A DNA stretch of 60,966 nt, counting the filler, from Sphacelaria rigidula (Eukaryota), in NCBI GenBank assembly GCA_964200075.2. It is 5 parts of 5 records of this genome, joined end to end, with 100 filler letters (N's around TTAATTAATTAA, not from the genome) between each part and the next. Parts side by side here need not be neighbours in the genome. Positions count along the whole stretch, not along the records: positions 36,642 to 48,754 come from CAXNAA020004113.1; 4 more parts are not named here. One strand, 5' to 3'. Both the position numbers and the translations under genes were made by a program. The notes under the pieces are model-generated. The model searched no databases, was not told where the DNA came from, and saw only the letters and a list, made by a program, of their open reading frames with translations. Each line of letters begins with the position of its first letter. Within the stretch, counting starts at the first letter, position 1. This document shows, one piece after another, positions 1-60,966 of this stretch.

Positions 1-61
1 GTTTCCGGTGATGAGATATTGCTCTGCCAGGTTAAATCCATTTCTGGCCTGGCCCAGCTCG
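1..61. mobile_element. Terminus of a third copy of the TA-flanked MITE family
   Basis: ttaaatccatttctggcctggcccagctcg|TA matches the end at 41832. Confidence 0.7.
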
Positions 62-424
62 TAGAAATGATGGGTGTGGGAAGCGTCTTGTTCGTTTGAC
101 GGAAGACGAAACAGCCAACACATAACAGTGTGTAGACAGCACTGCGCGCCGACAAACACGGTTTTCCTCATTTTCTGAAAGGACAAAGGCAGCGACAGTA
201 AGGCAACTGACGCAATCCCAACGGAGCGTCTAGACCAAACCGTCTGCGCAAAGTCCGAACACACCACAGTGCAGTGACGGCTACAGCACATGAGAGAGGG
301 CGTGGGTGTGTTCGTGCTGCAGCACGGTGAAACAGCACATGTCCCATGTGATAGTTCTTCCCCTCATTTCAGACGGTTTCTCGATTTTTACCGAGTGCCG
401 ATTTTTACACGTTCGGCCATGATC

Positions 425-482
425 ACGCTTTGCGCAAAAATCTTTTATTTCACTTTGAGTTACCCCTATCTGTGGGAGGTGA
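425..482 (+). repeat. Interspersed repeat fragment shared with about 38218-38278
   Basis: cgctttgcgcaaaaatcttttatttcactttgagttacccctatctgtgggaggtga versus cgcttcgcgagaaaatatatttcttcaccttgtgttacccccatctgtgggaggtga. Confidence 0.7.
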
Positions 483-3124
483 GCAAAAAAACAAGTAGAG
501 GTCAATTGTGTATCCACTCGAGCGTCCTAGGCTAGTGTAGTACGGCATTGCTTGAGGGGAAATATTGGGGGACGTCGACAACTTTGTGAAAATTGATCAA
601 ACACGAAGCGCGGGTGGGCGCAGGTATAGGTGCTGACTTTTGGCTTTTACGTACATGGTCATGCTACGAATACGGCAATGTGCATCGTATACCGTACGAT
701 ACGCAGAGTTAAAAGCGGGAGATGAGGGAATGGCATCCTAGGAGGGCGTTGAATTGTGCAAGGGTGGGAAGGATAATGATTCGTCTTGAAAATTACTTGA
801 TTTTAGGGAAATTGATTTGCACAGTATACGAATCCATCCCTGGGCTTTTTTTCAGCGTTGCACCTCATGTAGACGCACCCCCAGGCACGCGGGATGGGGA
901 AAACTTCGCGTAGAGACTTTTTCGACTCGCAGTCAACTTTTTTTAGCCTCTCTGGAGCAACCAGGCCCCAGAAAAACGTAGATTTGGTCATTCGAACTAG
1001 CGATGATTCGCCCGACCCTTGGAATTGTGTACACTACGGCACGGTACGGCAGAGACTCTGCATCGTTTTAGCTGTGATACGCGAGAGATATCTCGCTCGG
1101 TCCATGTGCGCGATTGTTTCACGGGTGGCGTTTGGAACAAGCCATTTGTCACAGCGTTTGCGTCACATAACAAGCCCATCCCATCGTGTCACTTCAAGGC
1201 AAGAACGGCACACATTGGGGCATACACCGCGGGTACAGATGCGTGCAAAAAATATTTTCGTTGCTGTCCTTAATGTCATGATACAGTAGATTACAAACGT
1301 GGGCAGACTCCATTGATCATAAAAAGTAACCCCTGTTTTTCACGTTCACAACGTCACTATATTTCACATATTTTGTAAAAAAGATGCCAACGCCAACACG
1401 GTGATCATGTACATCGATCGCAGCTACCCCGGAATAGTGTAGTCCTTGTTTCAGAACAATATGCTAACAACAGCTTCTAACCTAACTTTAAACATATTCA
1501 ACTCTTTCATCTCAGGAGTTGGCGGTGTAACACGACAGAATTTACTGACACAAGCACAGTCTAAGTATTTTCAATCTATTTTAGGCTGGGGATGGTTATC
1601 GATCGAGAAACCTCCATGGTATAGTGACCACAAAAAATATCATGCAGTTCCCATCTGAGACCACAAAAACATAAAGGTCAGGTACCTTGCATAATTATAT
1701 AATTATCATGCCATGTATTGGTATAAGCTGTTCCCCCAGAAAAATTCTTGATATGATTGATCGGCGCACTTTCTCTTCCTGCAAAGAACCACCGTAAATG
1801 CTCATTGCCCTCTGTTCGTGCTCGAGGCGCTCTACGTTATTGCCCTGCCGACACCCCAACAATGCGTGGCACAGACACGAGATCCCTGTACGACATTACC
1901 AGCACCCACGCAGTACACCACGTAAGAAGTGAACGGTACGGTGCCGGAGCTTCAGTGGCCCTTCCGTGTGATACGGGGTATACCACCCGGGTGATATTCA
2001 GGAGATGGTGCAAAACGTACCCAGGTACAGTATTGTTGGTGCCGCTGTAGTTGAAGCACTACGAAACTATATAATGTGGGGATGTTAATCGCGGTGGGGA
2101 ATGTTGTATGATATGAAGACGATATACACCGTATATCCAGGGTAACTCACATGGTCTTCCTACACTGGCACAGTATATGACTCGTGGCTGCCAGCCTTAA
2201 TCGTGCCTTAGTAACTAACTCTACGTTGGAACGTACAGTAGTGGGTGGAGGTTCCCGGTGCGAGCATAGTACCTACTGTGCGCATATAGACCCCAGCACT
2301 GGCAGCAACAGCAACCACAGCACCGCATGACTGACCTACAAACTGACTATATTGACTGTCATACCGTAGAGTACTGCACTGTGAGACGAACTTTGAACCG
2401 ACTCACTTGGGCGGAGGCTTTGCATCCAAAATCTTGGACATGAAGGCGATTTTCTCTTCATTTGAAGACCCTTTCTGCTGCTGTCTCAGGTGCCCCTCCT
2501 TCTTGGCATTCTTTTGCATATCTTTTTTCTTTTGCGAGATTTGTCTGGTGCCGAATGCCCTTCTTTGTCCATCACACGCCGCCACACCGCTGCTCCCTCC
2601 GTCGCCCAGTGTCTCGCGATCGATATCATGGCCATGTGGCCGATGGTGTAAGACGGTTGGTGCGATGCTGCCGATTCTCCTACTGACATCTGTAGTAGAT
2701 CTGAGAGAGCGTAGCAAGCATGCCATACTCAAGTTAGAAGCAGTAACTCGCAACATGACTCCCAAGCAGTGGCAGCTGTTGTGAACAAAGGATCGCTTGG
2801 TCGTGATGGACAAGACGGCGGTACCGAACACATCAACCTGCGACTGTCTGCGCAGACCCGCAATTCATCGAACATGAAGTCGGAACAAAGGGGGAAGAAG
2901 AACTTTATCGAACTCATTTGAGCGCCATGAGACTTAAAAACAGAGATCTATGAGAATTGATCCTTGTGCAGAATCAATAATTATAGGTGCATATTCAGAG
3001 TCATGTGATCGTGCCCTACAAGGGGTTTATACATTCATCCGCTGGAAAATGGCACACTTGGGGGTACACCGGCGTTGCACCTCACCTGGTACAGCACCAT
3101 TACGGTGTAGCTCATATACCTGAG

Positions 3125-6100
3125 ATGGCGTTCATCTCGACGCCAACAACGACGAAAACAACAGAAGCAGTAACGCCACTACGCATTTTTCGTTATCACG
3201 GTGCTTCGTGGGCAGCATCAAAAGTCAGACCGGCAGCGGATCATCATGATCACATCAGTAATAATAGCTGTGGCGACAGACGACACGCCAGATGGTTGCA
3301 TAGCAGCGACTCATGTTCCTATGGCGCAGGCAGCAGCATCCAGGAGGATGCTGATTCAGACCTACAGCCTTTACTACCAATCAAGCTTGCACGAAAGCAG
3401 GCGAGCCTCACAGGAGATGGCGATGCCGTCGCCGTCGTCGCCACTGCAGTAAAAGCGCAGCCGCATAGTACCATAGGACAAGTTGAAGAACAGAAAATGC
3501 CTGCTCATGTTGGAGTTGCAGCGGCCGATACGGTCGGTGGGGATGCCGGGATACAGTATGATGAGCAACGCAGAATCGCGGAGCAAGGAGCGGAGAAAGA
3601 TAGTTGGGGAAGTGTTGACTGTGCGAAGGCGTCGTCGCCATCGGTTAGCTTTCGGCACGAAAACAAGCAGACGGATGTACGCAGTGACGGGACCGACAAC
3701 GAATGCCCCACCAGGCTGGTAGTGAAGCCCAGTACTCGGCACTCCTACGAGTTTGTCAAGGCAGTCAAGTCGTTGCAAAGTATGGATGGAGATGGGGGCA
3801 GGGGTGGCAGCAAATGGCGTCAGGTGCTAATGCTGCTTGATAAGGCGGAGCGCGACGAAGATAATTACCCAGCACGGCCGGTAACCTCCCACATGTACAG
3901 CTGCTGCGTGACCTACATGGCCAAGTGTCACCGTTGGAAAGATGCCTTGGGAATACTAGCACGGATACAGAGCAGAGGCGGGATGCCCGACATATTTTCT
4001 CTCAACGCGGCAATCGACGCCTGTGCTACCACACGGCAGTGGCGTACGGCGCTAGAGTTGTTGGAGAGGGCCAAGCAGGAGGGGTGGCAGGTAAAATTCC
4101 TCAGCAACTGAACGGGGAGGAGTATATAATGGTCACCTATGTTTCCAAAGATCTTTGATCGGTGCACTTGACACGCTTTTTCAGCAGGGCTCAGGCAGAT
4201 TTAGAAGTGTCCGCCAATCTGTGATTTGCTGTTATTGGTTCAATTTCACACCCTGGACAAAGATTAATCAAAAGGTGTACTGCGTACTGTATCGACTGGT
4301 GCGCCTATTGCGTTAGACACTAGATTTTATACTGTGCGCAGCATACTTTTTGACGATGTAGTCCCGGTGTCCAAGGTGTATTTGATTTTACAAGTTGAGT
4401 CCACGAAGGCGAAAGTCCTTCGACCGACTCGTCTAATTGGGAGGGGAGAAAGCGCAGCCAAACTTTTCGGGGCCGTCTTCCGAAGGTCTCACAAAAAATA
4501 GTTTTTTTCCGAACATCGTGACTCCTCACTGATTTTGCCACTCAAAAGCCCAGGTTCATACCCCTCAACTATTTTCAATGAAACCCTCCAGTAGCGGCTT
4601 TCGGTGTTTCTCGTGTGCATCTATCCCGGAAACTGCGGTACTGACTCTTCGAAACGGTGTTAGACGAACCGCTTCTGTACAATTGTTACGCGTATACGAA
4701 TACCACATCAATAGTAAAATCTAGGTGTTCTTTGACTTGCTGTATTGTCATACAGCGTGACTTTCGAAAGAGAAAGAGAAAGAGTTTGCTGGCAGCCCCT
4801 TGAGTGTCGTTAGGCAGTTTTAAACGCTGCAACGACCCTGACGGCCCAGCAGTATTTGCGGCTTACCCCGGGGTACTCATCGCGCTGCAGGAATTCTCAC
4901 TTGCGTGAATTTTGCGCAGCGGTTCATGATGTTTGCGCTGTCGAAGGTTTTGGCGTCCCTTCATAGGCCCAGCCTGTCGAGATCATCTGCGCGTCCGAGT
5001 ATTTTTCCGTGCTTCGTGTACCCACTAGCTCAGTATAAGAATCTTAATAACACGATATGCTGAGCAAGGGCATACCTAGTACCCGGGAACGCTACCCTGT
5101 CATTTCCGGTGTTACTTGAGAATGTCCAGTCTTCCGGCAGCGTCGACGTACGAGGTACAGCGATACAGCAAGATGAGAGATAAGTGAGCCCGATAAGTAT
5201 TCGGGGAGAGAGGGACAAGACAACGCTTTTGGTCTCGTTATTCGGTGGACACCTTTGGATAACGACTGCTTTACTTGTTTCCCCAAGCCCTTGTTATGCT
5301 CGACATCGCAACCGTTGAACTACCAACCACGCTGAGCGCTGCATGCCTTGCAACTCTTGCGCGACATGTTTGACACGAGAACGTGAGTAACCTATTCAAC
5401 ATGTTGAACTCTGGGAGACGCGAATACCCACCCTATATTTGTTGAACCCATGACTCAGGTGAACACGATCAGCTACAACACAGCGATGCGCGCGTGCGGA
5501 AACTGCAAAGAGTGGCGGCGGGCGGTGGACCTCTTAAAGCAAATGAAGGCGGCGAGACTCCAACCGGATTCGCAGAGTTACGCCGCAGCCATTTCCGCGT
5601 GCGGTAAAGTTGGGCGTTGGAAAAAGGCTGGCGCTCTTTTGCAAGAGATGCCTGCCGCGGGGGTTCGTCGCACGGTGGACTGTTATACCGCGGCCATATC
5701 AGCGTGCAAATCCGGCGGAAAGTGGGAGCGCGCAATTTCCCTTTTGAGGGAAATGACGCACACGCCAGAGGGTGGTGGCGCTGGACTCTCGGCGGACGTG
5801 GTCAGCTACAATAGTGTCATATCGGTTTGTGGAAAAGGGGGTAAGTGGGAGCTGGCCTTGAGTTTGCTGGAGGAGATGCGGCAGGTACCAGGCATTTTTC
5901 CGGATTTGACGACGTACAACTCGGTGATCACGGCGTGCGGGACCGGCCGACAGTGTCGAAGGGCCCTGCATGTGTTGAGGGATATGGAAAAACAAGGCGT
6001 TCGGCCTGACAGGATAAGCTACAATGCCGCTATCGCGGCGTGTGGTGACGCCGGCCAGTGGCAACAAGCGTTGAGCCTCCTGGATGAGATGCCCCAGGTT

Positions 6101-9100
6101 GGCATCGCGCGTGATGTTGTCAGCTACGCCTCGGCAATCAGCGCCTGTGGGACAGCACGCCAATGGCAAAGTGCGATCGGAGTTTTACGGGACATGGGCA
6201 ACTCGGGGGGCGTGAAACCAACCCTTGCATGCTATAACGCGGCAATTTGTGCGTGCCAAAACGGTGACCAATGGGAGCAGGCGCTGGGGCTCCTGAACGA
6301 GATGCCAGCGCTGGGCATCGCTCCGGATATGACTAGCTACCGCAAGACCATGCTTGCTTGTGGCAAGGGGCGACAGTGGCACATGGTCGTGACATTGCTG
6401 CGGAGCATGCAAAAGTCGGGTGTCGAACCCAGCACTTCCACGTACAATGTCGCCATTGCAGCCTGCGCGACATGCGGCAAGTCTGAGCACGCTCTGAAGA
6501 TCTTGAGGGAGATGCAAACCGGGGGAGTTGGAGTCAAAGCACCGAACACCGTCAGCTACAACTCTGCGATCACGGCGTGCGCCAACGATCAGAACTGGGA
6601 ACAGGCCATGTCTCTCCTGAAGGAGATGAGGGTGCGTCGTTCAATGATCGGGGGGGCTAGATGGGACCGGGGAGATGTGATACAAGTGCAATTTCCAGAG
6701 GGGTTACTTCCTCTTCACCCCCGGGCTACGAGGGGGAACAATCGTGCTTTCCCTCTCTGGAGAACCGCTGGTCTTGCTCATCCTTTGTAAGAATAAAAAA
6801 TAAGGCACATCGCCGCTACCGTGTTGTCGGAAACCCTGAGCTTTTGATGCGCAACATGAGGATGTGCATCCACACGGCGTGGTTTCCTGCGTGCTGATTT
6901 TCGCAGGCAATGAATGCTCTCAAGAAGTGGTCCCCATGTTTTGTTCCCCGCGTCCCTGCATGACTCTGTACGTGTCGTTGAAACTCCTCAGATCGCTGGT
7001 GTTCCCGCGAACGTCATCACGTACGCCTCCGCTATCACCGCATGCGCGAGAAACGCGGAGTGGGTTCATGCCATTGTGATTTTGAGAGATATGAAGACGG
7101 CGGGTGTCAGTCCGAACACATATAGCTACTGCGCGGCGATCAAAGCTTGCGGGGCCGGGGGACAGGCCTCGCAGGCACTGGCTCTTCTGAACGAGATGCC
7201 TTCGAAGGGCATCAAGCCGAACTCCGTTTGTTACAACACGGCCATCGCAGCGTGCGCCAGGTAGGTGTTACAGGGTTCAACCGCAGGGCGGAAGAGGGGG
7301 GGGGGGCGCACTCACTACATTGCAGGCTGTAGTCATATGGTCATTGACCGCGCATCCCTACAAAGCCGGGACGGACCCGACTGGGTTTTCGCCGGACCAG
7401 GCCCAAGCGCGAAGCGCCGTGATGTGTTCGGCGAGTCGCATGGAGGGTGAGCTGCATCCTGCCAAGATTGTTCGGCCCGAACATTTATCTTGCATATGGA
7501 CAAGAGACTACAATGAGTTGCTTCATTTTCTGGCATCGCTAATTCAAGAGAGAGCCACGGGTTACACACTACTTTAGGGGTGTGTCATCATGTAAACGCT
7601 ACGTAGTGCGACCAGCCCCTTTGTGCGAAGTTGAAGTTGTCCCACCCCGCATAATATGATCTAGCTTTAACACCATCACATTGACCGCAAGAAAAACGCG
7701 CGCAAAAAAACTCGGTAGCCTGGTTGCCTAGCTTACGCAGTGACTGGCGTGTTATAAAGCGTCGTGGTCAACTGACGTCAACCCCCGGTAGGGGAGGAGG
7801 GAGGGGGGTGTGTTTACCCACTGGTCTTGAAACAAGGGCAACCCGAAAGTGATTCTGTCTAGTATCTGCCGTATTAACCCGAAGACAATCTAGCAACATT
7901 GTACTACATGACAGAACAGGAACAAAAGACAGGCGCTTCTCATGTTCCTGGGGGAAAAGGGGAAATAAGTCTATTGCAATGTTGCTCGTCGTAGAAGTGA
8001 CGTCTTGCCTCTGTGATATTTCCTCTCGCAATGGTTCAAATGATCCAGGTGCGGAGAGTCCCAACAGGCGTTGAATATTTTACGGGGAATGAAGACAGCT
8101 GGTGTTAAACCGGATACTTTTAGTTACAACTCAGCCATCGCAGCGTGCCGACGAACCAGCAACTGGGAGCGCGCAAAGATGCTCTTGAAAGAAATGTGGA
8201 CTGTAGGCATTACCCCGGACGTGATCAGCTACACAGCGGCGATAACTGCGTGCATGCATAAGTGGGAGCAAGCCGTATCTCTCCTGCGAGAGATGTCCGT
8301 GCGGGGGATCCAACCCAACTACCGTACCTATCACTGCGTGATCGAGGCATGCGGCCGGGGAGATCAGTGGAGACAAGCCGTGGCACTACTGCGGGAAATG
8401 CCAGGTGCCGGAGTGCCCCCCAATTCAGAAACATACACCGCGGCAATCGCCGCGTGCGGGCACAGCGAGAGGTGGGGAGAAGCGGCCACACTGTTTCGTG
8501 AGATGCCGAGGTCGGGCATCGCTCCAACCGCGAATACCTACACGGCGGTGATTACCGCCTGCGCGCGAAGCGGTCGGGCCGACCAAGCGGTGGTAATTCT
8601 GAAGGGCATGTATGCAGCGGGGTTCGACCCCAGCACCCATAATTACAACGCAGCCATCACGGCCTGTGCCAACGCTGACACGTGGGAGCAAGCGGTCGGC
8701 CTCTTACGGGAGATGCCGGAGCGCGGCGTTGCGGCCGACCAGTACAGCTACAGTGGAGCAATCTCTGCATGCGCCAGGGCAGGGCAGCGGCGGTGTGCAC
8801 TGGAGCTGCTGGAGGAGATGCCAAGCCGGGGGTTAACCCCGAACGACTTCTGCTTCAACGCGGCTATCACGGCGTGCAGAAACGACGGAGCGTGGCGGCA
8901 GGCCGTGGACCTGTTGAAGACAATGCGACTGACGAGGGGCGCTAGACCAGACTCTGTGAGCTACCACGCGGCCATCAGCGCATGCGGAGATGCGGGACAG
9001 TGGGAAAAGGCGGTGTCTCTTTTTCAGGAGATGCGCGGGTTTGGGGTTCATCCTGGCATCGGGGTGTACAATGCGGTCATCAAGGCGTGTGAGATGTTTC

Positions 9101-9588
9101 CGGCTGAAGAGAGGGCTGTAGCTACGGCTGAGGAGATGAGGAAGCTTCGCCGGACTGCAAAGGCCAGGAATGGCGGGGTTATGAGGTCCCGACGCCAAGC
9201 AGTCCCAGGTGGTGGATTTTTTGGTGAAGTTGACGGCAATGGTCCTTCACAATGCGCTGATGGCTCCCAAACAGTGGGTGAGGGCTCGTCGGTAAAACTC
9301 CGTGGCGGCCCTACAAAAGATTTGGGGGGGGGATCGATAGAATTTGCGGAGGATTCGGGCGTATTCGTTGATAATGGTTTGGAAAAGGAAGTCGACGCCG
9401 CTGTTCCGAGAAGAGGTACCGGAACCGATGACGAGGAGCAGGGCAGAGGACGGGTAGCTAACGCTCCGAACCCGCGGCTATCCACCGGAGCAACGGCGGA
9501 GACTGAGACGGCAAAAGCCTCCTCCAGCGGAACAGGCGTGTCGTCTTTCCCGGAGGGGGGGCGGGCGGTCGTTCAGGGGGCACCGTAA
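3125..9588 (+). CDS. P-class pentatricopeptide repeat (PPR) protein, about 25-26 motifs, about 1315 aa. Exons 3125-4090, 5459-6631, 6992-7260, 8049-9588
   Basis: Tandem 35-aa motifs (e.g. DVVSYNSVISVCGKGGKWELALSLLEEMRQVPGIFP). All three GT-AG introns keep the frame (phases 0, 0, 2) and join PPR motifs seamlessly (GWQ|VNTISYN, EMR|IAGVPAN, CAR|CGESQQAL). Total 3948 nt. The start codon is uncertain: MAFISTP resembles the residues just after a signal-peptide cleavage site, so an upstream exon may exist. Confidence 0.93.
7296..7742 (+). repeat. Poly-G-headed interspersed repeat, long form (family A), in PPR intron 3
   Basis: Colinear with 11300-11727 from cgcatccctac...agggtgagctgcatcct...tcaagagagagccacg to the shared end tggttgcctagcttacgcagtg. 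Confidence 0.85.
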
Positions 9589-9947
9589 TAGTCATTGCCT
9601 GGGGAGGGGGGCGATTCGCCTAGTAAGTACGAGTCTTGTATGTATCAAGCAACGCTAGCACTGTGGTGCACCGAGCATTGACGATACTGAGGAGTAGATG
9701 TTTTAAGTTCCAGCGATGCACGGTTTCCTACTCCCGAGCTTGTGCCGATACCCTTCCCTCCTCCTATTTTCTTCCCTTCTGTTTTTTTTGTTTTTTAATC
9801 TCTCGTTTCTATTCCGTTTGCTTCGTTTCTTCTCATCTCTTTTGTCTCCATCTTCTCCCTTTCTCGATTTTCCTTCGACAAGTGTTTCCTTCTCAAATAC
9901 CTTAGGTACGTCTATCTCGTGGATGATGACTACAACTGGTTAATTAT

Positions 9948-10155
9948 TAGAGAGTTTCGGAAAACGCTTTTTTGTTATTTCTGATTGCAAATATCTCAGG
10001 ATCAGAATGTAGCGAAAAAAATGTTTTCCCCTCCGTCAAATGTGGTATCTGTCCCCCTTAACTTTTTTCGACGAGGTTTTTTATTCCATTCCGCATTGTG
10101 ATTCTGAGATATTTGCACTCAGGATCAACAAAAAAGCGTTTGCCGAAACTCTCTA
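9948..10155. mobile_element. MITE of about 208 bp; second copy in opposite orientation at 22329-22534
   Basis: tagagagtttcggaaaacgcttttt ... aaaaagcgtttgccgaaactctcta, flanked by ttat on both sides. Shares the internal atatctcaggatcag with the contig 2 copy. Confidence 0.75.
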
Positions 10156-10710
10156 TTATGAACCCTAGGATATACGTCAATGTGCCACCTTCAATCCATC
10201 GGTTATTACCCAATCAATGGCATGTTAATTCCCTTTGCCCTTTTTGTTCGTGTCTCGTCCGTTTTTTCATACAGGAATGGGTGACGTCATGTAAATCAGC
10301 TGTGAGCAGGACGATGAAGCGCGAGAATTGGAGATTGAAAAAAAACAAGAAAAACAAAACAAGAGCAGACAGATACACCAGATATATCCCAGTGTTGAAA
10401 AGCAATCTGTTTCGATTTCTGGGTGAGTGAATGTGAAGAAATATAGACTTTTCAATTGCAGAGGCAGCGTATGCGCTGGGGTTCCCGTGTTCATCGTGTC
10501 TTCGCTGTTAGAACCATAGACCATACGCCCTCGAAAGAGCCGACCGTTTTCGTGAAGATGTTCGAATATAGGGCACACCAGTGATCAGACAGATGAATGT
10601 TCCTCCCTATTCTGAGAGTGGTCGCTCCTTCCCATTTTGAGGAAGAAGGCCGTTGTCAATGTTATTCGATATCCAAGAATGCAATGCCTTGCCGCGGAGA
10701 GGAGGGCCAC

Positions 10711-10801
10711 GGGGGGGACGTACTCATTTGTTGCTTGCCTAGGTCGTTCGACCATTGACCACGCATCCCTCTCGAGACGGAGCAGGGGGGGGGAGGGGGG
10801 G
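10711..10801 (+). repeat. Poly-G-headed repeat, short form of about 65-70 bp (family B); further copies at 11790-11868, 48893-48985 and 49474-49568
   Basis: (G)n-tactcatttgttgcttgcct(t)agtcgtt(c/t)gaccattgaccacgcatccct..cgagacggagca occurs in four places on two contigs. Confidence 0.85.
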
Positions 10802-11110
10802 ATTACCGTATCGTTTTGGTGTTTAAAATGAATCTACTGGGCTGTTCAGACGAAACGAGTTATCTTGAGAGTACTTTCTCAAGAGGAAAAGCTTCGTGTC
10901 TTCCGAGATACAAAGTGTTGCACTTGTGAGTCAACTTGTTCATATATTGGGATGACACTTGGCTTTTTTTGAGCCAGAAAGTTGAAAGCTCACACGGCGC
11001 GCGTTCTGCTATTTCCACGAGTAGATGGTGGATGCATGTCCTGTACACTTAATTGTTCCCGTTTTTTTGTTGAAATTCGGCTGAGATTTGGGGGGAGGGC
11101 GGGGGAGGAC

Positions 11111-11727
11111 GGGGGAGGGGGGGGTGTACTCGTGATCATGCATGCCATAGTCATACGACCATTGAGGGGGGGGGGGGGGGGGGGCGGATCTTGCATGCCG
11201 AAGGGGTGTGGCCATTTTCCNNNNNNNNNTTGGGTTTGCGATAGACATTTGTTGAGGGGTTGTGTGTTGCGCAGGGTTGCGGGACTGTGTGGGGGGGGGT
11301 CGGCGGGGGTCATGATCTTGCATGCCGTAGGCATGTGGCCATTTTCCTCGCATCCCTACACAGCCGGGACAAAGCACGCTAGGTTTACGCCGGATCAGAC
11401 TCGCAATCAATTACAAAGCGCGAGGCGCCGTGATGTGTTGAGTCGGATAAAGGGTGAGCTGCATCCTCTCAAGATTGTTCGGCTTGAAGCGCACTGAATT
11501 TGTTGCATGGGGATGGCGGCCTCCGATGAGTTTTTACATTTTCTGATACCGCCTTTCAAGAGAGAGCCACGAGTTACACACTGCGTAGTGCAATCCTCCC
11601 CATTGCGCGGAGTTGAGGTTCTCCCACCCCGCACTATATGACCTGGCTCGACCACCATCGTGGTTGCCGCAATACAAACGCAAGCGGACAAAAAAAGAGC
11701 TGAGCTGGTTGCCTAGCTTACGCAGTG
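11111..11727 (+). repeat. Poly-G-headed repeat, long form (family A); head region poorly assembled and duplicated
   Basis: (G)n-tgtactcgtgatcatgcatgccatagtcat... with the same 3' end as the 7742 copy. Confidence 0.85.
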
Positions 11728-12114
11728 CGTTGTGTGTTTTCTAGCGACGTTGCCAACCGATGCCAACCCCATGGGCGGGTAGGGAGGGTGAGGTGGGGAG
11801 CGTATTCATTTGTCTCTTGCCGTAGTCATTTGACCATTGACCACGCATCCCTTTCGGGACGGAGCGAACAGTTAGCTGTTGCCGCTTTAATTGAAACTTG
11901 GGGAGATTTAGAGGGGGGGGGGGGGGAGGGGTGAAAGTCGATACTCTGCTGGGCACGAGTAAGATGTCTTGAAGAGATGTGCATAGAGAGTGACTAACGG
12001 AGCGTACACTTTGTTGTTGCCTACTCCAATTGAAATGTGGGTGAGGTTTTGGGGGCGAGGGTGGGGGGGGGGGGGGGGGTTGCTGTTTATGGGGGGGCGT
12101 GGGGGGGGGGGGGG

Positions 12115-12214
12115 NNNNNNNNNNNNNNNNNNNNNNNNNNNNNNNNNNNNNNNNNNNNTTAATTAATTAANNNNNNNNNNNNNNNNNNNNNNNNNNNNNN
12201 NNNNNNNNNNNNNN
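12115..12214. other. Artificial contig spacer
   Basis: 44 N + TTAATTAATTAA (stops in all six frames) + 44 N. Confidence 0.98.
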
Positions 12215-14830
12215 CTCCAAGGAAGCAAGTGTTTCGCGTCTTCCCTGCAAAAGAGAAATGCTACTTCAGCCCCATATTTTGTATGGACCCCATTTTCTAG
12301 GATCCACTGTTACATACTAACGAGCAGAAAGGTGATAAGTTCTACAACAGAGTAGCGTGACTGAAGGGTACAATTGCTTCCTTGGAGCATATATATACTG
12401 CCTGAGGTTCAGAGCAGAGAACGCCAAAATGAGAGGCAGACTGGGGAGGTGCCTGACAATCACGCTCCACCAGCTATGTGTTGATAATACCTCGTCAAGG
12501 ACAGCATCTATTCTATCGTACCCAACTCATACCATCATGGAATTACCGAAATGATTTTGACATAACGAAAACGATATTTCGAAACCTTCGATACGATATC
12601 CAGTACCAGTAAAGCACAACGAGACCGATGGCATCTGCCGTCTCTCGTCAGACCTCGCCCACAACAACGTGCATCTGTAGTCGGTGTAAGTCCTGGCATG
12701 TGTCGGTAGGACCCCCACCTGTTCCGGCGTCGTTCCGGTAAGCACTGGAGAAGAACGCAACACGCGCTGAATATTACCCCCGAAAGGATATTTCATGCAA
12801 AATTCAGGGGCCAAGGTGTACCGATTCGAGTTGGGCGTACGTGTGTGGTGCAATGGCCGCCACTCACTATTCGGGGAAGGTTCCTTCTTAGTAAAGCAAG
12901 GATAGTGTAAATCATCAAAAGAAAAATACAAAGCATAGAAAATGAGTCCAGATGAAAAGTAAATCACAGGCGCTGGATCCTTGAAAACAAAAACAAAAAA
13001 TCACGATCCGGTGACCATGTCCACCGTGGGACATACTGTGGTTTTGCGAAACGTTGTGTGTTTACATCCAGCAGTACCAGCTGTATGGCACCAGTTCTTC
13101 ACATCGAGCCGGAAACTTCAAGGAGCCTCCCTCACGATGTTCACTAGTCTCACGACTATGGCATGCGTGATCATGATCATGAGTACACCTCCCCCCCCCC
13201 CCGCCCCCCACGATGTTCACCGCACATCTCGCTCTCATAGGGAGTGGCCTCAAGTGGACTGTGCTGTGCCCACGACAAGAGTGCATGGGTTACGGTAGGT
13301 GTCGACGCGTTGTGGCAATCAGCCGCCAGCGCATGGACGTGTTTCACACATCCATCAATACCAACGCGTGTTTTCATGCCATTCCACAGAACTCCTTTTA
13401 ATTTACCGACCACGGGATGGGGCGGGGACACAGGGGCGAGAACACCCCCCGCCTCCATCCCCCCCCGGTTCAACACTGTACCATGCAAGTAGTTAGATCT
13501 TGTCCAAAACATCTGTTGACAACAACCATTATCATGTAATATGTAGTGTACGTATTTTCCCTGGCTTATATAATATATGGTCCATGCCCTGTGGTGTGTC
13601 ACCTGTTCGTCCGTGCGCGTAAATCGACAAAATGGCACACCCAACGCACAATTTTTCCCATCACAAAACGAAAAATTCTGCAGAGGGAAGCAACGCGCGC
13701 CAGTAGTGCAAGGAACAGCGATTTGAAATGCTATCCACTTTGTCGCGAGACATCGGGCAACAAACATCAGCAGCAACAAAATACATTATTGTCATTCGAG
13801 AACCGAACGTGTGATATCATCTCACATTACCATCACCTGCCGCCAACCCTAACTCCCCATACTAGCAGCTACTACGTGATTCAATGTTCAGGAAAATAGA
13901 TAGCTGCACTCCAAGCACCGCTATCCACCGCGATAGAACAAGAAACTCGTAAGAGTCATGCGCACACGGGGAGCAACATCTATGAATACAACAGCAGGCA
14001 AGAGTCGCCTAAAAAAATGCAAATCGCACGGCGTTTTGCTCCAGTCAAGCTCTCCCCTCCCCCGGCACAAGACGTACGAGCCATCGCCATCTAAAGCCTG
14101 TACAAAACAAAATTATACGTTCTGCGCCTCTTGCCCTTCACCATCCGCCGCCGCTCCGTGAGACTGCAATCGCCGAACAGTGCTTCGTGACGTCGCCTCT
14201 CGATGCGACGATTCAATTCTACCCTGTAACTTGGTGATCGTCACAAGTGATTCATTTCAACCCACTTCTCGGACAAGGCAACAGGCCACACTGAGAAGGC
14301 AGTCTGCTCTTCTTTTCTGGACTCCACCCACGCCGCTGAGACGGCATGCAAACCCGCGGTTGCCGCCACGGAACCTCCTCGCGCAAAATGCACGCAACCC
14401 ACGACACTCAAAGGTTTTTAAAAAACGCACACAAAAAAATCAAATCGACTAAATAGCGCACAACCAGAGCCTCCCGTATGCGCGATACGATACGCGATCT
14501 CAACAAGAAACAGACACAACTGGCGAACGTAAAATTGTTCACAATACACAGAGACCAACACGCGACCTTTTTACACCAAATCGATACCCCCCACCCTCTA
14601 ATGCCGCTCGATGCTTCATCAGTCACCGCATCCTCCACTGCTCCATTCGATAAAACTACAGCTATCAAACACGAGAAATTGCAGACACGATGGACACGCG
14701 CGTAAAGGTGAAAAAATGGCGTGAACCCAAAGCCTTAAGAAGCAACCCCCCTTCCATTGCAGGCCAACCAACACCCAACACCGGATGCTCTCCGGCAATG
14801 GCTCAGTGGGCGTCAAAGGCAACAACACGA

Positions 14831-17800
14831 TTAGAAATCTTCATCGAGAGTAAAGTATCCAAAACCTTCTCGTTCCCGTGCCTCTCTCGCTTCCGATCCG
14901 GCTGCGCCGTCAATGGCGGATCCTGGCTCAATGATCGTTACCCTGCAAGAGAATGATTTGGCGCTCTCCTTCCTCTTGGCTTCGTGTAGCTCCTCTATTT
15001 TCCGTGCGCACAACTGTTTCGGTTGTTCATTTTGCAATCATTGGTAGGGCACAAAGCGGAACAGGATCGAGTGACGGGGGCGTTGATCATGGGACACTTC
15101 CATGGCGAACATGACGGCCAAGAGGTCAACAATTCATTCGGTCGGGAAAACTTCGATTGGACTCTCGGCACATTGCAGCAAACAAGCCCGACACAGAAAA
15201 CTGCAACAGCCTACGAGCTGGGCCAGCCTAAAAACGGATTTAAGCCCCAAAAGCAATATCTCATCGACATAGACGTGCCGTGATCCGCATATCGTATTAA
15301 TCGTCCAATCACGGGGAGGGTGCCCATCTGCTCGAAAAGCTGGGCCATTTTTTCTCGTTGATTAAACCCCATGTCTAGTAATTCCTATACCTAGCGGAGA
15401 TAGCGCCAATACTAAAATCTCCATGAAACTCCCGATCTATGCACTTAGCGGATGGCGACGAATTTTGGTGTGGAGAACCATAAAAGAGTGCCGAATAATA
15501 AAAAAAGGGCCTTCATTTTTGTTTCATGGAGGTTAGGCCGTTCTCGTGAAGAAATGGTCTTTACCATGGTAGAACGCCCTAAACCAGTGAAAAAGATTGA
15601 AACAAATCAACCTGATCCACTTTTTTTTGTGTCGATTATGCCTTAGAGAGCGTCCACTTCAGGTGCCGATGTAATTTTTTTTTCATGCCCTATTCATTGT
15701 CCGTACCAAATTTCAGGGTCCAACTCCAAATACTGGCGGGAGCATGGGCCTGCAAACTTCAAATCCGCCTCTAGGGTGGCCCAGCTCGTAGAGGTATTTA
15801 GTCCAGCGCCGACGACGCGATCGAGATCAATCCAGCACCGATATCTTATCGCAGTCATGTCAAGCAATATACCATGTCATTACCAGCGCAACAGGGCCCA
15901 GAAAACCCTGGACGAACAGCAAATAAACATCGGGGGCAACAACAACAAAAAGGGACCGGGGAAGCGGGGTAGGCGCAGTGGCCCCGTTCGTGTGCTCGCT
16001 TACGTCTCGGAGTTCATCAATCCCGAAAAAATCTGCCTCCTCCATAATCTCCTCATATCTCCATGCCTCGCCGAACGACGGCAGACTGGAGCACCGCAAA
16101 AAGTTGAGCACGTGCCCAAACCGCTCCCCTGCACAAGAAAAATGAAAAAAAACAGGACCAGTGTACACCAAAACAAAACATATTTCGATGGTATTGCCCT
16201 CATCGCCCATATCATTTCGCATAGGCCAAACGTGCCAACGATTGGTGGGCATGTCTATTTGCTGTCCAACTTTCACGGCTGGTGTTCTACCCACGGCGGG
16301 AAATTCCAAAGGCAGAGTTGCTGTGAAAAGGTGCAACGATTCTTGCGCGCGGGCATTCACGTATTATCTTGTTCATAATTTTGGGGGAAGGCCGGCACAA
16401 TTTACGCGACTTTGTCGCCATATTCTTGGGGTTGATGAATGCTCCATCTTCGTAGTGGGGGACCTGCCCCCGTGGCTCATTTGGTAACCTCGAAACCTTT
16501 TGACGGTTGGGTGGTGGGTCCGAATTTCGGTGCAGTCAGACGATCTGTGATTTTCGCTGACATCACGCCCAACAGTGGAGAGCAACCTCGCCATGAGTGC
16601 ACAAAAGTCGACTCCACGGTCGACGAGGGAAAGGGACCACTGAACCCCTCTCCCGAGAGAAAGTAAGGCAAGCACCGCAGAAGGAAGGTGGAGTACTAAA
16701 AACAAGATACAGATCATAGGTGAGCCACGCCACCAACGTTCGGAATAAAATACGTGGAAGCACGGCACCAAGGGCTGGTCGGATAGGGTACGCCCAATAT
16801 TGTGGTATTTTGAAAAGTCGCGCATCAACTGCCTAAGGCAATCACAACAACTTGTGCAGGCTTCAGAGGAGGGAACTACAGACAACAGCAGTGGGCCGGA
16901 TGCTGCTGTGGCCATGGGTCGGATCTCCCCTTTTGAACATACCAACAATATCGAGTATACCATGCCTGCCCTGCCCTGCCTTTGCAGAGCAGCTACCGGT
17001 GTTGTGAAAACATCACCAGGAGCGAGCACGGGTCGTGTGCGCGGCAACAGTGATGCGGGCCCCGACCCTCGTGCCCAGGTAAAGGGATTGTCTTTTCCGT
17101 CGAAACAACGATGCCGATGCTCTAGCGGGGTGTGTGGAAGGGCAGTCTTCCGACGTATGGGGGCAAAGGGGGTCAACATCCGCCTGCGCGACGAGCTGAG
17201 CTTTGTTCTCTTACCGTCTCGGTCGATGAACGCAAACCCATCTTCGTCGGTGGCGCACTTGAAGCTCCCCTTGAACATGGATGCCAGCATAGAGTTCGCT
17301 TGGTGCATGATCGTTTCCCAAGACGTGAGGAATTTCTTCCCGCTGGTACATGACACGGACCAAGAACAATGGCGTACAGCCGCCCACATAATCAATGGAC
17401 GACATATTTCACCCACAGGCGAGAGAGAAGGAATCAGAGGTGAAAGTTACTGATATATCGTTGACTGGGCAGCAGTATCACCAGACAGCCAGCCTTTGAG
17501 GGCAGTGTCATGAAAGGATGGAAATTTTGATGGGCAACAGCCCCCGCTTTCAGCGACATCTCATTGGCCATGAGCTTTGCAGTTTTTTACTTCATCCACA
17601 TTGAACCAATCACGTCGACCGTACACGCGAACGAGCGTGAGGGGCATCCCGACATGAACCTTCCTCTTTCCGTCCGGCGTCGGGCGCTTGCTTGCCTTGC
17701 GGGAGCCGTACACCCGCATGTTTTGGTTCGAAGCGTAGACGGCGACGTCGATGGGGAACGTATCGACGAGACGGTTCGCACCGCGGGATGCCGACAAAAG

Positions 17801-18407
17801 TTGGGAGGAGACGCTCGAGAGCGCACTCCTTCGTCGATGGACTTCCTTCGTTACAGCCGTCAGGTTGGTCATCAGAAGACACTATTATACCTCACGAGAA
17901 CCAGGGCGATGGTCATCGGGAAACATTTCGGGTTCGCATCTTCTCACGACTGTATCTGAGTACATGGGGATTCATGCGCAATATGACCGCATGACGGTTA
18001 CCCCGCCGTGCATGCCCTCAACAGCATGCGACACGCCTACACAGGGCGAGCAGCACCTCGACGGTGCAGACACCAGGAAACATGGGAATACTTCAGCTGA
18101 GGAAATGCAGACACATACTTACAGCGGGCTTGCTTCACCGCAACCACGTTACCCATCTTCTCAGTCTCCACGGTAGAGCATGGAAATACAAGACTGGTTG
18201 AGCGATTTTTTCCGGGTGACGTTTCCCACGAAAACGGTGTAACGGCGGCCTAAACAGAACAACTTCCCATCACCGTTACGGACATACTCACCCCACATTA
18301 AGACGCACGATTCCACCCCTTACTGGGCGTTGCTGTGCTTTCGCCAGAGGTGATACGTCGCCACTGCCAACTTTTTCTGGCGACTCTGGAATGAAGTTAG
18401 CCGTCAT
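14831..18407 (-). CDS. BTB/POZ (T1/KCTD-type) domain protein, 183 aa. Exons 18407-18292, 17342-17215, 16128-16004, 15013-14831
   Basis: The spliced product reads IVRLNVG|GKKFLTSWETIMHQANSMLASMFKG...FIDRDG|ERFGHVLNFLR...EEADFFGIDELRD|LCARKI...FTLDEDF*. These are the canonical KCTD BTB motifs LNVGG, FIDRDG, LNFLR and EAxFF. Donors gtgagt/gtaaga/gtaagc, CAG acceptors, phases 2, 1, 0, total 552 nt. Confidence 0.9.
15214..15788. mobile_element. Tc1/mariner-type MITE (575 bp) with TA target-site duplication, in intron 3 of the BTB gene
   Basis: TA|cgagctgggccagcctaaaaacggattt ... aaatccgcctctagggtggcccagctcg|TA, an imperfect TIR of about 28 bp. Confidence 0.85.
17370..17950 (-). pseudogene. Relic of an archaeo-eukaryotic primase (PrimPol/NCLDV-herpes type) inside intron 1 of the BTB gene
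   Basis: PIDVAVYASNQNMRVYGSRK matches the AEP motif III pattern D-x-x-VY-x-x-N-x-N-x-R-x-x-x-S-x-K. A downstream MSSIDYVGGCTPL (different frame) resembles the segment that usually follows. Motifs I and II are not clearly preserved. Confidence 0.55.
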
Positions 18408-19724
18408 GATGGTGGCGATGGCTGTGCTTGGGGTGCTGAGGTGGGGTCGTACCGTGGTTGTCGTGCTGGCTCTCTGTTCCAGTGGTGAACGCGTCTATAC
18501 AGCAGAATAAACAGAGCAGTGGCTTCGTTATCAGATTTGCAGGGGGTTCTCCAAGCGTGGACGTCTGAACAGCCCAACGTCTGTCTAGTACCGTGCCGTT
18601 ATGTAGTGCAATATTTACTGTAGACAGAGTCTGCCGGCTTGATGAAGTTGTACTAAAGACTGGTGCCCGATGCGCGATGTGCCATGCATGCGTAATGTCC
18701 AACCGTTTTGTAGTATGACGATGTTATCTGCATATTGTAATTAATTACGACACTTTCTAGAGTGTGATTACTTTACATAATCCAGGATTATCTGTCCCTC
18801 TACGTTCACTGCATGATCGTATGATCGGCCCTGCCGCCCCTTGTGCCGTGCGGAGGTAAACAATTTCCCGAGAGAGGATATTTCCCTTCCCCACACGAAC
18901 TTTCCGCCGGAGGAATACTGAAACTACCGCTGTATTTTGGCACCCGCCTCTAGAGACCAGCTGAGGTCGCCATCTATTTCAGTGCGGCCGGCGAGACAGT
19001 ATATCGCTCCTGTCTGCCCTCGAGGTAAGGGTTTAAAAACTACGTACACAACAGTACAGTACAACAGTAGTAAAAACTGCATTTGTACTCGATTTGGGCT
19101 CGGCTGGGACAGTGGCTAGATCCATTGAGCGTGGCGGATAGTGCCCCGCAGCAGCACAGGGTTTGGAGGAGGCCAAGAGTTTATAAGCAGCAGCGTAAGT
19201 CTTCCTTCACCCCCCCTCTAGTATGCCGGCTATATGTCTGTTGGCAAGCTTGGTGGCAGTTTTTGCTGCTCAGGATCAGAATGCAGTGCTGAGCAGCCTG
19301 TCTCAGCCCTAATCCTCCGGCCTGGGTAGCGTTCCGAGAGCACAGGCATCATATTGGATGAAGTAGCATCCCCTAATGCATGTTGTTCATGTCTCCAATG
19401 TAAGCCCGTCGTCGTTGCAGATTCGCATAGCGCACTTGTTCGCCGACCGACAAGGTAGGGAAGACCCATCCCTTCTCTAAAAGACTAAGAACTGCGTTGT
19501 GCGTACCACACGCACCTCTCGCAGTAAAAACATGTGGCTGACTTACTTGTTTCTCTCCTCCGGTCCTTCCCCTGTCCCCCGACCTCAAACCGCTCTTCAA
19601 CTTGACTTCCAACACCGCCGTCTATTTTAGGAGAAATCCTGCGCTTCGTTTCCACGACAAAGCTCCGAAGACTTTGGCGCAACAGGCGCTCCCCTTCTCG
19701 ATTGTTTGGAGCCGACGAGGTACA

Positions 19725-19976
19725 ATGACCCGACTTGCTGCATCTTTGGTGATGGTCGCCGCCGCCGTCTCAACGGGCGCGCCAGCTAGCGCGTTTGTTG
19801 CTCCGTCGGTCACTGGCGCCGCCTCTGCAGCAGCAAGGTTAGGTGCTGCCTCTCCTGGGGGTGTTCCTCCGACAGGGCGACAAGATGGGATTCGGGTGCG
19901 GCGTGATGGCGGCAGACAACGCTCAGCGTCTTCGGCGCTGCACATGGTGGCAGAGCCACCGGTCAAGCAGCAGAAG
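19725..19976 (+). CDS. First exon of a nucleus-encoded plastid-targeted protein (signal peptide plus transit peptide); mature protein not identifiable
   Basis: MTRLAASLVMVAAAVSTGAP-ASA/FVAP is an ASAFAP-type cleavage motif. It is followed by an S/A/R-rich transit peptide ending SSALHM-VAEPPVKQQK and a gtgagg donor at 19977. No convincing further exon was found before the contig end. Confidence 0.8.
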
Positions 19977-22328
19977 GTGAGGTTCGCTTCTGGTGAAGTA
20001 CAGACAGTACAACAGTACTGTACAGTAGTTCAAATGCTCCGTGTACCCCCTTTTGCTGTGGTCTGCGGCGGTGAGCAAGAACCAAAAGTACATACTGTAT
20101 AGCCGCTTTTTTGCCTACACAGGCTGTATCTCGATATGCTAGGTGCGAGGCCGACGAAGCCCACACCTTTTCACCAGGAGGTGTGCCCTTGCAGTAAATC
20201 TGACCCGATGCTGATGGTGTAGACGAGCGGCTACAAGCGACGGTCATCATGCAGGAGTCGTTCTCGTGTGGTGGGTGATCCATTCGTAGCGTCCATTCTG
20301 AGTGTAGGAAACAACAACGCCAAGCGGTGAGCGTGTCGTGTCCCCACTGGAGACACGTCAGTGAAGTACCAATCATGGTGTAAAGAGTTTTTCATATCAA
20401 TCATGTCCTGGAAGAGTGCAAGCGATATGGCGAAGATCAGGGTTAGTTCGGGCGATAACAGTCCATGTCGACGTGCTGGTCGCCTTGTTTAAGGTGTACC
20501 TGCACCTCTGCTCGTGTCCGGGTCACACCAGGGGATACGACGGGCAAACCTCATGGTTCGTTTGAACGCTGTAATAACCAATGGGGTACCTCGACGAGGG
20601 AAACCTGACGGGGAGTATTCGGAGTATTTCATTTGCATACAGAAGCCCCGCCCGACCAGCCGACTCTTTTTCATGCACTCATGTCTATTTTAGTATTGAA
20701 CCCCGATGACGACGATTTTTTTCGTCAGCTTGCTGAATGCACAGCAAAGCATGTCGTACGGTCCATATATTGCATGATGTATTTCAAGCCGCGGCGTTCG
20801 GGAGAGGCGAAGTGTACGACCAAAAAAAGCTCAACATTGTCGTCAGACAGCTGCCTCCACTTACACGCACCCTTGCACACGGGTAGCATCATGAACAAAA
20901 AAGACATCGGAGAAAACCGTGACCTGAAAGTTTGGGCATATGTTTCCGTGCGGAGGAATCGTGACGAAACTACCCGAGCGGGAGGACTGTTTGCCAAATG
21001 GTGGTGAACTCTGTTGCCAAACGGCACCATGCGCCCAGTGGTGGCAATGAAGTATAATCCTTTACAGACATCAGTGGGTACAACAACTGTAATCATCCCC
21101 CGAAAAACGATTTGTGTTACAAATATCAGCCTGGACGAAAGGGGAGGCGCCACGGCTTCGACGATACCGAGAGACGGGAAATGTCCATGGATGCGTGTAC
21201 TTGTACTTCTTCGATGTTTGGTCCGAGTGCAACGGGCACATCGCACAAACGTGGTCGGTGTAAAAATCTCGAGAGGCAATAAAAGCGGGAAGTAGCTTTT
21301 TTGGGGTCCGAACGCTATTTGCTATCTCTCAGGCGTTCCTGGAACCATGAGGAGGCTGTTGACTCCGCCGTGTCTCGTTTTGTTGACGGTGATGAATAAG
21401 GTGACATTTTCGCCAGAGAAATACTGGGGCAAGGGTCAGGGTGCCTCGGGTGAAGGAGAGTGATATTTTCCAAGGGTGCGTTGTGTAGGGTAAATGGTAG
21501 ATATACTCCCCCGAAGTTTGTGTTGCGATGATCCTATCTTCAAACTATCTCTAGATGTTGGGTGAAGTTGGGTACGATTGCATTACTCTACCCAATATCT
21601 GCGTATTATTGAGAACCATCTCGATACTCTTGGCCAAAAATTTGGGTGGTTTGGGAGTACGATATTTCAAAACACCGAATACCTGATGACCAATAGTACA
21701 TCCTGGTATTTCCCGTCCAAGGTGGGCCCATTAAAAGCTGCTCTTATAGACTATTTTCTGTCAGCCCCGTCCCTACATGAAGTCATGCACCACCAGGAGT
21801 CTTCCGGCGTCATCTTTGTCGGTGTGTCCCCGTAACATTTCCAACTCCTTGTGTACACGAATTTGTCGCGCTCTGTCCACACTGGTTGCGGGCATTCTTC
21901 GCCACCCCAGACCGTCTGCGTCGACCAGATGCATGCGCTGTTGGCTTGGTGCGGATGAACTGTATCGGCTGTGGGGGAGTATGGGTAGTGGAAAAGGGGG
22001 GGGGCGGGACAGTCAAATATAAGGGAAGTGTGCTATTTCTCTTGCTACTGCCCTGCTTTTGCTTGCGCGCGTCTCTTAAGTTTACCGCATGCGTCATCGT
22101 GACTATTTTTGTACATGCATACTGCGGGGTATAATAGTCACGCCAATTCAACAAATGATCCACCTTGACGGTCAAAGGGTTGACCTTCGACCGAGGCGGT
22201 AGCTCATCTTGCCATGCACTAAGTTTCCAACGGAAATTGATGCTGATTCAACAGATGGCCTACCCTGGCGGTCAAAGGGTGGGGCATGAATCCATTTTTG
22301 CCGAACGAAATATATCTGCACCCTGGGA

Positions 22329-22534
22329 TGGAGAATTTCGGAAGAAGCGTTTTTGTCATCTCAGAGCGCGGATATCTCAGGATCAGGGTGTAGAAAAGAA
22401 AAAAAACACCTCATCGAAAAAAAGTCAAAGGGATACCACCACATTTGACGCAGGGAGAAATAATTTTTCGTTACTCTCTGATCCTGAGATATTCGCACTC
22501 TGAAATGATAAAAGCGCTTTTCCGAATCTCTCTA
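22329..22534. mobile_element. Second copy of the 208-bp MITE family
   Basis: ggagaatttcggaagaagcgttttt ... aaaagcgcttttccgaatctctcta; the internal ccacatttgacg is the reverse complement of cgtcaaatgtgg at about 10035. Confidence 0.7.
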
Positions 22535-24328
22535 ATGGCAAGAACACTTGCGGCTAGTCAGTGTCACGTAACCCGACCGTCGTCACGTGAGTGCTCTTTC
22601 AACCGGGGTCAGCACAACCAACGCGGAGTACAGTACAGCACGGTGCAGCGCAGTAACATGATGTCCCTTCTCTCACTACACGTTACGTGTCCACAATCCT
22701 CTTGTCTGTGTGACCTTCCACTGCCAGCTCGAAAATGTAGCAGCCCTCTTGTATCATTTCAAATATTTATGGCTCAAAGTTCTATGCTCACTTGCTTCCC
22801 ATCCATTTATCGTGCACTCCGACAATTATGAATAGAGAAGACCCAGCGCTTTGTTGTGTACCCAGCCTCAAAAAAAAAACAAGGTAGAGAGCGCGGCGTG
22901 TACCGGAACAGACGATATAATGGCGACTATGTTCTGCTTTGCTCCTTGTTAGTTATCTTTTAAGCTAATCGGTACCGCGATATTTGCTGTACCGTCTGTA
23001 CAGCATCCGTCCACGGTAAAAAAAAAGCTGCTGATGAAGTCCTTGGAAAAACATGGAGCGATCCCGATTGAAAGCGTGACCCGGGTCACCGCGGTCGGGA
23101 CGGTCATGCAGCACTAACCAGCCTCATGTTTTTGCCATTATCGCAGGGGGCACATGGAATTGTACCCGGGTGCACATGAAATCGATTCGCGTGTTTGCAA
23201 TTGTGGTCATTGAGTGGTGAAATGTTTAGCCGGGTCACCTGTGCATATGGAGGTCTGCGCAACACGTTTCCATGGTTGCAAAATTCACGACGTCACTTTT
23301 GTGCTACGATTAATCTGTGTAGCCTGCCTGAGCGCTGTTCGAAAGCACAACGGGCACCAAGATGTGTTGGCCAACGTATCTTTCCGTACCTTCTGCATTT
23401 GAAACGCACAACTCGCCGTAAGGTGCACTCGCAGATCCCTGATATATTCATTACTATCGTAGTGCCATGAGATGTATAACGCCTCGCGATTCACAGAATC
23501 GTTGGAGTGCGTTGACGTGTATAAGCCAATCAGGTCCTGCGGAGGAGAGAAGTATGGCACAAAGGTGCCGGGCGTGGTTGAAATAAAGACGCAGCCGTGT
23601 GGGACACGGGGCGGTTAGATAGCGCTCTTGTTGTCTGTCTGGTGAAAGGCATCACTAGCGCGTTCACCGCAGGCAGCATATCAGTACCGCACCAAACTGA
23701 GGGAAATCTGTTGTCAGTCTTGACTTGCTCTCTTGCTTGAAATGGTCAAGTATTGAGCGGCGAGAGTAGGTAATGTGTTGAGTCATCAACTTCACTTGAA
23801 GAAAGTATGCATGGCTCAGATGAACTGCCCTTTCGATGTCTACGGGTAAAAAAGAACGTGCTCACGTTCATCGGAGAAAGTAGAAAATGTATCGCCAATG
23901 TCGGAGGGTTCGGGAATGAAATTGTATCCGTTGATGATATTCCTCAACAGCTTCCACAAGTCATCCCATGTTGCTGGACAGCTTGCTTTAGCTGGCTTGA
24001 TCGCCACTAGGGGTGGAGTAGGTTCTCAATAGCGCGTAACCTCCCGCGTAGCCCACACCACGTTCACGAACGTGAGACTCGGCAAGCGAAGCACGAACAT
24101 ATCCTCGTCTGCGGTATGCGGCCGATATTAATCCGGTGGTGGAACAAGTGTTTCTGTCGCTCGGATTCTCTGTGCGACACCGCTAACTTCCAGCAGTGTA
24201 AATTGTTTTCTTCCTCTGCTCTTGCCTGTTCTACTTTTTTCTGTTTTGATTTCATTCACTTTCCTTGAGCCAAGGGGCCCTACAGACTGGAAAACGGTTT
24301 ATACCCCCCCCGCCCCCCCGGTCCGGCG

Positions 24329-24428
24329 NNNNNNNNNNNNNNNNNNNNNNNNNNNNNNNNNNNNNNNNNNNNTTAATTAATTAANNNNNNNNNNNNNNNN
24401 NNNNNNNNNNNNNNNNNNNNNNNNNNNN
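24329..24428. other. Artificial contig spacer
   Basis: Same 100-bp spacer. Confidence 0.98.
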
Positions 24429-24505
24429 GATCGCTCCGAGAATCGAACTCCACAACTCAACCATCAGAAGGTTACGAGGTTACCAACTAAGCCACCGGAG
24501 CGAGC
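24429..24505 (-). repeat. tRNA-derived SINE head or pseudo-tRNA; homologous copy at 16466-16535 (+)
   Basis: A box TGGCTTAGTTGG and B box GAGTTCGATTC; acceptor and anticodon stems partly pair, the D-stem is broken. The copy in BTB intron 2 reads gtggctcatttggtaacctcgaaacctttt. Confidence 0.7.
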
Positions 24506-27500
24506 AGTCCTGACCCAAATTTGGTCTGCGCAAACACCGTATAATAATATTATTATTCACAAATATTATGAGGAGGCCCAATTCTGTGTTGGAGAAGAAT
24601 CGATGCTTTGTGCAGGAGCGAGAATTTTTTTCCCGGATGTTTCTTGTGGTTGAGTATCTAAAAGCCATTTCAGAACACGTTGACCTGCAAGATTGTCTGT
24701 GAGAGTTCAGTGTGGGAGAAGCAGAAAGGTACAAGGGCAAGTGCATCCATGGTGAAAAGATTAAAACGGTGTCTGGATTGAAGTCGAGGTTTACGAGATC
24801 CGGGAGACGGGTGTAGTGCGACTATCAGCTGGTGACAGCATCGCGAATCGATGTTTTCTGAGTTCTTTTACGGGGCACAAGCAGCGTCACTGAATCACCA
24901 AATCAGGATGGCATTACCGAATCACGAAACCGGATACGTTAGGAGGTACACTGTTTTTGAACGGGTGATTTATGGAGTTTTTCCCACCTCGCCCCCCTCT
25001 CCTCAAGCTGGGTTGGGAGCGGGAGTGCACTTCCATTCGACGTTCAAAAGCAACTGCACAAAAGGTTGGTTTTAGTATGGACTCCGTCACACTTGTTTTA
25101 TCCGACCTTCTGCAGCACGCAGCCGCAGCACAGGACCACGCTGCGGAGAGATGATATCCAGGACAACGGCGGCCTCACAAGGGGTGTTATGTCTTTCTGT
25201 GTACAGGTTGGTGTGTACCCAACGTTTACTACAGGCGTCGTCGTGCTTGCGGTATGGTTGCGGTGGCCGGGATTGGCGTTGCAGTCTCCATTTGCGGTTA
25301 GCTTGCTCCTGTATTCTGCACGCACGGCTTTGGATACGGGGCATGAGATAAGACGGTGTTATCGTCGTCGTTGTGCGTTCTTTCATGCTGCCTGGACCCC
25401 GAGAAGAGGACTATGTCGGCATCAAGGCTGCTGGCTCCGTATTGTTGGCCGTCGTGCTTTTATTCTGGATGGCTTGTGTTGATCGGTGCCGTACAGACAG
25501 TACTCACGCGATACCCACCGCCTGGCCAGGGTTGGCGCATCTTGCGGTACAGATACAACAGTTGGTACCGCGGCAGAAATTGTTCAGAGATGCAATGGCG
25601 AAGACGATCAAGCACTCTACACACGAGGCATCAGACAGCTAACGCTAACATGTACATCTCTTGCGTGCGCGACCCCGTGTGCTAGAGCACCGCCCCCTTT
25701 CAAAGGTATACCGTAAGCTTGAGCAATTGCTCCATGATGACATGGTGCTTGTGAAAATATCATCGTTATACTGTACTGTACTGTTCTGAGCTGTAGCCAG
25801 CTAGCGGGGGGGAAGGAAGCCCAGAGCGGACCGGGACAAAAAAACCTCAGAGAATTCAACCTTGTTGACCTCTCCGCGGTACATGAAGCTTAAGTAGCGC
25901 ACGCGTGTCCAAAACAAGAATCCTGAACTACATCCGTTCAAAAATAGTGGAAAACAACAAAAAATAGCCGATTCCAGTTTAATTATTATATAACGACCCG
26001 TATCTATCAACTCGGTGCCCCAGCTTTATCCTTAGACCACTTTGTATGGCAGGCAATCCCGAATCTGGCAGGACCCGAATCTGTGCTAAATCGGGGGGAT
26101 CCAGACTCGTGGAACTCAGATTCGTGTTTACCCCTGTAAGGCCTCACAGATTTGTTGAAATTGTTCTGTACACGAACGGTCATTTTCTGGGCGTGTGTGG
26201 TATCACAGTGAAGCCGGAGAACAGGCAGGCAGGGAATCATCCTTCAAGAGCAGTGTCGTACCGTAGTACCCTAGGGTATGATGCAGTGCAGTACACTGCA
26301 CAATCACAGTACAGTACAAGATAATGCCGTGTGGAAATACATGATGGTACAGTCGGTATTGTGAGAACAGTACAGTGCAGAGTGTACGAGAAGAGTTCAC
26401 GAGTGCAGTGTCATTCGTCACCCTGCAACAACCGCGACAGTAGTGAAGAATAGTACAGTTCCGTTCGTTATGATGACACAGCAGCACAGTGCAGCATGAA
26501 ATTTTTACCATCATCGCAGGGTACGGCGTCAACACTTCTTATCCGCTTGTCAAACCCCGTGCGGAGCTGCTCCAGCAGCCGGCGCTCGCAGGCACTGTCT
26601 GTGCTGTCACGAGACTGTCTGCTGCTGATGTTGCAAAATACCAAACGCCTGTTGCCCCATCACTGTACGTCAACATACGTACGTCAGTTACTCCAGATTC
26701 GGGGGACCTCGATTTTCCACGGACTTGGGCTCAGATTCGTGTAAAACCATTCTCAAATCCTGACAAACGAATCTGAGCTCCCCCGATTTGTGCCAAATCG
26801 GGGCCCATACAATGCGTTTCCGGATCTGAGGTCCCCTGATCTGCGCACAGATCCGTTTTTTCGACTCCCGTACAAAGTGTTCTTACAGCATATCGTCCAA
26901 AGTCTTTCTGTTCCGAGAACACGACCTGATAGCCCCGCGGAGGTTTGGAGTATGTTACATTTATACGTCAGTGGCTCATTAGTGCCCCCCGGGCGCTTAT
27001 CAGACAAGATACAAAGTTTCTTTTGGGGGGTATGGTGAATATAGCAGGCAACGTTGGAACTTTGGGGTTGGAGCTTCGGGATGTCGGCTGCCTGCTGCGA
27101 AGACTCTCACTGAGGGCAGTATGATACAAAATGTGCGGCTATTGGGTAGTCATTGCGGAAGGCATTTGCTGATGACACAAATTGATGATGAACGTGAACC
27201 AGCCTGTAGGACGTTCTTGGGCTGGGTCGACTGGGTTTCAAACTTACATGAGATACAATGATTTGTGTTAGACCGACGCGGTGTATCCACAAACCGTCAA
27301 CAGCTGCATGGTGAGCAACCCCAACCTGTCTGGTATACACACGGCCGCCCCTGTTCCAATATTCCATGTATGACCGTGGAACAAATACCTTCATGCGTGG
27401 ATCAGCAAGAGCTGCCACCAGCCGTGAGGCGCTTGTGCTGCAGGTACCTGCGCGTGTTCGTTTTGACTTGGTTGCCAAGGTCAAGTGTTTTACTCACAGT

Positions 27501-27838
27501 CCTTGTAGTATCTGTTGAGACCTGCAAATGTGGTTGATACCGCGTCCAGTTCGAAAGGAACACCGCTCTTCCGAAAAAAGGAATTGCTTTCAACCCTGAG
27601 ATAGCGGGCGTCGCCTCGGACCTGTTGCACATGATGACAATCTAGGGACATGCGAGGGTCTCCAGGGGGCCGGGGGGGGGGGGGGTTTTTGACAGGAGAT
27701 GGGGGTTTGGTTTCGGAACAGCTGAAAACCCCACCCAGGCAACCAAGNNNNNNNNNNAACACCGCCAGGCCAAAAAGGGCTGTTGTTGCCAGCCCGGGGG
27801 GGGGGGGCGGGGCCGGGGCCGTGTGGCGGGGGGGGACA

Positions 27839-27882
<44 letters not shown>

Positions 27883-28391
27883 GGTTTTTGACAGGAGATG
27901 GGGGTTTGTTCGCGGAACAGCTGAAAAGCTCACCAAGCCAACCATGTGTAGTTGGATTTTTCCCACGGTATATTGAAAGACAGAAACGAGGCCCGAGAGG
28001 AGCGGAGTGACCATTCTGACCAATCACGGCTACTGAAATGGCCACTTCGTTCCTTACAGATGGACGACTGATGGATTCCTTCGCTGCCTGGTCATATTTC
28101 TCATTTTGGTCATGACAATTCAACCAAAGATTACAAATAACGTGCTTTTTACTCTGCCGCGTGCCTGAACCCTCATGTGTTGGCGGCATAGCTTTACACT
28201 GCCTGTAGTGTTGTTGTGGAACGCTGAGCAGAGACATCAGTAGCATGCAGTAGACGGTGCTCAGTACAGAGCGATGGCGCGCTGACTGCTTCTTGACGTT
28301 GTATCCAGCGAAGACATTCAATACACAATATGACTGCTCGCGATTGACGGTAGAGTCAAAACCGGTCAGGGTTCTGCGGGACTATCTGGAC

Positions 28392-29338
28392 TATTTCACG
28401 ATTCGGACGAATACAATCGTGATTCAACTCATATTCAACATATAAACGAACAAATCATACGAATTGTCCATCATTTGTGATTTGCACATGTTTTGGGTTC
28501 GTGATTCGTACGACACAACTTGAAGTGTACACATTCTGAGTTCGTGATTCGTTCAGTACACCGTCGAAGGGACATGTTTCCTACCTTACTTTCATACGGC
28601 GCGAATCATGTGCATACATTGATCCCCTCTAGTTCATGTGAGATGAACTATGTGTACGTGTTATCAATCGTTAGGTTCATGCGGGATAAATCATGTGTAC
28701 ATGTTGCCAACCCCCTAGTTGATGCGGGATGAATCGTAGGTACATATTTTCCACCATACATTTGTACAGTCTGAACCGCCGGTACATGTTTTTCACATGT
28801 CATTTCATACGACGTGAATCGCATGTATATCTCTCCCACGTGTAATTCGTGCTCACCCTTTAGTTTATGCGGGATGAATCATGAGCGCATGTTCCCCACC
28901 ATCCATTTGTACGGTATAAACGTCGGTATATGTTTTTCACATGCCATTTCGTAGGGCGTGAATCACTTACACGTTTCTCCCGCCTGTAATCCCTGCAAGA
29001 TGAATGAACTGTACATGTTTTCCACCTTTCACGTTTACCGGATGAATCACGGGTACATGTTCCCCTCCCTTGAGTTCATGCGGGATGGATGATGAGTACG
29101 TGTTTCCCACCAGCGACTCGTACATGGACCATGATCCGTTCATGTTTACCAATCCTGATTCGCGTTACACAACCTGAAGTGTACATATTCTCAATCCATG
29201 CATGACTCGTGCAGTATGACCTTGAGTATTTGACTTCACCATCCATGATTCGTACAGAATGACTCTTTGGTACACAATTCGCACTCAACATTCATGAGTC
29301 AAACCGTATGAACTCTGATTCGTCCGAACACTGAACTA
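28392..29338. mobile_element. Non-autonomous element with degenerate TIRs and an internal array of imperfect repeats of about 35 bp
   Basis: Ends ttcacgattcggacgaat and attcgtccgaacactgaa. The unit ttcatgcgggatgaatcatgtgtacatgtt recurs across about 28570-29150. Confidence 0.6.
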
Positions 29339-29416
29339 TTTTCGATATATATATATATATATGTGTGTAAGTCCAACATCTGAATGTTCATGAAAGGAGG
29401 CGTTTGGTCAAGTGAT

Positions 29417-32400
29417 GGATTGATTGATTGTCGCACTTTCACTGACCCCCCAGGGATCCAGCTGTGGTCACATGAAAGATGTACCCGAGACAAAGCAAAG
29501 CTGAATCACTCGAAACACTCGCCGAAGAAAAGGAGAGAGAAAGGAAGGAACAGAGTAGGTAGAACAGACCAACAGAGTGAACTAAGAAAAAAAGGGAGAA
29601 AAATTTACGGCAGGAAAAAGGAGAAATTAACAGAAAAAAAATGATCGGCCTCCGTCACATGATTTCGGTGGAAAATGTCTTGTACATGAACCACAGTCCT
29701 ACCCAGCCGTAGAAAACAGGAGACCGTGGAGAAGATTGCGGCTCATCTACTACGACCTCACTATTTGGGTGTGAAACCTTTTCATCCGTGAGCCCCACGG
29801 ACGTGAGGCACCAAACCGCTCTGGCATACACCGGCAGGGAAAAACACATACATGGCGAGAAAGGTGGGAAAAGGAAGAGCAGAGGGGGTACTGCAGAAGT
29901 GGTGAAGCTCAAAGGATTCAGAGCAGCAGAGCATATATAGACACACACACCAAGGGGCACCACAGACCACCGACCGAGGACACGATCAACAACCGATGTG
30001 GGCAAACTGGCTTCTCCGATTGGCGGTTCTCGACGCAGCAGCCTCTCGTTTGTGACGGCGGTCCATTTCCTTTTTTTCTCCGCGTCGCCACGTGTCCTCA
30101 AACTCCTCCACTCCTTTTTCGACTTCAAGATGCCATTCGCCCACTCTCTTCGCCGCAGTGACCCAATCGCATGCACCGTTAACCTCTACTCCATAGACGA
30201 ATCATTTCCATCGCGCTCCTTTTGTGTTGAACAGCCCCTAGTGCACGTGGGTTCTTGTGGAGGTTTTCCTCCCATCGTTTTGGGGGGCGACCAGCCTCCA
30301 TAGACCCTCGTGCGGTTAACCGTCAGTTCATGATGCGTTTGGAAGGCGTGTTTCCTTCTGCCGGGCAAGTGCTCCCGCGAGCCAGAGTTGATGTTTGCGG
30401 ATAGTCGTATCGATACGTTCGCAGTTGGTCATCTCGAGCACCGCTCTGTGCGAAAGAGCTGTGTAGCCATTTCGATCTTTCCTACGGAATCCAACCATGC
30501 GCAGCAAAAGCTTGTGATGCGCAGTGCGCAGACTGTCGAAGTCCTCATAACGTAACGTCCATGTGGCATATCCGTACAACAGAGCTTCCACCACTTCCGC
30601 GTTAAGCAGCCATACTTTCGAGGATAGCTGGGCGTTGGGTCGATATACTTCCGGAGCCGTGTCCACGCTGCGCTGATGCGGCGGTTGATTGGTGTATATT
30701 TTCGCATCCGCCCTGATAGCACCACCAAGGTGGACGAACTTGGCCGTCTGCTTATACCGTTGACCGGCCGCCTTGATGTGCTGGGCGACCCCTGTTGGAC
30801 TGGATCCGGACCACAGGCACATAGACTCTGTATTGCTCTCCGAGACCGTCAGTCCGAAATCCTGGCAGTTCATCACTCTCAAGGCCATCATTCGGGTAAG
30901 GCTCTCTGGGGTTCTCGAGAATATGCCGGCGTCGTCCGCATAAAGCATTGCCCACACCGCGCGTCTTGCCTTTTCCAGCGGCGTCTCTTCCAGGGGTCCA
31001 CAATCTTCACCTTTTTGAGGCTGAGGCGATAGCTAGGCCCGCCGCGAACCGCTGTACGATCACGTCGACCAAGGTTGCGCCGAAGATGTTTATGCAACAG
31101 CGGGGACGAAAGGCAACCTTGTCTGCATTTCTGGCAGAGGTGGGACCACGCTGATAGGTCGCAACCATCTAGTTGTACCCGAGCTCGCATGCCGTCGTAA
31201 AACGCACGGATGACAGTGATCATCCGCGGTTGAACTCAGAACCGAGCGAGCACTTCTCACAGGAGCGTGCGGTCTACGGAATCGTGGGCTCTCTGCAGAT
31301 CGATAAAGCACATCTTAGGGGGACCTTGCTCGCCCGTTTCAACTCCTGTAGTCGGCGAACCACGAAACATCATGTCTATGGTTGATTGTTGGCCCCTAAA
31401 TCCGCGTTGTTTTCCCGGGAAGACATCTGTTTCCTCACAGAGATTACCGACCCTGTTGCCTACGATTCCGAGGAGAACTTGAGCAGCATGTGTCACGAGT
31501 GAAATGCCCCTGTAGGTACCATACTCGGTCCTATCCTTTTTATTGTGTAGCACTTTGATAATGACATGTTTCCATTCCTGCGGCACCTCGCCAGATGTCC
31601 AGACCCCAGAGACGATGCTGTGGAAGTGGTACAGAATCTCCGATGCTTCCCCGTTCAGCCCAAGCTTCAAGATTCCAGCAGGTAGACCATCCGGATCCGT
31701 CTCTGTGCCGTTCGACATAGCTCTCAGAGCCTCCTCAGTTTCACTTGGGCCTGACGGGTCTCCTATTCACAGCGCTATCGGTCGTTGCGCAATCTGCTCG
31801 ATGGCATTTCGGTGGATAGTTGCCGATATGGACTTCAGCAATGTGGAGAAGTGCCGTTCCCATCTCTCGCTGGTCGAACCTCTGTCCCGCCCAGTATATT
31901 CCCGTCCTCATCTCCAATGTACTGCTCACTCTTAGTCCCCACCCTCCTTTGAGACGTCCATACCATTCTCTCATAACCTCCTCTCGAGTATGCTCCTCCA
32001 ACTCTCTAGCATGCACATCCGTATATTTGTCCACGCCAACTTGGATCACCTCTTTGACCTTTTGCACGCTGCTCGCAATGTGTGCCATGCGGGTTTATCT
32101 CGCGATGGTCCCAGTCGCACCGTCGATCTCGCCTTTTGCCCCTTATTCCAGGCCTGTTCGAAGTCCGTTCGGATGGTGGCATCCTCGGACCACCCCGGTA
32201 TACGTGGCGTTCGGGTCAGACGCGACCTTTTCAGCGGCACCCAGGAGTACGTCGGCAACGTTCGCAGCCCGTGAACCAACTGTATTGTTAGGTGTACCCT
32301 GTTTGAGCTCGCTGATGATGAGCTGGGTGAGTTGCTCACGTCTGTCGGTGTCAGATATTACTGCCCGCCTGTCGATCGGTGTACCCCCAATTGGAATTCT

Positions 32401-33830
32401 TCTAGGTCTGTTTGTGCGAAGGGACCGAGGAGCCGCACTGAGGCGCACACGATGTTGTGGTCAGAGTTCGGCAAGTTGGGAGGTCGAAGGTGGATGGTGA
32501 CACTGCAAACAAGTCTGCGGTAATCTTGCCGTGCGAGGATGTAGTCAAAGCGTTTTTCTCTGCAGGACGATTCGCCTTACCGTTGAACGTACACAATGTG
32601 CTTCCCTGTGGGTAGAAAATAATGTGTACACCAGGGCAAACCTGCTGTCGCCCGCAAATCGCAGCAGAGTGGTACTGTTACTGTCGTTGGATCGGGAAAT
32701 CCGGCCGTATACCCCCAAAAATTTACACTCCTCCTTGCCTGTCCGTACCCTAGTCCTAGCGTTAGCGCCCCTTAAAATAAACATGTGGTGTCTGTTGGGG
32801 ATCCGGACCACAATGCTGTCCAACTCGGCCCACAACACACCTCTCTTTTCTCTTGACTGTGGTGTTTCTGTAGGGGCATATGCAACTACAAAAGTAGCAG
32901 CATTTCATGTACCCGCGAGATTGGAAGTAATCGACCTGAGGCGCTCGCTGATGATTAACTCGTCGACCGCCAATCTGACCCCATGTGGTCCAGCGGTTCC
33001 CTTGCCCATTTCCGCCTCGCAACAGAAGATACGATGCCCCGCCGCAACAACGTCGGTTCGACCGGATCTTCTCGTCTCCTGTAGTGCGATGACAGCACAC
33101 CCGACTGCTTGATATTTTTGCAGGACCGCCTCGGCATGGCCAACTCCTTCCTTTCCCGTGAGAGACAGTGGGCGGACGTCACAGGCCTCCACTTTGAGCT
33201 CCCCGATACTTGACCTGGCTCTACCTAGTTCTACCCTTCTCTATATTCACACGTCTTCCTCTTTGTCTTACCCTCCCTTGTGGTCTCTTTCGCCTCCTAA
33301 TTTTACGGGCGAGTTTTTTTTTTCCTGTTCCGATTTTTCTTCGGCACGTCTGTCGTGATACTTGCCTTGCCTGTTGCTCTTGCGGGGAGGGTGTAGCCTT
33401 CTTCACAGCCCGCGTCGGCCGCTATCCTCGATCCACCGAATCTGATACTTTCTCGCAAGTGCTCATCTCCATCAACGTGCTTTCCGTGACTGTCCCAACG
33501 CCGGGGAAAACGCTGCAGCTGCGGAGTTCAATTTGGTTCCCAGTACAGGGGTAAACTCCGAAGCTGCAGGATTGAGCCTGGTCGTCAGCACTGCCTGCAT
33601 GACCCACCGCCTTTACTGTGTGTTGCATCACCATTGACACGAAACACAGGCTAGTCTGTAGGTCAAGCTACTCCAACCTACTCGTTGGTTGTGTCGTCGA
33701 TGGGTTAAGCACACCGCGACACAAACTATCCTCAGTCGGGTGGCGTGGCGAGGAAAGAGCTGTACTGAACCAAATATATGGCATAGTCCATCTGAGTCCA
33801 CATGAGAGTGGTTCGCTGTCTAAGGATTAA
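29417..33830 (-). mobile_element. Degenerate near-full-length non-LTR retrotransposon (RTE-like): APE endonuclease plus reverse transcriptase, (CAAT)n tail
   Basis: APE motifs ACDVRPL, IALQETRR and GANAR lie at 33200-32550. RT motifs EWKHVIIKVLHNKKDRTEYGTYRGISLV, FIDLQRAHDSVDR and LYADDAG, and the RTE-type VVEALLYGYATWTL, lie at 31700-30300. Many stops and frameshifts. The outer boundaries are approximate. Confidence 0.9.
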
Positions 33831-36541
33831 GCTCAAGAATTATGGATTATTTCAGACTGCGGAAAGGGCGGAAACTGACGTGAACAAAAATGCAAGACAG
33901 GAGAATTTTCTCGCAGTCAGAAATTTTGTGTGGGACCTTGCGAGGGCACAATGAAGCGGGAAAAGTGGATCGAGTTGATTTTTATTTTATTTTTTTCCTG
34001 GTTTAGAACGTTTTCGTATGGTTAGGCTGCCTCTCATGCATAAGAAAACCCCTTATCAAAAGGCCATTTTTCAATACACTTTTTTCTACCGCTTCTTTTG
34101 AAGTAGCCATTCTTACGTACGATCAACGCTATCAAAATTGGAAAAGCAGTGTTGATCTTTTTCTACAAGGCGTGTGGGCATAGTTTCAAAGTCTGGGGCG
34201 CGCGAGAGACACAGCACTCTGCTGTAGTGTCGTGGTGTACGGTCTGTACTGTCTGTACTACTGTAATATATTGACTGAGCAATACGTGGTGGGCTGCGAG
34301 ACGCAAGACGATCAATAAAAACACCGCCTTGCTGTACTAACTGACTATGTAGAACTGACGGTTGTGCTTTTTCGCTGCACGGTAGTACTTGACTGGATGG
34401 ACAGTACGGACGACAGTACAAAGTGCTCTTTTGTACCAGTATGCATTTGCTATAGTACTACAGTAGTAGCACTACCTATAGTCTTGTGTGTACAGTCAGT
34501 ACGTACCTGTCTCTGCAAGGCTTGCACACGTCAGATAGTTAAGGTCGGGACAGATCCGGGTCGGCTCATTTGGGGCATAGATCGCGACCTGTCCGAGGTG
34601 TGCTGTCAACTGTGCACGTGTGTCCAATGGAGATCTGTAGGACCCGCTTGACCCGTACATCATTGCCCAGTGACGAGCTGTACGACCTGCGTCGTACATA
34701 CACGTTCATGTACAACTAATCTGCAGACCTGTGTCATTCGCACAACATCACATAGTTGGCATCTATATAACTCGACTCATTCGATGCAGCAGCTTGTCAT
34801 ACACCCGTGCGATTCGAATCCCATGTATATCAGAAGCTACCCCGCACCGGTAAGATCCGAATCCAGTAAACAGTGAAACAAAATGCAGTATATCTCACCT
34901 GCTAACCTGTATGACCTGGGTACATCGTGCACGTTCACGAGTCCGTAGGTTGACGGTGACAGCCTGGGCATATAGAACATGAAGCTCGTATATTTCTTCC
35001 GAGTCGTTATATGGCAGATGTGCACATGTTTTTTCCAAGGCACTTATCTCTGCACGTCGAAAGTTGAGCCAGGATAGTACAACGGTGGGGGACGACGCGG
35101 GGAACCTTCATTTGACTTGACTTTGAACAGGACTCCCCACGTGGTCCCCCAACGTAGTACTAGCCTGGTCCAACGCTTGACTTTTGACGTGTCACGATCT
35201 TTGAATTTTACGATGTGTAACGATTAGTGCCCTGTTTTTTCCCCGTGGATCTGCACTGTCCGGGCTTGTTCATGACAGAAATCTGAACCCTGAACTCGAG
35301 TGTGCAGCCTCACAAAATATTGGACTGGAAAGCTAGGCTTTTACTTATTATGCTAGCACGGGTTCTGTGTGCATGTGACCCATCATTATTTTCAAAACAA
35401 ACGATTTTTTCAACCATCTTCCTAGCATAATAAATAAAAGCCTATGCAAAGCGCACCCCTACCGTTGAATGACGATCCCCACACAGCACTGCTTGGTGAC
35501 GTTTACGAGTATCACCGTGAAAACTTGATGTGCGTGCATGCTTAACACAGTGTAGGTGTGGAAGAAACGGAATATATCATGAGCTCAGGAGCGAGTTCAT
35601 CTCTGACAACAAGCATCACGATGATGACAGCCGCCCCCATTCGCTTCACTCAGTTAGAAATCACAGCAGCGGCCTCTGAGCACTAGCAGTAGCAGCGCAA
35701 CGACAATGCCAACATCCGCAAAAGGGCAGCCCGACGTGTTTGTTGTTGAGTCGGAGGGGATGATAGCACTAGACCTGCAGGGTTGTGTTTGCGTAGATGA
35801 GGCGTATATTCAGTTGTGCCAGCGGCAGTACGGACGATTGTTTTAGTATTTCCTCGTTCAGGCTGCGCACTTGTGAGGCGGGAACAAGAAGGAATGATAT
35901 GTTGCTATATGCTCAATTGAGTTATCATGACGCTGTTCAACCAGCATCTGACAAAAATTACCCGGAAAGAGTCCTCAACGTGTACACTGCCGGCGTTAAT
36001 GCAGCACGGGTACCTCCCGCAAGCCTACCCGACGATCAGCCGTACGATCTGTGGTTGATCTGTATCTGTATGACCCGTTTAACTCATGCACAATTCTCGG
36101 TTGGTGAACTGTAGAACCCGGTCGCTCCGCACACGTATCCTGATGAACGATGTGTATGACATGGTGAGTCGTAGAAGTCCGCAACACGCTTCATGCACAG
36201 ACCTAAACTGAGCTACAATCCTGTACGGACTACATACAGACCGTCTGTACAGCACTCGTCATCGCCCCTGCCGTGTGCTGTTCTCTGGGGTAAAGGGCTA
36301 CCACGCTACTGGCAAGCGAAGGATAATGAATCAACACGCTGACTGCCCGCGAGCACCAGCACTAGCAGTAGTGATGGCAGTCAAGCCATCGTGGGTGCTG
36401 TCGTTGGCTGTAGGGTGTGTTGGCGGGCGGTAGGATTTCAACCGCTTTTTCAGTAACATTTTTCGATAGGTGTGTGTGTTGTGTGTTTGTTGTCGTCCCA
36501 TTTATTCTGGGCGCCAGTCTACCCCTTTGGGGATATGTGGG

Positions 36542-36641
36542 NNNNNNNNNNNNNNNNNNNNNNNNNNNNNNNNNNNNNNNNNNNNTTAATTAATTAANNN
36601 NNNNNNNNNNNNNNNNNNNNNNNNNNNNNNNNNNNNNNNNN
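36542..36641. other. Artificial contig spacer
   Basis: Same 100-bp spacer. Confidence 0.98.
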
Positions 36642-36679
36642 AATGGAGGGGGCGCCCGATAAATAGCAGAGATGCATCG

Positions 36680-37490
36680 CGCATGTCGCTTCGGTACTTC
36701 TACCGACGTACCAGGATCGGGATACCCGACCGACGGCGATCAATCCCAGTTGCCATTACGAGCCGAAGCGTTGTCAAATACATCAACTTGTCCAGTCTCC
36801 AACCAGAGAGTTTCAGTGTCAATCATATAATCCAAGTGCAGGTCGAGTAGAGTATACCCAATTGCGGGGTATTCTTAAAGTCGTATTTGAGGTGCACAAA
36901 TTGGGGGGAAGATTGTAGGGATCGCTTTCCAGTTTGTTTGGGGTACGCCTCCCAACACTGTACCCCAATTTGAGTACCTCTAGTACGTCTTCCAAAATAC
37001 CCCGCAATTGAGTATACTCTACTCGACCTGCACTTGACATGATAACATGGCGGTTCAACACGTGCCCAGGCAAACGCTGGGTACCACTATGATTTTTAGG
37101 CGTCATCGGGGGCGATAACGCGCGAGTGCATTGGTCACAAATACTACATATTTTGCATACATATATACTCACGTATTTCACGATGAGATCGATCGTCTCC
37201 GGGTGGAACATGATGTCGAAGAATGACAGCACGAGATGCTCCACGCTCCCTTCGACCACGGCTTTATACCCCGCGCGGTCCACCTTCGGCAGGCGCTCCA
37301 GTGTTTTCTCCGACAGGGTGAACTCCGCGCACCGACCCCGCCCCGCTTCGCGCTTGGGACATGTTTCGTCTACTTTCAACCCCTCTGTGGTCCACTTCGC
37401 CGAACCCACACCATCGGAATCGCCACCAGGGTCCATGCTCCTGTCCCCGTCGTCGTCGTGACGCTCGTCGTCGGCGTCGCCCCGGTGTTG
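36680..37490 (-). mobile_element. piggyBac-like transposase N-terminal relic, truncated by the contig end
   Basis: An acidic stretch, a W, then SFFDIMFHPETIDLIVKY, resembling the piggyBac pattern FFxLFFxxExIDxIVxxTN, followed by gtgagt. Further on, WRLDKLMYLTTLRLVMATGIDRRR (about 36800-36730) weakly resembles the next helix. The DDD core is not in the window. Confidence 0.5.
36833..37036. mobile_element. Foldback MITE (204 bp) with long inverted arms
   Basis: caagtgcaggtcgagtagagtatac ... gtatactctactcgacctgcacttg is perfect over 25 bp and imperfect to about 75 bp. Confidence 0.8.
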
Positions 37491-38662
37491 GCGGATATTG
37501 CGTGTGTCACCCACACGGGGGAGAGAGAAAGGGAATATCGATGATGGACTCGCAAACACTCGAGACAGAGTGCATCGTACCTTTACTCACACCGCGCGCG
37601 ATGGGAAACGAAACTCGTGCTGTACAGTCCACACATACGCGCAAGTCATATACAATTCACAATAGAAAGCTGCATGTGGCCCAAGCCTTTTTCACGTCGC
37701 ATTGGAAGCAAGGAGAACAGGCAGTCCCGCGCTATCTGTACTTCATATGACCCTCACCTCTTTTACATCATACTGCATAAAACACGCACTCACACACACG
37801 CGCGCACACACACTCAAGGCACGGTACATGCAGACGGTGCGGACAACACAGGCCGCCGGTATTGCACTCAAGCGAACGGTGACGCTTGACGAACTTCGTT
37901 GTCTTCCTGTATAATGCTATCAAATTTCTGGCATAATTCCACCTTAGCGTAAATATCATAGCGTTTCAGGAAGTAGCATACAGCAGATCCGTGCTGGCTC
38001 AGTTTGTTTGCCCCAACCTGCACGCACCCGCCTTGCGTGTCTTGCCCCGATCACAGCACCCGACTATTACTGAAGTACATGGGAGGACGCAGTACACAGC
38101 TGCACAGCCGTCACTTGGCGATTTTTACAACCTTTCTTGGTTTCGACAGCACTTTGATCCCACCCCGAATCTGTGAAGACCGTTTCACTCGCGACGAAAC
38201 AGCCAAGACACCATGAAGCGCTTCGCGAGAAAATATATTTCTTCACCTTGTGTTACCCCCCATCTGTGGGAGGTGAATCTAAATGCTGGCATACTGCAAT
38301 GTTTTCGGCGAAACACTCTTTCATCACCGACCGCCTGTCTGAAATACGTGAATGCTGTGGAATTATTCATTCGCCGATAGTGATCACAAAATAAAAACGG
38401 CAGTCTGATCGATGCTAGCATCATAGGTAAAGTTCTGAATACCACCATCAACACCATAACCATAGAGTGGTGGGTGGGTCTGTATCCGATCAAAAATTGT
38501 AATGCCCCGAAAAGTGTGGATTTCTCAACTGCTCCGGAAAGTGCGAATGCCTCGTTTTCGGGGTTTCTGCCAGTACAAAACTACGCCAGAGATGTTCGAA
38601 GACATCAACTATGTAGCGAACACCCTACAGCCGTATCGAATACTCGTATCCTTCAATCTCAC

Positions 38663-40035
38663 CTCTACCGGTGTGTTCTTCGGAGGCTTCATCCTGGCGA
38701 CCGTCTTGTATACTTCTTGGTACGGCTTCTCGGCAATTTTTATGCATCCTTCAACACTGCCGCCCACGTTTTAGGGATCGATGCTTGCCCGCCTCGCGTC
38801 TCCAGCTCGTCCTCCTCACCCTTCAACTCACCGTCAGACCCGTAGTACGGTTCGGCCTCTCCATCATCGGCGTCTTCACTGTCTGCCTCCTTTTTCTTCG
38901 GCTTTCCCTGACGTTCAAGTCCCAACCCGCCGACACCCCAGTTCTTGTGCTTCCCACAACAAAACGTGCCGGCCTTGCGACGGGCCGTGCATCGCTTCTC
39001 TTTCCGTGCGCCTCGCTCAAACACCGCTGTGCACCCCGTGCCTTCGGTATATTTCGCTTGAAGGGCCACGTCAGGGGAGAAATGAGGCTGCGCGGGTCAC
39101 GGCGGTGCAAGGAGAGGTATGTGCAGCAATGCCTCCACGTTGAGCTCGTGCCGATACCGCCTGAGTTTCGGCAGCAACAACCCCTGTACAGCGCCACTTA
39201 TCACTTCTGCCACTCGCGTTTCCGCCGCGGCATTTAGGAACAAGACTTTGAAATGATTATGTTGCGCGAGCTGTGCTGCAGTACCAGGTGCTGTTTGACG
39301 ACCGCGGCTGACATCATCTGCGGAACAGTACCTTAGATGCACCCACTGGTTCTTTTCATCCAGAAAGTAAAGCCCATCCATGGACCCATTCGTGCAGCTG
39401 CATACTTTCACCGCATTTACCTCGTGATGTGGCTCCCACACCATAACATTGACGTCCAAAACAGCACTGGCAGCTGCGAGCCACGGCATTTTCAGCCACA
39501 GACCTTCACGTTCTGCCACCCACTTCAGATGCCTCCTAAACCATCCGATGGTGTCCCTCTCCACCTCGATATCCGGCTCGTGTTCGTACGTGTCCGTGAG
39601 AAACAGGTGCCTCGCCATGTTTCCGCCGTAGTCTGTGATGCCATGTTGGCCTTGATTTGCCTCCTCGTCAGGGGTGTTGTACAGTGCAGTACCGCATATG
39701 GCTTGCATCATGTACTCGCATACGGCTTTTTTCAGCTTCGCGACGAGCTGTGCCATGCGCCCATCATCGGGCACCGGCGTATTGCGGCCCAGTGCTGCCG
39801 TCAGCAAGGACTCATAAGCGCAGTTTCCGAACGGTCTCACAGCTTGGCGCCAAGCCGTTGGCGTTGTGGACGATTCAGCTGCCCCATGGTCTTGTTGTGC
39901 AAGCTGCTCAAAGAAGCTCCGGTCCTCATCGCTTACCGCTTTCACGATATCAGACCCACGTTTTGTATTTGGCGGTCCCGGGAACGCTGTCTGTACCACG
40001 GATCTGATATCTATATTTTCCTCAGCGGCATCCAT
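38663..40035 (-). pseudogene. Disrupted ORF: OTU-like cysteine protease domain followed by a CCCH-type zinc finger and an acidic tract
   Basis: OTU-like motifs appear in order: VRPFGNCAYESL (Cys72), WLKMPWLAAASAVLDVNVMVW, VHLRY...HNHF. ORFs 40035-39097 and 39069-38740 are in the same frame, split by a single TGA. The second contains CTAVFERGARKEKRCTARRKAGTFCCGKH. Confidence 0.68.
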
Positions 40036-40623
40036 GCTTGTGTGTGGATGGCCTGCATGACTGACAGGGGTGGGCCCAGTACTGGGGGAGCCATTTCGTA
40101 CGAGACTGTCACCGCACTATGTTTGTTGTAGGTCAGCACCCCTCCGCACATATTGGCGGTGCTGAAAAAGTCCGGTGGATTGAACGAAAAACGTTTTTCG
40201 GCACAGTCAAAAATAGAGAACCTTCTTTTTTCCGCGTTTCATTGGCGCGGGTCTGAAAAACACGCCTTGGACAAAATAGTGCTGTGTGGGAGCTGAAAAC
40301 TATCAACCATATGTCCTTCAAAACCAGCACCTCCAAATCAGCACTTTTCCATTGCCAGTCCCAAAAGGGTCAAGGAGGTCGGGGGGCATGAGGTCGTCCA
40401 TGTGAAATCCATTGGTCATGACTTTAGGTCAGGGAAAACACTGTTTTCGAGTTGAAACTCGTTAAAATGTTGAACCTCAATAACGAATCCAGGCTATTAT
40501 AGGTTGCTTGAGATAACACACCCTCAGGAGCGATTTTCAAAGCTCGATTACTTTTTCTCGACTAGATGGTTGCAACGCCGCCTACTTAAATTTAAACCCT
40601 GGCATCGCTTCTGGTGAGGAGTA

Positions 40624-41832
40624 CAGGCTGGGCCAGCCTACAAGCGGATGTGTACTTTGCAGGCGAATTCGCAATTTTTTTCTTGGAGTTGGAAAGTGAA
40701 ATTTGGTATGGACTATCAATAGGGCATGAAGAAAAGCTGTCTGTGAGGTTCCGACGATTCTTTTTTTTTCCCAAGTTAAGGGATTGTTACTAAAACCTAA
40801 AAACTGACTATTTTCTCCATTTTTCAGCTCAATTTTTAGAACTGTGATCTGAAACTTGGCATGGAAAACGACAGAGGTATGCTGAGTGAAAAAAAAAATG
40901 GGCCTTCATATTTTTTTTTTCATGAGAGGTTCGGGTGTTCTCGTAAAAAATGATCGTTACCATACTAAAACGCCCTCAATCAGCAAAAAATAAAAATTAA
41001 ACCCAACCTCACCCATTTTTCTTGGTTCATCACGACCTAGCAAGATCCCGCACAAAGTTTCAACCCACAAACACCAAACGTGGGCCGATAAACGGCCTGT
41101 AAAATACTGTTCCGAATTTCCACCGGACCGGTTTTTCAAAGGTAAGTTCGCACTTTTTTTCTTGGAGTTGGAAAGTGAAATTAGGTATGGATGATCAACA
41201 GGTCATGAAGAAAAGCTGTTTGTGAGGTCCCGACGATTTGTTTTTCGTGACTAAGGGCAAGGCCCAAGAGCAGTGTTCATTCCTCCTCAAAACCCCCCTA
41301 AAAACACGAAAAAAGATTTCAAAAAACGAAAAAAAAAACGAAAAAGCTGTATTTTTTATTTTATCGTGCACTAGCGGTTTTCCATACCAAATTTCATAGC
41401 ACAACTCTCAAAAACTGACACGCGATATCCAGATTTAGGTCATCTAGTGCCACTGCTCGTAATATACTGATTTTTGTATGAAATCTTATGTTCGCCATAT
41501 CTCGAGATAGATAACGAATTAGGTGAAGGTGAGGGTATCTATCGTCTCCACGTGCTACAGGGAACGTCCGCACCAAAAATCGTCGTCATCTGCTCAATCG
41601 ATCGTTCGGGAGTTCATATTGATTTCAGTGTGGACGCTATCTCCACTAGGTATAGGAATTATTATACATGGGGTTTACTCGACGAGAAAAAATTGGCCCA
41701 GATTTTTGAGCAGATGGGCACCTTCCCCTTGATTAGATGATTAATACGATATGCGGATCACGGCCCAACTCGTCTGTGTCGTTGAGATATCGCTTTGAGA
41801 GCTTAAATCCTTTTTTAGGCTGGCCCAGCTCG
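40624..41832. mobile_element. Longer (about 1.2 kb) member of the same TA-flanked MITE family, with an internal direct repeat of about 100 bp
   Basis: TA|caggctgggccagccta ... taggctggcccagctcg|TA. 41635-41832 is the reverse complement of 15214-15405. 40885-41000 resembles 15500-15625. Direct repeats at about 40665-40760 and 41145-41240. Confidence 0.8.
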
Positions 41833-42299
41833 TAAGTGAGCTTTGAAAATCTGCCGAGGGGATGTGGTATCTCAAGCGACCTACAATAGTGAGTGAGGGT
41901 GTCAGTATGCCAGCGTACTGCTCGGTCTTGTACACTGCGGCCATACCAAAACAGCCGTATCGTATCGAATATCGATACTCGATACGTATCGTGTCATTTT
42001 CGGAATATCGACAAAAATATCGGTATCGGCCGTTGTGGTTCGATATTCTAAGAATATCTATCGAACTTTATTCCCGGTCCGACATGCAACCCTTGTATTA
42101 AAATATCGTATTTTGCTCGCCCTCAATTGACGCTCACTCGACACGATTTCAAGAAGCTATACTGCGTGCCACGCGTGATCAGCCCACACATGAACTCAAC
42201 ACACACGTGTATCATTCACCTGGAACTGTGCCAAGACGTCCAGCCAACATCCCGGTCAATCTTATCAGTCCCCTCCTTGCCCCTCAAAACTCTCCCAAG

Positions 42300-45200
42300 G
42301 GGACAAAAACAAGAACAACAACAACGCCAAGGAGAAAACAACGGACTTGGGCGCATCCGCACAAGCACTGGCAACAGCAGCAGGGGAGACCCTTGCCGCG
42401 GCGGGGGAGACAGCTGTCGCGGCATTTGATAGTGTGCAGGAGAGGCTGTCAGAGGCTCTGCCGCAGAACGTAACGCTCATTTGGGGCGGCGGTGCTTCAA
42501 CAAATCTCAATGTGCCCTGGAAGGGTATCGGGGTGTACGCCGGAGGGCTGTTGAGCGGGTTGTTCTTGGCTGGGGCGTTGTTGACGCTGCCCTTCGCGGA
42601 CCTGGGGTCGGCTGGCTTGAAAAAGAGCTTAACTTTGTTTGAGAATGTTCTCCTGGATATTGACCAGGTGCGTACTATTACACGGGCTGGGCCGACCAAG
42701 ATTTCCCATGAGTGGTTGAGCAGTTTTCCGTGTTTGATTTCGGGAGTAGGCGCTGAAATTTCGACACGAGATTCACAGAATCAGTACGCCTTGAGGTGGC
42801 GGAAGCAGCCAAGAAAAATGAAAACAGATGCAGCAAGTTGGAGCGATTTGAAATTTCTAAACAAAAAAAAGAGAGGAGAGAATGTCGTAGCTTGATGAAA
42901 CAAGAAAAAATGTGAATGATCTTCGTCTTGCGTGTAGGAAGTCCTTGTAAAATTTCTGCTCCGAACTCCCAAAATCGGGCAGGGTACTCCCCTTTTTTGT
43001 GTGACACCGCTGCACCCCGTTGTCTAACTGGTGTGAGAGAGGGCGAAAGGTCACGAGTTCGAATCCGGACCGATATTTCTTGATATTTTTTTGCGGAATC
43101 TGGATCCCTCATTTGAGGTCATAGATTATGCATTGTTTTTTTTCATACACATGTTTTTATTAAGCGGCAGAGAGTGACGAGATGTTGGTTGTTTACAGTT
43201 TACAGCGATGTACGTACATCGGGCTGGTTCAGGAATCCGACAGAGTTGTCGTGTGCTCAAGGACTGCGAGTTTCTTGGCTGGCCCAGCTCGCACATTACA
43301 ATACACGACTTGTACAATATGGTTGAAACATTGTGATGTCCAGTGCAAAATCGAAACATGATGGGCATGTGCCACCGCGGCCCCGAAGATACCAGAACTG
43401 AAAGAAAAAAAATGGGAGTTGACAAAATGGGGGTGTATCGCCGTGGTTCTAGGATTAAAATGGGAGTAGCGTACTTTTCCGTGCGTTGCGCAGCACCGCA
43501 CGCCGACTGGGCACCTCTTAAACACGTTTGAGCGCCTCAGTCAGGTGTTTGGGCAGCATGCCCAACCTTTTTTACACATGCTAACCGCGTGAGCTAGGGC
43601 GTGGAACGGGTGAGCCTGTTAGAACACCTCATTATGTCAACGAACCCGCGGGGTAGACCCCCTGTCGGCTAAAAAGTCACACAGTACCCCCATTCTGTGC
43701 ATGGGCATACCTGCATTTTGTGTATGTGCATACTCCCTTTTTGTCTCTGGTAACCCTCCTGCGGACTGCACACATAACGCCCCCGCGCAGCCCAAAACAT
43801 ACCCCCATTTTGTCGATCTACACATTCCCGAAAAAGTCGAGAAGCCCACGAGCAACAAATTGTGACACTATGGCCTGCTGCTGGTTGCTCCGCACACCCA
43901 AAAGATCCGACTATGTGTGCGGGATGTGAACGGTTATGCTGCGGGCAGATCACAAAGATCCAAAAATGCGTGAAAAGTCTTGTCGTCACATGGCACAGGA
44001 AACTGAAAATCATATGAGTGCTCTTCCGAACGATGTTTGGCAGCAACGCGGCGCCTCTGCTGACCCTCCCTCCACCACATATTTTTTACCCCGGTCGTGA
44101 CCCCCCCATAAAAAAAGACATGCACGGGTGGCCGCTGGTACACGTTTCCTGCATTCGGCAGCGTACCTCTCAAGTTTTGGTACATTGCGGGTACGCTCAA
44201 GGACGCGCGTACGGCATGAATCGGGTTGTGATCGCACGCGGTGTGGTGTCGTGTAAACCATGGTGAACACGGTTCGGACGAATCATCGCCGGTTCGAACC
44301 ACCAAATCCATGATTTTTCAGGCCTGATTGCTTCAAAAAAGAGAAAAAAAGTTGACCGCTGGTCAGAAAGGTTTCCACGCAATTTATGCGCCATTCCACG
44401 TGCCTGGGCTGCGCGAACCTAGACTGCAACGCTGCAAACAAAGCCTGGGGATTGATTCGTACGGCATGAATCAATCACACTAAAATCAAATGATTTCCAG
44501 ACGAACCACCAATTCGTCCGACTTTTGATCGTAAACAACCGAAAATCCCCGCCTTTTTTTCCCAGTAAACTTTGCCCTTTGTCAAGAAATCCAAAACTGG
44601 AAAATTGTCAAGCCCTGAGCGTAGAAAATTCATGGTTAGGCTACCTACTTCACGAAGCGCCTTGGAAGTGCAATCCGTGTGTTCAGGGTTGTGCTCTGTG
44701 GGGTAAGGGTATATTTGGTAGGGTATGGGGGATATTAAAGGACTCACATGACTGTCGGGTATCGGTATGGAAATCTCGCACAACTCACAGAACCTGTCGG
44801 GTACGATATCGAGGTTGTACAGAAAACCTCACCCGCAACTGGGTATGCCAACAAGGGTATATCCGTACCCCTGGTGAGGGTTAACGTTTTGTACGGATCT
44901 CACAGAACTGTCGGGTACGGGTAGTAACCGGGTAAATACCCCGGAGATACGAGGAGAAAAAAATGCTCCCCACAAGACTCAACGTTGCTCGTGTTGGTGT
45001 TTCTGAAGGAAAAAAAGCTACTTCAATACTACCCGATCAATACCATCCGAAACTAGAGTCATTCGCAGGAATGCCAGTGATCTGTAAGTGAGTATTGTCA
45101 TTATCCGACCGATTTTATGGGGTTTTCGTTTGGCTCGTGACCTAATACTTTTGTCTTACTGAGTCACGTGTGTCTAATGACAACGGCTCGATTCGAAACG

Positions 45201-47404
45201 GAACAGTTATTGTGCAACAACCGATCTACATCTATATATCTATCTATCCATCTGAGTAGAGAGGTGATGAACCAAAGGTCAACGTCCAGCGAATCAGAGA
45301 ATTGATCCGATTTCCTTACAGAGGACATTGCCCAACGGACTGGGGTTCGAATGATCAATCCACGGGAAAAAATCGGCTGTAGACGGGCTGAAATCCTCAT
45401 ACTTGTACAAACACAGATTGGTTGCCTTAAAAAATGGTCTTCGTGTAGTTCTGCACAGTGACGCAGGGACAACAACACATGGCGTCACGGGAGCGCTAGT
45501 GTAGAAGTGAAGTGGTGCCCGATACAGATGTCGGAAACAATCTAAGATTCTAGTACTGCACGTATAGTACGGTAAAGTGCACGCGTGCTGCAGTAGGTAG
45601 GTGCAGTACAGCTGTACGGTTAACAAAATTTCCACCCATGTGTTCGTTTTGTCGTCTGGTGAGTATGTCGTGAGAACCCTGCCTCCCTGCTACCACCCGC
45701 TCGCCGCCTTCCCGCACAAGCGACGCTTCACAGAATCTTGGGAGTTACGATCGTTGAAAACTGTTCCGAAATGGCCGCCACGGCCTTCAATTCAATATCT
45801 TCACGTAAAGGTAGCCACGATGCGCGTGATTCATCTGGGTTCATATCTCCAATGGTATTCATTGTTGGCGTTATGTGCTGGAGCATGATCTCGTGATGGT
45901 GATGATTTTTGTGTAGGATATGGTGGAGTGCATGATATCTAGAAGGGCTGTGCTGCCGTGGCGAGGCGTTGTGATGGGACGACCTGATGTGCATGTGTAC
46001 GTAAGTGTGCGTTTGTACAGTAGTAGTGCACATCCTGGATGATGATAATAAGTTACATTGTCAAAAAATGTACTACTTACAATATGAACTTTATTATCAA
46101 TCGCAGTAGACGCTTCAGTCGATACTGCACGCAGTGCACTTTTTGACGATTTAACCTTTTTGTTGAGGGTGTGCAGTAGTGCGGTATTGCAGCTGCTCAT
46201 TACGCTGATGGATGATGTCAATACATTGTTCACTGTATGTGATGACATCGTTGACGATATTATGGCAATCTTGTACAATGATTATTGTCCATTTTCTTCA
46301 CGATGATATCACGATTCAAGGGTTGCCCACAAATCATCGCTGGTTCAGGGCACCGAATCTACGATTATCGTAAACCGGGTTTCTCGAGTCGATTGATTGA
46401 TCGATAAGTTGGTTCATCGGTCGATGAATTGACTGATTGATTGTGACACCTTAACTGATCCCCCAGGAGTCATGATCCAGTCGTGGTCATTATCCACATG
46501 ATGAATGTATTCGAAATATAAGTTTGAACAAAATGGGAACACTCGGTGAAGAAACGTGAAAAATTCAGAAAGGTAGAACAGACAAAAGAGGATAGAGTAA
46601 CGAACGAAAAGGATAGGTATGAAAAACAAAAACAAAACAAGGTCGACGAAAAGAAAAGGAGGGGGGAAAGGTGACCGCGGGTTGAGAAGGTCTATATTAA
46701 TACGCAGATTTTGCGCTATTCCACGTACCTGGGGAGCAACGCTGAAAACAAACAAGCCCAAGGATTGGGAGTCGTCTGGTACGAATCAATCACACGCTCA
46801 GCAAGAAACTTTCAGACAAATCGTTGTTTGTCCGACCATTTGGATATTTTGCCGATTTTTTTCGCTAGTGATCCGAGATATATTACTTTGGCACTTTTAT
46901 GTGAACGATCTTGTCGTTTTCTTCACATTGAAAAGTGTTCTGATATCTGCGCAGTACTCTCTATTGGGCATCTAATGCGGATGTCCTCCGTGGTCATAAA
47001 TAAGCTAACTACCCAAAATAAGGTGTGATGAAATCAAAATCATAATCAAATGTATCATCTGGATGATATTCATAGTTGTATGTACAGTATGTCATTCTAC
47101 ACCCTTGTATGGGTGTCATGTGACTACTGTGCTCGATATCTCCTGTCCTGTCCTGTCCTGCCTTCTTTTTTTTTTCAACACGATACATACATGCATAACG
47201 TTTTGCGTATGTACAGTAGTGACGACATTTATGAAATCATTTTATTTCATTTCATTTGTTTGAATATGATCAAATTGTGCATGAAGAATCAACACCACGA
47301 ACGAATTATTTCAGGGATACGTTGAGGAGGTGGACACGGAGCGCCTGCTGGAGACGGCAGTGGTGTCCATGCTCAGGACGCTGGACCCTTATACGGAGTT
47401 CCAG
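42300..47404 (+). CDS. Partial S41A C-terminal processing (tail-specific) peptidase, CtpA/Prc-like. Internal exons 42300-42667 and 47315-47404
   Basis: A hydrophobic segment (GIGVYAGGLLSGLFLAGALLTL) is followed by LTLFENVLLDIDQ|GYVEEVDTERLLETAVVSMLRTLDPYTEFQ. This matches the S41A N-terminal pattern YV-x-x-V-D...ML-x-x-LDPY. The two exons are joined by a phase-0 GT-AG intron of 4.6 kb. PDZ and catalytic exons are not in the window. Confidence 0.78.
44750..44945 (+). repeat. Degenerate repeat of the unit ctcacagaac(c)tgtcgggtacg
   Basis: The unit is seen at about 44745, 44783 and 44898. Confidence 0.55.
46428..46680 (-). mobile_element. 5'-truncated copy of the 3' end of the same LINE family
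   Basis: gattgattgtgacaccttaactgatcccccagg...gatccagtcgtggtca matches 29417-29470, and the purine-rich sequence that follows is similar. Confidence 0.65.
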
Positions 47405-47627
47405 GTGATGAAAATTCGGGGGACGGGCATTGTCAAAGCAACGGTTGTTGACATTTTTTCTTCGACAGCTGTCCACTTTTGCTGAGGCAAATGTTTTACT
47501 ATTGTTATTGGGCTGGGATGTGGACGGGTTGGGATATTTTCTTTTTGCTGTTTCAATTTTTTTAGAGTGTGGGGAAAGACAAATAGTTTAAGGTGTAAGG
47601 TGTGGAGGGTTGGTGTGGGTTTTTCCG

Positions 47628-47628
<1 letters not shown>

Positions 47629-47666
<38 letters not shown>

Positions 47667-47749
47667 CATTATTATCATTATTATCATTATTATCATTATT
47701 ATTATTATCATTATTATCATTATCATTATTATTATTTTCATCATTATTT

Positions 47750-47792
<43 letters not shown>

Positions 47793-47802
47793 TATGATTA
47801 TT
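47629..47802. repeat. (ATT/ATC)n compound microsatellite in an intron
   Basis: About 170 bp of trinucleotide repeat, read directly. Confidence 0.97.
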
Positions 47803-47898
47803 TTCAACAAGGGGAAGGCAAAATGTCTCAAAATGTGTTCACACTCGTGACATGACAGGAGGATCAGTAAGCCGCTGCGCCCCGAGAGTCTGAATTAA

Positions 47899-48134
47899 CC
47901 CTTTTGGAACTCGCGAAAAAACAGCACAAACTCCCGTATGCGAGCTTTCGTCACCGAAAAACGTCACTTCGAGTTGGGTGCACAAATCTGTCACATTTCA
48001 TATACTTGAACTTGGAGTAGTACACCGTTTTGGTGGGCTGCATCATCAATACTTGCAGAAAAATAACCATATCTTGCCCCCCAAGAAAACGTCAATTGTA
48101 AATCGTCACTTTTCCATCAACGGTTCCAGAAGAG
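47899..48134. mobile_element. piggyBac-type MITE (236 bp) with TTAA target-site duplication
   Basis: TTAA|cccttttggaac ... gttccagaagag|TTAA; TIRs match at 10 of 12 positions. Confidence 0.75.
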
Positions 48135-48148
48135 TTAAAATTGTACAA

Positions 48149-48375
48149 TATGGTAGCGTAGTGGTCTGACTGTCGCCATTAGGGTGGAGAGAACGGGGGT
48201 TCGATTCCCGATGCGTTGGTTTTTTTTTTCTTCGTAATGTATGATTTCCACCGTGAAGAGCGTGAGAACGTGAGTAAACAAAGTAGTCGACTGGGTCTGT
48301 GTCACGTGAGTAGATGCGGTGCAGGAGTGCTGACCCAATCCGCGAGACCGAAATGAAAGGCACGTACCGGGGCGA
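48149..48375 (+). repeat. tRNA-derived SINE-like element; another degenerate tRNA-like head lies at about 43011-43072
   Basis: A box TAGCGTAGTGG and B box GGTTCGATTCC, followed by a T-run and a non-tRNA body. Confidence 0.55.
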
Positions 48376-48754
48376 GGTCCTGTGCGGGAGTGTTCGGTCC
48401 TGATCCGTTCCTCGATGATACCATAAACGTTACGCGTGGATGCTACCGGGGAAGAGCTGGGTTGATCCCTTGAGACCACGGACCCATCCCGAGCACGGGG
48501 AGGGGTTTAGAACTGAGAGAGGAAAAGGAAAACACACACACACACACAATTGCCGGTTGGAGGCGGAAGTTCGCGACACTCGTAGCTATTATCCAATCCT
48601 TGATGACAAGAATATGTGGTGTAGGTACACATCGGGGGTGAGGCATGGGTCGATATCTTGACGTTTCGATTTTCATCCATCCCGAGAGACCACGGACTCG
48701 TTCCGAGAAAAGGGGGGGGGGGGGGGGGAACGACTGGGAGGAAAAAAAGAAGAA

Positions 48755-48854
48755 NNNNNNNNNNNNNNNNNNNNNNNNNNNNNNNNNNNNNNNNNNNNTT
48801 AATTAATTAANNNNNNNNNNNNNNNNNNNNNNNNNNNNNNNNNNNNNNNNNNNN
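48755..48854. other. Artificial contig spacer
   Basis: Same 100-bp spacer. Confidence 0.98.
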
Positions 48855-49006
48855 GGCGGGTGCGCTGCGTCTGTTGCGGGGTCGGGGCTGGGGTGGGGGG
48901 GTGGGGGGGTTCATACTCGTTTGTTGCTTGCCCTAGTCGTTCGACTACTCGTATCAATCACGCCTTCCTATCGAGACAGAACACGGTTCGGGAAGAGGGG
49001 ACTCAC

Positions 49007-49433
49007 TTTCTGCCTTCCACCTTCGCGAGGCCGCCGTGAACATCGTGCTCTTGACCTTCTTGATGCAGCACTGTTCTTTGTCGCACCCGTCGTCGTCGAG
49101 GCACTCGATCTCAGCATGGTCATGCACCAGAGCGTAGCCCGCGGGGCACTTGAAATCAGCGCACATTTCGAAATCATTGTCGTCCTTCTCTTCGCAGCAC
49201 TGCTCCGTGTCACATTCTTCGTTGTCGCAAATGATCAAGTCGTACCCTATCACGTACACGTTGTCCTTAGGGCAGGTGTAGTCTGCGCAGACTTCCACCC
49301 CTGTGGAGGTCAAGCACGGGAAATTCGTCGGGGGGGGGGGGGGGGGGGATGTTTTTTTGGCTGGCCTTGGTGGGGGGGCCGTTGCCCCGGCCTCCTTTTT
49401 TAGGCGGGGCAAGTGGGGGGGGGGGGGGGGGGG

Positions 49434-49468
<35 letters not shown>

Positions 49469-52400
49469 GGGTGGGGGGGGGGGGGGGGGTACTTATTTGT
49501 TGCTCGCCTTAGTCGTGTGACCATTGACCACGCATCCCTTTCTAGACGGAGCAAGTAGGGGCGGGAGGTATTCGTTCGAAGATTTCATCGTCTGTGCATG
49601 GCCTCCCCATCTTCCGTTCGATTTTCCGGGGCAAAATACGGATTTCCCACTGCTTTCAGTTGAAGCACACCATTCTCCCGGGTCTGGCAGCGGCCGGAAT
49701 ACGCCCAGAGGTTTTCCGTGTGTTGACATCGAGACGGTGCACCTGCGAATTGGAAACCTCCGACGGGGATTGGAATTTATCGAGGACTCAGGGACACACG
49801 ATGGTCAGATACATGATACATCGAAAGGCGAGGTGCAACCTTAAGCGAGGAAGAGGGTGTACAACAGCGGTGATATTTGACACTTGGAGGGGGGTGCGTG
49901 GACGTAGTGGCATTTTTCGTGTATGCACTCAACACAGCTTAGACCCAAGACACTACTTTGATGGGCCATGAGTTTCAAGGTGGCCGCAACAAACCATCAA
50001 GGGGCTTCGGTTCGTAGAGGGCACCAACTCGAGGTCGGAACAGCACACAGAAACGCGGGGTATTCATACGATGATAATGAAAACACGTGGTCATTCTCCA
50101 CTCACGTCTGCGTATGCAACATTGCTCAATGTCACACTCTCCGTCGCACTCGATTTTGTCGAAGTCAAACTTGGGAATCGAGTCCATGGGGCACATGAAG
50201 TCGCCGCACATCTCCTGGTCGCCATCCTCCGAGTCGCTATCCTCCGAGTCGCTATCCTCCAGTCCATCCTCATCCTCATCCTCGCTGTCGCTGTCCTCCA
50301 AATCATCCTCATCATCACTTTCGTCGGAAGCTGGAAAGGGAAGGTTTGAGAAAACAAAAGACGAGGGAGGACTCTTTTTGCAACGTTCACCACCGCTATT
50401 AATATATTTCCTGCACAACGAAAACCATGTGAAACGCACAGACGTGTCCGGCTGCCCACTCGACCCATGGCCTACCTTCCTGCTCCGCTAACACCGTGCA
50501 TTGCCGGCGGCACAGAACGTCTCCATCACAGTGCGCAAGATTCGTCGTATCCATCACATGACAAATAGCAAATTTTGAACCCGCACAAATGTGTGCTCCA
50601 CGTCAAAGTGGACCAGTTCTTGGAACCTGTTCATCCGAAGTGTACCATCCACGAGAGAGTAATCATCTAACGGTGCGGCCGGATTCCAGATGATGCGGTC
50701 GTTGCGAGAACCCTACCCTCGAAAAGTACCGCAAGCCCATGCCCCCCGCTCGTTCATTGGCAACGGATGGTCGCCGCTTACTGATCGAGGAACAAACGAA
50801 TGGTAGGTCCCGGAACTGGAGACACCACCCATCCCTACTACCTCAGGCTTCAAAACAATCATCTTCAGCAAACCTCGCGGTCCTCCAAAATGGGGTATAT
50901 TATGACCTAGTTGTGGTATTGAAAACGAACCTTTTTTTTATCCGCTGCGTCTGCGTTTTGTCTTTCTATAGAACCCAACTATGGGGTCATCTTCAACACC
51001 GTTTAAACAACAAAATGATTATAGCCGACCAGACTTGTGTTATGGGACAGAGGAAGTATCCGACTAAACTAGCGTGCTGCGATTTTACGGATACACTCCC
51101 GAAATCAGAAGAGCTCACATTTTTGGCAGCATTGGTTGTCATCACACGTTTGGTAGTCACACTCCATCAAGTCGGCGTCGGCAACGAGTACAGAATCTCT
51201 TCGGCAGGAGTAGCTTGAGCAGAGGGCTCTGCAGCACTGCTCCACCTCGCACTCTCCGTCATAGCACTCCAGGAAATGCGCGTCCTCCACCGGCACGAGC
51301 TTGCCGGGACAGTGGATGGAGTCGCAGGTGAGTGGTCTAAAATATTCCTCCTCGGCGGAGTCTTCGGAATCCTCGGAATCCTCGTAATCAAAGTATCTTC
51401 CTGCCACCGGGTACAGCTCCGGTTCGTAGTCTTCGAACGAGTCTTCAGAATCCTCCGAGTCCTCGTACCTCGCCACCACCCGGTAGAACTCCGGTTCGTA
51501 GAACTCTTCGTCGCCCGAGTCCTCATATCTTACTGCCGTCGGATGCGGGTTCCGTTCATAGGTGACCTCCCCGTGCCTGGAGCCCTCGTGATCAGCTAAA
51601 GCTGGAGGTTGTGTTGTATGTTTCGTAACTGGGTGAAGAAACGAAGTAGAGGGGGGGCGGGAGAAGACAACAAGAGGCGAAAAAAACTCGAGTTTTTTGC
51701 TCTCCAATGTCGACAGTCAAGACGTGCGCATGTTTCTCCATTTTTTACACTGGAGAGCTTCGACGACGAAGGCCTTCTCCGAAACCTTGAACGCTTCTTG
51801 AAATACCAAAATATAATTAATGTCCAAAGAAATGCCCATTTGGCGGTTGAGAGCCAAGTTTCATCGCAACACGGGCCTTGGCGAATTGTACGTCCTCGAA
51901 ACGATTCGCCACACTTTCCAAGAGGAGTGACTTTTCTAATCCTCCGTGCGCCCTGTTTGACTTCTAGCTGGATGATCTCGCAGACAGCCCCCAAAATATA
52001 TTATTTTTTCCAAGTTTTGTTCGTGGTTTCTGAGTCGAAGATTCTTGTTGCTTGGTTCGATAACTAGTTCGGTCCGTGACAACTGGGCGCACGGCTCGAA
52101 AAGGCATATTACAGGAAGAGTGATTATTTCTCGTAGCAGAAGTGGTCACATCATCCAAATCTCCTCACTGTGGCTCTGGGTACGTTTACTATGGGGACAA
52201 GCGATCAAAATACTTCCACAGAACATTCAAACCATACGCCCCCCCCCCTCCCCTCCCCCCCCTGCCCGTTTCCCAACGCTTGCACCAACAGAATTGACCT
52301 CCACTTTTGCGTTCGGGTGTGAACCCACCTCCGTCGCAACACTTGTCTCCCGTGCATCCGTCGCTGCCGCACTCAACGATGGCGGCTGCGGCGATAGAGA

Positions 52401-55400
52401 CCGTCCCATGGGGGCAGGGGAAGCCCGAGCACGTGGCCCTGCAGCACTGGTCCACGGTGCAATCGCCCATGTCGCACTCGACGTTGTGCGCGTTGACGAC
52501 GGGGATGTAGTTGTCCGGACACACAATCGAATGACAGAGTGCCTGGCGTGGTGACAGAAGAAAGGGCAAGGGGGGCATTTCAATTGCGCTTGGTTTCGGG
52601 TGCCAGACATGCACGTCAGTTTCAAGAGCCCGATTGGATAGACCGTTCAAAGCGAAACCAAGTTGCTTGAATTAAAGATCGCGCCTGCGAAGGGGATCAT
52701 CCCTTTTTCCAAAAACGGCGTCTGATTGGTCGCTGCGATATTACCCTCCAAAAAAGTGTTCAGATATCCCCTTTCAAACAGAGGGCTCGAGGGGGAATAT
52801 ACATGTTTCGTTGACAGGGACACATGCCATAGTATGCCAAACAACACGACACAATTCAGACAGCAAGAGTTGACCGGCGTTGGGCTACACCATGTCTATG
52901 GTTGATATTGCTTGATATTTGATCGAAAACAAAGAGAATCGGATCTTTAGTGAGGCTGAAAATCCGTGTTCTCCCTGCGTCCGCAAAACGCGTTTTCGTT
53001 CAAATCGACGACGTAGGCCCAAATGTGGTCTACGAATGCAGCACTTTGCCTAGGAAAGCTGATGTACCGCACTTACCCGATGTACCGCACTTACCCGGGG
53101 GTTCTCGGCATGCCTTGGGTTGAGGTTGGGGTTGGGGATAGCGATACTTTCAATCAGGTGAATTAGAGAGACTTGGTGCTCCCGCAAACCAAACACGCAC
53201 AACTCGAGCCGTAGCTGGCCGTCAGCTAAGCAGGTTGTGAGTGACCTTGCGCTAATCTATCTAGAATTTAGAGGGAAATGATGATTTGTGTGTGACGCGT
53301 ACCGCATACGCCCAGAAACCGTCAGCAACGGCACGCGTTTGATTGTAATTCCACACGCACATGGGCGCTTTTTCTGCACCTGAGTCGCACTCCAAGGTAT
53401 CCTCGGGGAATTCAACCGTGCTCTTCGTCCACATGATCCACAGCCAAAATACCGTCCCCCATCCCACAGCAAGTAGCATGACTGCCGTCGAATTTTGAAT
53501 ATCGTCTACTCATCGTGTTGGGACTGAAAAGAGGAAGAATGAAAATATTTCTATACCCGGGGATGACACGTACTCACCATGCCTGCCCGAGACGAAAACG
53601 AAACTGAAATACCCCGAGGAAAATTTGGTAACACAGGTCGGGCAGGGCAGTTCATAGTCCGGAATAAGTGATTCAACGGCGATCCCGACGGAATGGCTGG
53701 ACAAACGGCCGGATGTAGATTAGCAAGGGGTGAGTATTACTGGAACTGGTGCGCGCGAGTGCTGGATGCTTGTGCGAGGTTTTGCGGGGCTCCATGGTTA
53801 AATGTGTTTTGTAGAGATGTTGGACAAACCACGTCCAGCACCGCCATAATTAGGAACTTGTGCAGGTCTGCGCTTTGTAAAACCTGTTTCTCGATACGAG
53901 TCAATCCGGTCGTTTGGGGTATGGGGATGACAGTAGAGTTGACCACTTGGGATGGTGGGGAATTTCTCGGATAATTCGACTTGATTCTAATGTAAAAAGC
54001 GAAAATCCGCATCTTCAATGGGGCGGGCTATGATCCAAGCGTGCTTCTAGCTTGCGCAGAACGCGGATTGGTCGAAATCGGCGCCTGGGGGGCCGATTTT
54101 GAGGTCTGGCAACGCACCCTGTGCCTCTGTAACACCCTCCACCCCCTCGCCCAAGGGTTTTCGGTGTGCCTTCGTTGGGGTTAGGGTTGGGGTTAGTGTT
54201 GGTGTTCAAGTTTGTTCGAAGTTATAGTTTCTGAAAACTCTCACCATCCCAAGTGGTGAACTGACCTCGGGGATAATCCCCCAGATTGGAACCTGCTTTT
54301 CGCAGTGGGAAAGAAAACTGTACAGAGAATTCCCGTCGTGACGATTCAGATGAAGACTTTTTAGGCTTGCGTTTGCGTTCAACGAATAGCCAGTCCGGCT
54401 GAAGGTATTAAACTGGGCGTATCAAAGATGGGGGAAGGTGTGAAATCTCTTGGAAAAGAATGAAGATGCTCGGAGATGGCCCAATCTGCAAAGACCTTCT
54501 CCGAGCCAATATCCAGCGCTGAACCGTCCGCTCCAAAGACTTTTCAACGATTCTTTTTCATATCAAGCAAGGCGGGCTCAGCCGAAAAACTGTCGTGCCC
54601 TTTTGATGTGATGGTTTCAAAAAAGGGAACAGAAAGACGAACGAGGACGTGATCAGAATCATCGAGGCTATGTAGCGACCACGTGGCGCGGCTCGAAATA
54701 TGGACGTGGGTTGGACACAGCGTAACACCTACGCCATATAAGCCCTAACCCTCGCGTGCAGCAGAATGGGCACGAAAATGTACTTGTATGGTCGACTGTG
54801 CGCTGTGCTGTTTGAAGGGTTTCAAATCCAGCAGGGATTGGTCAAGAACGGTATGCAAAAGCGCCATTTTTCAAGTCAAGCTTGGCACGTCTTGTTCATG
54901 TCCTGCTGAACCCATTCCTGTGAGTCAAATCTTCCACGTGGTTGACAAGGGGGTCATCAGCAGATCAAATGCCCTTGTGCTAGGCGCGCGTCACAGTTGC
55001 TGGCGACCGCCGTTGTACGTTGAGGAACCTCCACATTTGCATGAACCCATGGAACGCCACACAAATGTTCCGTCTAGTGTAAACCTGGTTATGTGAACAA
55101 ACGCCGTGTCCATCCAGTTACCGTTCTTCTCTCCGTTCATTTTCTTTTGTGCACACCCGGATCTGTCCCGATACAACACTGAAAAGATGAGCCGACTTGG
55201 ATCTCGAGCTAATTTCGGGAAATCTTGATCATATGATAATCTCACATGGTGCTGTTCCATAATTTTCGGTCAAACTCGATTCGCCGCATGAAAGGAAGAA
55301 TGAAGATATTTTTTCTGTTTTCCTTCCCAATTAGGCCTACCGAGCAGGTCAACTTGAGGTGTTATTTTACCTCGTGTGTAACATGATCAATAGTCGCTCG

Positions 55401-56558
55401 ATCTAGAGCAGGGAACTAATTTCAACAGCATTAGAATTGTGCGGTACAGTTGTTGAGTTGCAAGAAGTCTTCACAGGCAACTACACGGTGTGCGGTAGAC
55501 CGTACATGTTCCCGTTTATGGGTTGTGCAGACACAGGCTAGTTAGTGCATGTTCCCTATCTAAGAATTGTTTGCAAAGGGTACGTCGGTTAACATCTTCT
55601 CTCAAGTTACTTTTCTCGCGTAACTCGCGGGCAACTACGGTACGATGCTTTACATCTTGACCGTTCGACGACGAGAAAAGGTCGTCTGTTAAAGAGGAAT
55701 TAACTTTACTCGAAATAAGTATGCTGATCGAGATGGACTACCCTCGCAGTCAAAGGGTTCAACATTCGTACGTGTCCCCATGTCTCGATATTTCCGCGCC
55801 GTGTGTCGTGAAAAGGATCTCCCCTCACGTTTACTCGACATATATCTTATGTGTCCGTTGACTAACATGGACATTTCCCCTCGAGAGTTGCGACAGGTAG
55901 GCTTATCCTGACGGTGATGAGAGTACACGTGGTGTATAATAGCAGAGAACTCTGGCGTACTCGAAGGAATGACTTGGGTGATGATAGCTCACGACAATCG
56001 GTTGTCAAGTCTGAAAATACCGCCCAGAATACAGAAAATGCGGTGAGCGAGGTAGTTTTGCAGTAAAGGTATCCGTGCTTTCGCACCATCATCATGATGG
56101 TGAGTTCCGTGCTCTTACTAGGATCAAGCGCTCAAAACACTTGTGGTCAGTGCGACAGTGGAGAGAACACGTGCGGACACAACAGTACGGCCAAGCACGG
56201 CAGCACACACATGTCATATGTATATATACATATAAGTACGTACCTTTTGGGGAAGCTCCGGCAGTATCCCTCTCGAGGTCCCGTTCCATCCATGATCACC
56301 TCTGCCGCGCAACCCCGCTCGCCCTTCCGTGTCATTTCCCCCTCCTCGTGCCAATGCAATCATCGGGTCGCCGCTCCTGCCGCTGCTGCCTCGAAGCCTC
56401 GGTGCTCCGAATTGCATGGTTTCACCTATACTACCGGGCGAACGGTTGAGGCCATCGCTACCTACACCCCTTAGTCCGGCGAAAGAGACACGGGCAACAA
56501 GAGAGAAGACTCCGATCACAGCAATCACTGCGGTCGACACAGTAGTCATTACAGCCAT
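49007..56558 (-). CDS. Secreted acidic cysteine-rich repeat protein, 3' incomplete. Exons 56558-56244 (tentative), 52542-52329, 51601-51119, 50330-50106, 49300-49007
   Basis: Seven modules of C-x4-C-x14-C-x3-5-C-x4-CC separated by D/E/S/Y-rich linkers. Splice phases 0, 1, 1, 1, 1 are consistent. The putative exon 1 encodes a signal-like MAVMTTVSTAVIAVIGVFSLVARVSFA, three LRG motifs, and ends at a phase-0 gtacgt donor. Confidence 0.78.
53937..54262. mobile_element. Element bounded by an inverted repeat, containing a short telomere-like tract
   Basis: agttgaccacttgggatggtg ... caccatcccaagtggtgaact (20 of 21 match); internal ttggggttagggttggggttag at about 54175-54196. Confidence 0.55.
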
Positions 56559-58597
56559 CACGGAGGGCGCTCTTGCGTCCGTGTCTTGCCGTATCTGTTG
56601 TTGTCGTGTAGTACGATACTGGCTGACTGATGTGTTTTGTGGTGCTAGTTGAAATATCGTGTGCACTCCAGGACGAGTTTATTGGGAGAAAGCACTGTTT
56701 CAATACGTTGTTCAAATGCACTCGGCCCACGCTGTTGGCTATTTCTCGAAGTACTGATCGGGGGCGGGGAAAGGCTGGGTTTGATTGAAGAGGTTGCGCT
56801 GCCTCGCCGATCGCCATGTGCCCGAGTCTCGTAATGTTCTTCATAACAGTCGTTTTACCGAAGACTCGGGGTCTCAGGGGAAGTCAGAGTAAAATGATGT
56901 ACATGTGCACCCCCCGTTCAAACAGGTTCAGAACTATTTGGGGGTTATTCGTGGTCCGTCAGGACTAATATAATTATACAATAACATGACAGAACACGCA
57001 GACATATAGAGCTACTGTTTGTAAGGGGTAGCGGATGCCAATAAACCGCACGGTGGAAGCAAGCCCAGTCATTTTGCTACCAGCTACAGCGAAATACATC
57101 GTGCTCTGTGGTGTCTGATCTTGTTGTATCTCGACAGTGAAGATGTACGGCCCGTTCATACGAGAATAGTTCGGGAGGTATTCAAAATTTTAAAATTTCA
57201 GTGTCCCTATTCGAGAGATCGGACTGATCTGCGGAAATAATAATAATAATAATAATAATATATTCGGCCAGGATGGAAATCAGAACAGTAATGAGCAATA
57301 ATGTGCGCAAGAGGACCGGAGACCCCGAAATTCAGCAAAACGGAAAATACCGGTATTTCAAATTTCGGCTATGGTTGCGGGATCCGCGATCAAATACCAC
57401 CCGAGTGCAGCCAGTAAGTACACTTCACCAATCGGTAGTTGACGGATAGTTCTCGGAAATTTACGGCTTGTGGACAGGTGATGATGAGTTGCAACGTTTG
57501 TTCTCGCATATTTCACGATGATTGTAATTGTTCTTTCGCACAGGAGCCAGAGTTTGTGGAACCACACATGTAGTAACATGTCGCACCTGCCCCTCATCGA
57601 CAGTTTCGGATCAACCGCGAACGTCTTCGAGCTCGTACGCACTCGACACATAGGACAGTCCCGGATGAATTGTGACAGCTCCGCAGCTAGTACTGTCTGA
57701 TTGTTTGCCTGTCTGTTTGTCTGTTTGTCTGTCTGCCCTCCTCTTTTTCTCCCACACACATACACACACGCTCTTGGACGCTGCTACTGGAGAATGTTTC
57801 CAGCTCAATTTTTCGTGCTATCGTGGGTTATCAACAGCTGTATTTCATGGAGTGGGGTAGGGTAACGCTCACAACCGCCCTTTGTCACAGGGAAACGTAG
57901 CCGTCTCATGTTCATTGATCCAGCTCAATCTAAGGCTTTCACGGTGAGTACGATACAATTTCGCTGGCCAGACGTTTCGCGGACGTTCGGTCAGCTTTCG
58001 CGACGAGGCATTTGCGCGGCTCTGTTGTAAGATCAAGGAAGGTTAGTTCGTTCGTGAAGCCGGCAGCTGGTCCCGTCTTGTACGATTTTTTATTGTTGTA
58101 CATACTCCGTACCCGCGGTCGAAAGCCCTATGTAGTTGAATAGTCACGAAATGGTTTGCACAGCCTACATTCCTGAATTTTGAGACGAACACTCACTAGG
58201 ACGTCGGAGTCAGCAGTGAGTGACTGTTGAGTGGACGTCCGAATGGTGCCAGCTCTCATTGTTCGGATCACTAGATGTTATAATCATGTTTTTTCTACGA
58301 ATCATCGTCGAGTTGGAAAGCCGGGTGCCACCCCCTGAAGCCGGAATGACCACCTGCGGCACCGGATCTTCTGAGGTTAGCCACATGTATCCTATTTCTT
58401 CTTCATAATTTATTCCTGCTTCGCTTGTATCGCGTTTTGTGAGTTTTTCTCTTGGTCTATTTTTGTTTTTCATGTTGTTTTTGTTCGGTTTCCTCTCCCC
58501 TCATTATAGGTAGCTAGCCTGTGACCACGGAAGGCGTCCGCATCAGATGCCTAGTACGAATGTACCGCGCAGATATCGGAACGTTTTTTTGTGTGAA

Positions 58598-58598
58598 G

Positions 58599-58629
<31 letters not shown>

Positions 58630-58651
58630 CGAAGACGACGACGACGACGAC
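58598..58651. repeat. (AAC)n(GAC)n microsatellite
   Basis: Read directly from the sequence. Confidence 0.9.
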
Positions 58652-58852
58652 AGCGAAGAAGGCGGGGTGGTAATTTTTTTTTCTTCAGGCAAAATTCTTC
58701 GTCATGATGTTATTCGAAGGCGCTTGCCATAAATTAGAGACTGTTTCACACAAGGTTGATACCGCAGTCACCAGAACAACGCGAATCGCGAATAATCGAG
58801 GTCCTCTGGCACACCCCCCTGTAAGCCCACAATGTTGATGGGTTTAGTCAAC

Positions 58853-59026
58853 CCCCCCCTCCCCCCCCTTCATGAGACTCGCCGAACACACGACTGCGCT
58901 TTGTGCTTGGTGATTGAGTGCAAGCCTAGTCCGTCGAAAACCCGGCGTGCTCCCGTCCCGGCTTTGTAGGGATCCGAGGTCAATGGTCTGATGACTATGG
59001 TATGCACGATCATGAGTACACCCCTT
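58853..59026 (-). repeat. Poly-G-headed repeat family A, about 155 bp, with G tracts on both sides; a shorter copy lies at 13135-13200 (-)
   Basis: The reverse strand reads ggggtgtactcatgatcgtgcataccatagtcatcagaccattgacctcggatccctacaaagccgggacgg...gtgttcggcgagtctcatgaa(G)n. Confidence 0.8.
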
Positions 59027-60966
59027 CCTCTGCCGCGGGATGTTCGTTTTTGAATCCGCTGCATTTCGCCGGAAAGATGTTTTAGTCGTTGGACCTTCTA
59101 CTACTTCCGGCGTACGTCCGACCTAAACCTTGTGCCGGCATTTGAGGTAGTGATCGCAAGTGCGATATAAAGGAAAATACACCATTGCGATCAGCTAGCC
59201 TGGTGACGCCCGGGATTCATCCATACCCGCGAATGCCGACCAACTGCAAGACAGAAAATGGAATGAACTGCCCACTCTGACGAAATATACGCCGAACAAA
59301 ATATCACGTGGACCTCTCACACGATACGAAGAAAATAATCTCGTATGTGCACAGAGCAGCCGCAAAATTGCTCCAGTAGACGTTAAATCCGCCGATGTCG
59401 CTATGCGGTATGAAAATAGCCGACGTGCGCCGCAATTTGTTTTTGTGACGGTTGTCGCAGAATAACTCATGTAAGGAATACGACATTTCGAATTCAAATA
59501 GCTTCAACTATCCACGTCCGTTTTTCTCGTGATGTTCGGTCACTTCTTTGGCATTTAGGGTGTGGCATTTGGCAAAACCTAGCTCGTGAAATCCAGAAAT
59601 TTCATGTGTGCAAAGCCGGTCGACCAAAAGGAAACGGCCGTCGACCGGGCCGGGTCGTGCAGCTGTTCCAACCGGGACATGCAATGCACGTGGACCAAGG
59701 TAACCGATGGTGTAGTAGGCATCACCAAATATCGTTCACCATTATTATTCCTATAGCACACCCGGATGTCCCTGAAGCACATATACTGACCGTACAAAAC
59801 ATCGACATATACTTCGTGCATCGACAACAGGAGTCCCTAGCAAGAAAAACCATATGTACGCCTTACGACGAGTCTTCGCTCCGAAACGTCACTGCAACTC
59901 CACCGAACCGATCAAAAGATCGCATCAGGGGAGTCCTACAAAAGCACGGCCCGCAGCTCCACATGTCCATTTTGCATCCCACGAGATTGTCTTTGGGGTG
60001 CCCGACTACGTTGCCCACGAGGCGATCCACCGTCCTGCGGTTGATTGCCTGGTTCTCGAGCTCGTTTACAAGAGTAACCGTAAAAGCAAAAGCATCACAG
60101 CATATCACGTTTACTTCTTGGCGTGATTCTGCTCGTGGGTATGGAGGTTGATGCCCGCCAACTCGTCGCACGTCCTTAGCCCACCAAACAAAGCTCGATA
60201 TTGCGGGCCGTGATTTGTTTCGTGAGGTCCGTCGGGGGATATATACAGTCCGGCGCACTTTCCGAGAACCGGATGAGGTTGTCGAACGTGGGCGTTTGCG
60301 GGCGGCTCAATGTCGAAGGGAAAGCCATAGCCTTCGACTAATCCCTCCTCACTCGCACTTTATCCAGGATTGAAGCCGGACAGTGCAATCTGCGAGCACT
60401 TCACAGCGTGGACGGGGGTCCCAAACCCAGCCCCACCACGTAGAATATGCACTGCGGGAGTAGTGACGGTAACAAACAGCAATTTTCAGCAGGAGAAGAA
60501 GTATAGAAGATGTAACGGAAAGGGCGCTGCTGAAAAGGAGAACACTTCCTAGTGTACATCGTGAGGAAACAGGAAAAGCACATCCCACGGGAACCAAGGG
60601 AGGGGCGTGAATAAATCTTGGCAACTTTGAATACAATGACAAAGAGGCGACCACAGCATTAAATATCCGCACCTGCTTCATCCTTCATGAGGTCGTCGGC
60701 GGGTTGTAGTTCGGCAGCTATGAAGTCCACCCTGGCCTGCAGAAAAAAACGCGATGGAGATTGCTGAAAATCGGCAACACACAGGAAAAGAAAAACGTCC
60801 TTAATTCGTAAAATCACGTCATGCCACGGTGGAGAAAGTGGCATTTCTTCCCCTGATGTTTTAGTACCTAACCGTTTGTTACTGAAAATGCAAATTCGGT
60901 CAAGAAAAAAACTGTGACCACCGGGAAACGACAATATGCCCTGAGAATCATCCTACGACAGGGGGG

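Follow-up and report, generated by a model that had tools for sequence, protein, structure and literature searches.

An OTU-like domain in a probable brown-algal piggyBac-type element

The minus-strand stretch 40369-36642 of the window (the whole 60,966 nucleotides analysed here, in which five contigs of about 12.1 kb from Sphacelaria rigidula are joined via linkers) is very probably the 5' part, 3.7 kb long, of a decayed autonomous brown-algal transposon of the piggyBac superfamily, with one multi-exon gene for a transposase that carries an N-terminal OTU/finger extension. The encoded protein would consist, in this order, of an OTU-like papain-fold cysteine protease, a CCCH finger motif, an acidic tract and a K-I-x-E-P-x-Y motif, followed after an intron by a DDE_Tnp_1_7 (DDD) catalytic domain, to which full-length relatives add a Cys-rich C-terminus. 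A sequence-only reading of this DNA had described three parts in minus-strand order, namely, an OTU-like domain, a finger with an acidic tract, and a piggyBac-like exon, and every sequence feature that it named is present. It had also placed the DDD core beyond the contig end, which agrees with the contig boundary at 36642. The remainder of the element lies beyond that position; since the contig ends there, the transposase core and the C-terminal Cys-rich domain are absent from the window, and with the 3' end and the DDD core missing, neither the full element nor a TSD pair is visible here. No transposase piece was found elsewhere, either by Pfam in 31 further ORFs of 29655-37490 or by tblastn with five relatives against the whole window. 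Sequence below 36542, and thus most of the 29655-37490 search stretch, belongs to a different contig. The features of the locus are as follows.

40370..40373, minus: flanking tetranucleotide TTGA (TTAA TSD expected), at the edge of an interrupted high-copy repeat
40355..40369, minus: 5' terminal inverted-repeat sequence CCCTTTTGGGACTGG, with a CCCTT start
40036..40354, minus: subterminal sequence, then the 5' leader preceding the ATG
40035-38663, minus: exon 1, ATG to donor
39100..40035, minus: first part of exon 1, OTU-like domain, 312 codons
39822-39820, minus: Cys72 codon
39255-39253, minus: His261 codon
39249-39247, minus: Lys263 codon (Glu in run contigs), His-box acid position
39097..39099, minus: in-frame TGA, copy-specific
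38743..39096, minus: second part of exon 1, CCCH finger and acidic tract
39033-38947, minus: CCCH finger C-x13-C-x10-C-x2-H, CTAVFERGARKEKRCTARRKAGTFCCGKH
about 38889-38800, minus: acidic tract
38737..38742, minus: frameshift site, TAA then A-run, one base missing relative to run contigs
38663..38740, minus: exon 1 tail KIAEKPYQEVYKTVARMKPPKNTPVE, conserved motif ending at the phase-0 donor
37482..38662, minus: intron 1, 1,181 nt, GTGAGA...CGG, acceptor lost in the window copy
37173..37481, minus: exon 2, 103 codons, linker and first transposase-domain residues (...HLVLSFFDIMFHPETIDLIVKY)
36642..37172, minus: start of intron 2 (GTGAGT), where the contig ends
36833-37036: nested very-high-copy MITE-like inverted repeat in intron 2, 74-nt arms, 88% complementary
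36642: contig boundary, with N runs at 36542-36641 flanking the TTAATTAATTAA linker
47895..48138, plus: non-autonomous 236-bp MITE (47899-48134) with TTAA on both sides, on the same contig as the element

The OTU-like domain of exon 1

The domain at 40035-39100 is probably an OTU-like papain-fold cysteine protease that removes ubiquitin. It lies in an ORF spanning 39097-40116 with an ATG at 40035, which holds the segments PFGNCAYESL, WLKMPWLAAASAVLDVNVMVWEP, WVHLRY and HNHF. The motifs and the likeness in fold uphold the proposal of an OTU-like domain, but the Pfam scores stay below threshold and the OTU call comes from the fold. On the window sequence the Pfam OTU profile gave E 0.019 and 15.9 bits against a curated cut-off of 23.3; sub-threshold OTU or otubain matches were obtained in three family members (window, E 0.019; P0006, E 0.0067; P0018, E 0.037; P numbers denote gene models of relatives), the Peptidase_C65 matches (E 0.013-0.026) were likewise under cut-off, and five of eight relatives searched with Pfam matched no family. 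The family profile retrieved no OTU from the PDB sequences, the matches being spurious and of low complexity. In the Foldseek search, six of the first seven rows were named OTU or otubain and the remaining one was titled only 'ubiquitin protease'. The best fold matches of the domain are bona fide deubiquitinases. A single-sequence AF2 model (pLDDT 34.6) was set aside.

Both catalytic boxes can be recognized in the window copy, the Cys box as FGNC, with Cys72 opening the helix 72-82 of the predicted structure model, and the His box as HNHF-K. The relatives have GDGNCAY or GDGKCAY as Cys boxes and HNHF[D/N] or YNHY as His boxes; among the less decayed members, P0002, P0006/P0018 and P0016 retain both boxes, and P0012, whose model ends before the His box, retains the Cys box. 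At the third position, P0002, P0003, P0024 and the run contigs have an acidic residue or Asn. OTUs usually carry Asp before GNC; the window copy and P0002 have Phe instead. Between the WVHLxY strand and the His box stands an insert of about 20 residues.

The finger, the exon 1 tail and the decay of the window copy

Downstream of the OTU-like domain, residues 461-603 of P0002 align to 39108-38695 (tblastn, E 1.3e-32). The CCCH motif also occurs in P0002, P0006/P0018 and P0011/P0021, and the sole family hint for it is a zf-TRM13_CCCH match in P0002 (E 0.029), under cut-off. The finger and the acidic tract may add DNA or chromatin targeting, or regulation. The tail of exon 1 bears the motif K-I-x-E-P-x-Y-x-x-A-[FY], shared with P0002, P0016, P0024, P0025 and P0026.

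Four defects mark the window copy: it carries a TGA and a 1-nt frameshift, its CAG acceptor is lost, and the His-box acid is changed from Glu to Lys. All four are absent from the contigs of four public runs, which are 2-3% diverged from it. One in-frame TGA does separate the OTU-like part from the finger, at 39099-39097, as the sequence-only reading had it; the codon is TTA (Leu) in all four runs, where the plus strand has A at 39098, and P0002 reads through this position into a Pro-rich linker. That reading had overlooked the 1-nt frameshift in the A-run 38741-37: the frame of the finger ends at the TAA 38742-38740, the donor is reached only after another 78 nt and in a different frame, and the frameshift links the two. 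In the runs 38741 is T>G and one extra base stands between 38704 and 38776 (X1 record 3, 804 nt laid on 803; X3 record 19, 472 nt on 471), and residues 585-616 of P0002 align to 38740-38645 in the other frame. At the His box, the HNHF-K of the window is HNHF-E in the run contigs (39249 T>C). The runs carry at least two diverged versions, at about 2-3% and about 10-14%, with a roughly 15-24-fold difference in contig depth.

Splicing and the second exon

The donor proposed at 38662, GAG|GTGAGA, is present, conserved and in phase 0, and intron 1 starts there. The acceptor region consists of a polypyrimidine tract without a usable AG, and its suspected decay could be traced to a single base: the window reads CGG where the run contigs read CAG, the change 37483 C>T in X1-X3 restoring a phase-0 CAG acceptor. 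A high-copy repeat lies inside the intron at about 37895-38073. Runs X6-X9 are labelled 'RNA?' by guess. In X6, RNA-like on that guess, exon depth is 57-143 (62-103 for the exon contigs set against the intron) and the intron is represented only by contigs of depth 3.5-3.9, i.e., exons are covered about 20-fold better than the intron; the intron bin sums are 4.7-24 outside the nested repeat and 228 in the repeat bin. Pieces of X6 end at the predicted splice sites, 37481 and about 38660. The exon 1-exon 2 joint itself (38663/37481) is absent among the joints listed for run contigs.

Exon 2 ends with ...SFFDIMFHPETIDLIVKY|GTGAGT at 37173. It is colinear with residues 502-594 of P0018 (BLASTP, E 2e-8) and residues 343-399 of P0024 (BLASTP, E 0.004), and its tblastn match to the relatives has E 5e-5. 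The Pfam domain DDE_Tnp_1_7 (PF13843) starts at residue 579 in P0018 and at residue 385 in P0024; as exon 2 ends at 37173, the window holds only about the first 20 residues of this domain. Pfam found no match in this exon alone, so the direct profile call of piggyBac that had been expected for 37490-37170 failed, and the family was assigned through the relatives. Within intron 2, the nested repeat reaches a depth of 37,000-103,000 in X1, versus about 600 in neighbouring bins.

Fused relatives

The relatives were found by exhaustive phmmer, a word-index search with the 339-aa ORF having returned none. Three of them join an OTU-like part to a piggyBac transposase domain, namely, P0018 from Ascophyllum nodosum (1161 aa; OTU-like domain, CCCH finger, acidic tract and DDE_Tnp_1_7 with E 1.6e-27), P0024 from eukprot (979 aa; the C-half of the OTU-like domain and DDE_Tnp_1_7 with E 7.2e-29, without the finger), and P0025 from Pylaiella littoralis (1157 aa; OTU-like domain, then DDE_Tnp_1_7 with E 9.5e-12, again without the finger). 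The two parts co-occur in this order in all three models, two of them from named brown algae. The pieces in the window are colinear with these fused relatives, and the order from the OTU-like domain through finger and acidic tract to DDE_Tnp_1_7 is continuous in P0018, as the suggestion of one spliced gene would have it. For the proposed fusion of transposase and protease, the support comes from the same fusion and order in these three gene models, but the window's own pieces stay sub-threshold in Pfam.

An alignment of P0018 with P0024 extends over some 1000 residues (E 1e-96, 28% identity). P0024 contains DEQM, MDNYF and GGVDLADQ, which we take to be the three catalytic Asp motifs; where P0024 is aligned with the piggyBat transposase 9c0f (E 2e-5), its MDNYF falls opposite MDNYY. 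By inspection, P0018, P0024 and P0025 all end in Cys-rich stretches. None of the gene models is intact throughout: P0018 has H for the third Asp (GGVHC), P0024 begins inside the OTU domain, and in P0025 decay affects the Cys and His boxes as well as the second and third Asp motifs. A metagenome scan gave 20 loci whose piggyBac-like transposases show 22-28% identity, none of which had an OTU-like domain at E <= 1, an absence that says little because the contigs are short.

The terminus of the element and a related MITE

A short terminal sequence of the CCC.../...GGG type forms the 5' terminus at 40369-40355. Together with the flank at 40370-40373 it reads TTGACCCTT, with a single mismatch to TTAACCCTT, and TTGA|CCCTTTTGGGACTGG falls exactly at the break in a high-copy repeat: in each DNA run, the alignments of 105-123 run contigs start at 40370 and continue upward, and these contigs have other letters ahead of that position (agreement 0.72-0.73). 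The second half of the interrupted repeat was not found within the window. A run contig (record 6) of a depth equal to that of the coding part extends to 40274.

Thirteen of the 15 bases of the terminus at 40355-40369 match the TIR of the MITE at 47899, whose TIRs are CCCTTTTGGAAC and CTCTTCTGGAAC (16-nt arms including TTAA, 88% complementary). The first 100 nt of the element are homologous to the right end of this MITE, with a local score of 50 and 54 of 81 columns identical, a score reached in none of 2000 shuffles. The single visible end of the element is flanked by TTGA and its other end is missing, while the related MITE has TTAA on both sides; inversion is seen only in the MITE, because the partner TIR of the element lies outside the window. 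A candidate partner at 30789 was rejected, having three mismatches, no TTAA and a place on another contig. These features suggest that the element moves by piggyBac cut-and-paste at TTAA. PiggyBac-1_Ec32 in the Ectocarpus TE library likewise has CCCTT..AAGGG termini and a TTAA TSD (PMC12477816, supplementary file 1).

Alternative explanations

The OTU-finger part might instead be cargo, made separately by the element or by a gene next to it, in which case the fused proteins would be prediction artefacts merging two adjacent genes. Three models, P0002 (616 aa), P0006 (512 aa) and P0016 (574 aa), do stop at the end of exon 1, the exon-exon joint is absent among the joints listed, and P0026 is a chimera of a MULE transposase and the N-part of an OTU-finger protein, so chimeric models do occur in these annotations. 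But P0002 and P0006 share a Val (GT..) at one aligned position and stop a few residues beyond it, which is what ORF-style models reading into the intron would do, the same order of parts recurs in three independent gene models from different taxa, and donor and acceptor are both in phase 0, with a CAG acceptor in the runs and X6 pieces ending at 37481 and about 38660. We consider separate products improbable. Domestication, with an immobile, PGBD-like host gene descended from piggyBac acquiring an OTU domain, is more improbable still. It would account for the open 1161-aa model of P0018 despite the missing third catalytic Asp and for the conservation of the family across brown-algal orders; yet the window copy, rather than being kept intact and free of termini, has a piggyBac-type terminus at an interrupted repeat and four pseudogene defects, a TTAA-flanked MITE shares this terminus, the runs contain two or more diverged versions whose contig depths differ roughly 15-24-fold, and several relatives are decayed in differing ways. 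Hardly any weight falls on a fragment of an endogenous giant virus (Phaeovirus-like): the nearest Atlas clusters include Nucleocytoviricota OTU clusters (score 0.91), and brown-algal EVEs carry an OTU-like cysteine protease and IS4-like transposases, according to the part of PMC11890097 consulted, but a search of viral_contigs found no relative of the OTU part or of the fused proteins, the contig has no viral hallmark genes, and the spliceosomal introns, the piggyBac terminus and the cognate MITE speak against it.

More serious, albeit in our view unlikely, is an OTU-like domain that is no deubiquitinase and acts either as a self-processing protease that frees the N-terminal module, or as an inactive module binding ubiquitin or ubiquitin-like proteins. 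Viral OTU or PRO polyprotein proteases are analogues of such self-processing. The Phe in place of Asp before GNC (window and P0002) and the insert of about 20 residues ahead of the His box fit this explanation. Against it, the Cys and His boxes persist in P0002, P0006/P0018 and P0016, and the Cys box in P0012; P0002, P0003, P0024 and the run contigs have an acid or Asn at the third position; and the best fold matches are bona fide deubiquitinases, although these points against do not separate deubiquitination from self-processing.

Possible role and comparison with known systems

If the domain is a deubiquitinase in a transposase fusion, it might deubiquitinate, in cis, either the transposase or repair or chromatin factors close by, so that transposition would be protected from ubiquitin-dependent turnover or silencing; we offer this as a tentative proposal, somewhat short of probable. 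More doubtful is the fuller version, an old, still expressed brown-algal piggyBac lineage with a bifunctional transposase, whose N-terminal OTU deubiquitinase, with its CCCH finger, would be required for transposition because it would clear ubiquitin off the transposase or off chromatin and repair factors where excision takes place. Were it true, DNA transposons would have captured an OTU independently for the third time, Helitron and Ginger1 being the earlier cases, and this would point to ubiquitin-based control as a barrier that hosts in general raise against transposition. With an OTU-piggyBac fusion, the list of protease captures would gain a third transposase class, one whose mechanism is well understood. 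Since piggyBac excision and integration assays are tractable, one could then test directly what benefit a deubiquitinase brings to a transposon, a question of long standing.

With the piggyBac superfamily (Trichoplusia ni piggyBac and piggyBat), the family shares the DDE_Tnp_1_7 domain of the fused relatives (P0024 against 9c0f, E 2e-5), the CCCTT terminus, the TTAA duplications of the MITE and the Cys-rich C-terminus of full-length relatives; it differs in the N-terminal OTU-like domain and, in one subgroup, the CCCH finger. For PiggyBac-1_Ec32, the closest curated entry, the library comment names no more than 'tpase & Ectocarpus-specific protein', tail to tail (PMC12477816, supplementary file 1), and an OTU domain occurs nowhere in the curators' text or in five supplements (PMC12477816). 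The present analysis flags a domain that the curated Ectocarpus library leaves unmentioned, and gives annotators of brown-algal genomes a reason against calling OTU-finger ORFs host genes. The sequence-only reading knew of no OTU-piggyBac combination, and our search, which lay outside Repbase and subscription journals, likewise found no literature linking the two.

Capture of proteases or deubiquitinases has occurred repeatedly, as OTU in Ginger1 and Helitron, VTD in Helentrons and Ulp1 in Mutator, according to the portions consulted of PMC2836005 and PMC9741609. Ginger1, whose members carry an OTU or Ulp1 domain, similarly combines a cut-and-paste transposase and an OTU-type cysteine protease in one ORF, but, as far as the consulted portion of PMC2836005 describes it, its DDE transposase is Gypsy-integrase-like and its OTU C-terminal, in contrast to the piggyBac-type transposase and N-terminal OTU described here; the two OTU domains are independent acquisitions. 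Helitrons and Helentrons also encode papain-fold domains of deubiquitinase type (OTU and/or VTD), although on rolling-circle RepHel proteins and not on DDD transposases; in the sections of PMC9741609 consulted, VTD domains of two zebrafish Helitrons are characterised biochemically and structurally, transposon OTU domains are untested, and helitron-encoded VTD domains are suggested to protect transposition proteins from proteasomal degradation. The identity to cellular and viral OTUs, namely, yeast Otu2 (7pl7), OTUD1 (4bop), OTUD3 (4bou), OTUB1 (4ddg) and the nairovirus vOTUs, is 8-21%; the domain described here departs from them in its Pfam scores under cut-off, in the Phe for Asp before GNC, and in long inserts that separate the Cys box from the central sheet and precede the His box.

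Position of the element and anatomy of its exons

The window joins five separate contigs of ~12.11 kb by N44-TTAATTAATTAA-N44 and is not one locus. The OTU-piggyBac element lies at the 36642 end of the piece 36642-48754 (12,113 nt), and since the pieces are different contigs and not genome neighbours, only this piece provides genomic context for it. The following features were located:

12115-12214, 24329-24428, 36542-36641 and 48755-48854: N-run linkers
2987-9588, plus strand: run of pentatricopeptide-repeat ORFs (PPR_2, E-values 3.9e-73 and 2.8e-71), on a contig other than that of the element and indicative only of a eukaryotic assembly
39097-40116, minus strand: OTU-like ORF with ATG at 40035, containing PFGNCAYESL, WLKMPWLAAASAVLDVNVMVWEP, WVHLRY and HNHF
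39099-39097, minus strand: in-frame TGA
39033-38947, minus strand: finger CTAVFERGARKEKRCTARRKAGTFCCGKH, downstream of the TGA and followed by an acidic tract
ending at 37173, minus strand: second coding block (exon 2), whose end reads ...SFFDIMFHPETIDLIVKY/GTGAGT

All the motifs named in the sequence-only reading were found on the minus strand, as was the donor it had named (GAG/GTGAGA, intron start at 38662); its polypyrimidine tract without a functional acceptor is likewise there, with a usable AG missing. Its ORF reading overlooked a frameshift of 1 nt in the TAA/A-run 38742-38737; we recognized this because the exon 1 tail KIAEKPYQEVYKTVARMKPPKNTPVE (38740-38663), homologous to the tail of the database protein P0002, does not share the frame of the finger. 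In the profile search, the N-terminal part gave the expected Pfam OTU family only as a weak match, with an E-value of 0.019 and 15.9 bits, below the cut-off of 23.3 that is Pfam's own threshold for OTU membership. The segment taken for a piggyBac exon had no Pfam match at all, against expectation, and the finger piece of the window had none either.

Fused relatives and domain order

An exhaustive phmmer search of 1.84 billion representative proteins (E <= 0.001) recovered 16 relatives. Ten clusters were examined for taxonomy; two of them have species names, Sphacelaria rigidula and Ascophyllum nodosum, each a brown alga. One database protein, P0001, matches residues 28-186 of the main ORF at 100% identity. 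P0002 (616 aa) has 46% identity to the window across the whole OTU-like part, which is followed by a Pro-rich linker, the same CCCH motif, an acidic tract and the tail SKIPEPAYKEAYKKVARMKPSKNSPLK. The Ascophyllum protein P0018 (1161 aa) begins with an OTU-like part (GDGNCAY...YNHY), a CCCH finger, an acidic tract and a K-x-I-x-E-x-x-Y motif, continues with ...KQWTEEF...ETLNRLPGID...MFFFIMFPYTVFEYILEKTNEYW, and then carries a Pfam DDE_Tnp_1_7 domain (E-value 1.6e-27) before a Cys-rich end. Two further fused models were found, namely, P0024 (eukprot, 979 aa; DDE_Tnp_1_7 E-value 7.2e-29), in which DEQM, MDNYF and GGVDLADQ are intact, and P0025 (Pylaiella littoralis, 1157 aa; E-value 9.5e-12), which is decayed. 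Exon 2 of the window aligns to the entry to the transposase domain in both P0018 (residues 502-594, E-value 2e-8) and P0024 (residues 343-399, E-value 0.004). These fused relatives and the colinear exon 2 support the proposed order of OTU-like domain, finger and piggyBac part as one gene; the original observation is confirmed, and its interpretation as a piggyBac with an N-terminal OTU-like module is supported. Since P0018 and P0024 are colinear across ~1000 residues (E-value 1e-96) at a mere 28% identity, the fusion is old and not a one-off.

A different arrangement was seen in P0026 (Ectocarpus sp. CCAP 1310/34, 1168 aa), where a MULE transposase (PF10551, E-value 2e-6) precedes an N-terminal stretch of the OTU-piggyBac protein, with 74% identity to P0024 in the common part. 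This is a chimeric model, in which annotation probably fused two nested or adjacent transposons. The MULE part has its own N-terminal GNGDC-type motif, and the Cys of the Cys box in the OTU part is replaced (GDGDRAY).

The OTU-like domain and the CCCH finger

The family alignment shows a Cys box [DF]-G-[NK]-C-A-Y, a second block TxGWxR...WLxxxWLxxxSxxLxxNIxVWEP, the block WVHLxY, and a His box HNHF[D/N/E], for which one subgroup has YNHY. The AlphaFold model derived from the 18-sequence family alignment has low confidence (pLDDT 49.7, pTM 0.47); in it, helix 72-82 starts with Cys72. Foldseek returned nothing at E <= 0.001 with this model; its first seven rows, all above that value, were OTUD1 twice, otubain 1, OTUB2, a viral OTU, otubain 2 and 3von, titled just 'ubiquitin protease'. 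In the ESM Atlas, the three best clusters (score 0.91), from giant viruses and haptophytes, carry PF02338 on 19%, 72% and 20% of their members, and the family profile gave no OTU match among PDB sequences. We accept the N-terminal domain as an OTU-like fold in which the catalytic Cys and His are present.

Only one subgroup of the alignment has the CCCH finger (the window, P0002, P0006/P0018 and P0011/P0021); the P0016/P0024/P0025 subgroup lacks it. Its match to zf-TRM13_CCCH is weak (E-value 0.029, in P0002), and it presumably resembles the plant WRC C3H motifs.

Decay of the window copy

We aligned contigs of three public DNA sequencing runs (X1-X3) and a presumed RNA run (X6) to the window. 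Each public run contains at most 0.42 of the 31-mers of the stretch, and the aligned contigs are ~2-3% diverged from it, mostly by transitions; at this divergence they represent other copies or a related strain. In all four runs, 39098 is A, turning the TGA into TTA (Leu), and 39249 is C, changing Lys263 to Glu and restoring the acid after the H-F of the His box. All four also differ at 38741 and have one extra base between 38704 and 38776 (GCA TCA AAA ATT GCC), which removes the frameshift. The three DNA runs have T at 37483, so that the CGG of the window becomes CAG, a phase-0 acceptor, bearing out the proposal of a decayed acceptor; this sets exon 2 at 37481-37173 (103 codons) and connects it with the phase-0 donor at 38663. 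As the sequence-only reading had stated, the DDD core is cut off by the contig end, and the 3' end is lost with it; Pfam searches of ORFs and tblastn of five relatives found no other transposase piece in the window. The window copy is a dead, truncated example of the element.

A second set of contigs, ~10-14% diverged, spans 38918-39570 and 37197-37463 at depths of 25, 14 and 27, versus ~600, 210 and 510 for the main form (~15-24-fold lower), indicating at least one older paralogue. The uncalibrated depths suggest that the main form is multi-copy. Somewhere within 39826-40274 (5' leader and first codons), the run contigs are 21-22 bases longer than the window.

Transposon ends and a related MITE

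The Ectocarpus TE library holds one autonomous piggyBac family, PiggyBac-1_Ec32, of 9,969 bp with a TTAA target site duplication (TSD), CCCTT..AAGGG termini and 13-bp TIRs (PMC12477816, supplementary file 1). Two features on the contig of the element bear on its ends:

40373-40355, minus strand: 5' terminus of the element, TTGA/CCCTTTTGGGACTGG, 334 nt upstream of the ATG
47895-48138: MITE of 236 bp, coordinates including TTAA on both sides, with TIRs CCCTTTTGGAAC and CTCTTCTGGAAC

More than 100 contigs per DNA run, belonging to a very-high-copy repeat, align from 40370 up, and before 40370 they have a different, mutually consistent sequence (agreement 0.72-0.73). Because the 40370 boundary coincides with this independent break in the public reads, the element interrupts the repeat. 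The TSD position at its sole present end reads TTGA, one mismatch to TTAA. The right end of the MITE and the initial ~80 nt of the element are homologous, with 54 identical columns out of 81 and a local score of 50 that none of 2000 shuffles reached (mean 20.4, maximum 37). The TIRs of the MITE also match the 5' end of the element, so the MITE probably belongs to the OTU-piggyBac family as a non-autonomous derivative. Given the CCCTT-type terminus at the repeat break and the TTAA-flanked MITE with a homologous end, the family has piggyBac-type ends and appears to have mobilised non-autonomous derivatives at TTAA sites.

Possible expression and splicing

X6 carries the label 'RNA?', which is itself a guess. 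Its depth is 57-143 in exon bins, and the intron has only contigs of depth 3.5-3.9; summed by bin, the intron depth is 4.7-24, except for 228 in the bin 37895-38073, which holds a nested high-copy repeat. No such excess is seen in the three DNA runs, where the intron bins equal or exceed the exons in depth. X6 pieces end at 37481 (37460+21, 37426+55), ~37172 (37196-24, 37204-32) and ~38660 (38741-81), that is, at the predicted splice sites, across which the DNA contigs continue. A quarter of the X6 contigs continue into unlike sequence, versus 2% in the DNA runs; the exon 1-exon 2 joint is not among the joints listed. These data are suggestive, not proof, that the gene is expressed and spliced.

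Possible role and origin of the OTU-like module

In piggyBac elements, the DDD domain carries out cut-and-paste transposition at TTAA, and it would move this element in the same way. The OTU domain may act in cis as a linked deubiquitinase that shields the transposase, or its DNA-repair or chromatin context, from ubiquitin-dependent turnover, a reading we hold at slightly less than even chances. Alternatively, it might serve self-processing of the fusion protein, or be a catalytically dead ubiquitin-binding module. Protection against turnover has been proposed for helitron-encoded VTD domains (PMC9741609), and activation of DNA-repair factors for Ginger1 (PMC2836005). OTU domains are known in Helitron proteins (PMC9741609) and at the C-terminus of Ginger1 transposases (PMC2836005), whereas here an N-terminal OTU-like module sits on a piggyBac; Ulp1 domains are known in Mutator (PMC2836005; PMC9741609). 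Full-text search, whose scope excludes Repbase and subscription journals, found no OTU-piggyBac link, and the main text and five supplements of the Ectocarpus TE paper contain 0 mentions of OTU or peptidase (PMC12477816).

A very unlikely alternative is that the element is part of a brown-algal giant-virus insertion; such insertions carry both OTU-like proteases and 'IS4-like' transposases (PMC11890097). However, no relative was found in viral_contigs, and the introns, the terminus and the MITE argue for a cellular transposon.

Neighbouring repeats

A MITE-like inverted repeat with 74-nt arms (88% complementary) is nested in intron 2 at 36833-37036; its summed depth of 37,000-103,000 in the public runs, versus ~600 in adjacent bins (X1), makes it a very abundant repeat family. 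The very-high-copy block immediately upstream of the element (40370-41889) comprises two parts: a unit of ~90 bp (40370-40460), and an element of 1.4 kb that has 58-nt inverted ends (40494-40551/41832-41889) and contains direct repeats (40661-40766/41140-41245); copies of one part of the block lie on other contigs at 10-64 and 15211-15427. Long poly-G or G-rich tracts occur on several contigs (27774-27917, 49372-49513, 12033-12111 and 11163-11220), some adjoining a common ~90-nt sequence (10691-10783, 11773-11865 and 49460-49552), and could be a G-tailed repeat family or an assembly artefact.
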